IMG/VR virus record: IMGVR_UViG_3300044995_000318
Location: 1 to 55,635 of that record
DNA length: 55,635 nucleotides
Source of the DNA: a virus
Lineage: Duplodnaviria; Caudoviricetes
Reading direction: 5' to 3' (one strand)
Below, one piece after another: positions 1 to 55,635 of this stretch (position 1 is the first letter of the stretch; each line of letters begins with the position of its first letter). The notes under the pieces were generated by a model. It had not been told where the DNA came from. It was given only the letters and a program-made list of their open reading frames with translations, and did not search any database. A program made the position numbers and the translations under genes.

Positions 1-591
1 GTTCAAGATGGTTTTGTTGCTGAAAATTCGATTCAATCTCTTATTAGTCAAGAGGATGCTGATGCTCAAGCATCAGCTTTGGCTGCAAGTTTAAAAATTT
101 GTATTAATAATAATTTCATCGGAGGGGGTAACAATGAAAGTCCTTACGATGAATATGTTCACCCGTTTAAAGTGTTAACCAATTTTCATAATGGCAATAT
201 GCGTGTGGGAGTATATTATCATTCTGATCTTTATAGATCTTTAGCTCCTAGCGATAAACAAACTATCACAGGACTTTTAACTACGCACCCTCCGAGTAAC
301 AGTGATTCGGGCTGGTTTACGCCATTATCAAATGATTTAATATGGCTAGAAGTTGATTTTAATGATAATTATATTGTAACAGCAGCTAACATTAATTCTT
401 TAAGTGAAGGAGGAAACTTTGATATATCTGCTTATCCTTTTGAAAGTCCTGATGCTTGTTTAACTGAAAATAAAGCTCGTAAACTTATTGCTGAAATTAA
501 AAACGGACACATTATACAAATAATGAACACGCATCAAATTGCGAGACTTATTTGTATGGGTAGCCCTGGAGTGTATCCTTTTAATTACTAA
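1..591 (+). CDS. 5'-truncated hypothetical protein, probably tail-associated; DUF5977-like motif
   Basis: Frame 1 is open from base 1 (VQDGFVAENSIQSLISQEDADAQA...). ISQEDADAQA resembles the ISQxDAxxxA motif of DUF5977-type repeats. Confidence 0.5.
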   Translation, partial: VQDGFVAENSIQSLISQEDADAQASALAASLKICINNNFIGGGNNESPYDEYVHPFKVLTNFHNGNMRVGVYYHSDLYRSLAPSDKQTITGLLTTHPPSNSDSGWFTPLSNDLIWLEVDFNDNYIVTAANINSLSEGGNFDISAYPFESPDACLTENKARKLIAEIKNGHIIQIMNTHQIARLICMGSPGVYPFNY

Positions 592-598
592 TATATTT

Positions 599-1414
599 AT
601 GACTTACGACAGAGCTAGCGGATGTTTTCCTTTTCTTGTTCCGATATTTTCTTTATGGGATGGAGAAACGTATGGCCCTTGGGATGAAAAGGCTGGCATT
701 CTTTGGGCAGATCAAATCCCTTCAGCATCGGAAGATGAATTTATACCTGTTTGTGGACCTGGTACTCCATATAATATAAATTTTAATTTAAAAGAAGTAG
801 TTGAATTATATTGGAAAGTAAAAAATTTTTCAATCGATTTCGAATTTGATGGATTAACAAATAATTTAATATTAGGAAGAACCCGCATTCTTGGTGTGCT
901 TAAAGATTATAATAATGTGATTACAATTGGTGATCAGTATAAATACTATAACGAGCCAAAAAACACACCAATATCATTCTTGTGTTACGAACCCACAGAT
1001 TATAGTAGTTTTTTAGCGGAAACAGAATATGAGGATTTATCCAATGGGCTTTCAATTAATCTCCCTTTTGGAATTGACTACCTTCCTTTTTATGGTGTTG
1101 TAGCAGACCCTAATGGTACATATTGGATACGAACTGAATTTCAAATAACGGAATATGAAGTTGAAAATTATAATGTTAATCATAAAATAATAACTCCAAT
1201 AAAATATTTAAATTCAACACCTGTAACAGAATTTACATTAAATGCATTTGGGCAAACTATTCAATTATATGATTACCAAATAATTGGATCAGGACCTAAT
1301 ACAGTATCAGGTTTTTTAAATGTAGATATTAATGATTATTTTGATTATCAAAATGACTATAATAACTTTTTCTTTGCCCAAGACATTCCCAATGCCATTC
1401 AATATTTATTTTAG
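599..1414 (+). CDS. hypothetical protein (very AT-rich, Asn/Tyr-rich; possible tail-associated protein)
   Basis: ATG at 599, 7 nt after the previous stop; long open frame. Confidence 0.6.
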   Translation: MTYDRASGCFPFLVPIFSLWDGETYGPWDEKAGILWADQIPSASEDEFIPVCGPGTPYNINFNLKEVVELYWKVKNFSIDFEFDGLTNNLILGRTRILGVLKDYNNVITIGDQYKYYNEPKNTPISFLCYEPTDYSSFLAETEYEDLSNGLSINLPFGIDYLPFYGVVADPNGTYWIRTEFQITEYEVENYNVNHKIITPIKYLNSTPVTEFTLNAFGQTIQLYDYQIIGSGPNTVSGFLNVDINDYFDYQNDYNNFFFAQDIPNAIQYLF

Positions 1415-1447
1415 ATTTAATCAAAACACATTTTAAAATTAAAAATT

Positions 1448-1825
1448 ATGATAAATATTTTTATAACACTATTAATAGGAGCTTTTTCAGTTGCCACTTT
1501 GCTATGTATTTGGTTCAACGCAAATGCTCCCGTTCATGCGACAAAAATATTAAGAAAACTAGGATTTCTAAAATCCATCAAAAATTGGCCCCAAGGGTTA
1601 GATTATGAACACTGGATGCGCCATGAATGGGAAACTTGGCTTGCTCTCGAAGCTAAGCCTTTTTGGGCCGAACTTTTAAATTGCCCTACGTGCTTAAGTG
1701 TTCATATAAGTGTATATATGTCTGTATTCTTAGCACTGCTTACCGGAGACATATCAGTGATAGTGTTTGGTTCACTGTGCTGGCCTTCGGCCGCTAACCT
1801 CATTCTTAAACAAATTAAAAATTAA
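1448..1825 (+). CDS. membrane protein with CPxC motif (DUF1360-like)
   Basis: N-terminal hydrophobic helix; LLNCPTCLSVH followed by hydrophobic helices. Confidence 0.55.
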   Translation: MINIFITLLIGAFSVATLLCIWFNANAPVHATKILRKLGFLKSIKNWPQGLDYEHWMRHEWETWLALEAKPFWAELLNCPTCLSVHISVYMSVFLALLTGDISVIVFGSLCWPSAANLILKQIKN

Positions 1826-1829
1826 TCCT

Positions 1830-2240
1830 ATGAGACACATCTACATGTTCAAATACGTCAACGGAGTGAAAACCAAATTCAGGTTCTCTTTAGATGATGA
1901 AGGAGTTATCGTAGATGAAATCCAAGTCCCTGATGAAAGCCAAATTCAAAAAGAACAGATGTCCCAAAAAGAACATCTGTTAAAATCTCGGGGCTATGAA
2001 TTTCATTACGACGCCGAAGGTAAAATGGTCATTGATAAAGTGCCTACAAGGGAAGCCAAGATCATGACTTTCTTTAGCCCATCCTCCCCATGCTGGTTCA
2101 CCGGCTGCGAAGAGCTTAGACAAGAATACTATAAAGAGCTCGCAAAAATTGACACCCCAGGGTGCCCTCAGTGCATGAAAGGATCGTTAATAAGAAAATA
2201 CCAAGACAAGATTCGTGAAATGTGGAAGGAAGAAGCATGA
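1830..2240 (+). CDS. hypothetical protein with C-terminal Cys cluster
   Basis: ATG at 1830, just after the previous stop; PCWFTGC...GCPQC. Confidence 0.65.
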   Translation: MRHIYMFKYVNGVKTKFRFSLDDEGVIVDEIQVPDESQIQKEQMSQKEHLLKSRGYEFHYDAEGKMVIDKVPTREAKIMTFFSPSSPCWFTGCEELRQEYYKELAKIDTPGCPQCMKGSLIRKYQDKIREMWKEEA

Positions 2241-2461
2241 TCCCAGGACAGCCACCACCTATTGCCGGTATTGAAAAATACCCGGACCTCCAACATAGGT
2301 ACCATTTCGAATTTGCCAGAGCTTCTGGATCGGGTTGTTGCGGTAACAACGCTCATAACGCCGTGATCCGGAAGTTTGTCGAACTTGTCTCAATGCGGGA
2401 ATCTAGTATTTCCAAGACTAGTCAAAATGCTAGACCGCCTTGGCATCCAGGAAATTTTTAA
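2237..2461 (+). CDS. small hypothetical protein
   Basis: ATGA start/stop overlap with the upstream gene; GGAAGGAG-like purine tract upstream. Confidence 0.55.
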   Translation: MIPGQPPPIAGIEKYPDLQHRYHFEFARASGSGCCGNNAHNAVIRKFVELVSMRESSISKTSQNARPPWHPGNF

Positions 2462-2511
2462 ACACTTCGCTCAGGCTTGCTAATTACCCCGGTCAAGGGT
2501 AAAAAATTAGT

Positions 2512-3213
2512 GTGCCTGACGATATTCAAAATCAATTCGAAATTTGGAAATCTGATCCTTCTCCGGCTAATTTACACGGAGTTGTTCAGAAGCTTAGTCC
2601 CACAATCAACTACACATTAAGTTCGATTGGAGCGGATAACGACCCTCTTTTGCGTCAAGAAGCCTTACTTCTTGCAGGGGAAGCTGTTAAGAACTATGAC
2701 CCTTCCAAAGGAGCTGGACTACCCACATGGGTATCCCAACAGCTCATGCAGCTTCGGCGAATTAAACGATCCCTCAATTCTCCCATCAAAGTCCCGGAGC
2801 GTCACCAGTTAGACGCTATGCACATTCAGCGCATAGAAAACGAATTTATGGACAAGCATAACCGTGAACCGGATGTTCACGAATTGGCCGATGCCGCCAA
2901 AATGTCCGTAAAGCGCATCGAAAAAGTAAGAAAAGCTATGAGGAAAGTTCCTACGGAAGGAACGCTGCCTGATATTGGACAAACAGAAACCCCCTCTTTT
3001 GATGAAGAAGCTTTACGCTATGTTTATGAAGAAAGCGACTACATTGACCGTAAAATTCTTGAGCACAAAACAGGTTACGGAGGGCAGCCGGTTTTAAAAC
3101 CATTAGAGATTGCCAAAAAGCTCAATCTGACTCCTTCGCAACTTAGCCGCAGATCAGCTAAGCTTGCTTTTAAAATCAACGAGCTGACTTCAACCTTGGA
3201 ACAAGTGGCATGA
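2512..3213 (+). CDS. phage sigma70-family RNA polymerase sigma factor
   Basis: Region 2 (QEALLLAGEAVKNYDPSKGAGLPTWV), region 3 (KHNREPDVHELADAAKMSVKRI) and region 4 HTH (PLEIAKKLNLTPSQLSRR); GTG start. Confidence 0.85.
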   Translation: MPDDIQNQFEIWKSDPSPANLHGVVQKLSPTINYTLSSIGADNDPLLRQEALLLAGEAVKNYDPSKGAGLPTWVSQQLMQLRRIKRSLNSPIKVPERHQLDAMHIQRIENEFMDKHNREPDVHELADAAKMSVKRIEKVRKAMRKVPTEGTLPDIGQTETPSFDEEALRYVYEESDYIDRKILEHKTGYGGQPVLKPLEIAKKLNLTPSQLSRRSAKLAFKINELTSTLEQVA

Positions 3214-3548
3214 GTGCCCCAATAGACATAACTAAAAAAGGCGCTAACGCCTTATATTCCGCTTTAGACAAATTAGTTCAAGGAACGGACATTGATGCCG
3301 AACTTAAAGAAAAGAAACTCGAGTTCGTTGAAAAAGACGCCAAAAAGGCTTTGGAAGCAGCAGACGAAGAAGCAGCCAAAGACCGACATCATATCGGTAA
3401 ACGAATGAAACTTTTAAAAAGCTATACCATTTACCGAGATGGTCGCCACGCTCGGCTAACTCGATCCAAGATATTTGCTTTTGGGGCGCATTCAGCCTAC
3501 CGGGTTGCGTATGAGCACGCCAGACTAGCAAGGAGGATCGAATCGTGA
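3210..3548 (+). CDS. hypothetical protein
   Basis: Four-base start/stop overlaps with both neighbours. Confidence 0.7.
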   Translation: MSAPIDITKKGANALYSALDKLVQGTDIDAELKEKKLEFVEKDAKKALEAADEEAAKDRHHIGKRMKLLKSYTIYRDGRHARLTRSKIFAFGAHSAYRVAYEHARLARRIES

Positions 3549-3937
3549 AAGGGCTGAAACTCAATTTCGACCCCGAAGGGGCTAGTATTTCTTTAAACGA
3601 AATAGTGGAGGGTTTTGACGCCGTTGTTCAAAACGCCTTAGTCGTTATTGGTACATCCCAAGGATCCGACAAGATGCTTCCTGATAAAGGAACTAAGCTC
3701 CTAGAATATGGCGTGAAAGCAATGATCATAAACCGCATTAGCGCCATTCATGCGGCCAACTTTGCTTCAATTGACGCGCTGTTCTTTTCTAGAACTTATG
3801 AATCCCCTCGTGAAACGGACAAGCTGGCCAGTATTGAACTTTCTGTGCAAGATAAAGACGCTTACAAGTTAGCCTTGGTAGCGAAGTTCACTTCGATATC
3901 AGGAAAAGTAAAAGGAACACTTACTGGGTTAATGTAA
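3545..3937 (+). CDS. putative baseplate wedge protein (gp25/GPW-like)
   Basis: 130 aa, directly upstream of the baseplate J-like gene. VVQNALVVIGTSQGSDKMLPDKGT matches the Q...L.T..G.....P.yG pattern of gp25-like proteins. Confidence 0.55.
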   Translation: MKGLKLNFDPEGASISLNEIVEGFDAVVQNALVVIGTSQGSDKMLPDKGTKLLEYGVKAMIINRISAIHAANFASIDALFFSRTYESPRETDKLASIELSVQDKDAYKLALVAKFTSISGKVKGTLTGLM

Positions 3938-3938
3938 T

Positions 3939-5690
3939 ATGACCGCACCAATTGACTTATTTTCTATCTACATGCCTGATTTTGAAGCCGTTACGCCAGA
4001 ACATGCGGAGCGGGCCAGAACTAGGCTTGTTAAATACATTGAGCTTAAATGGCCGGACATCGACACTCGCCCCGGCTCTGTTTTTGGGGATACCTTTATA
4101 TCCCAAGCCGCATATATCATTGCTGCTCTGGAAATTGCCATGGGGCGGTTTATGTCGGACTTAGACCTTGAGAATGTCAGTAAAAACATCATCTATAACT
4201 GCGATTTTGTTCGTCGTTATTTGGATAACTTTGCCGTAGCCCCAAAGGAAACCCTTAAATCGGCTGGCGTGGTTCGGCTTAACTTTGTTAAAGACGAGCA
4301 CGTATCGATTGACCGCAGTTTTCGGATGAAATTCGGGAACGATATTTTCGAGCCAAGACTCCCTCATCCTGGAGGGTTAGAAATACTTCGAGTTGGCGAG
4401 CCGACGCCACCGGGACAAGTTAATACGGCCAGACTCATTCGAGTTGGTAATAGCTATTATGCGGATATTGCTGTTATTGGAACGATGACCGAACGTGTAA
4501 AAGCTCAAGCTTCGGGCAGCGTTAATTTTCAGCCTCCAAATCTTAACGGAGTTATTGCTCTTTACGATTTTGAATTTGGTACGCCGCCGCAATCCCTGCC
4601 TGAGTTAGCAAAATTAACCAGACGCACTGCTTACTCTGCTTCCTTGAACACCAGAGGCGGAGCAGAAAACTTTGTCCTTCTAGAGTTCCCTGACGTGACT
4701 CACGTTTCGGCCGTTTTGCCAGGAGACAACGAAGCAGTAAGAGACACCGTTAATCCTCTTGGAATAGCCAGCGGTAAACTGGATGTTTATGTCCGTTCCT
4801 CTGGTTTTGGTTTCCGTAACGTTCAAAGGTTACGCTTGAACTATAATCCGGCAACGGATCGTTTTGCTTCGAAAATTATTTTTAACCACCCTCCAATCCT
4901 TATCGACGACATTAGATATGAGGGTAATCCGACGATTAATTTAAAAAAGACAAACGACTCATGCGTGCTCTTTTCGAAATCTTCCGATTTTGCGAAAGCC
5001 CCTATGGCTTTGTGCGCCTACTCAAAATACGAGCAATTTTGGCTATCCATCAAAATGCCAAGGGATGAAAATACTGGATCTCCTTTAATTCAAACCGAGG
5101 TTACACATGACGGAGAGCAATATGCAGACTTTGTGATTGCTTACCGAACCGATCCGATGCTTATCCCGATTACTGAAGCTATCGAATCTGGCGATGTCAA
5201 ACCTGCAGGAGTGGAAGTTTTAGTAAGAGGATTTGTTCCTATTGTATTCCAAAGTATGAACATCAAATATGCCAGACGCCCAGGAACAATGGTTAATCTC
5301 ACCGCAGCTCGTGAAGAAATTTTAAAACATGTTCGATCCGCAGGATATCCAGTCAACTTTAATGAAGCCGCTATTGCGGATACCATGATGTATGCGGGAG
5401 CCAGTAATCTTTTAGCTATCGAGGTGCAAGCATTTGTCAGATGGACCGCCGCAGATAAAATTTTAAAATTAAATTCACCCGACCCAGTTACTAATTTTAC
5501 TGGCGCTATAGCAGATGCTTTAACTCCACATTCCGTTGAAATCGTCAGCGCCTCAGCAATGACACCAGAGTATGTCGATCCTTTTATCGGAACTCCGAAC
5601 GCAACATACGAAGTCTGTGGTTCTAGAAATGTTGTTTATATATTAGATGACGCCAAGCTAACTTTTGAAGAAGTTCAGGTGCCTAGATGA
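3939..5690 (+). CDS. baseplate J-like wedge protein
   Basis: WPDIDTRPGSVFGD, LDNFAV...SAGVVRLNF and EFPDVTHVSAV...GKLDVYVR are typical of baseplate J/gp6 proteins. Confidence 0.75.
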   Translation: MTAPIDLFSIYMPDFEAVTPEHAERARTRLVKYIELKWPDIDTRPGSVFGDTFISQAAYIIAALEIAMGRFMSDLDLENVSKNIIYNCDFVRRYLDNFAVAPKETLKSAGVVRLNFVKDEHVSIDRSFRMKFGNDIFEPRLPHPGGLEILRVGEPTPPGQVNTARLIRVGNSYYADIAVIGTMTERVKAQASGSVNFQPPNLNGVIALYDFEFGTPPQSLPELAKLTRRTAYSASLNTRGGAENFVLLEFPDVTHVSAVLPGDNEAVRDTVNPLGIASGKLDVYVRSSGFGFRNVQRLRLNYNPATDRFASKIIFNHPPILIDDIRYEGNPTINLKKTNDSCVLFSKSSDFAKAPMALCAYSKYEQFWLSIKMPRDENTGSPLIQTEVTHDGEQYADFVIAYRTDPMLIPITEAIESGDVKPAGVEVLVRGFVPIVFQSMNIKYARRPGTMVNLTAAREEILKHVRSAGYPVNFNEAAIADTMMYAGASNLLAIEVQAFVRWTAADKILKLNSPDPVTNFTGAIADALTPHSVEIVSASAMTPEYVDPFIGTPNATYEVCGSRNVVYILDDAKLTFEEVQVPR

Positions 5691-7066
5691 ACGAACCGTT
5701 AACAGATAATAGACTTAAAGCCCACGGGCTAGCCGGAGATTTTTGGTATTCCAAAATTAAGGAAGACCATAAAGAAATCGTTCGTGCTTTGCAGCAATCC
5801 ATATTTTTTAATACAGCTGCTTATAGCATGCTTAAAGAGTCTATTGATTGGACTTTAAACAACCCTATAGTTTGTGAAAATTTTACTATTAAATTAGACC
5901 GAAAAAACACGCTGGTGCTTAGTAGGGATATGCAGGTTCGTATTCGGACTGTTTTAAAAACCGAAGCTGGAACCCAACTTATTTTATATAAACCAAATAA
6001 CCGAGAGTTTGGAATGGCGGAACCTTGGTACACTTTAAAATACCCGCCTAAAGATTACATAATTCAAACAATAGACGGAGAATACATTTTATACCCTACG
6101 CCATCTACTGAAGATTCTTTTGTCATTCCTAAAGATTGGATTCAAACTCTACATATTACACCTGTAGAAAGAGGTTTAAACATTCGTGGCATTATTTCAA
6201 AAGATGGATTAATGCTGCAGGGCATTGATTTTCTTCAAAGAGGTATTTTCTTACTATTTAAAGAAGATCCGTTCACAATATTTCCCGACGGAATTGTTCC
6301 GGTTTTATCCGCCGGTAAAACAAAACGTCCTCTGCACAGTTTTTATTTATCCACCGATTACGGTTCGTCTGAATTAATAGCTAAATATAAAAAACGAGCT
6401 TCGACACCAGAAAACTTTAAAATGGCGGCGGCTTCTGCCGCAGGTTTAATAATTCTACCAGAATCCGGCACTCTTTTGAATATTACAAAAACCGCCGAAG
6501 GATATATTTATTCTTTTACTTTTGGAGATATTGCAGTTAATTACCCTCATAATCAATTAACCGTAAACCAATTTTACCAAAAAGGTTATTTAATAGGAGC
6601 TGGCTTTAAAATTAAAAATGGTCGTAAAGATCCTTTTAATAAATGGTGGCGTTCTTTTGATTGGTCTTCAGGACTTTCTTTAAATGGGCTTTGTCCATTT
6701 GAAGGATTAACAATCAAAGACCAGCCTCAAGTTTTTACAGCTTATGCACAAACGGGGGACAAGTTCCATGTAAGATTTCCTACTACTACAGACTCGGAAT
6801 TAGATGACAAATTTTGGGAACATATTAAACAATGCGAAATATGGTCGAATAAATATTTAAACGACGTAATCGGTTTAAATTATTTAAACGCGACTACTTT
6901 AATAAACCCTCTAGATTTCTTATTTGAACATCTATTGGAAGACCGAGCTATTGTTGTCGAATTGGACCGTAAACTTCTTGGAGACTCAACTTATTTTGCG
7001 CTGAAGGCTTTTCTTAAAAACGAAAAACCTGTAGGATACGTATTAATAATTAGGGAAACGTCATGA
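5687..7066 (+). CDS. putative baseplate/tail structural protein
   Basis: Coupled by ATGA to baseplate J; C-terminal FLKNEKPVG resembles the ..kPah ending of baseplate I-like proteins. Confidence 0.5.
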   Translation: MNEPLTDNRLKAHGLAGDFWYSKIKEDHKEIVRALQQSIFFNTAAYSMLKESIDWTLNNPIVCENFTIKLDRKNTLVLSRDMQVRIRTVLKTEAGTQLILYKPNNREFGMAEPWYTLKYPPKDYIIQTIDGEYILYPTPSTEDSFVIPKDWIQTLHITPVERGLNIRGIISKDGLMLQGIDFLQRGIFLLFKEDPFTIFPDGIVPVLSAGKTKRPLHSFYLSTDYGSSELIAKYKKRASTPENFKMAAASAAGLIILPESGTLLNITKTAEGYIYSFTFGDIAVNYPHNQLTVNQFYQKGYLIGAGFKIKNGRKDPFNKWWRSFDWSSGLSLNGLCPFEGLTIKDQPQVFTAYAQTGDKFHVRFPTTTDSELDDKFWEHIKQCEIWSNKYLNDVIGLNYLNATTLINPLDFLFEHLLEDRAIVVELDRKLLGDSTYFALKAFLKNEKPVGYVLIIRETS

Positions 7067-7461
7067 TCACTCTTCAAAGATACGGAATATTAAACCCGCC
7101 TAATCCTCGACACGTCTGGCCATTAAAAGTAGTGGCTATTTCCACTACTCCGGGGCTACCGTCCGAAATATTTGTTTATTGCGCCAATTTAGGAAGTGAT
7201 CCTCAATATCCAGGTGACATTTTTGAGTGCGTCGCTTCTGTTTCCCAACTTTATGATATAGGACTTGCTCCTGTTCTTGTTAATTCTTCCGCACAAACCC
7301 CTTATTACCGTAAAAACGTTTTGGAATTTGATTGTAGATCGGCAGAAGAAGCGGAAGATCTTTGGATCAAAGTAAAGCAAGACGTGACAGATCTTTATAA
7401 TAACTTCATTGCAGCAAATAACCTACGTTTAGATGAAACCGTTATCATTGGAAGCCCATGA
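7063..7461 (+). CDS. hypothetical protein (structural module)
   Basis: ATGA overlaps on both sides. Confidence 0.7.
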   Translation: MITLQRYGILNPPNPRHVWPLKVVAISTTPGLPSEIFVYCANLGSDPQYPGDIFECVASVSQLYDIGLAPVLVNSSAQTPYYRKNVLEFDCRSAEEAEDLWIKVKQDVTDLYNNFIAANNLRLDETVIIGSP

Positions 7462-7838
7462 CAACAAAACTATTAACTATACCTGGGTTGCACAAAGACC
7501 CGGAACCTGCAAATGATTCTTTGGTATTTGATATTCGTGGCAAAATTGAAAAAGTCGTTCACGAATATCCTCATTCCAATGTTTCTTTTCCTTCCAACCT
7601 TTTATTAAGAATCACTGATTTAAATAACCGTGTTTTGTTTTTTGAAAATGGGTTTTCAAAATTCAAACTGCAACCAGGAGAAAACGGGGTGCAAAAATTA
7701 ACTATGGTTTTAAACGCGATCGAGCTAAATCTTAAAAAAGGAACGTATATCGCTGAAATTTTTTTCAAACAAGGTTTGTCTCCTTCTGTTTATAAAAAAT
7801 ATTTTATTACATTTAAGGGTGTTACTCTGAACCCCTGA
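7458..7838 (+). CDS. hypothetical protein
   Basis: ATGA overlap with the upstream gene; converges on the next gene. Confidence 0.65.
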   Translation: MTTKLLTIPGLHKDPEPANDSLVFDIRGKIEKVVHEYPHSNVSFPSNLLLRITDLNNRVLFFENGFSKFKLQPGENGVQKLTMVLNAIELNLKKGTYIAEIFFKQGLSPSVYKKYFITFKGVTLNP

Positions 7839-10350
7839 TATAAAGCGGTATAACTTCAGATCCTTGACTAATAGCGGATTTTTTACGAATCGTTGTGTGC
7901 GGTTCACTTTGATAAAAAGACCTTAAAATTTGCATAGCGGAAACTGCGTCCATAGTCGCACACCCGTTATTTACAGAACGTTTCTTTGTCAGCTTCATAA
8001 GCTCCAATTCTAAATCTGTCGGATTTACGCCCAACTCGGAAAAGTTGAAATCCACGGTTTGAGTGTCAATGTCGTAAGTAAAGAACTTGGCCGTCTGATC
8101 CAAAGGAATACGTTGCAGCGCTTTTTCCAACGCCATATACGGAAGTTCTGATTCTGGCCAAGGTAAGTTCAAAGCTTCCCGCATTATCTTAGTCCCTTCC
8201 ATAATAAGAGACATCTGCCAAGACACACTAGGGATGTGCTGAATTGATTTACCTTCTGTCGCCGCCAACCATTCAATCAGCTTTTGTAAAAACCAAGCAG
8301 CATGCCTGGGTAAATTTTCGACTCGGCAATCTTCGATATGCATACCAAATTCCGATAAACAAATTGCCGGATTGTTAACAGATCGTAAATCTCCCACCAA
8401 TTCACTTGTTCCGTAAACAGGATACCCACGGAATGATATTAGTTGAGCTTTTATTCGGTCACAAGTTCTTCCAAGCTCCAAAGGATTGGACTGACCAAAA
8501 CCTTTAAACATGGCTTCCAATACAGTGCGCGCCGCAGGTGAGTTTTTTACCGCTACGGGAATTGTGTCCATCCCCACGTAAGCCCTAGAAATAAGCGCTG
8601 CTGTTATAGAGAACAAGTTACAAACGGAAGCTGGGTAATATGGTTTGGTGGTAGCCGGAATCGCCATAGGTTCCACTTTGGGAGCCTGATACATTTTTAA
8701 AAGCTCGGAAGATGGCGATAGGTAAAAATCCTTGTCAACTATCGAACCCTTCATATACCGCCAGTGACGGGAAGTATAGGTCAATTTCCGGACATCCCAC
8801 CCCAAGTTGTAAATACCGTGATAGTTGGGGAGTCCAGTAATGGTATGGGCAAAATATTCTCGGAGTTGTCTAAAATGAGAAGGAGAGAATATGGTGGGCA
8901 ATTTTTCTTCCGCTGCGTTTTTTAAATAAGGCATACACGCAAAACGAACTTTATTTTCTAGATGTCTTGGTAACTCCAGATCAGTTTGATTTAAATTCGT
9001 TTCCACCTCCATATCGTTAAATTTTACAATAACATTATGAAGAACCTCGCTAGTGTCCTCGAACATCAAGTTGGCTTTAAAATCCAAAGTGAAATTGCAA
9101 ATAAGCGTAAGTTGTTCGTGTTTCCCGATGGAGTATCCATGAGGCTCGGCATAAATAAATTGACCTTTTCGACCCTCAAAAACAGGATACTTCCCAATGA
9201 CCTGTTTTAACCAATGGGCTAGTCTAGGCGACCTCATTGTGGCTACATCATTTAACAACCTAGCCTGTTGAGTTTGAGTTAAATTTGCCGATTTTAAATA
9301 ATCCGGGCTAAGGCTCTGTCCGGCTTCTAAAACGTGGTCCAGCACTTTTCCGTAAACATATTCAGGCCACGGTTTTAGTTCATAACTAGTGCCTATGTTC
9401 AAAACATTAATAAAATCAGTAGCGGGGCAATCTAGTTTCTCATGAAGATCATACCCTAAATGGAATGAATCATTTGGGTCATGAGCGTAAATTATTTTAT
9501 GGCTTCTCCCTAAGTCGGGGGTATCGGTAAGCGGGGCGTCCCCCATTGTGTAAACTGGAATAGCCAATGCTCGAATATGGTTGTCGATGAATTTTGAGTT
9601 TAGCTCCGCCGCCTGAAAAGGAGATCGAACAAGTACAATTTTATCCCAAGACCCCGAAGCAACCTGCCAAACTCCAGCAAAAGAAAGGCGTTGTTTATTT
9701 AAAGTTATTTTAAAAGTCTTTAATAAGCTGGACCCATAGTAAAGCAAAACGGCGTTTACTTTAATATGACTACCAAAAAAAGGGACAGCCACCGCCCCTT
9801 CGTCATCTTTTAAATTAGGAAAATTAATATTAGGGAAAAGCTTAGAAAACTTTTCTAAGTCGGCTTTATTAAATAAAATAAAGTCACGGTTAATAATATC
9901 CTCTCGGAAACCCATTTTCCGCAATGCCGTAATAGCCGCCAAATGTCCAACCGCCTTATCTCGAGCTTGCGTAGCTTGGCGCTTATAAAGGAACTCGATA
10001 CACTTTCTGTCTTGAATGGAAGCTTCAACGACATCATTTGCGACCGTATCCCAAGGCATGTTGCCGGTAATGGCGGCAACCCTTTCTGGTTTTCTAAGCT
10101 TGAGGAGCTGGAGGGCTTTAAAGTAACCATTTTGGTGAAGGGCTAAAAAGTCGAGAAGATTTCCTGCTTTTACCTTGCAGCTTGGGGATAAGCAGACAAA
10201 ATTATCTGACCCTAAAAAAACCGGAGAATCACAACAAGCCTGACAAAGGCATCTATTTAAGAATAGGTCTCCGCCTTTTTTATGCGTCGGTAAATCGAGT
10301 ATTTGGGCCGCCTCTTGAACCGACATAAGACCCAAAAACTGGTTTTGCAT
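7822..10350 (-). CDS. large protein with N-terminal Zn finger; degenerate primase(-helicase)-like
   Basis: ATG at 10350. CLCQAC...FVCLSPSC..AGNLLDF resembles a primase Zn-binding domain; a TOPRIM-like segment lacks the catalytic Glu. Confidence 0.5.
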   Translation of the reverse strand: MQNQFLGLMSVQEAAQILDLPTHKKGGDLFLNRCLCQACCDSPVFLGSDNFVCLSPSCKVKAGNLLDFLALHQNGYFKALQLLKLRKPERVAAITGNMPWDTVANDVVEASIQDRKCIEFLYKRQATQARDKAVGHLAAITALRKMGFREDIINRDFILFNKADLEKFSKLFPNINFPNLKDDEGAVAVPFFGSHIKVNAVLLYYGSSLLKTFKITLNKQRLSFAGVWQVASGSWDKIVLVRSPFQAAELNSKFIDNHIRALAIPVYTMGDAPLTDTPDLGRSHKIIYAHDPNDSFHLGYDLHEKLDCPATDFINVLNIGTSYELKPWPEYVYGKVLDHVLEAGQSLSPDYLKSANLTQTQQARLLNDVATMRSPRLAHWLKQVIGKYPVFEGRKGQFIYAEPHGYSIGKHEQLTLICNFTLDFKANLMFEDTSEVLHNVIVKFNDMEVETNLNQTDLELPRHLENKVRFACMPYLKNAAEEKLPTIFSPSHFRQLREYFAHTITGLPNYHGIYNLGWDVRKLTYTSRHWRYMKGSIVDKDFYLSPSSELLKMYQAPKVEPMAIPATTKPYYPASVCNLFSITAALISRAYVGMDTIPVAVKNSPAARTVLEAMFKGFGQSNPLELGRTCDRIKAQLISFRGYPVYGTSELVGDLRSVNNPAICLSEFGMHIEDCRVENLPRHAAWFLQKLIEWLAATEGKSIQHIPSVSWQMSLIMEGTKIMREALNLPWPESELPYMALEKALQRIPLDQTAKFFTYDIDTQTVDFNFSELGVNPTDLELELMKLTKKRSVNNGCATMDAVSAMQILRSFYQSEPHTTIRKKSAISQGSEVIPLYIRGSE

Positions 10351-10421
10351 TGCAGAAAAGCTCACAACTATATCTTGCGCATAGACTTGACGAAATCAAG
10401 CATTCAACGAATATCTTAAAT

Positions 10422-11471
10422 ATGGACTTTGTTAAAGATCAAAACCCTAAACCATTATATAAATTCTTCGACAGCATGCCGGAATACGTTAAGTCGGCTA
10501 GTCTGATTACGGAAGAAGAAACAGAAAAATTAGCGTCTGCTGCTTTTGCAGACCCTATCCGTAGAGAGTTTCCATGTCACAATAAAGTGGCTACTTGGAA
10601 CAGCGCAGCTTACTACGCAGGTTCCGGTATGAATAATGAGTCTATACGCAATCGTATCATCAAAGCTGCAGAGACTCATGGAATAAAAGAAGATGTAGAA
10701 TACGTTTTATCAAAAACGTTTACAAAATGCGCTTCCGATAAAACCGATAAATCAAATGAAGAATTTGCTTTAATTGTTGATTTCGGAGATGGCGATGTTA
10801 AAGGGTTTTACAAATGCGGGTCAGCTGAAGATATTGTCGAAGCTTGTTTGCAATTAACTGCTGATATTAGAGACCAGCGTATTCCTGTGGAGTATATGAG
10901 GGATGCAGCTGCGAATCTCGTCAAGGCGGCCAAACAATTTAATTGCTTAGAAGATATACCCCCGCAGATCAAAAATTTAGGAACTCCTAAATTATTAGAT
11001 TTTGAACATGCTGCCAGTGTGCTACGTCTTCGTAAAAATGCTGGGGTCGATGAGGAAGGGGTTGAACTTTATCAGGAAATTGTCAAAGCAGCCTCCGAAG
11101 ACCCCGACAATGTAGAAAACTACATTGCTTTATGTAACGATTTGGACCGTATGCACTCGGTTCGTTACAGCAGCATGCAGCCTACTCCTGCCGAAGCGTT
11201 TTATTCCGGACCGCCAGTTGATGACCTTATCAAAATGGCGAACGAAAACGTCATTGTAGGCTCGGTAATGGTTCCGGTTTCTGCATTTGAGTCATTGCCT
11301 GATGAAGAGCTTAAAAAACACTTTAATAAAGAATTTGCTGAAATACTGATTGGTATAAAAGATCTGGCAACTAAATCAGCAGCTTACGCTTCCGAAATGT
11401 TTGAAAAACTTAATATGTCCTCGGCTAAAGAGCGTAAACTTTTAGGTCTTCTTCTCAAGCACAGCGCTTAA
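10422..11471 (+). CDS. putative virion/head protein rich in K-x-A motifs
   Basis: ATG at 10422. AFADPIRREFPCHNKVATWNSAAYY resembles a DUF6582-like motif; about 10 K-x-A motifs. Confidence 0.6.
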   Translation: MDFVKDQNPKPLYKFFDSMPEYVKSASLITEEETEKLASAAFADPIRREFPCHNKVATWNSAAYYAGSGMNNESIRNRIIKAAETHGIKEDVEYVLSKTFTKCASDKTDKSNEEFALIVDFGDGDVKGFYKCGSAEDIVEACLQLTADIRDQRIPVEYMRDAAANLVKAAKQFNCLEDIPPQIKNLGTPKLLDFEHAASVLRLRKNAGVDEEGVELYQEIVKAASEDPDNVENYIALCNDLDRMHSVRYSSMQPTPAEAFYSGPPVDDLIKMANENVIVGSVMVPVSAFESLPDEELKKHFNKEFAEILIGIKDLATKSAAYASEMFEKLNMSSAKERKLLGLLLKHSA

Positions 11472-11474
11472 TTC

Positions 11475-12077
11475 ATGCGACCATTACCATTCAGCGTTGA
11501 AGAAGCTGCAGCCCTGATTGGCGATCCAGATACTTTCGCCACGGTTCTGCACATCATTATTTTATCCGCTTATGGGGAAGAAGTTTACGGTGACCCGGAA
11601 AACGATATCCCTCCCATGGATATATTGGAAATCATCGCCAGACTTGAAGAAGATTTTCGAACTTCTCTGCCTGTGGAAAACGAAAACCGAATTAACGCAA
11701 TTCGGTTAGCGGTAAGCACGGACGCCTTTTATGAAGAACCTGAAGTAATGGCGGCTATATCTTCTTCGCTTTATAATGGTGATCTGGATGACATTGTGAA
11801 TGGCTTTTTGGAAGACGTTACGATTCCTGAAATTTTATGGGCCACATACGAAGTCGAATTAAATAGGGAAGAACCTTCGGAATTTTCTCCAGCCTGTTTA
11901 AGATTTATTGAAAAGCAAATCGAAGAAGAACGGGAAGAACATATAGATGAATCGGTAAATACTTTACCGGAAATTCTCCCATACTACGCTAAGTTTGTGA
12001 ACGCTCAGAAGGCCCTGCTGGAAACCCAGTTGGCTAAGCTTGGTATATCCCTACCAAGCTCCTTTGCAACAGACTAG
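11475..12077 (+). CDS. acidic hypothetical protein
   Basis: ATG 3 nt after the previous stop; 200 aa ORF. Confidence 0.75.
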   Translation: MRPLPFSVEEAAALIGDPDTFATVLHIIILSAYGEEVYGDPENDIPPMDILEIIARLEEDFRTSLPVENENRINAIRLAVSTDAFYEEPEVMAAISSSLYNGDLDDIVNGFLEDVTIPEILWATYEVELNREEPSEFSPACLRFIEKQIEEEREEHIDESVNTLPEILPYYAKFVNAQKALLETQLAKLGISLPSSFATD

Positions 12078-12080
12078 TTA

Positions 12081-12095
12081 TTTGTGTTATATATA
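12081..12095 (+). promoter_or_regulatory. putative phage promoter motif TTTGTGTTATATA
   Basis: The same 13-mer occurs at 52593-52605, with variants near 37407 and 38599; it resembles an extended -10 element. Confidence 0.5.
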
Positions 12096-12239
12096 TTTGC
12101 ACGGTCCTTTGTTGGCTGTGCAAAGAATAGGACCATTATTCCTATTCTTTAGTAACCGAAAAACTCGGTTACAAAATTGTCCGGGCTATTGGCCCGGCGA
12201 TCAATAACAATCGACTGATTACTTATTTTTAAGTGTCAG
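12096..12239 (+). ncRNA. putative structured RNA or 5' leader (five consecutive hairpins)
   Basis: Stems at 12096-12124, 12122-12150, 12152-12172, 12181-12197 and 12215-12239; G-U wobbles favour the + strand. Confidence 0.45.
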
Positions 12240-12264
12240 GTACTAGGAAACATTAAGGTTAACT

Positions 12265-12453
12265 ATGAGAGTAAAGAAGAATGATCTGTTAAGTATTGCA
12301 GGCATGGATAAAGGTAAAAAAAGCGGTTTGGTTGCTGCTGGGTTAAAGCCAACTAAGAAAATAACGTTTAAACAAGAATACAAAAATCTTGAGAAGATGG
12401 TTAAGCTTAAAGGCAATAATCATGGTTTTGGTAAATGGCAAGCAGCCATTTAA
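12265..12453 (+). CDS. small basic hypothetical protein (62 aa)
   Basis: ATG preceded by TAAGG, downstream of the hairpin leader; its stop overlaps the terminase stop (TTAA). Confidence 0.45.
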   Translation: MRVKKNDLLSIAGMDKGKKSGLVAAGLKPTKKITFKQEYKNLEKMVKLKGNNHGFGKWQAAI

Positions 12454-14837
12454 CCAGAAATCACAGGGCCAGTAAATAAGGCATCAAGTCCGACATAGTC
12501 TTGTCCAGCCAGCAAGGCGTTTAAAGAATCTTGAATTCCTTTGTCTTCGACTAGTGGTTCATTACACAAAAGTCGACCTATGACAAAAGCAAAGTTAACT
12601 GCATGTAAAGTATCATCAGGTTTGGCTCCGTGTCTTCGGTAACGAAAACTGGTAGTTCCGGAAGCAGTTTCCGTAGGCACACGATAAAGGTTCATAAAAT
12701 CTTCCAGATAAGTACTAGCTTCGGCCCAAGAATAACACCTAATTCTTGGGCCGTCGCTATGTTTTATTGCTTCATAAAGGGCGGTAATAGATTCTGTTCT
12801 ATTAAGAGAATACATGTTGTAAATTTGATGTTCCTTATCTACCAAACTGATGGGCGCTGAATTTGGTCCTGTGTAGTAAAATATAATATGTCGATTAGCG
12901 TTAATTTTAGGATTTTCGCGAAGCAACATATTGTAAGCTGCCCCAACACCAAAGTCAGTCCCAATGGGTCCGCCTCCCAAATATTCATGATCGTTAGCAA
13001 TTGCCGAAGCTATTTCCCGGTAATTCATACCAGAGTAGCGAGCCATATGAATGATATCGAATTTGTTATCGTATCTTAACCCTAAAACCGCATGAACTGT
13101 GTAAGAAACCTTTGATTTTTGATCTGGTAAGAAATCGGAACCACCCCAGTCACATCCGCTGATAACATAACGATAAAAACCTTGTCGCGCTTTTTTCTGT
13201 AAAGTTTCTCTCGAATCTTCTAAACAACACATCCGTTTAAGTTGCTCTAAGGTAAGTTCTCTAGCTCCTTCCTCGGTAGGAATACCCATAATTTCTTGTA
13301 AAAATTTTTTACGATCTGCTGTCATGAAAGATCGATATATTTTTGCCCATTTAACCTGATTCTGGACATTATCCGGAACAATAATTTGTGGAATATGCAA
13401 TCCACGTCGCCCTGCTTTATACATGTTTTGATCGGCATGAACAAAATCCCCATCGGTAACATCAAGTAAACGTCCTGTGTATGGACAAGTCGGACCTTCA
13501 GGTTTAAAAACCCTTAAAACATCATCGGGGTCTCCGCAGTTAATCCAATGTTTGCCGTCTCTGGCTCGCATCATCCAAACCCCTCCAGAACTTTGAATGT
13601 ATCGACTTTCTAGAGGGGTATCGACGGTAACGGAAGTTCCGCTGTAAATTGTTATGGGAAGTTCAGATTGAGCTTGTGTTTGTTCAACTTCAAGCTCCAA
13701 CTCCGGATCAAAAAGTTGATATTCATCATAAAGAAGCTCATCCGTAGATTTACCACGAGCATCTTTTGCAGAACTTAAGATTCGGAGAAGTTCTACTTTG
13801 GAACCGTTACTATATTCTTTTAGGTTCAAATTCTGTCGGCAATGAGGCGAAGTTTCTGGAAACCTAAAAGCACGTTCCATTTCTCTAAACCTACTGGCGT
13901 ATGTTTTAACGTGCTCGGTAAACGGGGCTATGTAGAGACTTTTAAAATTAGGTAGTATATGGCTATTAATAAGTTGGCGAGTGATAAGCGCCGTAGAATT
14001 ATGAGAAAGGATACCGCTGGTGTAATACAAATGTTCTGGAGTGTCCACTTCAAAGTCAAACATAGGAACCCAAGTAGTTTCTTGAGTTGGTTGCTCGACC
14101 TGTTTAACCAGTGAAGGACCATCAACTGTTTGGACCATATCTCCAACTTCAATATCTTGCACCCAAACTTGAGCGCCATCCGCCCGCACTACAATATGCT
14201 TACCGGCTGCATTTAACTTATACTTCTCAGTAACCAATAGCCACGGAGCCATTTTGTAAGTTTTAAAAGCCCGCTTCAAAAAATTAAACCCGGTGGGGGT
14301 TCTAACTTTGATACGGCCACTTTCAATGTAAACAGATTTATCAATATGCCAGCTAGAAGCCGGTATTTCGCCAGGCTTCAATTCAGGTTCTTCGGCCTGC
14401 ATACTTAAGCAAAGAGCAAATAGTTGCTCTGCCGTCATGATTTTAACCGGGCCTTCGTCAACTATAACTTCATGTAAAGTATTGCAATCAAAACACTTAC
14501 CTATTTGACGGCTGGCTCGGATAACTAAATAGCCACCCACAATAAAATCTAGCATGGAAAACACAAAAGGCCGGGTTCGGAAGGAAAGCGGCTGCGTTTT
14601 TGGATAAGCAGGGAAAAAATAAGGAACAAGCAAGGCTGGGTTAAAATTACTAAGTTTATAGAGCTCTATTAAATCTTTGTTCCTTCGTTTTGAAATTAAG
14701 TCATCCTTGTCAGCGCTATCAGAATATTTTCGGATACGCTCGGCAATAATGTTTAATCGGTTTTTAAAATCAGGATCGTGTCTTAGTCGGTAATAAAGAT
14801 CGTTCTGCATACTTGGTATAAGAAACAACCTTGCCAT
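12450..14837 (-). CDS. terL: terminase large subunit, intein-containing
   Basis: Walker A RASRQIGK|S is interrupted by an intein; Walker B ARGKSTDELLYDEYQ; nuclease motifs GCDWGG, GTDFGVG and PDDTLHA. The start could be 14810. Confidence 0.88.
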   Translation of the reverse strand: MARLFLIPSMQNDLYYRLRHDPDFKNRLNIIAERIRKYSDSADKDDLISKRRNKDLIELYKLSNFNPALLVPYFFPAYPKTQPLSFRTRPFVFSMLDFIVGGYLVIRASRQIGKCFDCNTLHEVIVDEGPVKIMTAEQLFALCLSMQAEEPELKPGEIPASSWHIDKSVYIESGRIKVRTPTGFNFLKRAFKTYKMAPWLLVTEKYKLNAAGKHIVVRADGAQVWVQDIEVGDMVQTVDGPSLVKQVEQPTQETTWVPMFDFEVDTPEHLYYTSGILSHNSTALITRQLINSHILPNFKSLYIAPFTEHVKTYASRFREMERAFRFPETSPHCRQNLNLKEYSNGSKVELLRILSSAKDARGKSTDELLYDEYQLFDPELELEVEQTQAQSELPITIYSGTSVTVDTPLESRYIQSSGGVWMMRARDGKHWINCGDPDDVLRVFKPEGPTCPYTGRLLDVTDGDFVHADQNMYKAGRRGLHIPQIIVPDNVQNQVKWAKIYRSFMTADRKKFLQEIMGIPTEEGARELTLEQLKRMCCLEDSRETLQKKARQGFYRYVISGCDWGGSDFLPDQKSKVSYTVHAVLGLRYDNKFDIIHMARYSGMNYREIASAIANDHEYLGGGPIGTDFGVGAAYNMLLRENPKINANRHIIFYYTGPNSAPISLVDKEHQIYNMYSLNRTESITALYEAIKHSDGPRIRCYSWAEASTYLEDFMNLYRVPTETASGTTSFRYRRHGAKPDDTLHAVNFAFVIGRLLCNEPLVEDKGIQDSLNALLAGQDYVGLDALFTGPVISG
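13998..14495 (-). mobile_element. mini-intein (166 aa, no homing endonuclease) in the terminase P-loop
   Basis: Begins C-FDCNT after GK; ends MFDFEV...LYYTSGILSHN followed by Ser(+1). Confidence 0.9.
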
Positions 14838-14865
14838 AAAGCCATCTTGTTGTCATCATTCTTTT

Positions 14866-15087
14866 GTGGTTAACAAGTCACCAATGAATCTGCAAAAAGG
14901 GGTAATTCCTAATAGGTTTCCTCGTGCTCGCTTTAGGAATATCAAATGGTTGCCAGATATTAATTACCCCCCAGTTAACCTACAAACTCCAAATAACATA
15001 GAAAACATTGGAAGTCCTCAACCACCAACTATATCAGAACCAGAACCATCAAGCGATTCAAGCGATTTAAGAACTCGGTATGGCTAA
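14866..15087 (+). CDS. small Pro/Ser-rich hypothetical protein
   Basis: Divergent from the terminase and overlaps the next gene by 8 nt; start uncertain. Confidence 0.45.
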   Translation: MVNKSPMNLQKGVIPNRFPRARFRNIKWLPDINYPPVNLQTPNNIENIGSPQPPTISEPEPSSDSSDLRTRYG

Positions 15088-15574
15088 TATCAATATTCAA
15101 AAATTGGCCGAAGCAATTGTTTCAAAAATTCGTTCAGAACAAGATGATGATTTGTCGGACGAAGAACTTCGACAACTTGCTCAGGCTATTTTAAATTTAC
15201 AAAAAAACCCATCTTCCGCACCTTGGTCTGTTGAGGAAGAAATTAATTACGTACGCAAACGCACGGGTGAAAATGATGTGGTCATTGTTTATGACGTGCG
15301 TGTACTCTCAGGCAAAAATGCTTCCGAAGTAGCTAAAAATAACGGGAGTATCATGTTAAAAAACCTGATGCTGCCGAACATGATTGTAAATTCAGTTTCT
15401 TCTTTTAGAGAACAGTGCAGTAGCGGAATAATTCAACCGTTGCACTCTGAGTTTCAGGCTTATTTAGAAACTAAATTGGAACGCAAATCTTTGCCCCCGG
15501 AAAGAGGGCTGCTATTAACAGAAAAAACACCCACCGAAGAAAAACCAGACTTTATCCCCGGAGACTTAGAATAA
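15080..15574 (+). CDS. hypothetical protein
   Basis: 164 aa ORF with ATG start. Confidence 0.7.
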   Translation: MANINIQKLAEAIVSKIRSEQDDDLSDEELRQLAQAILNLQKNPSSAPWSVEEEINYVRKRTGENDVVIVYDVRVLSGKNASEVAKNNGSIMLKNLMLPNMIVNSVSSFREQCSSGIIQPLHSEFQAYLETKLERKSLPPERGLLLTEKTPTEEKPDFIPGDLE

Positions 15575-15645
15575 ACCGTTATCTAGTATTTATTAATAAA
15601 CATTAATATACCTTTAATGATTTATGATATTAATTATTATTTTAA

Positions 15646-16224
15646 ATGAGTGAAACAACAAAAGAAAAAGAAATTCCATCGCTGGCTGAAGAAATAGCTA
15701 GCTTTATGGAATTAAGCAAAAAAGGTTATAGTTTTGTTTTAGCTACAGATGGTTCCGGTTGGCAGGATGGGTTTGGAGGGGGTTGCTCGGTAGTTTTAGA
15801 TATTAATAAAGGTAATATTTATTATAGGTTTTTTGGAGCTTATGGAACAAGCGTGGAAAGATCAGAATTTGAAGCTCTGCTTTATGGGCTAGAATCCATA
15901 ATGACAGAAAACGGTTGGTATAACGGATGCAGTCTTAATAATCTTTTAATATTAAGACCAAAAGTGCTTTGGATTACAGATAGAGAATCTTTAGCTTTAA
16001 GCGTTAAAATCAATCCAGCTACAGGACAATCTTATTATAAAAGAAAAGCATCTCCTGACTTGTGGGCGAGATTTGAATGGTTTGAAGAACGTTTTGAAAT
16101 TGATGCAAAGCACATTAAACGCATGACCTCACCCATGCAAAACTTAGCGGACAGACTAGCTTCCGAAATGAGAACATTAACAAAAAATTACGGCGAAACT
16201 CTCATTGCGGATAATGTTATTTAA
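15646..16224 (+). CDS. rnhA: ribonuclease HI-like protein
   Basis: Catalytic D-E-D-D pattern: ATDGSG, ERSEFEAL, WITDRE, HIKR...QNLADRLA. Confidence 0.8.
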   Translation: MSETTKEKEIPSLAEEIASFMELSKKGYSFVLATDGSGWQDGFGGGCSVVLDINKGNIYYRFFGAYGTSVERSEFEALLYGLESIMTENGWYNGCSLNNLLILRPKVLWITDRESLALSVKINPATGQSYYKRKASPDLWARFEWFEERFEIDAKHIKRMTSPMQNLADRLASEMRTLTKNYGETLIADNVI

Positions 16225-16230
16225 AAACTA

Positions 16231-17358
16231 ATGAAAATAAAAATATTGCATTCAGCGGATAACCATTTGATGGACCGCCATTTAACAAGAATTGATCGTG
16301 CCGATGATTTCCGAGCAGGCATGCGGCAGTTTGTAGATAAAGCGATTGAGCTGAAAGTTAACGCCGGAATATTGGCGGGCGATGTATTTAATAACCGTCG
16401 CCCTAGCCCAGCCAACGTGCAATTTATGGCGCAAATGCACGAAAGATTAAAACAGGCCAACATCCCTGTTTATTGTGTGCGTGGTAATCACGACTACACA
16501 GACCCGAACTGGGTAACGGCATTGTTTGCGGAAAGTGATGCTAAAGCAGGTTTTTTAGGTAGTGATTATCGTCGGTACGAAATCCCATGCGGAGAGGGTC
16601 AAATATCGATTCTTTGTTTGCCCTACATGCCGAAAGATGAGCTGCTGGCTTATTTTAAAAATAACCCTCAAAAAGCCGATGTGGTTGTTTGGCATGGAGC
16701 TATTAAAGAAATGACTGGGTTTCCTATGGATTCGGCCGTATCCTTGGACGAACTCCCTGTCAATCGCTTTCGATACTGGGCTTTAGGCGATATTCACAAG
16801 AGAACTGTTGTCGAACGAGACGGATCAGTTCTTTGCTACCCTGGACCAACAGAAATGTGTTCCAAAGACGAAGATTTAGAAAAATCGGTTACGCTTGTCA
16901 GTATAGGTCTAACCGGATCAGTGGAAATCGAGCATATTCCTATTAAAACCAGAGCCATGCGTTGCTATCGGTTTACCACGGAAGAAGATTTAGAAAATGC
17001 GTTGGTGGAACTAGCGGAAATTAAAAAGACCGCTCCAAACGTGATGGTTTTTGTAAGATATAACCGTGGTATACCACGGGTGTTTGCTAGATTGTCTGCC
17101 CTACTTGACCCGGATAAAGCGATCATTCGCGCGGAACCGTTTAATCCATTAGCGGCTGATATCAATGAAGTTAAAAAATTCGACGCAGAGCATTGTCTTA
17201 AACCAGAAGACTTCTTGGGCGAATTTATTACACCGGGCACCGAACTCTACACTTTAGCTAAAGCTCTTATTAATCCAGAAGCCGACGCAAAAGATTTGGT
17301 GTCTGATTACGTATTCAAAGCTATTCAAAATTATGAGAATAAAATCAATAAAAATTAA
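16231..17358 (+). CDS. sbcD: SbcD/Mre11 metallophosphoesterase nuclease
   Basis: HSADNHL, AGDVFN, GNHD, HG and ALGDIH motifs. Confidence 0.92.
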   Translation: MKIKILHSADNHLMDRHLTRIDRADDFRAGMRQFVDKAIELKVNAGILAGDVFNNRRPSPANVQFMAQMHERLKQANIPVYCVRGNHDYTDPNWVTALFAESDAKAGFLGSDYRRYEIPCGEGQISILCLPYMPKDELLAYFKNNPQKADVVVWHGAIKEMTGFPMDSAVSLDELPVNRFRYWALGDIHKRTVVERDGSVLCYPGPTEMCSKDEDLEKSVTLVSIGLTGSVEIEHIPIKTRAMRCYRFTTEEDLENALVELAEIKKTAPNVMVFVRYNRGIPRVFARLSALLDPDKAIIRAEPFNPLAADINEVKKFDAEHCLKPEDFLGEFITPGTELYTLAKALINPEADAKDLVSDYVFKAIQNYENKINKN

Positions 17359-19885
17359 AGAATTTGGTCGCCACGCTTTGCTTGATTTAAATATAGATGC
17401 AGGCGTGATTGGTGTGGTTGGTGTTAACGGTTGCGGCAAATCTACTTTATTAAAAGCAATCGAATTCGCGTTTACTGGGCTGTTGGAAGATGCTGCCGAA
17501 ACATATGTAAGAAACGTCGGAACTCCAGACGCAGCTTCTAATGCATCTATTGAGTTATCGTTTATTAAAAATGGTATTGAAGGAAGAATATTTCGACAAA
17601 TAGGTAAAACGACAAAAAGATTACTGACCTGGAATGGCACCGAATACAAGTCAGCCGCAGATGTAGAATCGTGTCTTCGAGAAATCATCGGGGCGGATAA
17701 ACAGGCTTTGTCTAATGCCGTGTTTATTAGCCAAGGAGAACTTGACCGTCTTCTGTTCGGTAGTCAAGTAGAGCGCGAGCAACTTTTCGTTAAGTTGTTG
17801 CTGCTATCACATTTAGAAAAGATATCGGAAACGGTTATTAAAGATCAGATCAAAAGTCTATTAGGAGGGACGACTAAATTTGAGGCTGTTATGGAAGAAA
17901 TTGCTACTCAAGAATCGGAAGCTGCAGCCACAGTGCTCTCTTTAAAGGAGACTCTTAAAACGTCTCCAGATCATTCTAAATCGCTCCAAGAGGCTTCTGA
18001 ACTCTTGGAGAGTGTAAAGACTCTCGAGCACCTAAACAACCAGCTGGCTGACGCTTTACGCAACAAACGTGAAGCTGAAACCAAACGACAGTCCTCTTTG
18101 GGTGCAGCTGGATTCAAAGGACTCGACGCCATTGAAAAAGAAATCGAAAATCAATCCGCTCTGATCGCCTCACTCGAGCAGAAAATGCAGAGTGCCGTCG
18201 GCAGAGCTGAACTAGAGGAACGTGCTCGCATAGCAAAAGAAAGTCTTGCCGCCCATCAAGCCCAGTTAGAAGCTGAACGTCTGGCTCGTCAAAAAGCATT
18301 GCAAAACCAGCTGCCGGAAGAAACTCGTAAAAGCTTATTAGAATTATTAGAGAAACATAGTCTCTATACCCGCCTTAATTCAGAAAGTGAACAGCTGGCT
18401 GCCCAGTTGCAACCTCTTGCTATTCAAGAAGATGAGTTAAGGAAACAAGTTTTGGAAGAACAATCAGAAGAAGCTCAAAAAGCTTTAGCAGATAAAAAGG
18501 AACGTCTCAAAAAACAAGATGCTGATATTGCTAATCTTGAGCTAAAAATTGCCGTTTTAAAACCCACACTAAAAAGTGCACCTTTAGGAGTAGGTTATAC
18601 CGAATGTCCTATTTGCGGCACTTCTTTAAAACCTGGGTTTTTGACTGAAGAAAAGTTGACCAAACTTAAATCAGATTTGGATGCTAAAATTGAAGCCCGT
18701 GATAAGTTGCGTAAAGAAATCGAAGAAATCGATACAAAATTTAGAAACATATCAGGCCAGCTGGCAATCACCGGAGCGCAGGTTAAACAAATTAATAATC
18801 GCCTTTTGGAAGTCGTTAGCCAGATGGAAGAAATCGAAGCAGTTGTAAATAATTTTGATATTAACGCTGCCAAAGAAAAGCTATCTGCTCATGAAAAAGC
18901 AGTAATTGAATTGTCGATTCATACCGAACAAAGATTGGCGGATCTTCAATCGCAAATTGAATCAACTAAATCTCAATTAGATAGTTTAGAAAAAGAGTTG
19001 GCAGAAACTCCTGCAATCGAGCAATCGACGCAGGATGAAATAAAACAAAAAATCGCCAACACTAGGGAAAAGCTCGAAAAAGCCTCTCAACTTAGAAAAG
19101 TTGTCATGGCTTTTGAAGCAACTATTGAAACTTCTGAAAAATCGATTGAGCAGCTTACAAAAAGTATTGCCGTTATCGCTAAAGCTAAGGACCAACAAAG
19201 GGACGCTTTGTTTAAGTCTATTAGCAAACCAGAAAATTACCAAGATAACGCAGAGTTTGTGCAAGCCATTGTTGCTCAACTCAATTCGATGCAACAAAAA
19301 CGTGCTATTCTAGAAGGTCAGTTAAAACAAGCTACAGACGCATTAAATGCTATTATTGAACGCAGAAAAGATATTGAAGCTCGCATTGCTAAAGAACAGT
19401 TTAAAAAGGATTTAGCTAGACAGTTAGAACTACTATCCAATACATTTAACCGCAAAGGTTTACCGTTAAAGTATGTTAATTACAGATTTGCCCAATTAGC
19501 AGAATTAACAGCAGCAAATTTATCTAAATTAGGAGCTAACTTTACCGTTATACCAGATGATGAAAAATCTGTATCGTTTAAGTTCAAACGGCTGGATTCT
19601 GCTGAAGAATTTTACATGGGACAGGAAAAGCTCAGCGGAGGTCAACGAGTTCGACTGACCGTAGCTTTCCTTTTAGCCGTGCAGCAACTCATCATTCCGG
19701 ATGTTGGTTTATTAATACTAGACGAACCTTCGGTTCATCTGGATCAAGAAGGCACCGAGAGTCTTGCAGAAATGCTTGCTTCTATGGGCGAACAGCTTCA
19801 TGATAGCGAAGCTCAGGTTATTGTATGTGACCATAACACAGCCCTTGAACCTGCATTTCAAAAACTGGTTAAATTAGGAAATTAA
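17333..19885 (+). CDS. sbcC: SbcC/Rad50 SMC-like ATPase
   Basis: Walker A GVNGCGKST, Q-loop ISQGE, zinc hook CPICG in a coiled coil, signature LSGGQ, Walker B LILDEP. Confidence 0.93.
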   Translation: MRIKSIKIKEFGRHALLDLNIDAGVIGVVGVNGCGKSTLLKAIEFAFTGLLEDAAETYVRNVGTPDAASNASIELSFIKNGIEGRIFRQIGKTTKRLLTWNGTEYKSAADVESCLREIIGADKQALSNAVFISQGELDRLLFGSQVEREQLFVKLLLLSHLEKISETVIKDQIKSLLGGTTKFEAVMEEIATQESEAAATVLSLKETLKTSPDHSKSLQEASELLESVKTLEHLNNQLADALRNKREAETKRQSSLGAAGFKGLDAIEKEIENQSALIASLEQKMQSAVGRAELEERARIAKESLAAHQAQLEAERLARQKALQNQLPEETRKSLLELLEKHSLYTRLNSESEQLAAQLQPLAIQEDELRKQVLEEQSEEAQKALADKKERLKKQDADIANLELKIAVLKPTLKSAPLGVGYTECPICGTSLKPGFLTEEKLTKLKSDLDAKIEARDKLRKEIEEIDTKFRNISGQLAITGAQVKQINNRLLEVVSQMEEIEAVVNNFDINAAKEKLSAHEKAVIELSIHTEQRLADLQSQIESTKSQLDSLEKELAETPAIEQSTQDEIKQKIANTREKLEKASQLRKVVMAFEATIETSEKSIEQLTKSIAVIAKAKDQQRDALFKSISKPENYQDNAEFVQAIVAQLNSMQQKRAILEGQLKQATDALNAIIERRKDIEARIAKEQFKKDLARQLELLSNTFNRKGLPLKYVNYRFAQLAELTAANLSKLGANFTVIPDDEKSVSFKFKRLDSAEEFYMGQEKLSGGQRVRLTVAFLLAVQQLIIPDVGLLILDEPSVHLDQEGTESLAEMLASMGEQLHDSEAQVIVCDHNTALEPAFQKLVKLGN

Positions 19886-19891
19886 ATATTT

Positions 19892-20380
19892 ATGTTATTG
19901 GACTTGCGCATCAAGGTTGAACAGCCATTTCTAGGGAACAAACGAACTAGGGAACAAGTTCGCAGGTTTCAAAAAGAAGAATTACCTGATTCTCACTTAA
20001 TAATCATTGACAGTGTTCAATGGTATTGGGCTTTGCAAGAAGCTGCAAAGTGTCTGAATCTTGATGTCAATGTCCATTGCATACGTTTTAAAAAAGGGTT
20101 CCGAGCGCCGACTCTTGTTTTATACACTCGACGCTGGTATCATCAAAATTCTGATAAACGACAAGAGGAGCAATTCGAATCCATCCGAGAGGGTGCCGAA
20201 TTGTCCATTGAATTGATTCTGTTAAGCACTCCAGAACCCGGTCAAAACACTGGGAAGGTGCCTACGGTTGAGGAAGTTGAAAAACTTTTTCAGTTTATTG
20301 GGGAATCACTGGGGCTTAGCCCTTGGGGTTCAAAGTTTGGTTACGGTAGATTTCGTGTTTTACACCTCAAAAAAATTTAA
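19892..20380 (+). CDS. stand-alone RAMP superfamily (Cas7/Csm3-like) protein
   Basis: RAMP motifs in canonical order: LRIKVEQPFLG, IIIDSVQWYWALQEAA, ESIREGAELSIEL, and C-terminal G-rich loop GLSPWGSKFGYGRFRV. Confidence 0.72.
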   Translation: MLLDLRIKVEQPFLGNKRTREQVRRFQKEELPDSHLIIIDSVQWYWALQEAAKCLNLDVNVHCIRFKKGFRAPTLVLYTRRWYHQNSDKRQEEQFESIREGAELSIELILLSTPEPGQNTGKVPTVEEVEKLFQFIGESLGLSPWGSKFGYGRFRVLHLKKI

Positions 20381-20392
20381 ATTATTAAACCT

Positions 20393-21844
20393 ATGGGTTT
20401 ACCCGCTGAAGTGGAAATCCTATTGGATGATTCCGCCATCCTAGTTGTCCCGTCATTTCCTGAATTAGAAAAAGTTCTTAAGTATCAGGTCAAAAAAATT
20501 GAAAACAAAGAAATCAAAAGGTCCACGGAATATCTTTACAACGAAATTAAAGATTATTCCGGGTTAAGGGCTATTCAGTTACATCAAGGTTCTCTGCAGC
20601 GCGTAATTAACCGCTGCAGAGAGCTGAATGTTGTTACACATGTTCACGATCAAAGGTTGGAGTTTCCCAAGCCCCAGCTAGATAAAATGTTTGGTTTTCG
20701 ATTCAGCCAAAAAGATTTGCTTACGAAATTTCTTCTTATGAATAGGAGCGGCTTATTAGCCGCTCCAACTCGTTACGGGAAAACGACTTGCATCATAAAT
20801 ACGTTGAGAGCATATCCGGGGATTACGACTGTGGTAACTGCCCCTGGTAAAGATTTGGTCCGACAACTCTACGCGGATATTAAACAAAGTTTTCCGCATC
20901 GAGATGTTAAAATGATAGGGGCGGGGTCCACCACAAGGTATCCATCTGAAGATATTACCGTATGTAGTATGGATAGTTTAGAAAAATGTGACCACGGCAG
21001 AACTCGCCTCGTGTTGGTGGATGAGCCTCATGCTTTAGTCACAGATTCTAGAATCCCGGAATTTGTAAAGTTTAAGTATGCCCGAAAACTTGGTTTTGGA
21101 GCCACGCTTAGTGGACGGTTTGACGGTAGAGATCTGCTCATTGAAGCCCTTATCGGGCCTATTCTTGCCGAACGTACTTATAGAGAAGCAGTTGCAGAAG
21201 GAGCTATCTGTCCTTTGAAGGTTTTCTTTTTGAATATTGATGTTCAAGTCAATTCAATGGACAACCGAAATACGATTTACGGGCAGAATCTATTTCGCTC
21301 TTACGAAATGGGCAAAATCATTCGCTACATCAGCATGGAGATTTTACCACCGGATTGGCAAACCCTGATTTTCATAAAAAATGAGGTGCAGGCCAATATT
21401 CTCCAGAAGCTGATGGGCGAAGATCATGTCATTGCGATGGCCAAAAAGTTGACCAACAAAGAACGGGAAGAGTTGATGCGCAAGATGAAAGACTGCACAA
21501 TCACTCGTTGTTTGGCGTCCGACATTTATGCGCAGGGTGTTACTTTTCCAGATGTCAAAGCTATCATAAATGCCGCTGCTGGAGGAGGTTACACAAGCGC
21601 AATACAAAAACCAGGAAGGTTGGCTGAAGTTCGTCCCAACAAAAAATGTGGCGTAGTCATTGACTTCATGTTTAGAAGTTTTCAAGATACAGAAGACGCA
21701 GACATTGAAGGCAGGGGCGGTTTCAACTGCATGCAATACGATTCGCAGAGCAGGTTGGCTGCCTACCAAGAAAAAGGATACGAAATATTCTTTGCGGATT
21801 CGTTGTCCGAACTGGATCGATTGATCCGAAAGGAGGCGTTTTGA
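20393..21844 (+). CDS. SF2 DExH helicase (UvsW/Rad25-like)
   Basis: APTRYGKT, VDEPH, GATL, QGVTFP and IQKPGR motifs. Confidence 0.88.
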   Translation: MGLPAEVEILLDDSAILVVPSFPELEKVLKYQVKKIENKEIKRSTEYLYNEIKDYSGLRAIQLHQGSLQRVINRCRELNVVTHVHDQRLEFPKPQLDKMFGFRFSQKDLLTKFLLMNRSGLLAAPTRYGKTTCIINTLRAYPGITTVVTAPGKDLVRQLYADIKQSFPHRDVKMIGAGSTTRYPSEDITVCSMDSLEKCDHGRTRLVLVDEPHALVTDSRIPEFVKFKYARKLGFGATLSGRFDGRDLLIEALIGPILAERTYREAVAEGAICPLKVFFLNIDVQVNSMDNRNTIYGQNLFRSYEMGKIIRYISMEILPPDWQTLIFIKNEVQANILQKLMGEDHVIAMAKKLTNKEREELMRKMKDCTITRCLASDIYAQGVTFPDVKAIINAAAGGGYTSAIQKPGRLAEVRPNKKCGVVIDFMFRSFQDTEDADIEGRGGFNCMQYDSQSRLAAYQEKGYEIFFADSLSELDRLIRKEAF

Positions 21845-22491
21845 ACGAACAGCAACAAGATATTAGCCCGGACCCTGAATTGGTGGCTCGGGAAATAAGG
21901 GCTTGTTACATCGCTAAGCGTAGCGCTGAACTTAAAAAACCGTACCGCCTAAGTGCACGGCACGATAAAAAAGAATATTGGATGAGGGCGGCTGAGCTAT
22001 GCATACGCTTGAAAGCCAACCCTAAAGATTTTATCGATGCCGTCCTTGAAGCCCCCAACGGAAGTAAACCTGTGTTTGCTAATATGCTTTTCGGTAATTT
22101 TGCCGAGAACGCATATAAAAACAAAATGGAGCTGCTTAAAGAGGGGATGGTTGATCAAAAAGACGATGAAGATCGGTACTTCGATGACGGTATGTTACCT
22201 TCCGCCAAGCTGTGTCTGCTTTTAAAGTTTGCTCTTAACACCCTGTATAACATAAGTGGGACTATTAGCATGGTGGAAAAAAATTTAGAAATAATGCGGT
22301 CGCCTTTTACGGACTACCATCCCGCTGTTCGTGTGCTTCTTGCCTACCCTGATCATATTGTTATGGAAAGGTACGGCGAAGCGGCCAAGAATTATTTCCA
22401 AAGTAATCCAGGTACTTTGGAAATTGTTAAAAAAATGCAACTTCCAGTAGATAAAATTTTATCATGGCAGAAACCGACCCAACAGCCTTAG
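21841..22491 (+). CDS. hypothetical protein (possible helicase-associated factor)
   Basis: TTG start with AAGGAGG SD; overlaps both neighbours. Confidence 0.7.
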   Translation: MNEQQQDISPDPELVAREIRACYIAKRSAELKKPYRLSARHDKKEYWMRAAELCIRLKANPKDFIDAVLEAPNGSKPVFANMLFGNFAENAYKNKMELLKEGMVDQKDDEDRYFDDGMLPSAKLCLLLKFALNTLYNISGTISMVEKNLEIMRSPFTDYHPAVRVLLAYPDHIVMERYGEAAKNYFQSNPGTLEIVKKMQLPVDKILSWQKPTQQP

Positions 22492-23873
22492 TACACCAAT
22501 TGGTGGACGATAACCGTCCTTGGTTTGAAGGCTGCGTTATTGGCTACTTAGCATTATCAAGAGCATATTTTGAAAAGGTAAAAAACGTGTTATGTGTAGA
22601 TAAAGATTCTGGTGAATTTTATCCAGACTTTTCTACTGACATAGATAACGCAATTTACCAAGCCATATGCTCGTTTTATAATACTTTTCAAAAATCAAGT
22701 TATGTTAATAAAGAATCGTTTCGTTTTTATTTGGAACAAGTAGCCGCAAAGGGAGATTGGATTGGAATGGGAGAAGTCGACGCAGCTCTTCAGCGCGTGG
22801 CGGAATTTACAGAAGTACCCGTTGACGAGCTAGAAACGCTTATGGAAAACGGATACACATACTGGTTAAAACGCCGTCGCACTGAAGAAGTTGTGCGTCG
22901 TTCTTCCATACTCAATCTTTTACCGGAAACACTGGCGGAAGAAGTTCGCGCCCATATTAAAGTCATTGAAAGACAAAAAGAAAATGACACTTATGAGTTT
23001 GGGCACGGAACTTTGTATCCCCAACCTGATATTTTCCGTATTGGTACTGGGCTAAGTGATTTGGATATTTGTATCGGTGGCGGTTTAGGTCAAGGAGAAG
23101 GTACTTTATTTATTGGGGCGCAAGGTTCTGGAAAAACAATTATTGCTTGTCAAATTGCCGCCAATATTGCTGCCCATTCAAAGCATGTGCTTTTTATTAC
23201 AACCGAACAACGCCACCGAGATTTGGAACTTCGTATTATATCCAATAGGTGTAATATTCCTTTTGATCGTATTAAAGATAACTTTCGTCCTGACAGGGAC
23301 TTAAGTACAGTAGAATTTGAAAAATATTGTAACTTAGTAGAAACACTAAGAGATTATTTACATTTTAAAGACTGGATGGAAGATCGGGCAAGATCGGTAA
23401 TCACTGATCTTGATATGGAGCTAGATAAAGTAGAAGACAAATACGGTAAGGTGGACTGCATCATCTTGGACTGGATTGGCGGGGCTTTAGGATCGGAAAG
23501 TATAAAAAATCCTGAAGCCATTCGCCATATTTACCAAGCTACCGCAGACAAAATGGCGAGTATTGCCAGTGACCGTAATATGGTGTCGGTAAGTTTTGCG
23601 CAGGCAGCAATGGGGCTGTGCTATAACAAAAAACGCATCGACGCCACTATGCTAGCCGAGTGTAAAAACATGGGACGTAATATGACGAATGTTATTGGGA
23701 TTAGCGCTCTTACAGAAAAAGAAAATGATGACAAAGAAGCTATTTACTTAGTAGATCAAATCTTTTGGGTCTCCAAAGCTCGGAAAGGTGAAAATAAACA
23801 AATCAAGTTCAAACGAGAATATCGTTATCAGCGTGTAAGATGCGGAGACGATAAACAAAATATTAATTATTAA
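22464..23873 (+). CDS. dnaB: DnaB-like replicative helicase
   Basis: GTGLSDLD, Walker A GAQGSGKT, FITTEQ, IILDWI, FAQ and KAR motifs. Confidence 0.88.
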   Translation: MAETDPTALVHQLVDDNRPWFEGCVIGYLALSRAYFEKVKNVLCVDKDSGEFYPDFSTDIDNAIYQAICSFYNTFQKSSYVNKESFRFYLEQVAAKGDWIGMGEVDAALQRVAEFTEVPVDELETLMENGYTYWLKRRRTEEVVRRSSILNLLPETLAEEVRAHIKVIERQKENDTYEFGHGTLYPQPDIFRIGTGLSDLDICIGGGLGQGEGTLFIGAQGSGKTIIACQIAANIAAHSKHVLFITTEQRHRDLELRIISNRCNIPFDRIKDNFRPDRDLSTVEFEKYCNLVETLRDYLHFKDWMEDRARSVITDLDMELDKVEDKYGKVDCIILDWIGGALGSESIKNPEAIRHIYQATADKMASIASDRNMVSVSFAQAAMGLCYNKKRIDATMLAECKNMGRNMTNVIGISALTEKENDDKEAIYLVDQIFWVSKARKGENKQIKFKREYRYQRVRCGDDKQNINY

Positions 23874-24167
23874 AAATAATAAAAATAATAAACTATTTTG
23901 GTCCAATGAAGATGGATGGGTAGATTTCGAAAGCGCTACTATCTTTAGATAAGGAGAAGAAAAATTTTTAATCTCCACATAGAATGTTCTTAGTTTTTAT
24001 TAGAGCTTTCTAAAGTAGTGTCTAAGCTGTCCAAAAATATCGTAAGCTGTTGAAAAAGATTAGTTTGTAAAAGTCAATTATTTTTAATAATTTAAACATT
24101 GCAAAAGTTTAATAGCGCAAATAATTACAAATATTTGTTTAATAATTTTGCGCCCGTTTAAAAAATA

Positions 24168-24196
24168 TTGACCGTGTAAGCATGTTCTACTAGGTT
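24168..24196 (+). promoter_or_regulatory. putative sigma70-type promoter
   Basis: TTGACC-17 nt-TAGGTT with an AT-rich upstream tract. Confidence 0.45.
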
Positions 24197-24360
24197 GCCA
24201 TACCCCAAGCGTATTGCATGCTTGGGTTAGGAAATCAATCCGAGTCGGAGGCTTAAATTTTAATAAGCATCCGACCACTGCTAGATCAAGAAGAGACACC
24301 GGCTCCGATTAGATCGCAAAAGCAGGTATCAGAACAACCCGGTAGGAAATTGTTGAACGC

Positions 24361-25959
24361 ATGAATACGAGCAGCGTAAAACCCACTTGCTCCCGTCGGT
24401 TATCTCACCGACTTCAAAATCAAACCGATTACCCTGAATATAAGTGCCCTAAAGGCTACCATGTGGTCTATAGGGAAAAGCACGACAAGAACAACCCATA
24501 TACCGTCATTTCAAATAAACCCATCAATGACGAGAACTTGTCGGCGGAGGCACTCGGCGTATTAGTTTATATTATATCTAAGCCAGACAACTGGACGATA
24601 TGGAAGTCTCAAATCGCCCATCGGTTTGGAATGGGTCGGCATAAGATAAACCGGATCTTCAAAGAACTAGAAGAGGCCGGGTATATGTTTGAGGAGCAAT
24701 CTCGTCAAAGTTGGGGCGGGTATGACTTCTCCCGTAGGGTTCTTTTTGAAGCTAGCCAGCTTTTGGATAGCGCAAAAAACGACGATTCGTTTTCTCATGC
24801 CGTTGCTGAAAATCCGCATGCTGAAAATCCGCATGCTGAAAATCAGCACCTAGTAAGTAACCATGTTTGTGCAAAAAATACTGAAGAAAAAAAATCCCCC
24901 AAACCCCCTTTCTTCGCTCCGCTCGAAAGGGGGCTGGATTTTTCTTTTGTTGAACAAAAAGAGGAATCCAAACAAGAAGTCTCAGAAAAGCCCAAAAAAG
25001 AAGAGATATGTTTAGTTGATCTCGAAGAAGATGAGATTGAAGCTTACTATCAGCAAGGACGTGAAGAACTCATGGCCCGACTTTGTCCAAGTTCTGAAAG
25101 CGAAGCAGGACAAGCCCGATGGGCAGAGAAAGCCAAAAAGATTGTCCCAGTTGATGCTGAAGCTTTGGTAAAATCAGGGGCAGTCAAATTTCCGCTTCCC
25201 CCGGCTGATGTCCCTGCTTCCCGGTATTGGGCAAGAGCAGGTATGATCCTCGCAATCCCGGAAGCAGAACTTTTCCGGAAAGCTTCCGGTCATGATTGGG
25301 ATTACAAATCAATGCGTATGTTTTTACACCTATGGAAGAAAGGAAAAATCAATCCACCCCGAGTCCGTCGTTGGATTCGTAGCCCTGAATTCCCGGAAGA
25401 GCCTCTAGTGTATGTTCTTAGGAAGATTGAAAAAATCATGACAGGAGAAGACTATGTAGGGAACTTTAAGTTTTTTGTTAACAATCTTAAAGACGAGGTA
25501 GAAATCTTTTGCTTTCCGGATCGAGGTATTGTAAAACAATCTTTGATCTGTATTGAAGATCTTAAAAAAGCAGGTATTTTTGGAGTTTCCGCGATTAGAC
25601 GTAATTGGTTATTAGGTGTTTTATGCCACAGGCTAGGAATGGAAGAAAAAGGAATACCTTGGAATCAGGATATGAAGGATATGTATTTGGAGTCTTATGC
25701 GTTGGATGCGATGGCTCAGTTTTCAGCGGATGAATATGTAAGAGACCTATGGTTTGAAGCTCAGGACTTTTTAGGACTTACCGAGGAAGAAAAAGCTGAT
25801 CTGCCTAATATTATTAGAGGAATTATTAAAAAATTTGTTAATAAACTTGAAAAAGAGGCGTACAAATTGGAGCAAGAAGAATGGTTAAAGAATCACGAGC
25901 AACTGAATCAATGTTTGAAGATGTTCCAGCTCGAGTTAAGCGGCTCGCCGAAGCCTTAG
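24361..25959 (+). CDS. phage replication initiator-like protein (N-terminal winged helix)
   Basis: PYTVISNKPINDENLSAEALGVLVYIISKPDNW...KELEEAGY is typical of lambda-O-like initiators; internal direct repeats follow this domain. Confidence 0.7.
   Translation: MNTSSVKPTCSRRLSHRLQNQTDYPEYKCPKGYHVVYREKHDKNNPYTVISNKPINDENLSAEALGVLVYIISKPDNWTIWKSQIAHRFGMGRHKINRIFKELEEAGYMFEEQSRQSWGGYDFSRRVLFEASQLLDSAKNDDSFSHAVAENPHAENPHAENQHLVSNHVCAKNTEEKKSPKPPFFAPLERGLDFSFVEQKEESKQEVSEKPKKEEICLVDLEEDEIEAYYQQGREELMARLCPSSESEAGQARWAEKAKKIVPVDAEALVKSGAVKFPLPPADVPASRYWARAGMILAIPEAELFRKASGHDWDYKSMRMFLHLWKKGKINPPRVRRWIRSPEFPEEPLVYVLRKIEKIMTGEDYVGNFKFFVNNLKDEVEIFCFPDRGIVKQSLICIEDLKKAGIFGVSAIRRNWLLGVLCHRLGMEEKGIPWNQDMKDMYLESYALDAMAQFSADEYVRDLWFEAQDFLGLTEEEKADLPNIIRGIIKKFVNKLEKEAYKLEQEEWLKNHEQLNQCLKMFQLELSGSPKP
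24804..24848 (+). repeat. 3 x 15-bp direct repeat (putative iterons)
   Basis: TGCTGAAAATCCGCA twice plus TGCTGAAAATCAGCA. Confidence 0.85.
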
Positions 25960-27128
25960 CAAAAATTCACGGTCCCACAAGGATAGCGAAGGAAAAACAT
26001 GGTTATCAAATCTACATGGCTAGCCCGATTTGCCTCGAGCGAGACGGTCGTAAAGAGTTGAGGTCTAGACACTTAGCTGTGAATGCTGAAAGGTATTTTT
26101 TGATAGGTATGTATAGTAAATCAAAGGGTATTATTGATGCGGATAAGTCAGCCATGTGTATGAAGACTGGTAAAATTTATCGGGTGTCGGAGCTTTTGCG
26201 GATGCGCCCCATTAAAGAACGGGGCTTATCCATGGAACCCGATGGTGCTTATGTGACTCTACCTAGAAGGAAAGATAATGTTTTAATTAAAGATGCTAAC
26301 GGTAACTTAATCCCCGATCATCCGGGGCAAGTCGTTGGGATAGAACATCTTGATAAGAATCATCAGGTTTGGGAATTTTTACATTCCCGAGGATTTTATG
26401 ATGCACAACGTTTAGTGGATCATATGGGGGCTTCTTATTGTGAACAAGAAGCTCCCGAACAAAGAGGAGGACATTATTATCGTCGTTTAGTTAATGGTTT
26501 TAAGGATACCCCTCAAGGACGTTTGATCCTGTATGCTTATGTTGGTGGCGTCCAAGTTGGATGGCAGGCCCGTTTGTTAGAATTAATTGTTGACGACACC
26601 CACCATTTAGTATGGCATCCATATAGATCGATATGGGAAGTCTATCGTGTGAAAGAAAATGGAAATTGGGTCGTTCAGCCCGATTTTTTACCAAAGAATG
26701 ATAAAGAGGACGATTTAAAGTCAGCAAGTAAGTATAGGACTGCAGATGGGGCGCTTCGTAATAACATGCTTATGGGTTTTGATGCTTCCGTTAAATGGAA
26801 TAAAGAAAATCGTGAACCTGGTCGTCGTTTTGTTTTCTTAGCGGAAGGTCCATTAGACGCCGCTAGGTTGGGTGTTCCAGCGGTTGCTTTTATGGGAAAA
26901 TATTTAGCTCCCGAACAAGCAAAGCTGTTGACTTCCAACTTTGATACGATCATCTTTGTTCCCGACAATGACTCTGTAGGAAGAAAAGCAGTAAGTGATG
27001 TTACGAAAATGTTAATAAGAGCTAGGCACGTGATGGTATGTCCTCCGGACGATAAGTTCAAAGACGCAGGTGAAATGCCACAAGAAGTCGCAGATGAATT
27101 TGTTAAAAAGATAATAGCTCGATTATGA
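25881..27128 (+). CDS. dnaG: DnaG-like DNA primase (TOPRIM)
   Basis: GRLI...VGWQAR, KY, FLAEGPLDAA, FVPDNDSVG and KDAGE motifs. Confidence 0.85.
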   Translation: MVKESRATESMFEDVPARVKRLAEALAKIHGPTRIAKEKHGYQIYMASPICLERDGRKELRSRHLAVNAERYFLIGMYSKSKGIIDADKSAMCMKTGKIYRVSELLRMRPIKERGLSMEPDGAYVTLPRRKDNVLIKDANGNLIPDHPGQVVGIEHLDKNHQVWEFLHSRGFYDAQRLVDHMGASYCEQEAPEQRGGHYYRRLVNGFKDTPQGRLILYAYVGGVQVGWQARLLELIVDDTHHLVWHPYRSIWEVYRVKENGNWVVQPDFLPKNDKEDDLKSASKYRTADGALRNNMLMGFDASVKWNKENREPGRRFVFLAEGPLDAARLGVPAVAFMGKYLAPEQAKLLTSNFDTIIFVPDNDSVGRKAVSDVTKMLIRARHVMVCPPDDKFKDAGEMPQEVADEFVKKIIARL

Positions 27129-30100
27129 GCGAAGAAAAATTAATAACCGGGGAAGACGAAAATTTACCGCCGGGTGTTGTGAAAGTCCCTCTTGTTGTGG
27201 GGACTACTCGACGCTATGACGGTACTCTTTTCGTGGCTGGGCAGGGTCCAATGCCCGCCGATGTCATGTTTGTAAGTACGGCACTTTTGGAGGAAGAAGC
27301 GGAAGAATTTGCTGAGACATTTAGCGGGATTAAGATTAAATCTAAGCCTCGTTATTTAAAAGGTCCAGCAGGCACGATGTTTAAAGATTGTGCGTTGAGT
27401 AATGGTATTGATTTGGATCAATGTTATTACACGGCGCTTATTAAATATCTTTTGCCAAGGTCTAACCGTCTCAAGCCTACTAAGCAACAGTTGGCCGCCA
27501 GCATGCCTTGCCTTGTTGAAGAAATTGCTAAGGTAAAGCCGAAAGTGATTGTGGCCTTGGGTAAACATGTTTTTGACATGCTCTACCCGATGAAGCTGAA
27601 GCTTAGTGATATTGAGTGTGGATGGTTTTGGAGTAAGCGGTTTAATTGTCGTATATTTCCAATGCCGAATCCGGTTCAGTTAATTCTAAAACCGGATTAT
27701 TTGGAAAAGTTTCATGTGAATTTTAAAGAGCTTCGCAGGATGCTGTTGTCGCTGAAAGGCGTTGAAGTGGACACGGTTAAAACCAATTACCGGGTGATTT
27801 ACGATTCCAATGATCTCCGTACTTTGGTTCAGCAACTTAAAGACAACCAATATTCGGTTATCTCCGTGGATTGCGAATGGTCTGGAAGAAATCATGTTGA
27901 TGGAAAGTTGCGCAGCATACAGCTATGTTGGGCTCCAGGCGAAGCTGCTTATGTGCGTTTTATGGATGATCAAAAGAATTATGTTTTTGACATAAGTTAT
28001 AAAGAGGCTGGAGCTATATTAGGAGAGTATCTTAATAAACCTCATGTAAAGTATATCGGGCATCACATTTCTGCGGATTTTCCTTGGATGTACCATGTCT
28101 TAGGTTTAGAATATTACAACAAATGTTTGATGGATACGGAGTATGCTCAACAATGTATTGATGAATATTCAGGACTTGGTTTGGAACGTTTGTCGGTTCA
28201 GTACACTGATTGTGGTCGCTATGATTTAGATTTGTTGTTGTGGTGTAAGGAAAATAAAGTTTCTGAAGAAGACGGTTATGGTCTGGTGCCGGATGAGATT
28301 ATCATTCCGTATGCTTGTTATGATGTTGATGTTCCTTTTAGGTCTTATCCTTTTCTATTTGCCGAATTGGAGAAACAGGATCTTTTAGATTATTATTACG
28401 ATATTTTTCTTCCTTTTGTTACTAATATTTTTACAGATTTTACTTTGTTTGGCCTACCAATTGATAAGAAAAAATTAGATGAGTTGAGGTCTTTGTTTAC
28501 TTATGTAAGAAATAGGCTATCAGTTATTTTACAAAGAAAAGTAAAGCAAGAAGCAGAAATATTTTTAGTCAATTTTCTTAATGAAGTAAGTAATAATAAT
28601 GAAGAACAAGTAATAGAAATTTTAAATGATTTATTTTTAAACAATGTTGAAAAAGCTTTTAATTCAGCTAAGCGTTTAGTAGGAGCAGATAAAGTTTCTA
28701 AGCTTTTACCTCTTTGGAATCATTATTTAGAAGCTGATAATTTTAATATTCGTTCTGGTCCAATGATGCGCAGGTGGCTTTTTGATGTTAAAGGTATGAA
28801 GCCTATTAAATCGACAGGTAATAAAGAACGGGGTACTCCTTCGATACCTTGGGAAAAGGTTGAAACTTTTCCGCCTGATCGACAAAAAGAATATACCCCT
28901 GCAACAGACAAACAAACGTTGACTATTTTAGCTGAGCAATATCAAGATGATCTTTTGAAGTTGCTTTTGCAACTCAATGCGGTGGGTAATCTTTGCAAGG
29001 CGTTTTTGAAAGAAGCGGAAGTTGATGAGGAAGGTAATTTAATTAAAGAAAATGGTATTCATTATTGGATTGCAAGTGATGGTAGAATTCATTGTCAGTA
29101 TAGCGCTACGGAAACTGGTCGCCCAAGAACTTGGAAACCAAATTGTCTTAACTGGCCTAAATGGGTCAATGATTCGATTACTGCAGGTGTTAAAAGAGTT
29201 ATTGAATCTGACTACGAAGAAGGAGTTCTTCCAAAAGAGTTTGAACGCTATAGGACTGAAAGGATACCTAGTCTTCGATCTTGCGTAGCAGCCCCCGAAG
29301 GATGGTGCATGGTGGAGTCGGATTATCAAACCGCCGAAATACGTGGTTTGGCTTTTATATCCGGCGACGAAAGACTTATTCGTATAATGACAGAACCCGA
29401 TCCGCAGTTTGGATTTGTGCTTCTTCCAGGTGATGATAAGCCCACTATAGTTCGCCTAAATTATGCCGAAGATTGCGGAATCCCCAAGGATGCACAAATA
29501 CCTGATCTGATTATGGCTGTAGTTAAAGATGGCAAGGTTATTAGGAAAGTAAGTGAAAGTGAGTTACTAAGAAATGATGATGGAACTCTCAAGCATCCCA
29601 AGGCTGACCTTCACTGGTCGCTGGCGGAAATGACTTACGAAAAACCTCGTGAGCTCATGAACCCGGACAAGCATAGGAGTGCAGCCAAAGTGGGTAATTT
29701 CAGTTCCGCCTATGGTGCTACAGGTGCGACGTTGGAAAGAAAGATTGAAGCGGATACAGGTATCAAACCGGAAAAAGGAACTGGTGATAAGTTGTTGAAA
29801 GCTCTTGCTGCAAGACAACCTATTGCAACTTCGTTTTTGTTGTCATTGGAGGAAGCTCCTATAAATCCAGGTTATTTAAGAGCAGCTAGTGGTAGGATTA
29901 GGCATTTCAAAACTCATCCTGAATATGTTTCCGATAAAGTTAGCTATAAGCTGAAGAAAAGCCTACATAGCTCAATGGGTCGTGAAGCTCGTAACTTTTA
30001 CTTTCAGGAATCGGTAGCCGCAACAGCCGCCCGAGCCGCTAATAAATTAAATGATTACTTCAAAGCAAATAACATGCAGGCACGTGTAGGCATCGTTTTG

Positions 30101-30298
30101 TATGACTCGATTGTTACATTCTGCCCTATGGAAGAAAGGTTTAAGGTAATGGAACTTCACCAACGTTTCATGGTGGACGAAAATAAATGGACTTACCACG
30201 GTCGGGAAATGTCATACCCGATCGATACAGATTTGGTTTTCGCGTGGTCGTGGAAACCAACCAAAGAAGAAAAAGAAATACTAAACAAAAGGAACTAA
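27125..30298 (+). CDS. polA: family A DNA polymerase with N-terminal UDG-like domain and 3'-5' exonuclease
   Basis: UDG family-4-like N-terminus; exonuclease motifs SVDCE, GHHISAD and YACYDV; TETGR; motif A SDYQTAEIR, motif B RSAAKVGNFSSAYG, motif C LYDS. Confidence 0.92.
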   Translation: MSEEKLITGEDENLPPGVVKVPLVVGTTRRYDGTLFVAGQGPMPADVMFVSTALLEEEAEEFAETFSGIKIKSKPRYLKGPAGTMFKDCALSNGIDLDQCYYTALIKYLLPRSNRLKPTKQQLAASMPCLVEEIAKVKPKVIVALGKHVFDMLYPMKLKLSDIECGWFWSKRFNCRIFPMPNPVQLILKPDYLEKFHVNFKELRRMLLSLKGVEVDTVKTNYRVIYDSNDLRTLVQQLKDNQYSVISVDCEWSGRNHVDGKLRSIQLCWAPGEAAYVRFMDDQKNYVFDISYKEAGAILGEYLNKPHVKYIGHHISADFPWMYHVLGLEYYNKCLMDTEYAQQCIDEYSGLGLERLSVQYTDCGRYDLDLLLWCKENKVSEEDGYGLVPDEIIIPYACYDVDVPFRSYPFLFAELEKQDLLDYYYDIFLPFVTNIFTDFTLFGLPIDKKKLDELRSLFTYVRNRLSVILQRKVKQEAEIFLVNFLNEVSNNNEEQVIEILNDLFLNNVEKAFNSAKRLVGADKVSKLLPLWNHYLEADNFNIRSGPMMRRWLFDVKGMKPIKSTGNKERGTPSIPWEKVETFPPDRQKEYTPATDKQTLTILAEQYQDDLLKLLLQLNAVGNLCKAFLKEAEVDEEGNLIKENGIHYWIASDGRIHCQYSATETGRPRTWKPNCLNWPKWVNDSITAGVKRVIESDYEEGVLPKEFERYRTERIPSLRSCVAAPEGWCMVESDYQTAEIRGLAFISGDERLIRIMTEPDPQFGFVLLPGDDKPTIVRLNYAEDCGIPKDAQIPDLIMAVVKDGKVIRKVSESELLRNDDGTLKHPKADLHWSLAEMTYEKPRELMNPDKHRSAAKVGNFSSAYGATGATLERKIEADTGIKPEKGTGDKLLKALAARQPIATSFLLSLEEAPINPGYLRAASGRIRHFKTHPEYVSDKVSYKLKKSLHSSMGREARNFYFQESVAATAARAANKLNDYFKANNMQARVGIVLYDSIVTFCPMEERFKVMELHQRFMVDENKWTYHGREMSYPIDTDLVFAWSWKPTKEEKEILNKRN

Positions 30299-31863
30299 TG
30301 AATACTATGAATACTACTACTCGTCCCCGTCTTATCGGGGGTTCTAAAGGTGACTCGATGATTGGAAGTACAGGAGGAAGTCTGTTTGCTCCAGGCGTTC
30401 GAGTTGTTTATCCTAAGCAAAACAGTGTGTTGAGAGGTCGAGTTATGCCTTCGTTTAACATTACGATGAATCAGGCAGATCAGATGTATAAAACTTCGTG
30501 GATGCCTTATCGAGATCGTAATGCTCCTGAACTTGATAAACACACACAAACTCCGGCGTTCACGCCGTTCTTTGTGAACATTCAGTCGCATCGGTTTTTC
30601 GGTTTTAAAGAGCGCTCGTTCTTGAGTCCTAGAACGTTGCAAATCATGGAAGGAGCTACAGCAGAACAAATTGCTGATCCGCTGATTGATTTGTATAACG
30701 GAATTAAAAGAACTAAAGACGAGAATCTTATTAAAAATTATCTTAAGAAAATAGATGATAAAAAGAATTCTCGTCCGAAAGTTCCGCTTCCCAGCAAACA
30801 AGCCGTCATGAATTTTTATCATGAGGGAGAAAATGGTACTTGGGAAACTTCCTTGTTGGTATTAAGTCGTGGGGCTATGGATCATTTGAAAGAACAGTTA
30901 GCGTGGCCAGTTCCCAGCGGAAAAACCCCTCATGACCCGAATTGGCCTGAATTCCTTTTTGGGGATATTACTGATCCCGAAACGGGTTTATTGGCTACTG
31001 TTTCTCTCACCAAGTTAGAGAATATTAGCGCGCACTGTCTGCACTTCTCTACTAAGAAGTATTCTTTGGATGGTGCTGTTGTTAAAAAGATTCCGGCTTC
31101 GGAATTAGCTAATCGTTATGATATTCTTTCCTTGGATGTTTTGGTGATTCCAACTTATCAGCAAATTGTTGATATCATTGTTCAAGAAACTGATATTGAC
31201 TTGGAACTTGTTAAAAGATATTGCGGGCATGCTGCAAATGTTGGTAATCGCAGTTATGGACGTCCAACTAAGTATGATCAAGATTTGGACGAGGAATCGC
31301 TAGATGAAGATCAAGATGATTTGTCTTATGAAAGCGTGCAGACACCACAAAGCTCGTTGTCGTCTCATGCTCCGGTAGCTCCGCCAGCTCCACCGGCTCC
31401 TCCAGTTCCGCCAGCTCCACCGGCCCCACCGGCTCCTCCTGTTGCACCTGTTGCTGAGGAGAAGTTTTGGGTAATTCCGAGTGGGAGTCAAAACAGGACT
31501 CCTGTTCAAATGACTAAGTCGGAATTGCAAGCCATGGTAAACAACGGCGATCAAAATGCCGATGTGATGACGTTGGATCAAAAGTCAGGCTGGAAAAAAC
31601 CGGCGGATTTTGGGATTGCCACAGTAGCGGTTCCTCCTACTCCTCCGGTTCCTCCAGCTCCTCCGGCGCCTTCGGTAGTCCCAGTTGCTAATGCAGGAAC
31701 TGTGACTGTAGTTACAGGAGGTGAATTGACTCCTGAGGAGTTAGCTGAATTAGAATCTTATAAGGCTCGCAACGCTGCGGCTGAAAAAGATCCAAGTCAG
31801 CGCCTCAAACCAAAAGAAACGGTTCGAATGGTTGCTTTGATGAATCGTTTGAACAAAAAATAA
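30298..31863 (+). CDS. putative ssDNA-binding protein with Pro-rich linkers and GYF_2-like domain
   Basis: TAATG coupling to the polymerase; lies between Pol and RecA; acidic stretch, then (PPA)n linkers flanking FWV...SELQAMVNNG...GWKKPADF. Confidence 0.45.
   Translation: MNTMNTTTRPRLIGGSKGDSMIGSTGGSLFAPGVRVVYPKQNSVLRGRVMPSFNITMNQADQMYKTSWMPYRDRNAPELDKHTQTPAFTPFFVNIQSHRFFGFKERSFLSPRTLQIMEGATAEQIADPLIDLYNGIKRTKDENLIKNYLKKIDDKKNSRPKVPLPSKQAVMNFYHEGENGTWETSLLVLSRGAMDHLKEQLAWPVPSGKTPHDPNWPEFLFGDITDPETGLLATVSLTKLENISAHCLHFSTKKYSLDGAVVKKIPASELANRYDILSLDVLVIPTYQQIVDIIVQETDIDLELVKRYCGHAANVGNRSYGRPTKYDQDLDEESLDEDQDDLSYESVQTPQSSLSSHAPVAPPAPPAPPVPPAPPAPPAPPVAPVAEEKFWVIPSGSQNRTPVQMTKSELQAMVNNGDQNADVMTLDQKSGWKKPADFGIATVAVPPTPPVPPAPPAPSVVPVANAGTVTVVTGGELTPEELAELESYKARNAAAEKDPSQRLKPKETVRMVALMNRLNKK
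31369..31453 (+). repeat. degenerate 9-bp coding tandem repeat (Pro-Pro-Ala/Val)
   Basis: gctccgcca/gctccaccg/gctcctcca units. Confidence 0.7.
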
Positions 31864-31878
31864 ATTGATAAATAAACC

Positions 31879-31915
31879 GACGACCGGGGGTCTATTCCCC
31901 CGGTCGTTATTATTT
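31879..31915 (+). terminator. intrinsic terminator-like hairpin
   Basis: GACGACCGGGGG-tctatt-CCCCCGGTCGTT followed by an AT-rich tail. Confidence 0.7.
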
Positions 31916-31925
31916 AAAAAAGCAT

Positions 31926-33275
31926 ATGCCTAGAGGAAGAAAAAAGAAAACTGTTGAAGTTAATCAGCCTTCGCAAAAAGTAGACCCGCCCGTGTTTGAT
32001 ATCTTTGCAATAGACGATGAACTGTTAAGAGATTCGCATAACGGGTTAGCTACATTACGAGCGCAAAAGAAAAATACCCCGCTCGGTTTAGCCTCTTTGT
32101 CGGATATAAGAAGAACCATGACTCCTTGGCCCCATTTTGCTTGGGAGTGGTTTACGGGTAACATGGGGCTTCCGCAAGGTATAATGGTTGATATTATTGG
32201 TAAAGAAGGGATTGGTAAAACATCTTTAATTCACTGGTTAATAGGTTCTTTTCTAAGAGCAGGTTGTCCGGCTTATTATCAAGAAACTGAAAATAAGCCG
32301 CAACATAGTTCTTGGGTTGGTCGTTGTATGACAACTGATCCAACTAAGGTTAAAGCTTACTTGGCGCGTGTAAAAACTGAGCAACAACCACCAACGAGTT
32401 TGGCAGAGTCGCACCGTATGATTGAGGAATGGGTAGTTTACATGCGGGGTAAAAGTCCTACGGCTCAACCCCCTTTTGTAGTTCCTCTAGAGACTCCTAT
32501 GTTTGTGGCGGTGGATACATGGTCCAAGCTGATGTCGCCTCAAGAGTTTGAAGCTTATTTTGGCTATCTTAATCCAAACCTTAAGAAAAAGAAATCAGGA
32601 CCAGAACGGGATATTGGTGATGTTAGCAATATGGGGCATGCTAAATGGAATGCAGGATGGTGTCGTGTTCTGCCCCATTTTATGAGTTCAAATAACGTCA
32701 ACTTGTTTGTCGTTCACCATCAGACTACAAAGCAAGATTGGGGACAGGCAGGCCCATTCAAGCTTCCCGAAAGCTACACCGATCTTCGTAATAAAACAAA
32801 GATTGGTGGGGCCGCCGGTGACCAGCTTGCAGCTATGCAGATTATCGCTGCCCCGTATCGAGAAATTAAAGACGACAGCGATTTGAAAAAAATTGTTGCC
32901 AAAACAGTTCGACTTAGAATGCATAAGAATTCTTACGGTCCTCCGGAAAGAATTATTGAAATGGATATTAAGTTTGAAGACCTCGACGACCGAGAAGATT
33001 ACCAAGAATGTCCTGTGTCATTTGATCGTTTTCTGGCTGAAAAGTTTGCTGAAAACGGTTGGCTTGGAACGACTATGCACGGGGGTAAATTCACCTCTGC
33101 TAAGTTGGGAGTGAAAAGCGCAACCGCTAAAGAGTTTTGCGATGCTTTTCATGCTAATACAGAGTTGCGCAACTTTATGGGCCGACAACTGGGTATCCAC
33201 GGTTATACTTCATTAGAAACTTTGATTGAAGAAAGAAAACAGAAAGAAAAAGTCTCAAATGAAGAGGAGTCCTAG
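31926..33275 (+). CDS. recA: RecA/UvsX-like recombinase
   Basis: GLPQGIMVDIIGKEGIGKTS, YQETE, VAVDTWS, HHQ, KIGGAA and KNSYGPP motifs. Confidence 0.85.
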   Translation: MPRGRKKKTVEVNQPSQKVDPPVFDIFAIDDELLRDSHNGLATLRAQKKNTPLGLASLSDIRRTMTPWPHFAWEWFTGNMGLPQGIMVDIIGKEGIGKTSLIHWLIGSFLRAGCPAYYQETENKPQHSSWVGRCMTTDPTKVKAYLARVKTEQQPPTSLAESHRMIEEWVVYMRGKSPTAQPPFVVPLETPMFVAVDTWSKLMSPQEFEAYFGYLNPNLKKKKSGPERDIGDVSNMGHAKWNAGWCRVLPHFMSSNNVNLFVVHHQTTKQDWGQAGPFKLPESYTDLRNKTKIGGAAGDQLAAMQIIAAPYREIKDDSDLKKIVAKTVRLRMHKNSYGPPERIIEMDIKFEDLDDREDYQECPVSFDRFLAEKFAENGWLGTTMHGGKFTSAKLGVKSATAKEFCDAFHANTELRNFMGRQLGIHGYTSLETLIEERKQKEKVSNEEES

Positions 33276-33705
33276 AAGCCTGTTAAGCGCCCTAGCCCGG
33301 ATTACCGGGCTAGGCGTTACACGTATGGATGTTGACCAAGCTTTAGAGTTTATTGACTCTAGTATAGATCATTGTTCTTTCAGACCATTGAGTAAAATGG
33401 AAATTATATGGGAGCCAGGTAAGATTATAGCTAATTTGCTTTCTGATCAGAAAAAAGAAACCAAACTGTTTACTCAATTTACTGAGCGGGAATCTGCAGA
33501 TTTTATTATTGCAGAAGATTTTCTAGCTGGAGCGGATTCTTGGTTTTATGTTTTTGTTACTACAGATTTGTATCAAGTTTGTTCTTTAGTGGAATGGGTA
33601 GAAGATTCTTCTTATTTAATTATTAAAACAGTTAAAAATGGAGATGAAGGATTGCTTTATATTGTTGCTTTGCCTTTAAAATTTCTTATTAAATATGCGA
33701 AATGA
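33259..33705 (+). CDS. hypothetical protein
   Basis: ATG at 33259 overlapping the recA end. Confidence 0.6.
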   Translation: MKRSPRSLLSALARITGLGVTRMDVDQALEFIDSSIDHCSFRPLSKMEIIWEPGKIIANLLSDQKKETKLFTQFTERESADFIIAEDFLAGADSWFYVFVTTDLYQVCSLVEWVEDSSYLIIKTVKNGDEGLLYIVALPLKFLIKYAK

Positions 33706-34117
33706 AAAATCAAAAAAATCTTTATCTGGTTGGGTTGAAGTTTTATTTAGAAAGAAAACTAGTCCTGTTTCTTCTATAAAAGGTCCTAAGGATATTCATC
33801 TTTCGGATTACATTATGCCTGGGAGTAAAATGCCTTTAAGTGAATTTGAATCGGCTATAGATGTTTATGATTTTTATTCAAATAATAAAGAATTAGCTGG
33901 TAGGCCAATTAAGGAGTTCGACATTGTAAATTTGGTTTTTTTATCTCCGAATACTTGGATGAAAACGCTTATTCTTTTGGATCCTTATAGCGATATTTCT
34001 AAGAAATTCTATTTTTCAGGATCGGAAAAATTGGCGCATTGGGTACCTGATAGATTGCCGTTATGTATGCAGCCTTTGCAAAGACCTTTAGGACCATATT
34101 GTAAAACAATTAAATGA
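33695..34117 (+). CDS. hypothetical protein
   Basis: Overlaps both neighbours; ATG start. Confidence 0.65.
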   Translation: MRNEKSKKSLSGWVEVLFRKKTSPVSSIKGPKDIHLSDYIMPGSKMPLSEFESAIDVYDFYSNNKELAGRPIKEFDIVNLVFLSPNTWMKTLILLDPYSDISKKFYFSGSEKLAHWVPDRLPLCMQPLQRPLGPYCKTIK

Positions 34118-34662
34118 GTATTCCTGATTACGATACTATTATAAAAAATCAAGTTGTTTGTTTAATATGCATTGGTAGTAACAGAGATGGAAAATTTGTT
34201 CATGCTGAATCTTTATTAGATATTTTAAATAATGATAATTTAGAAGTGTGGTTTGTTTTTTCTGATAAAGAAGTGGTAAAGCTATATAGAAAAGATTTTG
34301 ATAGTTTAATAAATTTTTGTTTTGCGGTGCGTGATTTTTGTTTTGAAATACAAAGCTCTCGTGCTTTGGGTGTTGTCTTTGCTGCGATAGAGCCTGATAA
34401 GCTATTTAGGACTATGATGTATTGGGCACATTTAGGAGATGGCAGCAACATTTGTGATCATATTTTTATTCATGACGTTGTTAATATAATTTATGGACCG
34501 CATGCTTATAGAATTTTAACAATGCAGGAAAGGTCCAATGCATTTAATGCATGTGCAAAACTAGGTTTAAATAATCAAGAGGTTTTGACAGGAGACGAAA
34601 ATATCGACAGTATTATCTCCTTGATTATTAGATTTTTAAAACGTAGTGCCAAAAATGAGTAA
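34114..34662 (+). CDS. hypothetical protein
   Basis: ATGA coupling to the upstream gene. Confidence 0.65.
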   Translation: MSIPDYDTIIKNQVVCLICIGSNRDGKFVHAESLLDILNNDNLEVWFVFSDKEVVKLYRKDFDSLINFCFAVRDFCFEIQSSRALGVVFAAIEPDKLFRTMMYWAHLGDGSNICDHIFIHDVVNIIYGPHAYRILTMQERSNAFNACAKLGLNNQEVLTGDENIDSIISLIIRFLKRSAKNE

Positions 34663-36355
34663 CAGAGAAAAAGTTTCTGTGAATGTTGCGCAGCTTAGTC
34701 TAGGTATGGCTAAGCTGCCAGCAGTTTTGCAACAGCTAGGTTATCCTAGTTTAAGGTCCGGGCAAGAGCCTGTTGTGACAAACATTTTAGGCGGGCGGGA
34801 TACGCTTTGTATTTTGCCAACTTCTATGGGTAAAACCGCTTGTTTTGTTATCCCGACGCTTTGTTTGGATTGGCAGACTTTGGTGTTTTCACCCTTGGTT
34901 GCTTTGATGAGAGACCAAGTGCAAAGCCTTGAAAGAAAAGGAGTTAGAGCTGGTCAAATGTCCAGCACTCAATCCGAAGCTGAAAATATGAGGGCGGTTC
35001 GTCAATGGATTTCCGGCGAACTACAACTTCTTTATGTTGCTCCGGAACGTTTTCGCAATGAAGCTTTCCAAGAAGCCATGAGACATAAAGCGCCTGATAT
35101 GGTTGTTGTGGATGAAGCCCACGTGTGTAGCCAATGGTCAGATAACTTTCGCCATGATTATTGTTTCATTGGTGATTTTGTAGCTGAAAAGAATCCTAAA
35201 GTGGTGGCCGCATTTACTGCAACAGCTCCTCCAGAAGTGGAAGATGATATTCGTCGTGTTTTTAAGATGCATACGGCAGATCGCTTAATGTATTACCCAA
35301 GGCGATCCAATTTGGATCTTCGTAGTGCAGTTTATTCTGGAGAAATAGATTTAGTTAATAAAATAAGAGAAGTAGAAGGTAGTGTTTTGGTTTATTGTGC
35401 CACCATTAAAGGCGTGGAAGAACTAGCAGCTCAGATTGCGCAAATGATGCCTGAAGAAGATATTTCTTTTTACCACGGTAAACTTGCCCCCGATGTTAAA
35501 AAGTATAATCAGGATCTTTTTATGTCGGGTAAATCTCGCATCATTGTGGCGACTAATGCTTTTGGTATGGGTATTGACAAAAGCGATATCCGCGCCGTAT
35601 TCCATTACGATTTTCCAGGCAGCATCGAGGCTCTGGCTCAAGAAGTTGGAAGAGCTGGGCGTGATGGTAAATACTCGATGTGTTTGACGTATTGGAGACA
35701 AAAGGCACAAGAAATTCAAGAGTGGTTTATTAAGATTGGTCACCCTTCAGAATCTGATATGCGTAGGTTGTATATGAACTTACGTAATATGGCTGACAAT
35801 AATAACGTTGTCAGAACTTCTCATATGCAACTCGCTAGTGTTTGTAGTTTGCAAAAAGAGCTGGTGAGTTCTGCTCTTACAATTTTTCGAGGTTCCAAAG
35901 TTATTGAAGGTTATAGAGATGATGAAAAATGTGCCCGTATTATTTACCGTTTGCCGCCTAAAGAAGATCGGCAAAAGAATTTGCAAATGGAGAAAGACCC
36001 AAGGTTTTATCCATGGAAAAAGGTTATTGAGGAATTGGGAGTTGAATCTGCGGATAACGAGATTTCTGTTGACCTAGAAGCTTTGTCAGATCGGTTAAAT
36101 GTAACGGAACAAACGATACGTAAGTATTTAAAACAGTGGGATTTAGATAAATGGATTGAATTTGTTCCTCCTTTTCGAGGAACTGTTGTTCGTATTATTA
36201 ATGATTTAAGTGTAGTTGATTTTAAACGGTTGAAAGAAAAGCACGAGCAGGCCAAACAGAAATTGATGGATGTTCAAAAATATTTGAACTTGCCAAATTC
36301 AGCGAAGCACGCTTACTTGGAATCGTATTTCGGAGTTTCTAATAATGAAGATTAA
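34655..36355 (+). CDS. recQ: RecQ-family DNA helicase
   Basis: LGYPSLRSGQE, LPTSMGKT, SPLVALMRDQV, YVAPER, VDEAH, TATA, ATNAFGMGIDK and QEVGRAGRDG motifs. Confidence 0.93.
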   Translation: MSNREKVSVNVAQLSLGMAKLPAVLQQLGYPSLRSGQEPVVTNILGGRDTLCILPTSMGKTACFVIPTLCLDWQTLVFSPLVALMRDQVQSLERKGVRAGQMSSTQSEAENMRAVRQWISGELQLLYVAPERFRNEAFQEAMRHKAPDMVVVDEAHVCSQWSDNFRHDYCFIGDFVAEKNPKVVAAFTATAPPEVEDDIRRVFKMHTADRLMYYPRRSNLDLRSAVYSGEIDLVNKIREVEGSVLVYCATIKGVEELAAQIAQMMPEEDISFYHGKLAPDVKKYNQDLFMSGKSRIIVATNAFGMGIDKSDIRAVFHYDFPGSIEALAQEVGRAGRDGKYSMCLTYWRQKAQEIQEWFIKIGHPSESDMRRLYMNLRNMADNNNVVRTSHMQLASVCSLQKELVSSALTIFRGSKVIEGYRDDEKCARIIYRLPPKEDRQKNLQMEKDPRFYPWKKVIEELGVESADNEISVDLEALSDRLNVTEQTIRKYLKQWDLDKWIEFVPPFRGTVVRIINDLSVVDFKRLKEKHEQAKQKLMDVQKYLNLPNSAKHAYLESYFGVSNNED

Positions 36356-36854
36356 TGGTGTTGCAGAGCTGTTTCGAATTTTAGCTTCTTTGCCGCCTCC
36401 GAAAGGTTCAAAACCTTTGTTACCAAATGAATCTTTAGGAATAATAAGATGTGCTTGCGGAGAGCCTAAGCCAATCTCAATGTTTAGCCCGGCTAGGAGC
36501 AAGCATATTGCGTATATAGATAATGTTTGCGAAGGTTGTAAAAATAACTTTAAGGATTTGGCAACTATTGTTTGCTGCTCATGCAAACGTGTGGTAGCTA
36601 GGCTTGCTCCACATAAAGATCCAAAAGGTTTCCGCTTTGAAAAAGGCGGAATTTATCACACGGACACTTGTGGTGGTACGTGTGCTTATAAACAAGAAGA
36701 TAAAGAACTAAAAGAAGGAGTAGTTCATCATGTTTCAGTCATACTGGAACAATGGATTGCTCATCAAAAAATAGACGGCAAACCATACGACGCTGCCGCC
36801 CTATTTAAATTCAAACAGTCGTTTAAGGAGAATCAAAATGAGTCTCACATCTAA
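36345..36854 (+). CDS. Cys-rich putative zinc-finger protein
   Basis: CACG, CEGC, CCSC and CGGTC pairs. Confidence 0.7.
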   Translation: MKINGVAELFRILASLPPPKGSKPLLPNESLGIIRCACGEPKPISMFSPARSKHIAYIDNVCEGCKNNFKDLATIVCCSCKRVVARLAPHKDPKGFRFEKGGIYHTDTCGGTCAYKQEDKELKEGVVHHVSVILEQWIAHQKIDGKPYDAAALFKFKQSFKENQNESHI

Positions 36855-37392
36855 TAACATATTGAAAAAACCTATTCGCGTAGGAACTCGTATCCAAGCT
36901 CTTTCAGTAAAACCTGTGGAAATTCGAGAAGAAAATGACAAACTAGTTGGTAAAGTTGTTTTTATTAATAAAGATAGCGCTGAAGTTCGGTACCCTTGCA
37001 CTCCGGCAGTTTTAGCGCGTGTTCGTCCTTCTGCCACATCTCCGGAGCGCTGGAACTTACAAGTTAATAAAATGTTTTGGTTTATAGCAGATGAAAACGG
37101 GACTGTATTTGGTGCCGACATCTGCCCCGAAAATGCATTTTCCAGAGGAGGCGAACCCGAAGATTTGAAAGGTGTTACTGAAATGATTATTTCATTTGAT
37201 AATAATGGAAATATTACGGTAACACAGCTTCCTGCGCGTGTAGCCACCAATACGATTGTTGGTATTTTAAATGCCTTAGACGCAAAAGATACAATTGCTC
37301 CGGGTGATTCTCTTAATGGGCATGGTGAAGTGATTAGTGTGGCTGGTAATACTATTCACGTTCGACCTAAATTTAATACTAATAAGAAGTAA
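36838..37392 (+). CDS. hypothetical protein
   Basis: AAGGAG SD before the ATG; 184 aa. Confidence 0.75.
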   Translation: MSLTSNNILKKPIRVGTRIQALSVKPVEIREENDKLVGKVVFINKDSAEVRYPCTPAVLARVRPSATSPERWNLQVNKMFWFIADENGTVFGADICPENAFSRGGEPEDLKGVTEMIISFDNNGNITVTQLPARVATNTIVGILNALDAKDTIAPGDSLNGHGEVISVAGNTIHVRPKFNTNKK

Positions 37393-37425
37393 GCAATAGA
37401 TATTGTTTTGGTGTTATATATAATT

Positions 37426-37593
37426 GTGAACACCAACATATCTTGGTGGGCATGGTCTTTATTGACTTTGTTCGCCGTGGTTTATGGGCTGCCCTTTCTT
37501 TGGGCAGCCCTTTGTTTGTTAATAAATTTGTTACCTTTGTTATCGTTGGTTGTTCCCATTTGTTTCTTCATTGGGGCAAATAAAAATAAATAA
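37426..37593 (+). CDS. small membrane protein
   Basis: Probable GTG start at 37426; almost entirely hydrophobic with a basic C-terminus. Confidence 0.5.
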   Translation: MNTNISWWAWSLLTLFAVVYGLPFLWAALCLLINLLPLLSLVVPICFFIGANKNK

Positions 37594-37596
37594 ACT

Positions 37597-38526
37597 ATGA
37601 GTAGTTGGACTGATGAATCATTTACAAATGGTTTTGAGTTTGATTTTGAAAATACGTCTCCTGCTCCGAAAGAGTTCGAAACTAATAAAACGGATCCAGA
37701 TCAAAATACTCCTTTTTGTGTAAATAGCGTTAAATTTGAAGAAGAGGCGGCACCAAAATTATTACCTATTCGCTGCCCTGTTAAAACTGCTTATTTGTAT
37801 AAATGGGATATAAAAGTAGGGGATAATAAACTTGGTTCTAACGAGTGTGCTGTAATTTGGGATAAGTATTTGGATCAAATTACGCCATCGTGTTTAGAAA
37901 TATCGGTAGGTATGATACATGCTTACGATGGCGTACATCGGTTTGTTCCTGCTAAAAATTGGGATCCTCGATCTTTACCTTCGTTGCAAACATTAAGATA
38001 TAATGAAAACCCTCAAGGAGATTTTCCATTGGGGAATGTAGGCGGTTTGCATTGTATATTAGCAAATCCAATTCCTGGGTTTCTTTTATACGATGATAGC
38101 CTTAATTATAATCCGTATTTGTGCACGCGAAAAATTTTGACTGGTAATCAAATGGCCAAAGCCGTTAGTTCAGGGAACTGCCATTTTGATTGGGTGGCTC
38201 CTCGTTTATTAGTTGTTTGTGAAGGCGGAGATTTGAAAGACATCGTTAGCGGCAAAGGTATGAAAATATTATTAGATTTACCATGCCCGATGTCGATATA
38301 TTCTTTTAGCGAAACCATGGAAAATGAAAACATATCGGAAATTGCAACTGTGGGAGATTTGTGGGGGAGTTTTAGAGAAATTATGAAACGCTATTCTGGA
38401 GCTTATTTGGCTTTAGGTGGTGTACCCGATTATGACTGGTATGCGCTGAATACTTCGGATGATTTTAAGTTTGGAAGGGAAAATGCCTTCGCGCTTAATC
38501 AAATCCGATGGGCAGCGCAACACTAG
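37597..38526 (+). CDS. hypothetical protein
   Basis: 309 aa ORF with ATG start. Confidence 0.75.
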   Translation: MSSWTDESFTNGFEFDFENTSPAPKEFETNKTDPDQNTPFCVNSVKFEEEAAPKLLPIRCPVKTAYLYKWDIKVGDNKLGSNECAVIWDKYLDQITPSCLEISVGMIHAYDGVHRFVPAKNWDPRSLPSLQTLRYNENPQGDFPLGNVGGLHCILANPIPGFLLYDDSLNYNPYLCTRKILTGNQMAKAVSSGNCHFDWVAPRLLVVCEGGDLKDIVSGKGMKILLDLPCPMSIYSFSETMENENISEIATVGDLWGSFREIMKRYSGAYLALGGVPDYDWYALNTSDDFKFGRENAFALNQIRWAAQH

Positions 38527-38539
38527 TCATAAGTTGTCG

Positions 38540-38570
38540 AAAACACGCAGGCATACCCTGCGTGTTTTTT
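38540..38570 (+). terminator. intrinsic terminator (possibly bidirectional)
   Basis: AAAACACGCAGG-catac-CCTGCGTGTTTTTT. Confidence 0.8.
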
Positions 38571-38587
38571 AGCTATTATGTCCAAGC

Positions 38588-38616
38588 TTGCTTACGCAGG
38601 TGTGGTTATATATTAT
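38588..38616 (+). promoter_or_regulatory. putative promoter upstream of the split rpoB
   Basis: TTGCTT-17 nt-TATTAT, containing GTGTGGTTATATA. Confidence 0.5.
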
Positions 38617-38623
38617 AAATTAT

Positions 38624-41600
38624 ATGCCTAATGACGATAGTGATGATATTAAACCTCCTGGAGTAGAATTAATTGATCCGGAAGATTTTCCTACTTGGCG
38701 GCGTCGCATTTATGATGCTGTCAAAGAAGAGATGACCTCTGTTTTTCCACAATCTTACGGCGGTATTCGTTTGGAATTGCACGATGTGCATTATGCTGAT
38801 CCGGAAGACTACTCTTTGCATGAGCAAAAGAAAGCTTTACTGGAAGACAAATTTTTGGCCCGTCGTTTGCGCGGAACTATTAAGCTTTTCAAAGAGGACG
38901 ACAACACTCTTTTAGAAGAAAAAACAATGACGCTGATGCGTGTGCCTTATCTTACCGACAGAGGCACAATTATTCACGGGGGTAATGAATACACCGCAGC
39001 CCGACAGACCCGACTTCTTCCTGGAATCTACACTCGTAAGCAAGACAACGGACATTTAGAAGCTCAAGTAAACCCTAAAAAAGGAACTGGTCCTGATTTT
39101 CGAATAACATTTGAACCAGATACCGCACAATATCGTTTGAAAATTCAGAACTCTAATCTTCATCTTTATTCGTTATTAAAAGATTTAGGAGTTCCAGACG
39201 ATGTTTTAGCGACATCATGGGGTCCTGAAATACTTGAGGCTAATAAAAGTAAATATGACGCTCGTGTATTTAATAAAGCTTATGAGCGTCTCGTTCCTAA
39301 AAAACTGCAAGTTGTTGATGCTGATAACCAGCAGAAAGCGCAAGCTATTAAGGAAGCTTTAGAAGCTATTAAAGTTACAAAGCGCGTAGTTCGTAAAACT
39401 CTTCCTAATGCTTTTGATTTAACGAAATCGGCGGAGTGGCGTGCACGTGCTGTAGGACGTGAGTTATTTGAAAAATATGCAGCTAGTATTCCATTCGAGC
39501 CCGATCTGACCCCGGATGAAATGCAGGATATTTATAATGCTTTGTATGCTGGGGTTGGTCCTAGGTTGGCTAATATGGAAAAATGGCCATCAAGATGGTT
39601 TGTGGAAGGTTCAGATCCATTAGGATGGGTTGAATGGTATTTTAAATACCATGCAGGGCGTAGGCATGAAGATGACGCCAGACAAATCATGCGCTGGAAA
39701 AAATTTAAGGCGCGCCATGGTGCAGCTTTTGTAAAAAATCCTACGCCTAGACGTGCTTATGCTTTACGTGCTTGGGCAATTGATCCGTTAAAACTTTTAC
39801 CTAAAGAAAAGAGAGAAGCTTTTGCTAAAGAAATGGAGGAATACAAAGCTAAAAAGGAATCTGAATATAGACTTAATAAAGACGCATCTGATTCTGTTTT
39901 TGGCGAAAATAAACGTTCTGTGCTTAATAAAGCCGATCTGCAGCTCATTGCTCAATTTTTGAATAAGGAGCATCAAGCTGGTATTGATTTAAATATGAAT
40001 TATTATGAATTGGCAGAAGCGATTGAAAACTTTTTAAGAACGCAAGTTGGTCTTAATCCAGAGCTTCTTAATGCAGCGCTGAACTATCCAGCTATTAAAA
40101 AAGCGTCCGTTTATTCTCCGGAAGAAGTGGTGCATGAAGCTGGCATTTTGGTTCTTGAAAAGCTAGCTCGCTATGGCGCAAGTGTTTTATTTAAACAACC
40201 TAATGGAAAATATCTTCTCCAAGAAGAGCTACCCAATAAATGGACCCCAAAAGAAAAAGTTGGCAAGCTTCGTCCTGCGGGAGGCAATAAATCGAAATCG
40301 GATGCCAATTTAAAGGAAACGATTGTTCGAGAAATTGAAGAAGAGTTCGGATTAGATCCGGAAAAAACTAAAGATAAGATTCGTTTACTAGGTTATATAA
40401 GAAACGGAGAGCTTGCAGGATCGGCTCTTTTTGAGATGGTGGATCACGGTTTAAAACCGGGGATTTATCAGGCTACTAATAGTAAGCATGAAAAAATTAA
40501 GCTGGTGGAAGCTGATTTGGATGATCCAAGGTATATTGGGGTTAAACCAGAGCAGCTGCGTAGATTTGCTAAAAAAGAGCATCGCACAGTTGAAACTAAA
40601 GACGGTAACCAAGAAGTTGTTAAATATGCTTCGGAGTCTGTTTGGGTTTGTCCACACTGTGGAACAGAGTTGGATGAACATTCATGTTCGTTTTTGAATG
40701 AACATGAGATACAACATGAAAAATGTGGTGGTGTCATAGCTACACCCAATTTGCAGGATGATGAAGAAGATAAAGAAAAAGAAAAAATAAAAGAACGTAA
40801 TTTGCTGGCAGCTAGCGCGTTGGCCGGTATTGGCGGGGCTGGATTGATTTATGCAACTAAAAATCCTTATGGTGATTTAGGTAAAGAATCGCCAGGCATT
40901 GAAAAATTTCTTATTTCGTCCAACTCTTTTCCAGATGAATGGAGTCCTGATTTTCAACCTAAACCTTTTTTGAATGATTATCTGATGTATGGTTCGGCAG
41001 CTATGCGAGCTAAGTATTACGACATGGATGTTATTGACTATGTCAAAAAACTTAGACAGGGCATAGCCCAAATGAAACCCGATTCTCAATGGGGGTGGAA
41101 AGACTCAAAAGTTCCTGTTCCTAAAGTTATTGCTGATTACTTAGATCCAAATGATCCGGTTAATCGTAAGTATATTGAGTTCGATAACAAAGGCAGGATT
41201 TCAAAAGCTGAAGACTCTGCTTTGCATTATCTTGCTTTTCGAGCTGGACCAATTCCTGGGTATTTACAGCTATGGCATGAAAACGGCGCAGACATAACAA
41301 CTCTTAATAAAAAAATTAATGAATGGAAATCTACGTTGGCGAACCCTAATGACGCTAACTTAAATGAAAATTTTTATTTCGCTTTTGATGATTATGTAGC
41401 CAAGACGGATCCAAAATTTTTCAAATATAAACAAAATATGGATGTATCTATTGGAAAAGATGCAAGATCGGCGGCTAAAGTTTACGCAAGTCTTGGCGGT
41501 TTTGCCAGAAACGCTATTACAACTTTTCCAAGAACTGTAGGCTGGATTTTGGCGGCTGCTGGAGCTGGTGGTCTTGGTTATTGGCTTTGGCAAAAATGGA

Positions 41601-41968
41601 AAAAGAAGAGAGATAGAAAAAAAGAAAACGATCACTCCGAAGATGTCATTCCTGCCAGCGAGGTTATTGGGGACGAAATTGTTGGAGAAGTTAAGATGGC
41701 TAGCATTTTACAAGGGGTTGACATTTATAATAGAATTGTGGACCCTAAAACGGATCTCAAACCTATTGTGGAATCTTTATCGAAGCGTAAGGAATTCAGA
41801 GAAGTTCCTTACCCAGGGTTTGTGGTTCGAATGGCGCTTAGAGACAAACTGCGAAACTGGAATTCTGACACCAACTCTGAGTTAAAAGAGCAAATAAAAC
41901 AGTATCAGCATAAAGATAAACTACTTAATATGCTGTCAGCCAACGCCGATGCGTTCGAAAATCAATGA
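38624..41968 (+). CDS. rpoB: RNA polymerase beta N-terminal fragment fused to accessory domains (Trp/Arg-rich domain, NUDIX hydrolase, Zn ribbon, hydrophobic helices)
   Basis: MRVPYLTDRGTIIHGGNEYTAARQTRLLPGIY aligns with RpoB iPlMTdrGTFIINGtERVIVSQLhRSPGvy; Nudix box GGNKSKSDANLKETIVREIEEEFGL; CPHCG...HEKCGG. Confidence 0.78.
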   Translation: MPNDDSDDIKPPGVELIDPEDFPTWRRRIYDAVKEEMTSVFPQSYGGIRLELHDVHYADPEDYSLHEQKKALLEDKFLARRLRGTIKLFKEDDNTLLEEKTMTLMRVPYLTDRGTIIHGGNEYTAARQTRLLPGIYTRKQDNGHLEAQVNPKKGTGPDFRITFEPDTAQYRLKIQNSNLHLYSLLKDLGVPDDVLATSWGPEILEANKSKYDARVFNKAYERLVPKKLQVVDADNQQKAQAIKEALEAIKVTKRVVRKTLPNAFDLTKSAEWRARAVGRELFEKYAASIPFEPDLTPDEMQDIYNALYAGVGPRLANMEKWPSRWFVEGSDPLGWVEWYFKYHAGRRHEDDARQIMRWKKFKARHGAAFVKNPTPRRAYALRAWAIDPLKLLPKEKREAFAKEMEEYKAKKESEYRLNKDASDSVFGENKRSVLNKADLQLIAQFLNKEHQAGIDLNMNYYELAEAIENFLRTQVGLNPELLNAALNYPAIKKASVYSPEEVVHEAGILVLEKLARYGASVLFKQPNGKYLLQEELPNKWTPKEKVGKLRPAGGNKSKSDANLKETIVREIEEEFGLDPEKTKDKIRLLGYIRNGELAGSALFEMVDHGLKPGIYQATNSKHEKIKLVEADLDDPRYIGVKPEQLRRFAKKEHRTVETKDGNQEVVKYASESVWVCPHCGTELDEHSCSFLNEHEIQHEKCGGVIATPNLQDDEEDKEKEKIKERNLLAASALAGIGGAGLIYATKNPYGDLGKESPGIEKFLISSNSFPDEWSPDFQPKPFLNDYLMYGSAAMRAKYYDMDVIDYVKKLRQGIAQMKPDSQWGWKDSKVPVPKVIADYLDPNDPVNRKYIEFDNKGRISKAEDSALHYLAFRAGPIPGYLQLWHENGADITTLNKKINEWKSTLANPNDANLNENFYFAFDDYVAKTDPKFFKYKQNMDVSIGKDARSAAKVYASLGGFARNAITTFPRTVGWILAAAGAGGLGYWLWQKWKKKRDRKKENDHSEDVIPASEVIGDEIVGEVKMASILQGVDIYNRIVDPKTDLKPIVESLSKRKEFREVPYPGFVVRMALRDKLRNWNSDTNSELKEQIKQYQHKDKLLNMLSANADAFENQ

Positions 41969-42666
41969 GCATGACTATTGAAGAGATTCAGAAGCTTTTA
42001 ATAAAGGCAGGTACTGTTAAACAGCCTGTTCGGGCGATTCCTATTAAAAGCTTTCCAGACGACGATGACGATGAGTTTACGTCGGTCGGTCTAAATGGGG
42101 TGCTGGCGGCTACAGAAAAGTTATTAGCAGTTAACCGTGGTTTGATTCCTACAGACAGTCGGGATAGCTTGAGATTTAAGTCATTTCATAGTCCTCCTGA
42201 CTTGCTTAGAGAGCGTATTCGACTTGATGCTAATAAAACACGACTGTCTATTTTAAGAAGAGCCGCCAAAACAAAATCCCTTAAAGCGATTAACCCTTAC
42301 GCTTTCGATAATTACACAGAAGGTTTTATTATTAATAATCCATTGGTGACCCCTCTTGAAGAAATTAACCCTATGCACTTAGTTGAACAGGCTAGGAGGT
42401 TCACTCAAATGGGACCTGGTGGTTTAGGCTCTACTGAAGTTATCACTGAGGATGCGCAATCTCTAAACCCTTCTCAATTTGGTTTTTACGACACAATAGC
42501 TGGCCCCGAATCTGAAAAAATTGGCATTGATACACGATTGGCTTGGGGTACTAAAATAGGTTCAGATAAAAATATTTACAGCAGGTTTTATGATCGCCGA
42601 AAAAAGAAATTTGTTTGGTTGAACCCTGAACAAGTTGCCGAACTGACCATGAAATTGCCTGATTGA
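41965..42666 (+). CDS. rpoB: RNA polymerase beta middle fragment (fork/rifampicin-pocket region)
   Basis: TDSRDSL (RpoB DDIDHL), LEEINPMHLVEQARRFTQMGPGGL ([24 protein letters not shown]), SQFGFYDTIAGPESEKIG (THYGRVCPIETPEGPNIG). Confidence 0.85.
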   Translation: MSMTIEEIQKLLIKAGTVKQPVRAIPIKSFPDDDDDEFTSVGLNGVLAATEKLLAVNRGLIPTDSRDSLRFKSFHSPPDLLRERIRLDANKTRLSILRRAAKTKSLKAINPYAFDNYTEGFIINNPLVTPLEEINPMHLVEQARRFTQMGPGGLGSTEVITEDAQSLNPSQFGFYDTIAGPESEKIGIDTRLAWGTKIGSDKNIYSRFYDRRKKKFVWLNPEQVAELTMKLPD

Positions 42667-42698
42667 CGTATTTTTAATTTTGATTACTATAATAACTT

Positions 42699-43070
42699 AT
42701 GAAAATTAAAGTTCGTAATATTAGTCAAATTAAGCGAGTTTTTGGTTTTGACAGGAAGCAAGTTTTTGAACTTGGCGTTGGGGTCGTTGCTGGGGTTGAA
42801 CCCAATGAAGAATCTTTAAAAAACATTGAAAGGTTTAAAGCGGATGGCCTCATTGCCGTTGAAGACGCAGAAGCAAAACAAGAAGTTGTCGAAGCTTCCC
42901 CAGTTATTCCTGAGCGTAAGTCTCATGATCCTATTTCTGATTTGAAATCGGAAAAAAAGCCATACGCTAATAAAAATGAGTCTAGGCGTAAGAAAGAAAA
43001 AGTTACTGAATCCGAAAAAACAGAAGCTTTCGTTGACAGCTCTGAGGCTGTCGTTGATAATAAAAATTGA
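42699..43070 (+). CDS. hypothetical protein with charged low-complexity tail
   Basis: ATG downstream of TTGACG...TATAAT. Confidence 0.7.
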   Translation: MKIKVRNISQIKRVFGFDRKQVFELGVGVVAGVEPNEESLKNIERFKADGLIAVEDAEAKQEVVEASPVIPERKSHDPISDLKSEKKPYANKNESRRKKEKVTESEKTEAFVDSSEAVVDNKN

Positions 43071-43102
43071 AAATCTAAACCAAAAACAAACGGAGAAATA
43101 TC

Positions 43103-43300
43103 ATGAGTGAACCCACTCTCGAATCTATTCATAAAATGCGCGAAGCTGGTTTTACCGCTTATTGGGCGGGTGTCAAAAATGCTTCGCCTGAAGTTGTCCA
43201 AACTAAGCTGGCTAGCTACCGCAAGCAGCTTGGAAACATTTATGTTAAGTCGGCGGCTTTTGTTGACGCCGTGCTTGGAAATAATCAGTCTAAGAAATAA
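43103..43300 (+). CDS. small hypothetical protein with K-x-A motifs
   Basis: GGAG SD; VKNAS, TKLAS and VKSAA. Confidence 0.7.
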   Translation: MSEPTLESIHKMREAGFTAYWAGVKNASPEVVQTKLASYRKQLGNIYVKSAAFVDAVLGNNQSKK

Positions 43301-43311
43301 GGCTTTCATAA

Positions 43312-43398
43312 TTAAAACGGCTAAATTGGAAAATATCCAGTTTAGCCGTTTTAAATAACATCACAAAACTCATACCTAAATAGGTTATGAGATTTTGT
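43312..43398. terminator. two adjacent hairpins (terminator or regulatory)
   Basis: TTAAAACGGCTAAA...TTTAGCCGTTTTAA, then CAAAACTCATACCTA/TAGGTTATGAGATTTTG. Confidence 0.6.
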
Positions 43399-43485
43399 TC
43401 GTATGTAATCTAAGCGCTTATTTTATTGGCGTTTATTTTCACAGCATTATATAAACCTTCCTATAAAAGAAGGTTTTTAAAACTT

Positions 43486-44196
43486 ATGGCAAAGCTTTCA
43501 GAGGAAGAAATTTCTGAGAAGCTGTCCGTATTGATAAGTGCTGGTGAATTAACACGCCAAGATATTATTAATTTAACTGCCCGATCAGGCGTAACGGTTC
43601 AATCTGTTCGGGATTGGATGAATGGTAAATCAGGCGCACGTGTTCCAAAAACTTTGTACACTCTTTGCGAAGACCTTGACGAGCTTAACCGGCGTGTTCG
43701 TATAAGAAGGTGGATTGGACCTTGCCTTAAATTAAGTGCAGTTGGTTTATGGATTTATGAGATGTGGGAATCTTTAGGCTGGTCGCCAATTTATGCTTTG
43801 ACTAAAGAAAATGGTATTAAAAAATGTGTAGTGACAGCAAAGCACGAAAATAAAAAGATTAGTGTCACTCAAGATATCGCTGCTACAGATGCTCATGGTA
43901 TTTATTTGATTACGACTTTTTATCCTAATGGAGTTGTTTTATCTTGTTTTTTGGACTGTAGAAATCCAGTTTTAGGTGTAAAAGTTTTACAAGATTACTT
44001 TTTTAACATTAAAGGAGATGATTCCAATGGATTACGAAGAAGAATCACATGTGATTTCGCGTGGCGTTCCTCCGCTCTCTCGCACATTGAGAGAGCAGGC
44101 TCTGTCGAAGTTTGTAAATGGCATGACAACCCTGCCGCCATCCACTCCAGAGTCATCCGAGGGCAGTCGCCATCCGGAACCCCCCATGGAAGATAA
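43486..44196 (+). CDS. putative HTH DNA-binding protein
   Basis: ATG at 43486; LTARSGVTVQSVRDWMNGKS is Cro/XRE-like. Confidence 0.55.
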   Translation: MAKLSEEEISEKLSVLISAGELTRQDIINLTARSGVTVQSVRDWMNGKSGARVPKTLYTLCEDLDELNRRVRIRRWIGPCLKLSAVGLWIYEMWESLGWSPIYALTKENGIKKCVVTAKHENKKISVTQDIAATDAHGIYLITTFYPNGVVLSCFLDCRNPVLGVKVLQDYFFNIKGDDSNGLRRRITCDFAWRSSALSHIERAGSVEVCKWHDNPAAIHSRVIRGQSPSGTPHGR

Positions 44197-44524
44197 TGAA
44201 GAGCCTAAGCAGACTAGGCCGAAAATTTATAAAAGGGTGGAAGAAAGTGACGATATTTTGTCTAGCGCACTTGGTTCGGCCGGTACGGTTACAATTTCTA
44301 ATGAATATTTGACTATTACATTTAGGTCAGAGGCTATTAGCGTGAATGAGAATAGTTTAGGTTTTTTGATGAAAACTAGGAATTTAAAAATAGAACCAAA
44401 AAATGGTTCGGAGTTTTTAATAAAAATTGGCGACACTAATTACCGTGCTCTTTATGCTGGTGGGTTTTTTACTTTTCCTCGTAGTGAATATAGCTTACTT
44501 TCTTTTATGAGGATACTGGCATGA
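44018..44524 (+). CDS. hypothetical protein
   Basis: AAGGAG SD (better spaced for ATG 44027); ATGA coupling downstream. Confidence 0.65.
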   Translation: MIPMDYEEESHVISRGVPPLSRTLREQALSKFVNGMTTLPPSTPESSEGSRHPEPPMEDNEEPKQTRPKIYKRVEESDDILSSALGSAGTVTISNEYLTITFRSEAISVNENSLGFLMKTRNLKIEPKNGSEFLIKIGDTNYRALYAGGFFTFPRSEYSLLSFMRILA

Positions 44525-44685
44525 TTAAAAATGCTGTTGTTAAAATTGGAAAAACGCCTGCTGTTCAAGGAGGTGTTTCTGAAGATTATATTGAAGGAGA
44601 AGCTTCTTTGTCTAATGCTCCTGTTAAATCCTTATTAAAGGTTGCAAAAACTTTGGATGTTTCGAATAAAAAGGATAAAAAATGA
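44521..44685 (+). CDS. small protein (54 aa) not in the ORF track
   Basis: MIKNAVVKIGKTPAVQGGVSEDYIEGEASLSNAPVKSLLKVAKTLDVSNKKDKK*; ATGA overlaps at both ends fill the gap exactly. Confidence 0.7.
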   Translation: MIKNAVVKIGKTPAVQGGVSEDYIEGEASLSNAPVKSLLKVAKTLDVSNKKDKK

Positions 44686-46541
44686 GTAATTTTTTAAATC
44701 AGTATAATTTTGATTTTGATCGACTTATTGGGAGTAGGAAGTTTTCTAATCCTTTTTTGATGCATTCAAACGAATCGTTTCCTTTGCAGTTGGAAACGGC
44801 AATGGATTTTTGCTTGTTCCTTTTCTTTCTTAACCCTGAATATCGGCAAGCTTCGCTTCGCGTGATAGCGCATTTCATGACTGATTTAGAGTTTGGCAAA
44901 GAAGGTTCTATTGAGGAGCAAAATGAAACTTATGATTTTTTAAAAGACACTTTGGATATAATGGGAGCTTTACGATCTTTAGGAGAAGATTGGGCCGCTT
45001 ATGGTAATGGGTTTGCAAGAATTGCTTTTCCTTTTAACCGTTTACTTAGAGATAGAAGGGACGGAAGAATAAAAGATTGGGATATTGGAATGTTTGGGAA
45101 TCATACTGCATTTGATTTGCAGTCAATGAAATACATAGTCCCTGATCCTGTTGAAATGTCCAAAGGGGTTCCTATACATCAAGCAAAAAAAGTCGAATTT
45201 GATTTTTATGATAGAAAAAGTTTAGACCGTTCACGCATTAGTATTGTGCGCATAGATCCTCGATATGTTACTTTGCAACATAGTATGCGTAACGGCGTTA
45301 CTCGAGTAATAGAGACTTTTCCGCCGGATTTCGTTGCTTCTATTAAAAGAGGAGACATGTGGCAAGTAGATGCTACACCTCGTGCAGTTTTAGAAGCTAT
45401 TCGAAATAACGAAGACTTTTTGTATAATGCCGATGAAGTTTTTCATTATAAAGCTCCTACTGTCATGGGAATTTCTAATAATGGATGGGGGCTGCCTGAA
45501 ACAATTGCTAATTACCGACTGATTCATCAATTGCAGGTTTACCGTAAAATTGATGAAGCTGTTGGGCTTGATTATTTAATGCCTTTCCGCCTTTTTACGC
45601 CGAATATCACTGATAGTGTCGGCAGTAATGTTCAAAACCTTTTAATGTCACAATGGACAAGCAAAATTAGCAACATGATCAAAGCTCGTCGGGCTGATCC
45701 TTTTGCCATGCATGCGCTACCTTTCCCTGTAAATTATCAAGAATTTGGCGGAGAAGGTAAACGTTTGGTGCTTAAAGATTTAATTGAGTACAGCACAAAC
45801 AATATGTTGGACGCCATGGGTTATCCAGCGGAACTTTATCGTGGTTCTTTACAGGTGGCCCAAATACCTACTACCCTTCGGTTGTTTGAAAATAGATTTC
45901 ATTTTATTTTTCACAACAATAATAAGTTTGTTCGTTGGGTCGCTACCCGTGTGCAGGATTATCTCGGGCTTCCCCGTATTATTCCTTTTCTCGAACGTCC
46001 TTCTTTGGCAGACGATATGGAAGAAAGAGCGATTTACCTTCAGATGGCCGCTGGCGGGGAGATTACCCGGAAAAAAGCCTACAAGCCTTGGGGTATTACC
46101 GATCCGGTGGCAGAAGCTATCGAACGTCAGCGCGAAGACTTGGAAATTCAAAAAGAAATTTCCAAATTGCAAGCCGCTGCGCAACGAGAAGCACAAATCG
46201 GTTCAGGAAACGATCTTGCGGCAGCTCAACAAGCGGAGCAGCAGGCGGCGCAACAAGCCGCCAATCAACAAAACGGATCCGCGCAAGGCGGTCTTCCGTT
46301 GGGCGGGCTCAGCGGAAACGGTGGTCCTGTTACCCCGCTTACCATACAGCGCGAGGCTCAGGAATACGCCCTGCAACTGGAAGGTATGGACATCGGACCT
46401 AGACGCCGCATGCTCGATCAGATCCGCGTTTCTAATCCGGTGCTCCATGCGGCCGTCATGCAAGAGCTCAGGAATTTAAGGTCCAGTAACGAAGCTGCTG
46501 GTAGAGAAATGGCTCGGCAACAACTTAGACAACAACAATAA
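44682..46541 (+). CDS. probable portal protein
   Basis: 619 aa; portal-like segments LGEDWAAYGNGF, VFHYK...GWGLP and LDAMGYPAELYRG; Gln-rich tail; heads a virion-like gene block. Confidence 0.65.
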   Translation: MSNFLNQYNFDFDRLIGSRKFSNPFLMHSNESFPLQLETAMDFCLFLFFLNPEYRQASLRVIAHFMTDLEFGKEGSIEEQNETYDFLKDTLDIMGALRSLGEDWAAYGNGFARIAFPFNRLLRDRRDGRIKDWDIGMFGNHTAFDLQSMKYIVPDPVEMSKGVPIHQAKKVEFDFYDRKSLDRSRISIVRIDPRYVTLQHSMRNGVTRVIETFPPDFVASIKRGDMWQVDATPRAVLEAIRNNEDFLYNADEVFHYKAPTVMGISNNGWGLPETIANYRLIHQLQVYRKIDEAVGLDYLMPFRLFTPNITDSVGSNVQNLLMSQWTSKISNMIKARRADPFAMHALPFPVNYQEFGGEGKRLVLKDLIEYSTNNMLDAMGYPAELYRGSLQVAQIPTTLRLFENRFHFIFHNNNKFVRWVATRVQDYLGLPRIIPFLERPSLADDMEERAIYLQMAAGGEITRKKAYKPWGITDPVAEAIERQREDLEIQKEISKLQAAAQREAQIGSGNDLAAAQQAEQQAAQQAANQQNGSAQGGLPLGGLSGNGGPVTPLTIQREAQEYALQLEGMDIGPRRRMLDQIRVSNPVLHAAVMQELRNLRSSNEAAGREMARQQLRQQQ

Positions 46542-46551
46542 AACTCATACT

Positions 46552-46580
46552 TGTCGCTATTATTATTTGGGCATAAAGTT
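46552..46580 (+). promoter_or_regulatory. putative sigma70-type promoter
   Basis: TTGTCG-17 nt-TAAAGT directly upstream of ATG 46586. Confidence 0.4.
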
Positions 46581-46585
46581 TAAGA

Positions 46586-46816
46586 ATGTCACAAATAAAA
46601 GAACCGGAAATCGTAAGAGTAGTGCGATTAATTCAGAAGTCCTTTCTTGTCAAACCGAACGAATTTTCAGAGAATGAACCTAAAGGACTTCCTGAAATGC
46701 CGGGTAACGAAAATCATACTGACCCGGATTACCCTACTCGTTCAACATGTCCGGAAAAACCTCTTTGGCAAGCTTGTGACACTATTGCCGGTTCTGGAGG
46801 AGGGGCTTCGTTATGA
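46586..46816 (+). CDS. small hypothetical protein
   Basis: ATGA coupling to the next gene. Confidence 0.6.
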   Translation: MSQIKEPEIVRVVRLIQKSFLVKPNEFSENEPKGLPEMPGNENHTDPDYPTRSTCPEKPLWQACDTIAGSGGGASL

Positions 46817-47592
46817 CGTTTAATAAAATTAACAATTTCCCTGGAGTAAACCCTCCCGACGCAAAAACTTGGCAACAGATTTTAGCGGAAGACCCTATAT
46901 TTAGGGCTAATAATCCTTTGTTGGCTATTCAATATAGTTCGTATCCTTTTCAATACGAAAACGATTTTGTATATAGATCAGGGCGTAAAACTCGAGAAGG
47001 TTTAAAAAATTTTATAAGGAATTCGAAAATTCACGACGCTATTAACCAAGGCCCTATTCCCGGAGCTTTGCTTGTCGGAGCTTTAGCTGCCGCTGCTGGA
47101 GGTTTAGGTGGATCTTTGGCTAATGTCGGTCTTAATGCGTATAGTAAAGTTACCGGAGATCGTAAAAAACGTATAGACGCTGTTAGAATGGCTTTAATGT
47201 TGGGTTTACTTGGAGCTGGCGTTGGTGCTTATAGTGGTTGGATGAATCAATCCATGAACGAGTCCATGAGTAAATCTTCCGGTTTTCGAAATTCTGATAA
47301 TTGGCGAGATAACGATCCTTATCAGATTATTATGGAAGCGTTACGGGATTCAAAAACGCTTTCTTTTAACGAGCAAGCTCAATTAATGAGGGGCGTTTCT
47401 CAATTGTCGCCAACGCAGGCAGCTGCTTTAGCCCGTCAAATTAAAACAGCAGCAGGCGCAGCAATTGGTGCTCTTGTGGCAAGATTTTTGGCTGGGGCTG
47501 GATTAGGAGGTATGGTTTTGGGTGGATTAATTGGAGGAACTTTGGCTAAATCATTAATGGTCCGAAGAGATTCTTTTGGACGAGCTTATTAA
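46813..47592 (+). CDS. putative virion protein with glycine-zipper hydrophobic helices
   Basis: GALLVGALAAAAGGLGG, GLLGAGVG and GAGLGGMVLGGLIGG. Confidence 0.65.
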   Translation: MTFNKINNFPGVNPPDAKTWQQILAEDPIFRANNPLLAIQYSSYPFQYENDFVYRSGRKTREGLKNFIRNSKIHDAINQGPIPGALLVGALAAAAGGLGGSLANVGLNAYSKVTGDRKKRIDAVRMALMLGLLGAGVGAYSGWMNQSMNESMSKSSGFRNSDNWRDNDPYQIIMEALRDSKTLSFNEQAQLMRGVSQLSPTQAAALARQIKTAAGAAIGALVARFLAGAGLGGMVLGGLIGGTLAKSLMVRRDSFGRAY

Positions 47593-47605
47593 ACATGGAG
47601 ATACT

Positions 47606-48163
47606 ATGGACAATATAAAAATATTAATGGAACGAGTGACCGCTGCCGCTCATGGTTGTTCTGTAAAAGAATACGAAATGATTAAAGGCGCAGCCGAGGA
47701 ATTTGAAACTTCCGGCACTTTCGAACAAGCTCAATGGGGAAGAGCTGTTTCGAAAATTGCCAGTGAAATTTTGAAAGCCGGAGGGTATGAAAATTCTCAA
47801 GCTTTTCTAATTTATGACAAGCTTTCTAAAGCTCCTGAATGGTGCGACGGTTACAATCAATTCGTTGAGCTTGTGGAGGAAGCTTTAGGTAGAGCAGTTA
47901 TTAAATCCGCTGCTTTTAGCCCCGCAATGGCGGCGGTTGCTTCTAAAGCTGCCCTTACTCCCGAAGCTCTTCGTTGGTTAATTGGTTTATCCGCAGCTGG
48001 TGGCGCTGGCTTAGGCAGCTTGGCTTGGCTTATGCGGAGAGACAGCCGAGAAAATGATGAAGAAATCGAAGCTCTTGAGGAAAAAAGAAAATATTACAAT
48101 CAGCTTGCTGCAGACATTAAAAGTAGATTGGATGATAAAGCTGAAGCTATTTTAAATGAGTAG
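47606..48163 (+). CDS. putative virion protein with Gly-rich hydrophobic helix
   Basis: GGAG SD with ATG at 47606; LIGLSAAGGAGLGSLAWL; K-x-A motifs. Confidence 0.65.
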   Translation: MDNIKILMERVTAAAHGCSVKEYEMIKGAAEEFETSGTFEQAQWGRAVSKIASEILKAGGYENSQAFLIYDKLSKAPEWCDGYNQFVELVEEALGRAVIKSAAFSPAMAAVASKAALTPEALRWLIGLSAAGGAGLGSLAWLMRRDSRENDEEIEALEEKRKYYNQLAADIKSRLDDKAEAILNE

Positions 48164-48611
48164 TATGGACGAAAATTTAAACAACATAGAGGATTTTATC
48201 GATCAGCCTGCGGTGATTAATGGGCATGGTGTGCCTTCGCAACGTAAATCAATACCTAAAACTATTGAAGCTAATGCCAGTAAAGAAGAGGCGCAAGATT
48301 TTGTTCCTATTTCAGAGAGTAACTTAGATGATGAATATAGTGATACGCCTTCTATAGTTGATCAGCTTGAGAAAAAGCCAGACTCATGTTTGCCCGGACC
48401 TCCTAGATGTAAAATTTTTAAGCTCAATGGCGATGGCCAAGGCGAAATGGCGTATGATAAATTTATGGCAGATACGGTTCCTTTAGGAGCTCCTAAAATT
48501 GTTATAATTTCCGAACAAGAACAATTTTATGAGGGTTCTTGGATTGTCAAAGTTGTTTACTTTCCTGTACGATATAAAAAATTGGTACCCAGTAAGGAGA
48601 ATAGAAAATGA
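48156..48611 (+). CDS. hypothetical protein
   Basis: Overlaps both neighbours. Confidence 0.7.
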   Translation: MSSMDENLNNIEDFIDQPAVINGHGVPSQRKSIPKTIEANASKEEAQDFVPISESNLDDEYSDTPSIVDQLEKKPDSCLPGPPRCKIFKLNGDGQGEMAYDKFMADTVPLGAPKIVIISEQEQFYEGSWIVKVVYFPVRYKKLVPSKENRK

Positions 48612-49867
48612 ATGAGCGTGACAAACAAATTTTGAAAAAATTTATTTTAGGAGGAGCTTCTATTGGAGCAGGTACGGCTCTTATTACTTCTCTTTTGAAT
48701 TATATGGGTCGTTTAAAAGACCGCACTAAAGAAGACTCTGGCCAAGATGATGAAACTCTTTATATCAATATTCCTACTCAAAAAGAGGCCAGCGTTTTAA
48801 ACACTGGTGCTGCAATGGCGGCAGGTGCTTTAGCCTCTATGGGCAGTTACGCTTTAATAAGACGTTTATACACTGAAATGCTTAAAAGAGAGTTACAGAA
48901 AGAAGTTGATGAAGCGCAGCAGATTCATTTGCAAGCTCTTCAAGAAGAAGCCGAAAGAGAATCTAAAAAGGCGGCGTCCACCAAGCAACCTGAAGGAAAA
49001 CCTCTTGGCGTTTTAGAAACTGTAACTTCAATTCCGGTGGCCAGTGCTTTACTTTTGGCTCTTGCTTCGGGTGTCTTGACCAACCACATGTTGGACAAGA
49101 CTTTTCCTGCTATTGAGAAACCTAAGTTTAAACGCCCTCGTCGCATTGTTCTGCGTGAAGTTCAAGTTAATAAAAAAGATAACGAGAAGGCCGATGCGCT
49201 CGCAGTGACAGAAACCAATCCATACGCAAATACTCCTATAAAGGAACAACAGAAAGTTGCTACTTTTGTTGGTGACGAACTCGATGGCCTAGATTATGTG
49301 GCAAACATCGTCATGAGCCAGCCCGGCTTTGATCGTAAATCGGAATTGCCTGATCTTGTAGGCGCAGTTGCTTCTGGCAGGGCTAATGAATTTTTTAAGG
49401 TGGCTCATGAACTTGGGCATGACGCAGCTTTTTCAGTTATTAAAGGCGCCTCGGATGTGCTTAATGACAACAATCGTGTCATGGCGATTGCTGCTACTTT
49501 ACGTTCTCCTTTAGTTGGCCCGATCGCCCAAACTATGGTGGCTGCAGAAGCTTTTGATATGTTCCCCAACCATTGCAAGATGGCTCGTTATTTTGATGAG
49601 ACGACAGAGAAAGCTTTATTTGCACTTGCTTGTTGGGCTGGGGCTTGTGTGAAATCGTCAGCTGTTAAATCTGTTGGTGCGGTCGAAAAAATTGATCCTG
49701 CTTTATTGGAAGAAATAAAGAAAATTATCGAAACTTCCGATCTGCCCGACAGATTTGAGCAGGAAGATTCTAATAATAAAAAACCAAAAAATGAAGAAGG
49801 TTCAGAAGATTCAGAAGAGCCTGACTATGATGATGTTATTGACATAGTTATGAGCGGTCAAAATTAA
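48608..49867 (+). CDS. putative virion protein with three hydrophobic helices and K-x-A motifs
   Basis: AAGGAG SD; QKEAS, KKAAS, QKVAT and IKGAS; acidic tail. Confidence 0.65.
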   Translation: MNERDKQILKKFILGGASIGAGTALITSLLNYMGRLKDRTKEDSGQDDETLYINIPTQKEASVLNTGAAMAAGALASMGSYALIRRLYTEMLKRELQKEVDEAQQIHLQALQEEAERESKKAASTKQPEGKPLGVLETVTSIPVASALLLALASGVLTNHMLDKTFPAIEKPKFKRPRRIVLREVQVNKKDNEKADALAVTETNPYANTPIKEQQKVATFVGDELDGLDYVANIVMSQPGFDRKSELPDLVGAVASGRANEFFKVAHELGHDAAFSVIKGASDVLNDNNRVMAIAATLRSPLVGPIAQTMVAAEAFDMFPNHCKMARYFDETTEKALFALACWAGACVKSSAVKSVGAVEKIDPALLEEIKKIIETSDLPDRFEQEDSNNKKPKNEEGSEDSEEPDYDDVIDIVMSGQN

Positions 49868-49885
49868 TAAGTTATTTAATTTTGT

Positions 49886-50416
49886 ATGGCTAAAATGTCT
49901 GAATTTCCTATTCATGTGCAGCGTCTTATTATGGAAAAAATGGCGGAAGAAGACGCTGCCGCGAATATTAAAAAACAGGCGCTGAATAAAAATAGAGAAC
50001 ATAAATACAATGTCGCCGCTGTAGAAGATCGCACGAAAAACGGAATTGTTTTTTCGTCAAAGCGGGAAATGAAGTTTTATGAATTGATCCGTTCGATCGT
50101 TCCTTCTGGCGTTGTTATTGATTTGCAGCCAAAGTTTTTATTACAAGAAGCTTGTGTAGCGGATAAGCAAAAATACCGACCGATATATTATATTGGCGAT
50201 TTTCTTCTTAATGGAAAACGAGGGGACGATCCTTCGGCTCCTTTGGGAGAACGTGAGTATGTTATAGATGTTAAAGGTATGGAAACTGATGTGTTTAGGC
50301 TTAAGGAAAAAATGTTTGCTAAACGTTACGGGAGAAAAATACATAAGGTTAAAACTGAGAAGCAATTGGTTGAACTTCTTAAACTTATTTATGGAAATAG
50401 AATTAATAAAAAATGA
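49886..50416 (+). CDS. DUF1064-family PD-(D/E)xK nuclease-like protein
   Basis: GIVFSSKRE, LQPKFLLQ, IYYIGDF and VIDVKGMETDVFRLK. Confidence 0.85.
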   Translation: MAKMSEFPIHVQRLIMEKMAEEDAAANIKKQALNKNREHKYNVAAVEDRTKNGIVFSSKREMKFYELIRSIVPSGVVIDLQPKFLLQEACVADKQKYRPIYYIGDFLLNGKRGDDPSAPLGEREYVIDVKGMETDVFRLKEKMFAKRYGRKIHKVKTEKQLVELLKLIYGNRINKK

Positions 50417-50477
50417 AACTTTCCGAATTGGACGAAAAACCAAGTCGGGGTTGGTTTATTAGAAAAAAGAATAAAAC

Positions 50478-51152
50478 ATGAGATTCAAAAAGTACGCCGA
50501 GCTGACCCGATTAACCGCTTCTCCGGAAGAGTTTATTAATAACAATACTAATAAAACTCTTGGCTGGTCTGATCTATTACACGGGGTTCTTGGTATAGTT
50601 TCTGATACTAAAGAATTAGGGGAAGCAATTGAAATGAAGTCTGGTAAAAATATATCGGAAGAAGCAGGTGATTGCTTTTGGTTTATTGCTTGCTGTTCTT
50701 ATGGTTTAGCCAAATCAATGGGCGGTGCTCATACTTACGATGCCGTCTTTGAGGACATCATAGAAAGTTCTCTTAATTATGTTTTAAAAAATCCAAATAT
50801 TAATAAATATAAGGATGTTAATAGTTTGTTTCGAGATTTGCTTTATGCTGCTGCTGATCTAGCGGATCAAGTCAAAGCTACAATGGCGTACGGAAAAGCC
50901 GAGCATGAGAAAAGATGTTTGGATAGTTTAAAAAAATACACGACTGCTTTAATTGCTTTGTTGGACAAAGTGAGGCAAGGCAGTCAAAAATCTTTACCCG
51001 ATGTAATAAGTGATTTGTTGACTTGGAACTTGGTTAAGCTGCAAAAGCGGTTTGGCGATAAATTTAGTCCTGAAGCTCGAGAAATCATTAATAAAGAAAA
51101 TGAGCTTTCTCATATGTCTGCCATAAGCGACTCGTCTTTGTTGTTCATGTAG
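50478..51152 (+). CDS. MazG-like all-alpha NTP pyrophosphatase
   Basis: LLHGVLGIVSDTKEL...EEAGDCFWF and NLVKLQKRF. Confidence 0.7.
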   Translation: MRFKKYAELTRLTASPEEFINNNTNKTLGWSDLLHGVLGIVSDTKELGEAIEMKSGKNISEEAGDCFWFIACCSYGLAKSMGGAHTYDAVFEDIIESSLNYVLKNPNINKYKDVNSLFRDLLYAAADLADQVKATMAYGKAEHEKRCLDSLKKYTTALIALLDKVRQGSQKSLPDVISDLLTWNLVKLQKRFGDKFSPEAREIINKENELSHMSAISDSSLLFM

Positions 51153-51223
51153 TCAGTTAATTTCGAATTGGTTGATGTTTTACGTTTTTTTAAAAAATAA
51201 ACTTATTAAAATTAATAAATATT

Positions 51224-52060
51224 ATGTCCACTTCTCAAATCGCCCTTAGAAAACAAGATCAGTCATTAACAACTGAAGAAATCAAACAGTTTGCTCCGGC
51301 GGTCTTTACCGACCACCCGCATCCTTGCACAAGTAGTAAGTATTCTTTTATTCCTACAAGTGCTTTGTTGGAACCGTTACGGGATATGCATTATGTTCCT
51401 GTTGAAGTTCGAGTGCGTAGAACTAATAAAGCTGGTTACAAAGGTTTTGAAACCCACGCTTTGCGATTCCGATTGGAAAAAGATGTAGCAGCGCTTCCTT
51501 CTGCTACGGTTCAAGAATTGATTATTTTTAATAGCCATGACTCGACTTCGAGCTTTAAAGTCATGTCAGGGTTTTTCCGAGTTATTTGCTCCAATGGTCT
51601 TGTTGTTCCGACTAATGAAGGTTCGAATGATAACTTTAAACTGCGTCATGTAGATTTGCAGCTTGATGCGGCTATTCAGCTAGTCTGTCAGGCGGCGGAA
51701 AAAAGTAAAAAAGTGTTTGAAGCAGTGGACAGGTTCAAAAGCTTCAACATGACCCCTGTTGAAATTAATAACTTTGCTGCTGAAGCTATTAAACTTCGTT
51801 GGCCTGATAAACCAAATAACGATTTGATTCCTTATGTGATTGAACCAAGACGTGACGAGGATGTAGGCAACAGTTTGTGGAAAGTGTTTAACCGAGTGCA
51901 GGAAAATCTTATTAAAGGTATTCCTGGTGTTATTCGAGAAAACGGGCGTAAGATCCGAGTGCTCCCGATTAAAAGTATTATTAATGATTTGAATCTAAAT
52001 AAAGGTCTTTGGAACCTAGCGGAAACGTTCTTGGCTAATTCTAGCCAATATAGAAACTAA
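51224..52060 (+). CDS. DUF932-family protein
   Basis: SSKYSFIPT, NSHDSTSSFKVMSGFFRVICSNGL and RRDED...LWKVFNRVQENL. Confidence 0.88.
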   Translation: MSTSQIALRKQDQSLTTEEIKQFAPAVFTDHPHPCTSSKYSFIPTSALLEPLRDMHYVPVEVRVRRTNKAGYKGFETHALRFRLEKDVAALPSATVQELIIFNSHDSTSSFKVMSGFFRVICSNGLVVPTNEGSNDNFKLRHVDLQLDAAIQLVCQAAEKSKKVFEAVDRFKSFNMTPVEINNFAAEAIKLRWPDKPNNDLIPYVIEPRRDEDVGNSLWKVFNRVQENLIKGIPGVIRENGRKIRVLPIKSIINDLNLNKGLWNLAETFLANSSQYRN

Positions 52061-52085
52061 TTTGCAAACAACTGAATGACCAAAT

Positions 52086-52120
52086 CCCCGCCCGTATTAA
52101 AATGCGGGCGGGGTATTTTT
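52086..52120 (+). terminator. intrinsic terminator
   Basis: CCCCGCCCGTAT-taaa-ATGCGGGCGGGG followed by TATTTTT. Confidence 0.8.
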
Positions 52121-52155
52121 AACATAATATAGCAAACAATTATTTTTAAAATAAT

Positions 52156-52560
52156 ATGGCAAATAACTATTTAACATCGTCGTCTTTTCTCGAAATTCCT
52201 AAAGATGTGGACAGAAAAAAATTAAAAAGTGTTATTAATAATGTCATAAAAGAGCTTAAAAATAATTCAGATGAAGGTTACTGCGGTTGCAAAGTGGAAG
52301 TTGAGCCCGATGGTATATGGTTCTATGACGAAGAAAGTCTTAATCCAGAGCATGTGGAAATCATTGCTCGTGCCGTTATTAATGAGTTTAAGATAGATAA
52401 GCCTTTCTATTGTTCATGGGCTTATACGTGCGACAAGCCGAGAATGGACGAGTTTGGCGGTGGTGCTTTTGTTATTAAAAGAGGATTTAAAACTTTGTGG
52501 ATCGATGCTCTTGATTATGTTCAGGATCAATGCGAAAAAGGGCTGTTAACGCCGGAATAA
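52156..52560 (+). CDS. hypothetical protein
   Basis: 134 aa; WAYTCDKPRMDEFGGGA motif. Confidence 0.75.
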   Translation: MANNYLTSSSFLEIPKDVDRKKLKSVINNVIKELKNNSDEGYCGCKVEVEPDGIWFYDEESLNPEHVEIIARAVINEFKIDKPFYCSWAYTCDKPRMDEFGGGAFVIKRGFKTLWIDALDYVQDQCEKGLLTPE

Positions 52561-52592
52561 TATTATTAATAAGTGGCGCAATAAACATTCTT

Positions 52593-52607
52593 TTTGTGTT
52601 ATATAAT
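52593..52607 (+). promoter_or_regulatory. putative phage promoter TTTGTGTTATATAAT
   Basis: Core identical to 12081-12093; includes TATAAT. Confidence 0.55.
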
Positions 52608-52713
52608 TTTGATAAGGATGTTAAGGCTAAAACCTTAACATCTTTAATTTGACTTGCTATTACTTGCGTTGAGTAAGGCAGTCATAAACTTAACATTCAA
52701 AAGGAGATATTGT

Positions 52714-52824
52714 ATGGACTTAGAAATGAGTTTGGCTATGGCCGCATTCATTTTAGGAATGGCTAGTGCTATAGTCATCATCATTCATTCAGTTTGTGAA
52801 CTCATATTTAGGAATAAGAAGTAA
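52714..52824 (+). CDS. 36-aa single-pass membrane peptide not in the ORF track
   Basis: AAAGGAG SD 7 nt before the ATG; MDLEMSLAMAAFILGMASAIVIIIHSVCELIFRNKK*. Confidence 0.7.
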   Translation: MDLEMSLAMAAFILGMASAIVIIIHSVCELIFRNKK

Positions 52825-53032
52825 AACTTCTTATTTCTGTAATTAACGTTTGCTTTGGAACCAATATGGTTTAAATGGTTTTCACACCTTCCAAAGCATA
52901 CGTTTTAAAAGCTTATGGTTTATTAAATCATAAGCTTTATTTTTAATTATTAAATCGTTTTTAAACGTCTTTTTGTATTTGCGTTTGTTCCTTTAAATAT
53001 TATCGGCAAAACGATTATAAAAACTAATTTAA

Positions 53033-54034
53033 ATGAGCCCATCTAATATAATAAAAATTATCAAACGTTGTTATGAAAAAAGGCAAGCAGTAATGATTTG
53101 GGGGCCTCCGGGCATCGGGAAGTCTTCTATTGTTTACCAAGCATTTGTGAACGATATGAAGATTGGCCTTCGTGAATTGAGGCTTCTCTATTATGACCCT
53201 GTTGACTTGCGAGGATGTTTTTATGTCGTTGACGGAAAAGCTGCTTGGCTTCCACCTTCTTTTTTACCTACAGAAGGACAAGGGGTTATATTTCTGGATG
53301 AGCTTCCAGCGGCTCCTAGAGCCGTTCAAACTGCAGCGTACCAGCTTGCTCATGATCGGGCAATTGCTGATTACAAATTACCGGATGGCTGGTCGGTAAT
53401 TGCTGCTGGTAATGGAACTTCTGATAAAGCCGTTTCAAACGCAATGCCTTCCCCGCTTGTCAGCCGGTTTCTCCATCTTGATCTTACTGTAAGCTCTGAA
53501 GACTGGTTGAACTGGGCTTTGACTGCGGGAATTCATCCTATAATAATAGCTTTTATTAAAGTAAGGCCCGAGTTGCTGTATGATTTTAACCCTAAAGATT
53601 GGATTCAAAATAGCCCGTATGCGTCACCTCGTACGTGGGAATATCTTTCACGGTTTATGCCTTCGGAAAATGAGCAAAATATTTTGAACATTATTGATAT
53701 TGAAGTTATTCGAGGTTTTATCGGTGATGCCGCAGGCACAGAGTTTTACGCCTTTGTTAAAAACACGCAAGATATCCCTACGGCTGAAGAAATCATTGCA
53801 AATCCGAAAAAGGCAAAAATCCCTGAAACCCCTGCTGGTAAATACGCAGTTGTGGCCGCTTTGGCCAAAAAAGCTACTGTCGAAAACATCGGTAAAATTA
53901 TTAGTTATCTAGAAAGGTTGGATAAAGAGTTTGAAGTCTGTGGATTTAGAGATGCTTGTCGTTTGAACACGGACCTTATTAAAACTGAAGAATATAGTAA
54001 ATGGGCTATTAAGAATATGCATGCCATTTCTTGA
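53033..54034 (+). CDS. MoxR-like AAA+ ATPase
   Basis: WGPPGIGKS, DPVDLRG, IFLDEL, AAGN and SPRTWE motifs. Confidence 0.9.
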   Translation: MSPSNIIKIIKRCYEKRQAVMIWGPPGIGKSSIVYQAFVNDMKIGLRELRLLYYDPVDLRGCFYVVDGKAAWLPPSFLPTEGQGVIFLDELPAAPRAVQTAAYQLAHDRAIADYKLPDGWSVIAAGNGTSDKAVSNAMPSPLVSRFLHLDLTVSSEDWLNWALTAGIHPIIIAFIKVRPELLYDFNPKDWIQNSPYASPRTWEYLSRFMPSENEQNILNIIDIEVIRGFIGDAAGTEFYAFVKNTQDIPTAEEIIANPKKAKIPETPAGKYAVVAALAKKATVENIGKIISYLERLDKEFEVCGFRDACRLNTDLIKTEEYSKWAIKNMHAIS

Positions 54035-54045
54035 TTAAAAACTTC

Positions 54046-54079
54046 GGGCGCTCTTGTAACCGCAAGAGCGCCCTTTTTT
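54046..54079 (+). terminator. intrinsic terminator between the AAA and VWA genes
   Basis: GGGCGCTCTTGT-aacc-GCAAGAGCGCCC-TTTTTT. Confidence 0.75.
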
Positions 54080-54081
54080 AT

Positions 54082-55284
54082 ATGACTGAGCAATCAAAGA
54101 AACAAGAAAACAGGATTAAAAAGCTTCGTTTAAAAATTATTTTGAATGATCCGTTTTTTGGTGCGCTTCTTATGAGGCTACCAATGATCGAAGATCCCAA
54201 TATCCCGACTTTTTGTACAAATGGTAAGTATATTAAATATAACCCTTGCTTTAGTGAGTCGATTTCGGATGAAGAATTGGCAGCTGTTTTAGTGCATGAG
54301 GTTATGCATTGCGCTTTAGGTCATCCTTTTCGCAGGAATAACCGGCATACGTTTTACTGGAACGTCGCTGCTGACTTCGCAATTAATAATTATTTAAAAG
54401 AATATTTTGATTGTAGTTCGGTACGATATAAGTTACCAAAAGGGGCGCTTGTTGATAAAAAATACAAAGGTAAGGCTGCAGAAGAAATATACTCGTTAAT
54501 TACCAAAGACAAATGTTTAAATCCAGAATACGGTTATGCTGCTATAGTCGATAATTCTTCAAATAGTAAATATAAAACTGGAAAAGGAGAAATACCCAAA
54601 CCTGGGGAGTTCACGTTCGAAGGTTGGGTGGAAGATTGTCCAGGAAGCGATAACGAAAGATTAGACGCGGAAGCTGAAATAAAAACGGCTGTATCACTTG
54701 CTTTAAAAGAGGCTGAAAAACAAGGCAAACTGCCAGCTTCTTTAGAGCGAGCCGTGGGTAAACTATTGAGACCGTCAATTCACTGGACAGAAGCTCTTCG
54801 CCAGTTTGTTCATCAAAAATGTCGTATCGACTACAACTGGTTGAAGCCAAACCATAAATATTTACCGTATGGATTTTTATTTCCTTCCATAGATGGCGAA
54901 CAAACCGGTGTAATTGCAGTCGTTATTGATACTTCTGGTTCTATTAATCAAAAGGATTTGACCAAATTTTTGAGCGAGGTCCAAAGTATTGTAGATGACT
55001 GTAATCCTATTAAGATTACGGTTATATACGCTGATTGTAGGGTTCAACATGTCGATGAGTTCACTCCCGGCGATAAAATTACCCCTAAAGCGATAGGCGG
55101 CGGCGGTACCGATTTTAAACCGGCTATTGAATACGCATGTAAAATGGACGAAACACCTGAATGTATTATTTATTTTACTGATGGCGAAGGTTATTATGGA
55201 AACGCCCCAAATATTCCAATACTTTGGGTCATGACAACTGACAAAACAGCTCCGTTCGGAGAAACTATAAAATTTATAGATTAG
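54082..55284 (+). CDS. metallopeptidase plus VWA-like domain protein (DUF2201-type), partner of MoxR
   Basis: ATG at 54082; HEVMH zincin motif, MIDAS DTSGS, GGGGTDF and YFTDG. Confidence 0.88.
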   Translation: MTEQSKKQENRIKKLRLKIILNDPFFGALLMRLPMIEDPNIPTFCTNGKYIKYNPCFSESISDEELAAVLVHEVMHCALGHPFRRNNRHTFYWNVAADFAINNYLKEYFDCSSVRYKLPKGALVDKKYKGKAAEEIYSLITKDKCLNPEYGYAAIVDNSSNSKYKTGKGEIPKPGEFTFEGWVEDCPGSDNERLDAEAEIKTAVSLALKEAEKQGKLPASLERAVGKLLRPSIHWTEALRQFVHQKCRIDYNWLKPNHKYLPYGFLFPSIDGEQTGVIAVVIDTSGSINQKDLTKFLSEVQSIVDDCNPIKITVIYADCRVQHVDEFTPGDKITPKAIGGGGTDFKPAIEYACKMDETPECIIYFTDGEGYYGNAPNIPILWVMTTDKTAPFGETIKFID

Positions 55285-55300
55285 CCTCAAACCTTTTAAT

Positions 55301-55635
55301 GTCTTGATGCACAGATACGAATAGGGACCGTGCGTTTCGCCGGGTAACCCGCAACATCCGCAAGGATAATACTCGTATCTACCAACACAGGTGGATCGTA
55401 TGTTCCCACGCTCGCAACTTCGTTCCGACTTCGTCGTCCCTTGTTGCTCGCTGTCGAACATACGCCTCACGATCATGGCAAAAAAATATTTGTTAAATTA
55501 AATTAGTCGTCTTGATGCACAGATACGAATAGGGACCGTGCGTTTCGCCGGGTAACCCGCAACATCCGCAAGGATAATACTCGTATCTACCAACACAGGT
55601 GGATCGTATGTTCCCACGCTCGCAACTTCGTTCCG
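55301..55635. repeat. 208-bp-period direct repeat, GC-rich and structured; second copy truncated by the window end
   Basis: 55301-55427 is identical to 55509-55635 (127 bp). Confidence 0.92.

Follow-up and report, generated by a model that had tools for sequence, protein, structure and literature searches.

What does a Cas7-like protein of the RAMP superfamily do in a phage when its gene stands among replication and recombination genes, and neither a CRISPR array nor another cas gene was found with it? The question is raised by a 162-aa ORF in a 55,635-nt stretch of viral DNA (IMGVR_UViG_3300044995_000318; hereafter the window). The window is the whole IMG/VR record and its CheckV completeness is 30%, so a gene or array missing here may still be present in the phage. 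We give a probability of about 0.55 to the reading, suggested by the predicted fold and the gene order, that the array-less RAMP serves as a single-stranded nucleic-acid-binding subunit of an SbcCD-helicase module in the replication/recombination block.

The RAMP gene and its neighbours

The ORF reported in the first-pass annotation is real. It runs from 19892 to 20380 on the plus strand with an ATG start, 6 nt past the SbcC stop (19885) and 12 nt ahead of the helicase ATG (20393). The neighbours are also as had been claimed, with RNase HI-like, SbcD and SbcC genes upstream and an SF2 helicase gene downstream. Nine replication genes on the same strand follow one another here, the RAMP gene among them, and a UvsX-like recombinase is also among the genes of the block. 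The features of this region are:

15646..16224, plus strand: RNase HI-like protein, 192 aa, first gene of the block (phrog_531, E 0.0015)
16231..17358, plus strand: SbcD/Mre11-like nuclease, 375 aa (Metallophos, E 1.1e-11; phrog_100 SbcD-like, E 6.8e-19)
17333..19885, plus strand: SbcC/Rad50-like ABC ATPase, 850 aa (SMC_N, E 6.6e-16; SbcC_Walker_B; phrog_77, E 2.5e-46)
19892..20380, plus strand: array-less minimal Cas7-like RAMP, 162 aa (predicted single RRM, beta-hairpin 75-98, G-rich loop 141-153)
20393..21844, plus strand: SF2 helicase, XPB/Rad25-like, 483 aa (ResIII, E 2e-10; Helicase_C, E 2.3e-9; phrog_16, E 6e-32)
21841..22491, plus strand: conserved all-helical protein, 216 aa, between the helicase and DnaB (found by tblastn at most related loci)
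22464..23873, plus strand: DnaB-like replicative helicase, 469 aa (DnaB_C, E 5.4e-13; phrog_19, E 3.5e-26)
23874..24360, no strand assigned: AT-rich spacer (two direct repeats of 18 nt; structured in its 3' part, 24165-24345)
24361-25959, plus strand: HTH initiator-like protein (HTH_36; replication-initiator PHROGs)
25881-27128, plus strand: TOPRIM protein from the ORF list, which we take to be primase-like from a TOPRIM motif read by eye
27125-30298, plus strand: family A DNA polymerase (phrog_17 DNA polymerase, E 2.2e-61)

When a profile of seven RNase HI-like orthologues was searched against the PDB, E. coli RNase HI was matched at E 4.6e-4 and 46 of the 47 matches at E<=1 were RNase H; residues D35, E74, D112 and D169 are invariant in these orthologues. 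The helicase profile (11 orthologues) matched archaeal XPB best (E 2.4e-17), and Rad25 at 2e-15. The presence of a type 1 RNase H together with an XPB-like helicase would be in keeping with a block that acts on RNA-DNA hybrids or branched DNA. The AF2 model of the 216-aa helical protein consists of two helical halves (pLDDT 87.5, pTM 0.47); no family match was found for this protein, and its best fold match reached just Z 6.2.

Predicted fold and relation to the Cas7 proteins

The AF2 model of the RAMP (pLDDT 88.6, pTM 0.83) consists of strand 2-9, helix 41-54, strands 64-110, helix 126-140, a loop at 141-153 and strand 154-161. This is an RRM (ferredoxin-like) core with a glycine-rich loop (G-loop) ahead of the last strand, the arrangement by which the RAMP superfamily is recognised. 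DSSP places a long beta-hairpin at 75-83/90-98, which carries the conserved residues R80, E93, F95 and E96 and is a candidate for the thumb-like hairpin that RAMPs have inserted in the RRM. Foldseek gave 71 PDB matches at E<=1e-3, with CRISPR effector entries throughout among the matches listed; the best was the type VII Cas7 8z4j_J (E 1.3e-6), and Csm3 6xn3_F had a TMq of 0.68. In a VIA search against 48,161 chains, 27 reached Z>=8 and ranks 1-41 were all CRISPR entries, with 6s6b_I as the best match (Z 11.7, rmsd 3.0, 148 residues aligned) and 9g9a_G (Z 11.5) and Csm3 6ae2_B (Z 10.8) among the others. An independent ESM Atlas model led to the same neighbours, a cluster of PF03787 RAMPs at TM 0.69. 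The earlier assignment of the gene as a Cas7/Csm3-like RAMP thus holds for a confident single-RRM model, and going by this model the protein is a true, minimal, single-RRM and array-less member of the superfamily.

The four RAMP motifs that had been named are present in the ORF as VEQPFLG, IDSVQWYWALQEA, ESIREGAELSIELIL and GLSPWGSKFGYGRF, the resemblance of IDSVQWYWALQEA to the Csm3 helix motif being loose only. The RAMP family comprises 310 clusters at 50% identity, and its conservation was counted in 104 members. The G-loop is the best conserved part, and helix 1 is with it among the best. Glycines G137 and G152 are found in 104/104 members and G141 and G146 in 102/104; S143 and F154 are kept in 99 each and R153 in 98, and position 145 is aromatic in 103. 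Kept in this way across the 104 members, the motif is not due to chance.

The best structural matches of the model belong to the Cas7 group (Csm3, Cmr4, type VII Cas7, Csf2), with which it has a common order of strand 1, helix 1, hairpin, helix 2, G-loop and last strand. On the other hand, the ORF had no match in Pfam, PHROG, NCBIfam or PADLOC, and none of the 104 members was significant against the curated Cas7-group models of Pfam, NCBIfam and PADLOC; the best stray matches of single members had E 0.011-0.05, to Cmr3, Csm3 and Cmr6. The RAMP is also shorter (162 aa versus 180-330 aa in the matched chains), its locus was found without an array and without other cas genes, and by eye it has no conserved acidic residue past strand 1, whereas the catalytic Asp of Csm3 and Cmr4 sits after that strand.

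Conservation of the gene order

Whether the order SbcC-RAMP-helicase is conserved in relatives was a check set beforehand, and it was found in every informative one. In the viral loci, SbcC lies upstream and the helicase downstream of the RAMP in 7/7. Among 21 metagenome and MAG loci, SbcC was found upstream in 16 and the helicase downstream in 16, the five misses on each side being contig ends or flanks shorter than 900 nt. From the helicase side, 42 loci were collected; 41 have a same-strand RAMP upstream, with SbcC in all 41, and in the single locus without a RAMP the sequence extends only 14 nt upstream. Either side of the RAMP gene can take insertions of 0.3-3.3 kb. Over 35 loci, the identities of the RAMP (25-43%) and the helicase (38-56%) to the window proteins are correlated (r 0.59). 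One RAMP copy each was found in the window and in the complete genomes G003 and G004. The relatives that bear the gene are large uncultured phages of roughly 100-210 kb, and the loci come from hot-spring mats, fresh water and an animal gut MAG.

These genomic comparisons indicate that the RAMP is a core, vertically inherited gene of the replication/recombination block and not an accessory one. The synteny with SbcC and the helicase is co-inheritance and not proof of contact.

Search for guide arrays and other cas genes

Apart from one helicase (34646-36355) with generic SF2 similarity to Cas3 models, none of the 53 proteins of the window matched a PADLOC Cas model at E<=1e-3, and no CRISPR-like repeat array was found in the window, as the first-pass annotation had stated. 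Regularly spaced repeats were found neither in the window nor in G003; the repeats of G004 were a coding hexapeptide repeat and scattered copies. The window gave no Rfam family at gathering score and no tRNA. In relatives, partner cas genes were searched with PF03787 alone, which at E<=0.1 had no match in the window or in four complete relatives.

Five kinds of scan with period 5 were applied: fixed motifs (GGY/NN, GG/NNN, G/NNNN, GY/NNN), a motif-free top-3-phase scan, an in-phase dinucleotide scan, a slip-tolerant lag-5 scan and pattern searches. The scans of relatives covered 16 + 42 = 58 related loci plus G003 and G004, and the pattern searches covered the records of five relatives (G001-G005), four of them complete. 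In the pentamer scan the window reached a maximum of 23/36, while shuffles reach 25; the positive control SUSP1 gave 35/36, and 29/30 in the motif-free scan. The motif-free, dinucleotide and lag-5 scans stayed at shuffle level in the window, the 58 loci, G003 and the surroundings of the RAMP in G004. The exception is a separate Vipr-like gene in G004, which has a 1.15-kb pentamer array; the pattern was matched 91 times in this array and 0 times in G001, G002, G003 and G005. Therefore, arrays of this type are detectable in this clade, and the RAMP is present in 5/5 of these genomes and an array in 1/5. The proposal of a minimal RNA-guided system is not supported: no guide array of a known kind was found tied to the RAMP in the window, the 58 loci or the two complete relatives scanned over their full length.

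Comparison with Vipr

Vipr is the RAMP of the VIPR (Viral Interference Programmable Repeat) systems, for example of Escherichia phage SUSP1 (10.64898/2026.04.26.720920; 10.64898/2026.04.26.720927). Like Vipr, the RAMP here is phage-encoded, small and single-RRM, has a G-loop and lacks a CRISPR/cas context. Vipr is also the sole RAMP that the family profile drew from the PDB sequences (HMMER E 0.6-0.9). With hhalign, the RAMP family matched 45 type II Viprs at 89% (E 2.3e-6) over 38 columns only, which correspond to the C-terminal 38 residues (helix 2, G-loop and last strand), while two unrelated control profiles scored 0.1% and 0.3%. The type II Vipr HMM had no match in the window at E<=1. The Vipr-like protein of G004 scored 66% in hhalign against the RAMP family and 14% against type II Vipr. 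By sequence, and over these 38 residues only, Vipr is the nearest solved relative of the RAMP and probably distant kin.

According to the cryo-EM preprint, the G-loop and helix 1 are the primary RNA-binding surfaces of Vipr, the GGY-reading residues in SUSP1 are H17, R138, D177, W178 and R179, and of these W178 stacks on guide G2 while D177 and R179 read G1 and Y3 (10.64898/2026.04.26.720927). W178 aligns with W145 of the RAMP, the position that is aromatic in 103/104 members. In contrast, D177 aligns with P144 (P in 78 and Q in 17 of the 104) and R179 with G146; this comparison covers the G-loop alone, with H17 and R138 outside the alignment, and the GGY-reading set is not recovered. The RAMP has 162 aa versus 195 aa in Vipr, and between strand 1 and helix 1 its model has short strands where the preprint describes a helical bundle. 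The loci differ as well: the VIPR minimal locus is described as vipr and vap with long intergenic flanks (10.64898/2026.04.26.720920; 10.64898/2026.04.26.720927), a two-gene conflict locus, whereas the RAMP here is a replication-block core gene with spacers of 6 and 12 nt and without a pentamer vrRNA beside the gene or elsewhere, as searched.

These comparisons bear most directly on the strongest rival, a divergent VIPR-like or otherwise RNA-guided system in which the RAMP coats a codeless or distant guide and directs the helicase and SbcCD to DNA, for example for R-loop priming at the phage's own origin or for attack on competing DNA. We consider it unlikely, though it has several points on its side. 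Every RAMP of this fold that has been characterised holds a guide RNA, the similarity to Vipr is specific though distant, the aromatic aligned with W178 is kept, and the array-bearing Vipr-like protein of G004 is nearer to the RAMP family than to type II Vipr. Moreover, nuclease or helicase accessory genes are described for VIPR types III-V (10.64898/2026.04.26.720920; 10.64898/2026.04.26.720927), a structured spacer lies 3.5 kb downstream of the RAMP ahead of the initiator gene, and the genome was sampled to only 30%. Since the known members of the fold all work with guide RNA, a non-periodic guide may have gone unrecognised. However, all seven VIPR types, as described in the same preprints, use pentamer vrRNAs (10.64898/2026.04.26.720920; 10.64898/2026.04.26.720927), and no period-5 array was found by scans whose controls worked. 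At the positions aligned with the readers of G1 and Y3 the RAMP has P/Q and G, its gene leaves no intergenic space on either side, and its core-gene behaviour is unlike that of a conflict system.

Candidate RNA partners

Four structured non-coding units, at 12096, 24204, 52614 and 55301, had been proposed as RNA partners, and none of them could be linked to the RAMP gene. Those at 12096 and 52614 each come directly after a copy of a 34-nt promoter-like motif that occurs three times, with different sequences downstream, and at 55301, by the contig end, lies one copy of a perfect 127-nt repeat. The unit at 24204 falls in the AT-rich spacer ahead of the initiator-like gene. The RNA fold z of this spacer is -3.1 on the plus strand and -4.35 on the minus strand, and its identity to a close relative (L002) is 94%; three other true spacers reach 82-85%, and a comparison stretch of 61 nt inside the primase ORF reaches 93%. 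No RNA element common to the true spacers of the window and distant relatives was found; the sole conserved stretch was rejected as an RNA element, as it is the primase coding region.

This has a bearing on another rival, in which the RAMP recognises RNA by sequence or structure and so regulates the replication operon or processes its RNA, either like RegA of phage T4, a translational repressor of replication genes, or as a Cas6-type RAMP that would bind or cut a hairpin of phage transcripts. The RAMPs include the Cas6 endoribonucleases, Cas6 matches to the model have Z 6-7.2, the gene is placed mid-operon among the replication genes, and the leader ahead of the initiator-like gene is structured and well conserved. 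Nevertheless, the Cas7, Csm3 and Cmr4 matches (Z 9-11.7) are clearly above those to Cas6, the model is a single RRM whereas only one of the two Cas6 domains matches it, and no common conserved RNA element was found, as stated above. Such a regulator is still less probable than a guided system. As for the suggested anti-CRISPR decoy, it would be an unbound Cas7 mimic that sequesters crRNA of the host or disturbs the assembly of its class 1 effectors. A phage protein with a Cas7-like fold but no cas partners would suit this idea and phage-encoded Cas-like inhibitors are known, but anti-CRISPR genes are patchy accessory genes, and a single-copy core gene in strict synteny (41/41 informative helicase-anchored loci), with a sequence too distant from any Cas7 family to match models, makes it very improbable.

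Proposed role in the replication block

We return to the single-strand-binding subunit. Of the functions that had been suggested, the evidence favours that of a repurposed RAMP serving replication as an accessory factor. The gene order held in 7/7, 16/16 (on each side) and 41/41 informative loci. As the Cas7-like fold is fixed in a replication block without an array, it seems to serve a job other than the known RNA-guided defence.

The nearest functional parallels would be gp32/UvsY of phage T4 together with gp46/47 and UvsW, with SbcCD as the counterparts of gp47/gp46. As in the T4 set, the RAMP is in a block with SbcCD, an SF2 helicase of branch/R-loop type, RNase H, DnaB, primase, polymerase and a UvsX-like recombinase. 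Acidic C-terminal tails are typical of SSB, gp32 and gp2.5. When tails were scored in 160 members, 53 had one of at least 15 aa, of which 28 are net acidic and 0 net basic, a hint of a strand binder that would draw in partners; the window RAMP lacks an acidic tail. PF00436, the model for bacterial SSB, matched in 1/4 complete relatives, below the cut-off. The SSB-based argument is weak because SSBs differ widely among phages and the search with the gp32 model was without a working control. The RAMP model has the RRM/RAMP fold and not an OB fold, and there is no sequence relation, so any likeness to SSB would be one of role only.

In the proposed mechanism, helix 1 (W44, W46) and the glycine-rich loop (G141-F154), the surfaces with which RAMPs usually contact nucleic acid, would grip a single strand without sequence specificity, which may be primer or R-loop RNA, or ssDNA at processed ends or forks. 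By analogy with Cas7 and Vipr, subunits probably line up head to tail on the strand. The protein would hand the strand to, or shield it from, the SbcCD nuclease, the XPB-like helicase and RNase HI, in recombination-dependent replication or in the turnover of R-loops and primers. We infer the nucleic-acid binding, the oligomerisation and the partnership with the helicase and SbcCD from these comparisons.

Significance

In the 2026 preprints on VIPR, it is argued that RAMPs began in phages as guide-RNA holders (10.64898/2026.04.26.720920; 10.64898/2026.04.26.720927). The present family is a second phage RAMP lineage, probably tied distantly to Vipr, array-less, and locked into the replication/recombination genes of a widespread clade. 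Tentatively, and with less confidence than in the binding role itself, we suggest a third RAMP lifestyle beside CRISPR and VIPR, a row of subunits on a single strand in a replication machine with the XPB-like helicase, SbcCD and RNase HI, which would be either an ancestral job that preceded guides or R-loop priming by phage transcripts. If the ancestral version is true, the guide-holding Vipr and Cas7 evolved from such a pre-guide RAMP; if the R-loop version is true, the machine makes R-loops from ordinary phage transcripts, which prime DNA replication, and also resolves them. The compact 162-aa protein suits expression and testing. If it binds nucleic acid without a guide, it would show the scope of the fold outside RNA-guided targeting and would be a candidate for the original role; if it does use RNA, RNA guidance would be linked to phage DNA replication with a helicase and nuclease complex already attached.

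Gene content of the replication and recombination block

The RAMP gene lies in a long run of genes on one strand, spanning 15080-30298 according to ORF calls and family searches of the window. The window has 55,635 bases, its completeness is put at 30% by CheckV, and its DNA is present in hot-spring and microbial-mat metagenome runs, with no RNA run among those listed. The members of the run are listed below.

Genes and spacer of the block (all genes on the same strand)
from 15080: protein of 164 aa without assigned function, first in the run
15646-16224: RNase HI-like protein
16231-17358: SbcD
17333-19885: SbcC
19892-20380: RAMP, 162 aa
20393-21844: SF2 helicase
21841-22491: helical protein, 216 aa (orf216)
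22464-23873: DnaB-like helicase
23874-24360: AT-rich spacer, 487 nt, between DnaB and the initiator-like gene
24361-25959: HTH initiator-like protein
25881-27128: primase-like protein, 415 aa
27125-30298: family A DNA polymerase

The coordinates, spacings and motifs that the first-pass annotation gave for the RAMP ORF were all correct when the sequence was re-read, and the SbcC stop lies 6 nt before its start and the helicase start 12 nt after its end. The label "RNase H" from the same annotation was borne out as type 1: a profile of 7 orthologues matched E. coli RNase HI with E 4.6e-4, 46 of its 47 PDB matches at E<=1 were RNase H, and the acidic residues D35, E74, D112 and D169 are invariant. 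For the SF2 helicase, a profile of 11 orthologues matched archaeal XPB best, at E 2.4e-17, followed by Rad25 at 2e-15.

The conserved protein orf216 was modelled as two confident helical halves (pLDDT 87.5, pTM 0.47). It was considered as a Cas11-like small subunit and rejected, with no clear fold match and the best one at Z 6.2 on one helical half; lying between the SF2 helicase and DnaB, it may be a helicase loader. The 415-aa ORF, which shares its first 79 nt with the 3' end of the initiator-like gene, has a TOPRIM-like C-terminal half (motif recognised by eye) and is probably the primase. Its DNA shares 77-87% identity with distant relatives across short stretches, and the part at 25960-26674, which had been taken for a conserved "intergenic" stretch common to those relatives, is really coding sequence of this ORF.

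Beyond the block, the window encodes a UvsX-like recombinase, a second helicase and a Holliday-junction resolvase. The second helicase (34646-36355, 569 aa) matches the PADLOC models DpdF (E 1.4e-103) and PsyrT (E 3.9e-80) and is a DNA helicase in PHROGs. Three further regions were recorded: a gene pair at the contig end (53033-55284), assigned to the ATPase family phrog_1297 (E 1.4e-96) and the HNH endonuclease family phrog_1314 (E 7e-96); runs of a 9-nt repeat at 31364-31678, GGx-rich when read on the minus strand and probably encoding a glycine-rich or collagen-like repeat protein; and the large terminase (12450-14837, minus strand, 795 aa), whose PHROG match is limited to residues 294-752 and leaves the N-terminal ~290 residues outside.

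Fold and conservation of the RAMP

The AlphaFold2 model of the RAMP, computed from a 15-sequence alignment, had a pLDDT of 88.6 and a pTM of 0.83. The Cas7/Csm3-like fold claimed for this ORF was recovered when Foldseek compared the model with the PDB: there were 71 matches at E<=1e-3, and those listed all belong to CRISPR effector complexes, the best being type VII Cas7 (8z4j_J, E 1.3e-6) and Csm3 (6xn3_F, TMq 0.68). In an independent all-against-all comparison of structures, 27 chains reached Z>=8, led by 6s6b_I (Z 11.7, rmsd 3.0, 148 residues); CRISPR entries fill ranks 1-41, and the first protein of another kind is number 42 (Z 6.1). The ESM Atlas' own model of the RAMP matched the PF03787 RAMPs cluster at TM 0.69, and among predicted viral structures only three matches were found at E<=1e-3, the best of which bears the name RAMP superfamily protein.

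At the level of family models, none in Pfam, PHROGs, NCBIfam or PADLOC matched the RAMP or 104 of its relatives beyond stray matches at E 0.01-0.05. A word-indexed search returned 14 relatives, and an exhaustive profile search returned 310 clusters at 50% identity, 233 of them with E<=1e-10. Neighbours in the ESM Atlas are clusters from viruses only, and just one copy, on a gut MAG contig, was found when 185,579 species genomes were scanned by a single peptide pattern. The RAMP had no tblastn match in GenBank phages; the helicase, used as query there, gave identities of at most 25%, the best in Bacillus phage G with a different gene neighbourhood. A weak search revealed no fused or longer forms, the longest among the 150 representatives listed having 256 aa.

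Conservation is concentrated in the G-loop, where G137 and G152 are present in all 104 members, G141 and G146 in 102, S143 and F154 in 99 and R153 in 98; in helix 1, W44 is kept in 93 and A51 in 87. These residues lie in the regions by which RAMPs hold RNA. C-terminal tails occur in 53 of 160 members, 28 being net acidic and none net basic. A subset of the family carries instead of the acidic tail a common extension of ~60 aa (LP.EF...HR...FLGH.LT.LSR.ELLAV).

RAMPs with the ~60-aa C-terminal extension
P0035, P0041, P0052, P0076, P0077, P0083, P0089: family members
L006:7788-8660: RAMP of the related locus L006

Gene order in related phages

The gene order seen in the window recurs in related loci. 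Taking the RAMP as anchor, the order RNase H and/or SbcD, SbcC, RAMP, helicase, DnaB was present in all seven viral loci, in which RAMP identity falls as low as 31%. A further 21 RAMP loci, two of which duplicate viral contigs, had SbcC upstream in 16 and the helicase downstream in 16, the misses being contig ends or flanks shorter than 900 nt. When sampling was anchored on the helicase (42 loci, 7 of them duplicates of earlier contigs), a same-strand RAMP was found upstream in 41, all with SbcC; the odd one has 14 nt of upstream sequence. The related contigs are 21-212 kb long, and the four complete genomes 186-204 kb.

Inserts of 0.3-3.3 kb are seen on either side of the RAMP. For example, in L006 an extra gene with a GIY-YIG-like motif (by eye), which has no counterpart in the window, stands between SbcC and the RAMP and, by this motif, probably encodes a homing endonuclease. 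The helicase match is broken in two parts 0.4-1 kb apart in at least six loci (L008, L023, L038, L039, L050 and L051), which suggests an inserted element (intein, intron or homing endonuclease) in a core gene. The divergence of the RAMP from its window copy is correlated with that of the helicase (r 0.59, 35 loci). Within the replication and recombination module the RAMP behaves like a core gene present in single copy; against this background a function as an anti-CRISPR decoy is highly improbable, in spite of the effector-like fold.

We found no RAMP in an SbcCD-helicase replication block in the literature on Cas7-like phage proteins with SbcC or helicase and on VIPR, and the text of a comparative genomics paper on jumbo phages (PMC7824862) contains neither "RAMP" nor "Cas7". 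The family might be listed among the 667 systems of a VIPR preprint, but the RAMP's close relatives come from non-NCBI sources and the study mined NCBI (10.64898/2026.04.26.720920).

Relation to VIPR

The 2026 VIPR preprints describe Vipr as a RAMP from phages, coating vrRNAs of 9-16 YNNGG pentamers (10.64898/2026.04.26.720920, 10.64898/2026.04.26.720927, 10.64898/2026.10.15.759431, 10.64898/2026.10.21.760802); pentamer vrRNAs are described there in all seven VIPR types, and nuclease or helicase accessory genes are present in types III-V (10.64898/2026.04.26.720920). In a PDB sequence search with the RAMP-family profile, the sole RAMP returned was the "SUSP1 Vipr protein" (E 0.6-0.9). We took the locus of SUSP1, an Escherichia phage, and built a type II Vipr alignment of 45 sequences. 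Comparison of the two profiles gave a probability of 89% (E 2.3e-6); the match is confined to 38 columns, which comprise helix 2, the G-loop and the last strand, and two unrelated profiles used as controls scored 0.1% and 0.3%. In that alignment, the position of W178, which stacks on guide base G2, is aromatic in 103 of 104 RAMP members as in Vipr; unlike in Vipr, the G1 reader D177 is replaced by P or Q and the Y3 reader R179 by G. From the 38-column match, the retained aromatic residue and the two replacements, the RAMP family is, at the sequence level, distant kin of Vipr and no recognisable member of it.

Searches for guide arrays

Scans of the window for GGY/NN, GG/NNN, G/NNNN and GY/NNN reached 23/36 against shuffles of up to 25, which is the shuffle level; in SUSP1, the positive control, the same scan reached 35/36 and located the VIPR locus. 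A motif-free scan, in which three phases out of five are fixed, detected each of the four SUSP1 vrRNAs (25-29 of 30); its maximum was 23-24, inside the shuffle range, in the window, in 16 and 42 related loci and in the complete relatives G003 and G004, and an in-phase dinucleotide scan had the same null outcome. No run of the pattern GGYNN x 7 was found in the whole records of five relatives (G001-G005, four complete).

One array was nevertheless found, in the complete 204-kb relative G004.

Vipr-like locus of G004
L085:15019-16965 = G004:75019-76965: ORF of 222 aa followed by an array

The ORF is RAMP-like, with the G-loop GLGQWRNSGKGQF, and lies directly upstream of the array. This is ~1.15 kb long and non-coding and consists of NNNGT pentamers, with NNNGG plus one extra base closing every 21 or 26 nt. 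Strict in-phase period-5 scans miss it through this one-base slip; a lag-5 scan tolerates slips and gave the array a score of 19 against 8-11 for shuffles, and the same scan returned nothing but A and T tracts in the window and G003. The array pattern has 91 matches at its own site and none in G001, G002, G003 and G005. By hhalign the ORF scored 66% to the RAMP family against 14% to type II Vipr, and neither the window nor G003 encodes a homologue. The locus looks like a non-canonical VIPR-type system with very short modules and without an obvious tail. An 18-nt tandem repeat in G004, whose period fits a TIGR-type array, was rejected as a coding hexapeptide repeat.

The helicase-linked RAMP of G004 is 116 kb from the array locus; such a RAMP is present in 5/5 of G001-G005 and an array in 1/5. 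The G004 case shows that arrays can be detected in this clade and that they adjoin a RAMP gene of their own. The first-pass annotation's statement that there is no CRISPR array also stood, none being seen by repeat searches of the window and the relatives examined, and Cas models matched 0 of the 53 proteins of the window, itself 30% of the genome. With kinship to Vipr on one side and these scans on the other, we regard an RNA-guided role with a guide of an unrecognised kind as unlikely, though it is the best of the alternatives.

Candidate RNA partners and non-coding elements

Four structured units, at 12096, 24204, 52614 and 55301, had been proposed as RNA partners; no result links any of them to the RAMP. 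Those at 12096 and 52614 each follow a copy of a 34-nt motif (GCAAyAgAc...TTTGTGTTATATAwwTTTG) that occurs three times, and 55301 is one copy of a perfect repeat.

Repeated non-coding elements of the window
12066-12099, 37393-37426, 52578-52611: 34-nt motif, before small ORFs or hairpins
55301-55427, 55509-55635: 127-nt perfect direct repeat, copies 208 nt apart, reaching the last base of the contig

Since the sequences after the three copies are unrelated, the 34-nt motif is probably a phage promoter. For the 127-nt repeat at the contig end, a tandem element and an assembly artefact are both conceivable. The unit at 24204 is inside the structured part of the spacer 23874-24360, which has two 18-nt direct repeats at 24023 and 24043 and a multi-hairpin 3' part (24165-24345; RNA fold z -3.1 on the plus and -4.35 on the minus strand). 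The spacer is 94% identical to that of its sole close relative, compared with 82-85% for three other true spacers, and is a possible origin or leader. Rfam at a permissive threshold gave two chance-level matches in 23800-27200. A role of the RAMP as an RNA regulator or in RNA processing is quite unlikely, and less probable than a guided one.

Proposed role

The fold, the RNA-binding-type surfaces, the fixed position between SbcC and the XPB-like helicase, the RNase HI-headed block and the lack of arrays beside this RAMP together form the basis of our preferred reading, to which we give a probability of roughly 0.55: the RAMP would be a single-strand binder without a dedicated guide that works with the helicase, SbcCD and RNase HI. 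The acidic C-terminal tails, which resemble the partner-recruiting tails of SSB-type proteins, are a weak hint in its support. Another weak hint is that the bacterial SSB model matched in only 1 of the 4 complete relatives, and there below its cut-off; the gp32 model PF08804 had no match, yet its control also matched nothing.

In such a role the RAMP would hold a single strand, and by analogy with Cas7 and Vipr its subunits would probably line up in a row. In concert with the SF2 helicase and the block's nucleases, it may act on R-loops or primers, or on single-stranded DNA at processed ends or forks, during replication and recombination of these phages.

Follow-up and report, generated by a model that had tools for sequence, protein, structure and literature searches.

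The beta subunit of a bacterial-type RNA polymerase is encoded in pieces in this phage, and the gap between the first two pieces is filled by unrelated protein modules. The DNA analyzed, a viral contig of 55,635 nucleotides that we call the window, has a completeness rating of 30% and is about one-third of a tailed phage genome of roughly 170-210 kb; this phage probably encodes its own polymerase, consisting of beta, beta', and a sigma factor. We incline, with moderate confidence, to the reading that a virion RNA polymerase fragment serves here as the carrier of a polyprotein that is cut by a head protease.

The two beta pieces lie in adjacent genes. An ORF at 38624-41968, starting with ATG, encodes a 1114-aa protein (P0001), and an ORF at 41965-42666 encodes a 233-aa protein (P0002); the stop codon of the first and the start codon of the second overlap as ATGA, read directly from the letters. 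An upstream TTG at 38588 is a less likely start for P0001, since its relatives begin like MPNDD. The transcription unit probably begins at the beta1 gene, near a hairpin and promoter-like stretch that we read directly from the sequence. The portal gene places the split beta genes among head genes, as in phage Arash, and the sigma-70-family factor is likely the specificity subunit of the phage polymerase. The features are as follows.

2512..3213, + strand: sigma-70-family factor (Pfam Sigma70_r3, E 4.8e-8; PHROG 351, E 5.4e-12)
38541..38570, + strand: terminator-like GC hairpin and T run, then AT-rich promoter-like stretch (sequence reading)
38624..39424, + strand: beta1, N-terminal piece of RNA polymerase beta, P0001 aa 1-267 (tblastn, profile search)
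39425..39487, + strand: junction after the beta homology, aa 268-288, with K268-S-A-E and K284-Y-A-A-S (motif scan)
39488..39877, + strand: Trp/Arg-rich all-alpha domain, aa 289-418 (homologues, AF2)
39878..39889, + strand: K419-D-A-S at module border (motif scan)
39890..40096, + strand: helical linker module, aa 423-491 (comparison with relatives)
40097..40108, + strand: K492-K-A-S at module border (motif scan)
40109..40621, + strand: NUDIX hydrolase domain, aa 496-666 (Pfam, homologues, box reading)
40622..40633, + strand: K667-Y-A-S at module border (motif scan)
40634..41692, + strand: ribbon/two-helix module, aa 671-1023 (relatives, AF2, hydropathy)
40649-40732, + strand: CxxC...HxxC ribbon (sequence)
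40802-40858, + strand: Gly/Ala hydrophobic helix 1 (hydropathy)
41537-41590, + strand: Gly/Ala/Trp hydrophobic helix 2, then Lys-rich tail (hydropathy)
41693..41704, + strand: K1024-M-A-S at module border (motif scan)
41705..41968, + strand: C-terminal 87-aa module, aa 1028-1114, and stop codon (ORF reading)
41965..42075, + strand: variable beta2 leader, 37 aa, with acidic run DDDDDE (alignment A4)
42076..42666, + strand: beta2, second piece of RNA polymerase beta, P0002 aa 38-233 (Pfam, tblastn, profile search)
44682..46541, + strand: portal protein (BLASTP to Arash portal gp204, 24% identity over 457 aa, E 6e-46)

An earlier sequence-only reading had beta similarity breaking off near 39400 and resuming in the ATGA-coupled gene, with unrelated domains at the break, and comparison with phages that carry an uninterrupted beta bore this out. 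Such phages exist: Arash (gp206) and Vibrio phage D69 (VPHD69_0261) have 1525-1527-aa proteins in which beta is fused to beta'N, and IMG/VR holds unsplit counterparts (L083, L085, and L086). In tblastn searches against the window, residues 25-262 of gp206 (1525 aa) matched 38717-39415 (E 3e-18) and residues 270-471 matched 42100-42669 (E 1e-15), while residues 25-262 and 262-459 of the D69 protein matched the same two pieces. The break is exact, since neither protein had any further match in the window at E below 6. P0001 residues 32-264 and P0002 residues 38-233 align to adjacent parts of the uninterrupted beta-beta'N; the inserted part comprises P0001 268-1114 and the 37-aa P0002 leader, about 850 aa of unrelated modules.

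By alignment, beta1 covers the start of the protrusion plus a small lobe, and beta2 the remainder of the protrusion together with the fork (Rpb2 domain 3), stopping where the catalytic part would start. The split point maps between E. coli beta 215 and 423, at Arash residue 262-270, and so divides the gene where the polypeptide exits the lobe to re-enter the protrusion. Searches with profiles of beta1 (A3; best E 6e-10, E. coli beta 51-215) and beta2 (A4; E 2.7e-12, E. coli beta 423-571) matched solved bacterial beta subunits. Pfam recognized RNA_pol_Rpb2_3 (PF04565) on P0002 at 25.3 bits against a 21-bit cut-off and gave no recognition of beta1 in P0001. Beta1 was 44-58% identical in 13 more distant relatives and 92% in L003; mean column identity was 65% for beta1 and 58% for beta2, and the GPGG and GPES fork motifs were invariant in the beta2 alignment. 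When the two fragments were modeled as a complex, as the sequence-only reading had proposed, they were predicted to pack together (ipSAE 0.81, versus 0.00 for the best of 3 controls), although this pass may reflect likeness to known structures, since each chain is half of a protein whose relatives have been solved. Of 80 solved complexes, 58 reach the ipSAE mark, as do 2 of 110 mismatched pairs; at least 90% of the predicted contacts agreed between runs, with a partner pLDDT of at least 72.

A catalytic beta domain (Rpb2_6) was not found in the window, and neither betaC nor beta' is present there, in keeping with the earlier claim; the accompanying proposal, that beta is assembled from three or more polypeptides, gained support from a search for the remaining subunits. 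A separate betaC gene (matching Arash 460/492-1107/1126) occurred in all five relatives examined, four of them rated 94-100% complete and the fifth 68%, and a separate beta'N match in four of the five. The betaC of the window's phage is probably a third gene elsewhere in its genome.

Both beta pieces were present at 42 related loci (32 distinct intervals), 39 of them split and 3 unsplit. At each unsplit locus one ORF of 1459-1491 aa, 34-39% identical, extends across the beta' DFDGD site, and a set of 5.8 billion proteins yielded unsplit forms only at 35-42% identity. In the split loci the beta1-beta2 interval ranged from 125 to 1405 aa and its content varied. A NUDIX domain was found in the interval or precursor of four relatives (L006, L007, P0006, and P0007), where L007 also has an inorganic pyrophosphatase, L006 a GH108 lysozyme with a peptidoglycan-binding domain, and P0006 a GNAT domain; the interval of L023 holds a Zn peptidase ORF, and P0008 joins a NUDIX domain, the Trp/Arg domain, and a Zn ribbon to the front of a beta'N fragment. 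The gap has become a hypervariable cargo bay. The extra modules are encoded in three ways: attached to the C-terminus of beta1 (the arrangement in the window's phage), placed ahead of beta2 at its N-terminus, or on small genes of their own with a short leader.

Within P0001, the mapped coordinates agree with where the earlier reading had placed the Trp/Arg domain, NUDIX domain, ribbon, and two Gly/Ala helices. The Trp/Arg-rich domain is a widespread phage module, with 98 homologues of 611 aa or fewer (E <= 1e-3), and it also occurs as a stand-alone protein of 130-140 aa. Ten residues are invariant in its alignment A1 (W36, G49, W50, W53, G60, D66, Q69, R72, W73, and W99); it is absent from Pfam apart from a weak DUF4880 in 9 of 49 members, and a fold search with its AF2 model (pLDDT 87.5) gave no convincing match. 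The helical linker is shared with several relatives at 39-43% identity, and with L045 at 81%, ahead of different cargo, and is likewise present in P0006 and P0007. The proposed HMM mapping, which placed Rpb2_3 above its cut-off, left the NUDIX domain of P0001 below it (17.6 bits, E 0.004, cut-off 21.1); homologues 57-62% identical over the domain score 21.1-25.6 bits. Its Nudix box (40280-40354) keeps RE-x2-EE, with Asp replacing the first Glu and the spacing longer by one residue. The two hydrophobic helices of the next module score 1.61 and 1.08 in 19-residue hydropathy windows and flank a folded alpha-rich core at about aa 781-961 (AF2 pLDDT above 90; whole model 68). A search of 1.84 billion representatives found 16 relatives of this module, some of them stand-alone 346-373-aa proteins with the same helix-core-helix layout, and a fold search for it gave no convincing match. 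The C-terminal 87-aa module is shared only by the near-identical L003 and L045.

As read from the sequence, each module appears to end in hydrophobic-x-K-x-A-[S/A]. P0001 contains four K-x-A-S motifs where 0.43 are expected, and four are reached in 0.0008 of 5000 shuffles. Across 41 distinct interval proteins from 15 loci (18,221 aa), we counted 56 K-x-A-[SA] motifs versus 13.4 +/- 3.4 in shuffles (highest of 500, 25), although this test overstates independence since relatives share motifs by descent. Neither the reversed motif (10 versus 13.8) nor R-x-A-[SA] (17 versus 15.6) was enriched in the same proteins; KA-x-[SA] (26 versus 13.8) and K-x-[SA]-A (23 versus 13.6) were mildly raised, so part of the signal could reflect the composition of Lys/Ala-rich linkers. 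Codons differ at the six motif sites, which argues for constraint on the protein. The claim that such motifs mark domain borders held for K419, K492, K667, and K1024, the last of which sits in a stretch with pLDDT below 50, but not for EKLA, which falls inside the conserved NUDIX fold. The claimed TKSA border does lie at the junction directly after beta1, but reads K-S-A-E where most relatives have K-x-A-S-W; at this junction relatives also have one or two further K-x-A-[SA]. In separate cargo ORFs and three beta2 orthologues the motif lies 6-30 residues from the N-terminus; unlike those three beta2 leaders, the P0002 leader contains none.

The motif is likewise abundant in head proteins of Arash, where 23 of 30 motifs (31 CDS) fall in five proteins: gp220, 222, 223, and 225, just upstream of the capsid gene, and gp242. 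Arash tail genes have almost none. The polymerases of Arash (MPKSAS) and D69 (MPKKAS) begin with the motif, and the three unsplit beta ORFs have 1-2 each in about 1470 aa.

Metagenome contigs can in principle be chimeric, with no other point favoring an assembly artifact, and we regard one as exceedingly improbable: single Logan contigs from two runs cover 38400-42900 with no joints (depths 24.6 and 120.5), although this support is not independent since both runs are from one sample, perhaps the window's own source; a separate IMG/VR contig (L003) has the same layout (1125 + 233 aa) at 92-96% aa identity, as does an 8-member protein cluster at 92-96%, and the split is common to 39 related loci. 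It is also very improbable that the insert is a mobile element such as an intein, homing-endonuclease, or intron cassette. Real LAGLIDADG inteins do occur, many relatives having one in beta2 and P0008 in beta'; however, here a stop codon closes the first reading frame and a new start codon opens the next, Pfam finds no Hint, intein, or endonuclease domain in P0001, in keeping with the sequence-only reading, which saw no intein C...HN ends, and the interval holds enzymatic cargo of widely varying length. Beta1 and beta2 could instead be exapted remnants that form no polymerase and provide a packaging or structural handle for an ejection polyprotein, as the missing catalytic beta and beta' and the lack of Pfam recognition of beta1 might suggest. 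We consider this unlikely, given that the contig is far from complete, the relatives examined retain betaC and mostly beta'N, both pieces are well conserved with an invariant fork, they are predicted to pack as in beta, and the window encodes a sigma factor.

A possible, though doubtful, alternative is that P0001 stays uncut as one 126-kDa subunit, with extra domains on the polymerase surface like the lineage-specific insertions of cellular beta; on this view the hydrophobic helices might anchor the arriving polymerase to the membrane, and K-x-A-S might be no more than a favored linker sequence. The break maps to a region, in or near the lobe, in which beta accepts large insertions; our protease searches were without result, related Lys/Ala patterns are mildly raised, and an HD hydrolase is described as fused to a beta fragment in Bacillus jumbo phages (PMC7824862). 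However, the same modules are also encoded as separate genes with short N-terminal leaders ending in the motif, and the motif clusters in Arash head-assembly proteins unrelated to the polymerase. The cargo also changes among phages and shifts between the ends of beta1, beta2, and beta', a distribution more expected of passengers than of parts of the polymerase.

For the cut polyprotein that we favor, already suggested by the sequence-only reading, the Arash data and motif counts strengthen the case; packaging and cleavage remain inferences, as do the protease and the functions of the cargo. Packaging is suggested by mass spectrometry of Arash, a distant relative: its particles contained gp206, the most detected, with gp216 (beta') and sigma factor gp10 (PMC10585845), and this evidence is soft because primase, helicases, and ribonucleotide reductase also figure among the particle proteins. 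Arash shows just 27-29% identity here. The available parts of that report caution that abundant non-structural proteins may contaminate particles (PMC10585845). Cleavage at K-x-A-S is suggested by the motif statistics, the position of motifs at module borders and leader ends, and their clustering in Arash head proteins. Pfam S77 and S78 were absent from the window, three complete relatives, and Arash, which says little since the S77 control search matched nothing anywhere; the portal-adjacent ORFs had no match in Pfam, a PDB sequence search, or the Atlas. In the proposed mechanism, the 126-kDa precursor would be incorporated into the prohead via its polymerase part, and a head-maturation protease would then cut it at the K-x-A-[S/A] motifs. 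Freed beta1 would join beta2, betaC, beta', and sigma as the virion polymerase. This polymerase and the released cargo enzymes would accompany the DNA into the host, where the polymerase would transcribe early genes. The NUDIX cargo may act on host nucleotides or RNA caps, and the hydrophobic module, like the GH108 lysozyme of a relative, on the envelope.

The closest known systems, Arash and D69, belong to the same polymerase lineage: their proteins are colinear with beta1 and beta2 at 25-29% identity, and in Arash, too, the polymerase gene lies in the portal neighborhood and a sigma factor is present, which its particles contain (PMC10585845). Unlike their single, cargo-free chain with fused beta'N, the window's clade encodes beta in at least three genes, and in the window's phage the first break carries cargo of about 850 aa. 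According to the available parts of the phiKZ literature, beta is encoded in three pieces in phiKZ-like jumbo phages as well (phiKZ, SPN3US; 'group 1', Iyer et al. 2021), these phages package a multisubunit polymerase in the head and eject it, and a prohead protease trims their head and ejection proteins at a short motif (PMC7824862, PMC10052503). The SPN3US head holds a five-subunit RNA polymerase, and its head protease cuts head and ejection proteins (PMC10052503). In those descriptions, the enzymes are very divergent and lack a sigma factor, the protease motif is A-x-E, and the only fused cargo reported is an HD domain carried by the betaC of Bacillus phages (PMC7824862), whereas the window encodes a sigma factor, its pieces match conventional beta subunits of bacteria and cyanobacteria in the PDB, and its motif is K-x-A-S.

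Fused cargo is better known from phage polyvalent proteins. As described in the available parts of the survey (Iyer et al. 2017, PMC5512222), N4-type virion RNA polymerases are fused to metallopeptidase, lysozyme, and ART domains, packaged InPase, NUDIX, and GNAT modules are known, and processing into units has been proposed and ascribed to an embedded peptidase domain; those parts make no mention of a multisubunit beta/beta' carrier. To the extent described there, the likeness to our system lies in a polymerase part and unrelated effector domains on one polypeptide among virion genes, and in a shared pool of InPase, NUDIX, GNAT, lysozyme, ParB-like, and peptidase domains. The N4 carrier, however, is a single-subunit polymerase, whereas the window's is a multisubunit beta fragment, and P0001 contains no peptidase domain.

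In T4, gp21 removes the capsid-targeting leader of internal proteins and Alt, and the T4 protease motif differs from the K-x-A-[S/A] of the window's clade. The sources available in part describe the packaging of Alt in the head (PMC5512222) and roles of T4 propeptides (PMC10052503). So far as these go, the window's clade resembles T4 in bearing short N-terminal leaders with a putative protease motif at their end, like those on packed and injected proteins; unlike in T4, the passengers here are mostly fused to a polymerase fragment and are not leader-only.

The sequence-only reading had proposed that a bacterial-type RNA polymerase beta subunit is broken in two in this virus, and searches with uninterrupted homologues bear this out. 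The closest annotated relatives, gp206 of Salmonella phage Arash and a protein of Vibrio phage D69 annotated as hypothetical (about 1525 aa), span the whole of beta and then the N-terminal half of beta', ending just past the Asp triad. When searched against the window, residues 25-262 of the Arash protein matched 38717-39415 and residues 270-471 matched 42100-42669, the D69 protein matched with residues 25-262 and 262-459, and the rest of the two proteins found no match anywhere in the window. Given two colinear matches and none elsewhere, the beta homology is cut at one exact point. The genes on either side of the cut, P0001 and P0002, are translationally coupled via an ATGA overlap and lie among the following features.

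Selected features of the window, whose genes are nearly all carried on the + strand
27125-30298: family-A DNA polymerase with a 3'-5' exonuclease domain and a fused N-terminal uracil-DNA glycosylase superfamily domain, 1057 aa
38624-41968: P0001, 1114 aa, first beta piece (beta1) followed by a cargo tail
41965-42666: P0002, 233 aa, short leader followed by the second beta piece (beta2)
2 kb downstream of the split beta genes: portal gene
53033-55284, contig end: ATPase (PHROG 1297), then a DUF2201 metallopeptidase plus VWA-like protein, a conserved pair
In the window: sigma-70-family gene; large terminase; SbcCD-like, DnaB-like, primase and RecQ-like genes; UvsX-like recombinase

Between the two beta pieces lie about 850 aa of P0001 and the 37-aa leader of P0002. 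A profile built from beta1 (alignment A3) matched solved beta subunits at an E value of 6e-10, with protrusion and lobe colinear with the beta of Arash and D69; Pfam did not recognize the N-terminal beta part of P0001. In P0002, the fork region (Rpb2 domain 3, PF04565) scored 25.3 bits in Pfam against a cut-off of 21 bits (E 1.7e-5), and the beta2 alignment (A4) shows no variation in the GPGG and GPES motifs. Against solved bacterial beta subunits, the two profiles cover E. coli beta residues 51-215 and 423-571, which places the cut where the chain exits the lobe, and every PDB match of either profile, 48 for one and 40 for the other, is named a plain beta subunit. Among PHROGs, P0002 falls into one unnamed family and P0001 found no match. 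A structural prediction of the complex agreed with the idea that the fragments belong together, as the beta1-beta2 pair reached an ipSAE of 0.81, compared with 0.00 for the best of three controls. Of 80 solved complexes 58 attain the ipSAE mark, as do 2 of 110 mismatched pairs; between runs, 90% or more of the contacts recur, and partner pLDDT is never below 72. The interface is a predicted one, and, as the two chains are halves of a protein that has solved relatives, the pass may reflect likeness to solved beta structures rather than offer proof.

We considered whether the arrangement could be an artifact of assembly. The same layout (1125 + 233 aa) recurs, at 92-96% identity, in another IMG/VR contig drawn from a different data set, which speaks against a chimera, and an 8-member protein cluster matches the P0001 tail at 94%. 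Logan contigs from two runs also cover 38400-42900 unbroken and without joints, at depths of 24.6 and 120.5, although both runs come from one sample, possibly the window's own source, and so show only the agreement of a second assembler. Twelve runs, labeled as hot-spring or microbial-mat metagenomes, are listed with all or part of 38600-42700. Only 4 of the 12 hold at least half of the stretch's sampled words, runs X5 and X9 cover it in parts only, and there is no RNA run among those listed.

An intein would be another way to interrupt a conserved protein, and we rejected this reading for P0001. An intein would be an in-frame insertion with no stop, with a Hint domain and Cys/Ser...His-Asn ends; here a stop codon and a second ATG lie at 41965-41968, P0001 has no intein match in Pfam, and the sequence-only reading had seen no intein C...HN ends. 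True inteins do occur elsewhere in relatives. In many of them (L014:481-2157, L020:4009-5799, L015:6864-9698 and proteins of a large set), beta2 is interrupted in frame by 0.4-2.1 kb encoding LAGLIDADG homing-endonuclease domains, within or close to the conserved GPESEK site (P0002 residue ~166-183), and these inserts are almost certainly inteins; the commonest length of the "longer" beta2 homologues is ~550-610 aa. An in-frame insert of ~1.3 kb near residue 145 of the beta1 at L066:2331-4463, in the conserved GxYTR region, may be another, and in P0008, a beta'N protein of 1646 aa, an intein sits at the Asp motif of the catalytic site.

The catalytic part of beta (Rpb2_6, PF00562) has no match in the window, as the sequence-only reading had said, and the absence of it and of beta' would follow from the window being a fragment, a 55.6-kb viral contig rated 30% complete by CheckV and syntenic with 64-141 kb of a complete 184-kb relative (G003). 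We looked to five relatives reached through the related loci, of which four are rated 94-100% complete and the fifth 68%. With Arash as the query, beta1 and a separate gene for the catalytic part (betaC) were found in all five, and beta2 and the N-terminal part of beta' (beta'N) matched in the four near-complete ones; one relative carries betaC and beta'N on one ORF. The separate betaC in every relative upholds, for the clade, the earlier proposal that beta is assembled from at least three polypeptides. Two betaC matches (G003:C1:134345-136246 and G004:C1:10249-12192) contain 1-2 in-frame TAG codons; the ORF tables suggest that these matches run across gene borders, and TAG recoding may be the other reading. 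In P0002 near 42076 and at the N-termini of betaC in L026 and L027, the conserved part starts after a short Asp/Glu run (DDDDDE; PDDDEDVD), which may be an assembly or packaging feature shared by fragment N-termini.

Scanning with the beta2 alignment returned 45 loci, 42 of which have both pieces, with 32 distinct interval sequences. Beta is split in 39 of the 42, where 125 to 1405 aa separate the last residue of beta1 homology from the first of beta2 homology; the shortest interval, in L051-L055, contains no cargo. The three unsplit loci, single ORFs of 1459-1491 aa, are the most distant (34-39% identity). Similarly, unsplit forms appeared in the large protein set only at 35-42% identity, and most of the closer "long" relatives there consist of beta2 plus either an intein or an N-terminal extension. 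This distribution is consistent with beta having been split once, in the clade's ancestor, and the gap having been filled afterwards.

The contents of the gap vary from phage to phage, and the cargo takes the form of a tail on beta1, an extension ahead of beta2 (as in a 603-aa protein of G003), or separate small genes. Recognizable modules include several NUDIX domains, an inorganic pyrophosphatase, a GH108 lysozyme with a peptidoglycan-binding domain, GNAT, DUF5661 and, as a separate ORF in the L023 interval, a Zn-peptidase. P0008 has an extension of ~800 aa ahead of its beta'N fragment, in which a NUDIX domain, the Trp/Arg-rich domain, a ParB-like stretch and a Zn ribbon are separated by sites resembling K-x-A-S; its likeness to the interval cargo indicates that the same passengers are carried on different polymerase pieces. 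In P0001, at least five modules follow beta1. The sub-domains named in the sequence-only reading sit where it had placed them, except that one supposed border motif, EKLA, lies within the NUDIX fold, and the NUDIX domain itself falls under the Pfam cut-off in this copy (17.6 bits versus a gathering score of 21.1). Over the domain, homologues sharing 57-62% identity reach 21.1 (L006), 21.6 (P0006) and 25.6 bits (P0007). Compared with the Nudix box G-x5-E-x7-R-E-U-x-E-E-x-G-U, P0001 retains RE-x2-EE-x-G-[LI], has Asp for the first Glu, and has one more residue in the spacer, a variant found in five of six aligned copies.

Two further modules are common in phages. The Trp/Arg-rich domain has 98 homologues of up to 611 aa, many of them stand-alone (130-140 aa) and others fused to 2'-5' RNA ligase-like, pyrophosphatase, LigD_N or NUDIX-plus-kinase domains; it often sits beside RNA-end and nucleotide enzymes. 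It is predicted to adopt a confident all-alpha fold (pLDDT 87.5), for which Foldseek found nothing in the PDB at E <= 0.001. The best match of a wide VIA search, the C-terminal domain of mimivirus R596, was too low for helical folds (Z 5.4, rmsd 5.3 over 109 aligned residues, next match 3.3), and DUF6321 in the Atlas was likewise rejected, with a score of only 0.78. Nine of 49 members show weak Pfam similarity to the N-terminal region of FecR (DUF4880; best E 0.0029, under the cut-off), which offers no more than a lead that the domain might bind sigma. The second module, a core bracketed by two Gly/Ala-rich hydrophobic helices, has 16 relatives, some of which are free-standing proteins of 346-373 aa built in the same order. 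Its core is predicted to fold confidently; Foldseek returned no match, and the best VIA match, a HEPN toxin (Z 4.6), allows no fold call. Both modules are likely effectors of early infection.

The modules of P0001 are bounded by a short motif. K-x-A-S occurs four times (K419, K492, K667 and K1024), each time at a module border, compared with an expectation of 0.43; at least four occurred in 0.0008 of 5000 shuffles. Just past beta1 stand K-Y-A-A-S and K-S-A-E. Codons differ among the six window sites, which rejects a DNA-level repeat as the origin of the motif and places the constraint at the protein level. Across 41 distinct interval proteins from 15 loci (six further loci, four duplicates and two without beta1, were excluded), K-x-A-[SA] occurs 56 times versus 13.4 +/- 3.4 in shuffles, with a maximum of 25 in 500 shuffles, an excess that is not to be read as a probability since sites are common by descent among relatives. 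Controls were at expectation (reversed motif, 10 versus 13.8; R-x-A-[SA], 17 versus 15.6), and KA-x-[SA] and K-x-[SA]-A were mildly elevated. A hydrophobic residue is preferred two positions before the Lys. In separate cargo genes and three beta2 orthologues the motif lies 6-30 residues from the start, where it resembles a removable leader. The three unsplit beta ORFs have 1-2 motifs each in ~1470 aa, and the uninterrupted polymerases of Arash and D69 begin with MPKSAS and MPKKAS.

The split beta with its variable interval, the motif-bounded modules, and the other subunits encoded in complete relatives could be linked by a mechanism in which the polymerase would be packed in the head, a head protease would cut the precursor at the motifs, and the cargo would be injected with the DNA. 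We favor this chain as a whole, with some hesitation. Its packing step is consistent with Arash particles, in which gp206 was the most detected protein and beta' and sigma were also present, although the authors caution that abundant enzymes may contaminate particles (PMC10585845). Cleavage of P0001 by a head-maturation protease is suggested by motif counts and positions. The main rival is that the tail remains uncut, which we regard as rather unlikely. Against the favored chain, the site directly after beta1 in this copy is K-S-A-E and the P0002 leader has no motif, and linker composition and shared descent may explain part of the motif excess.

A head protease was also not found by Pfam, PDB sequence or Atlas searches, which weighs against that chain as well. 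Peptidase_S77 and S78 had no Pfam match in the window, in three complete relatives or in Arash, although S77 matched no control genome either, so that its silence says little. Thirteen unannotated ORFs had no Pfam match at E <= 1, the two ORFs after the portal gene found nothing in a PDB sequence search, and the best Atlas score for ORF 46813-47589, 0.84, was to unnamed viral clusters only. In P0001 itself, Pfam found no peptidase domain at E <= 1 and so no sign of an embedded zincin-like MPTase or assemblin-like domain. If head packing and cleavage do take place, the candidate specificity of the protease would be hydrophobic-x-K-x-A-[S/A].

Several elements of this arrangement are known from other phages. 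The phiKZ-like virion enzymes have beta encoded in three pieces (PMC7824862), and in SPN3US, gp245 trims head and ejection proteins at A-x-E and a five-subunit polymerase is in the head (PMC10052503). Virion polymerases of the N4 type carry fused peptidase, lysozyme and ART domains, and packaging has been proposed for InPase, NUDIX and GNAT modules (PMC5512222). Split multisubunit polymerases in phage heads, and polyvalent injected proteins on a single-subunit N4 polymerase, are already known. The window enzyme belongs to the Arash/D69 lineage rather than the phiKZ group: the phiKZ-like (group 1) virion RNAP has divergent beta/beta' and works without sigma (PMC7824862), whereas the window has a sigma-70-family gene and its best PDB matches are ordinary bacterial beta subunits. 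P0001 resembles the polyvalent proteins of Iyer et al. (2017) in joining at least two unrelated effector domains in one polypeptide among virion genes, and differs from them in that its carrier is a multisubunit beta fragment with no embedded peptidase. The texts retrieved describe neither a bacterial-type beta fragment as a carrier of fast-changing passenger enzymes, nor a split point as a hotspot of cargo exchange between phages, nor a phage protease with this motif. Our case is a variation on two known themes, the head-packed split polymerase and the polyvalent cargo protein.

A more speculative extension, which we think improbable, is that the two-helix module and the polymerase piece stay joined or re-associate at the entry site, where the ejected polymerase would sit at the mouth of the ejection channel, anchored in the inner membrane of the host. 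Transcription would then help to pull in the 170-210 kb genome, neighboring cargo (NUDIX; lysozyme in relatives) would clear the way, and the beta split would have evolved as a dedicated docking site coupling ejection to the transcription machinery.

The motif may also aid annotation, by predicting head-packed proteins in a poorly annotated phage group, and its presence in the cultured phage Arash makes it testable on existing material. Arash has 30 motifs in 31 genes, 23 of them in five proteins: gp242 and four (gp220, 222, 223 and 225) whose genes lie just upstream of the one for the capsid; its tail genes almost lack the motif. The whole genome of G003 holds 82 motifs versus 43 reversed, a rough background only, as the ORFs were called by a crude greedy method that missed the beta1 gene. 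In the window, the ORFs at 10350-11468 (four K-x-A-S in 373 aa) and 48608-49864 (three in 419 aa), whose G003 orthologues have five each, are candidate scaffold or internal head proteins.
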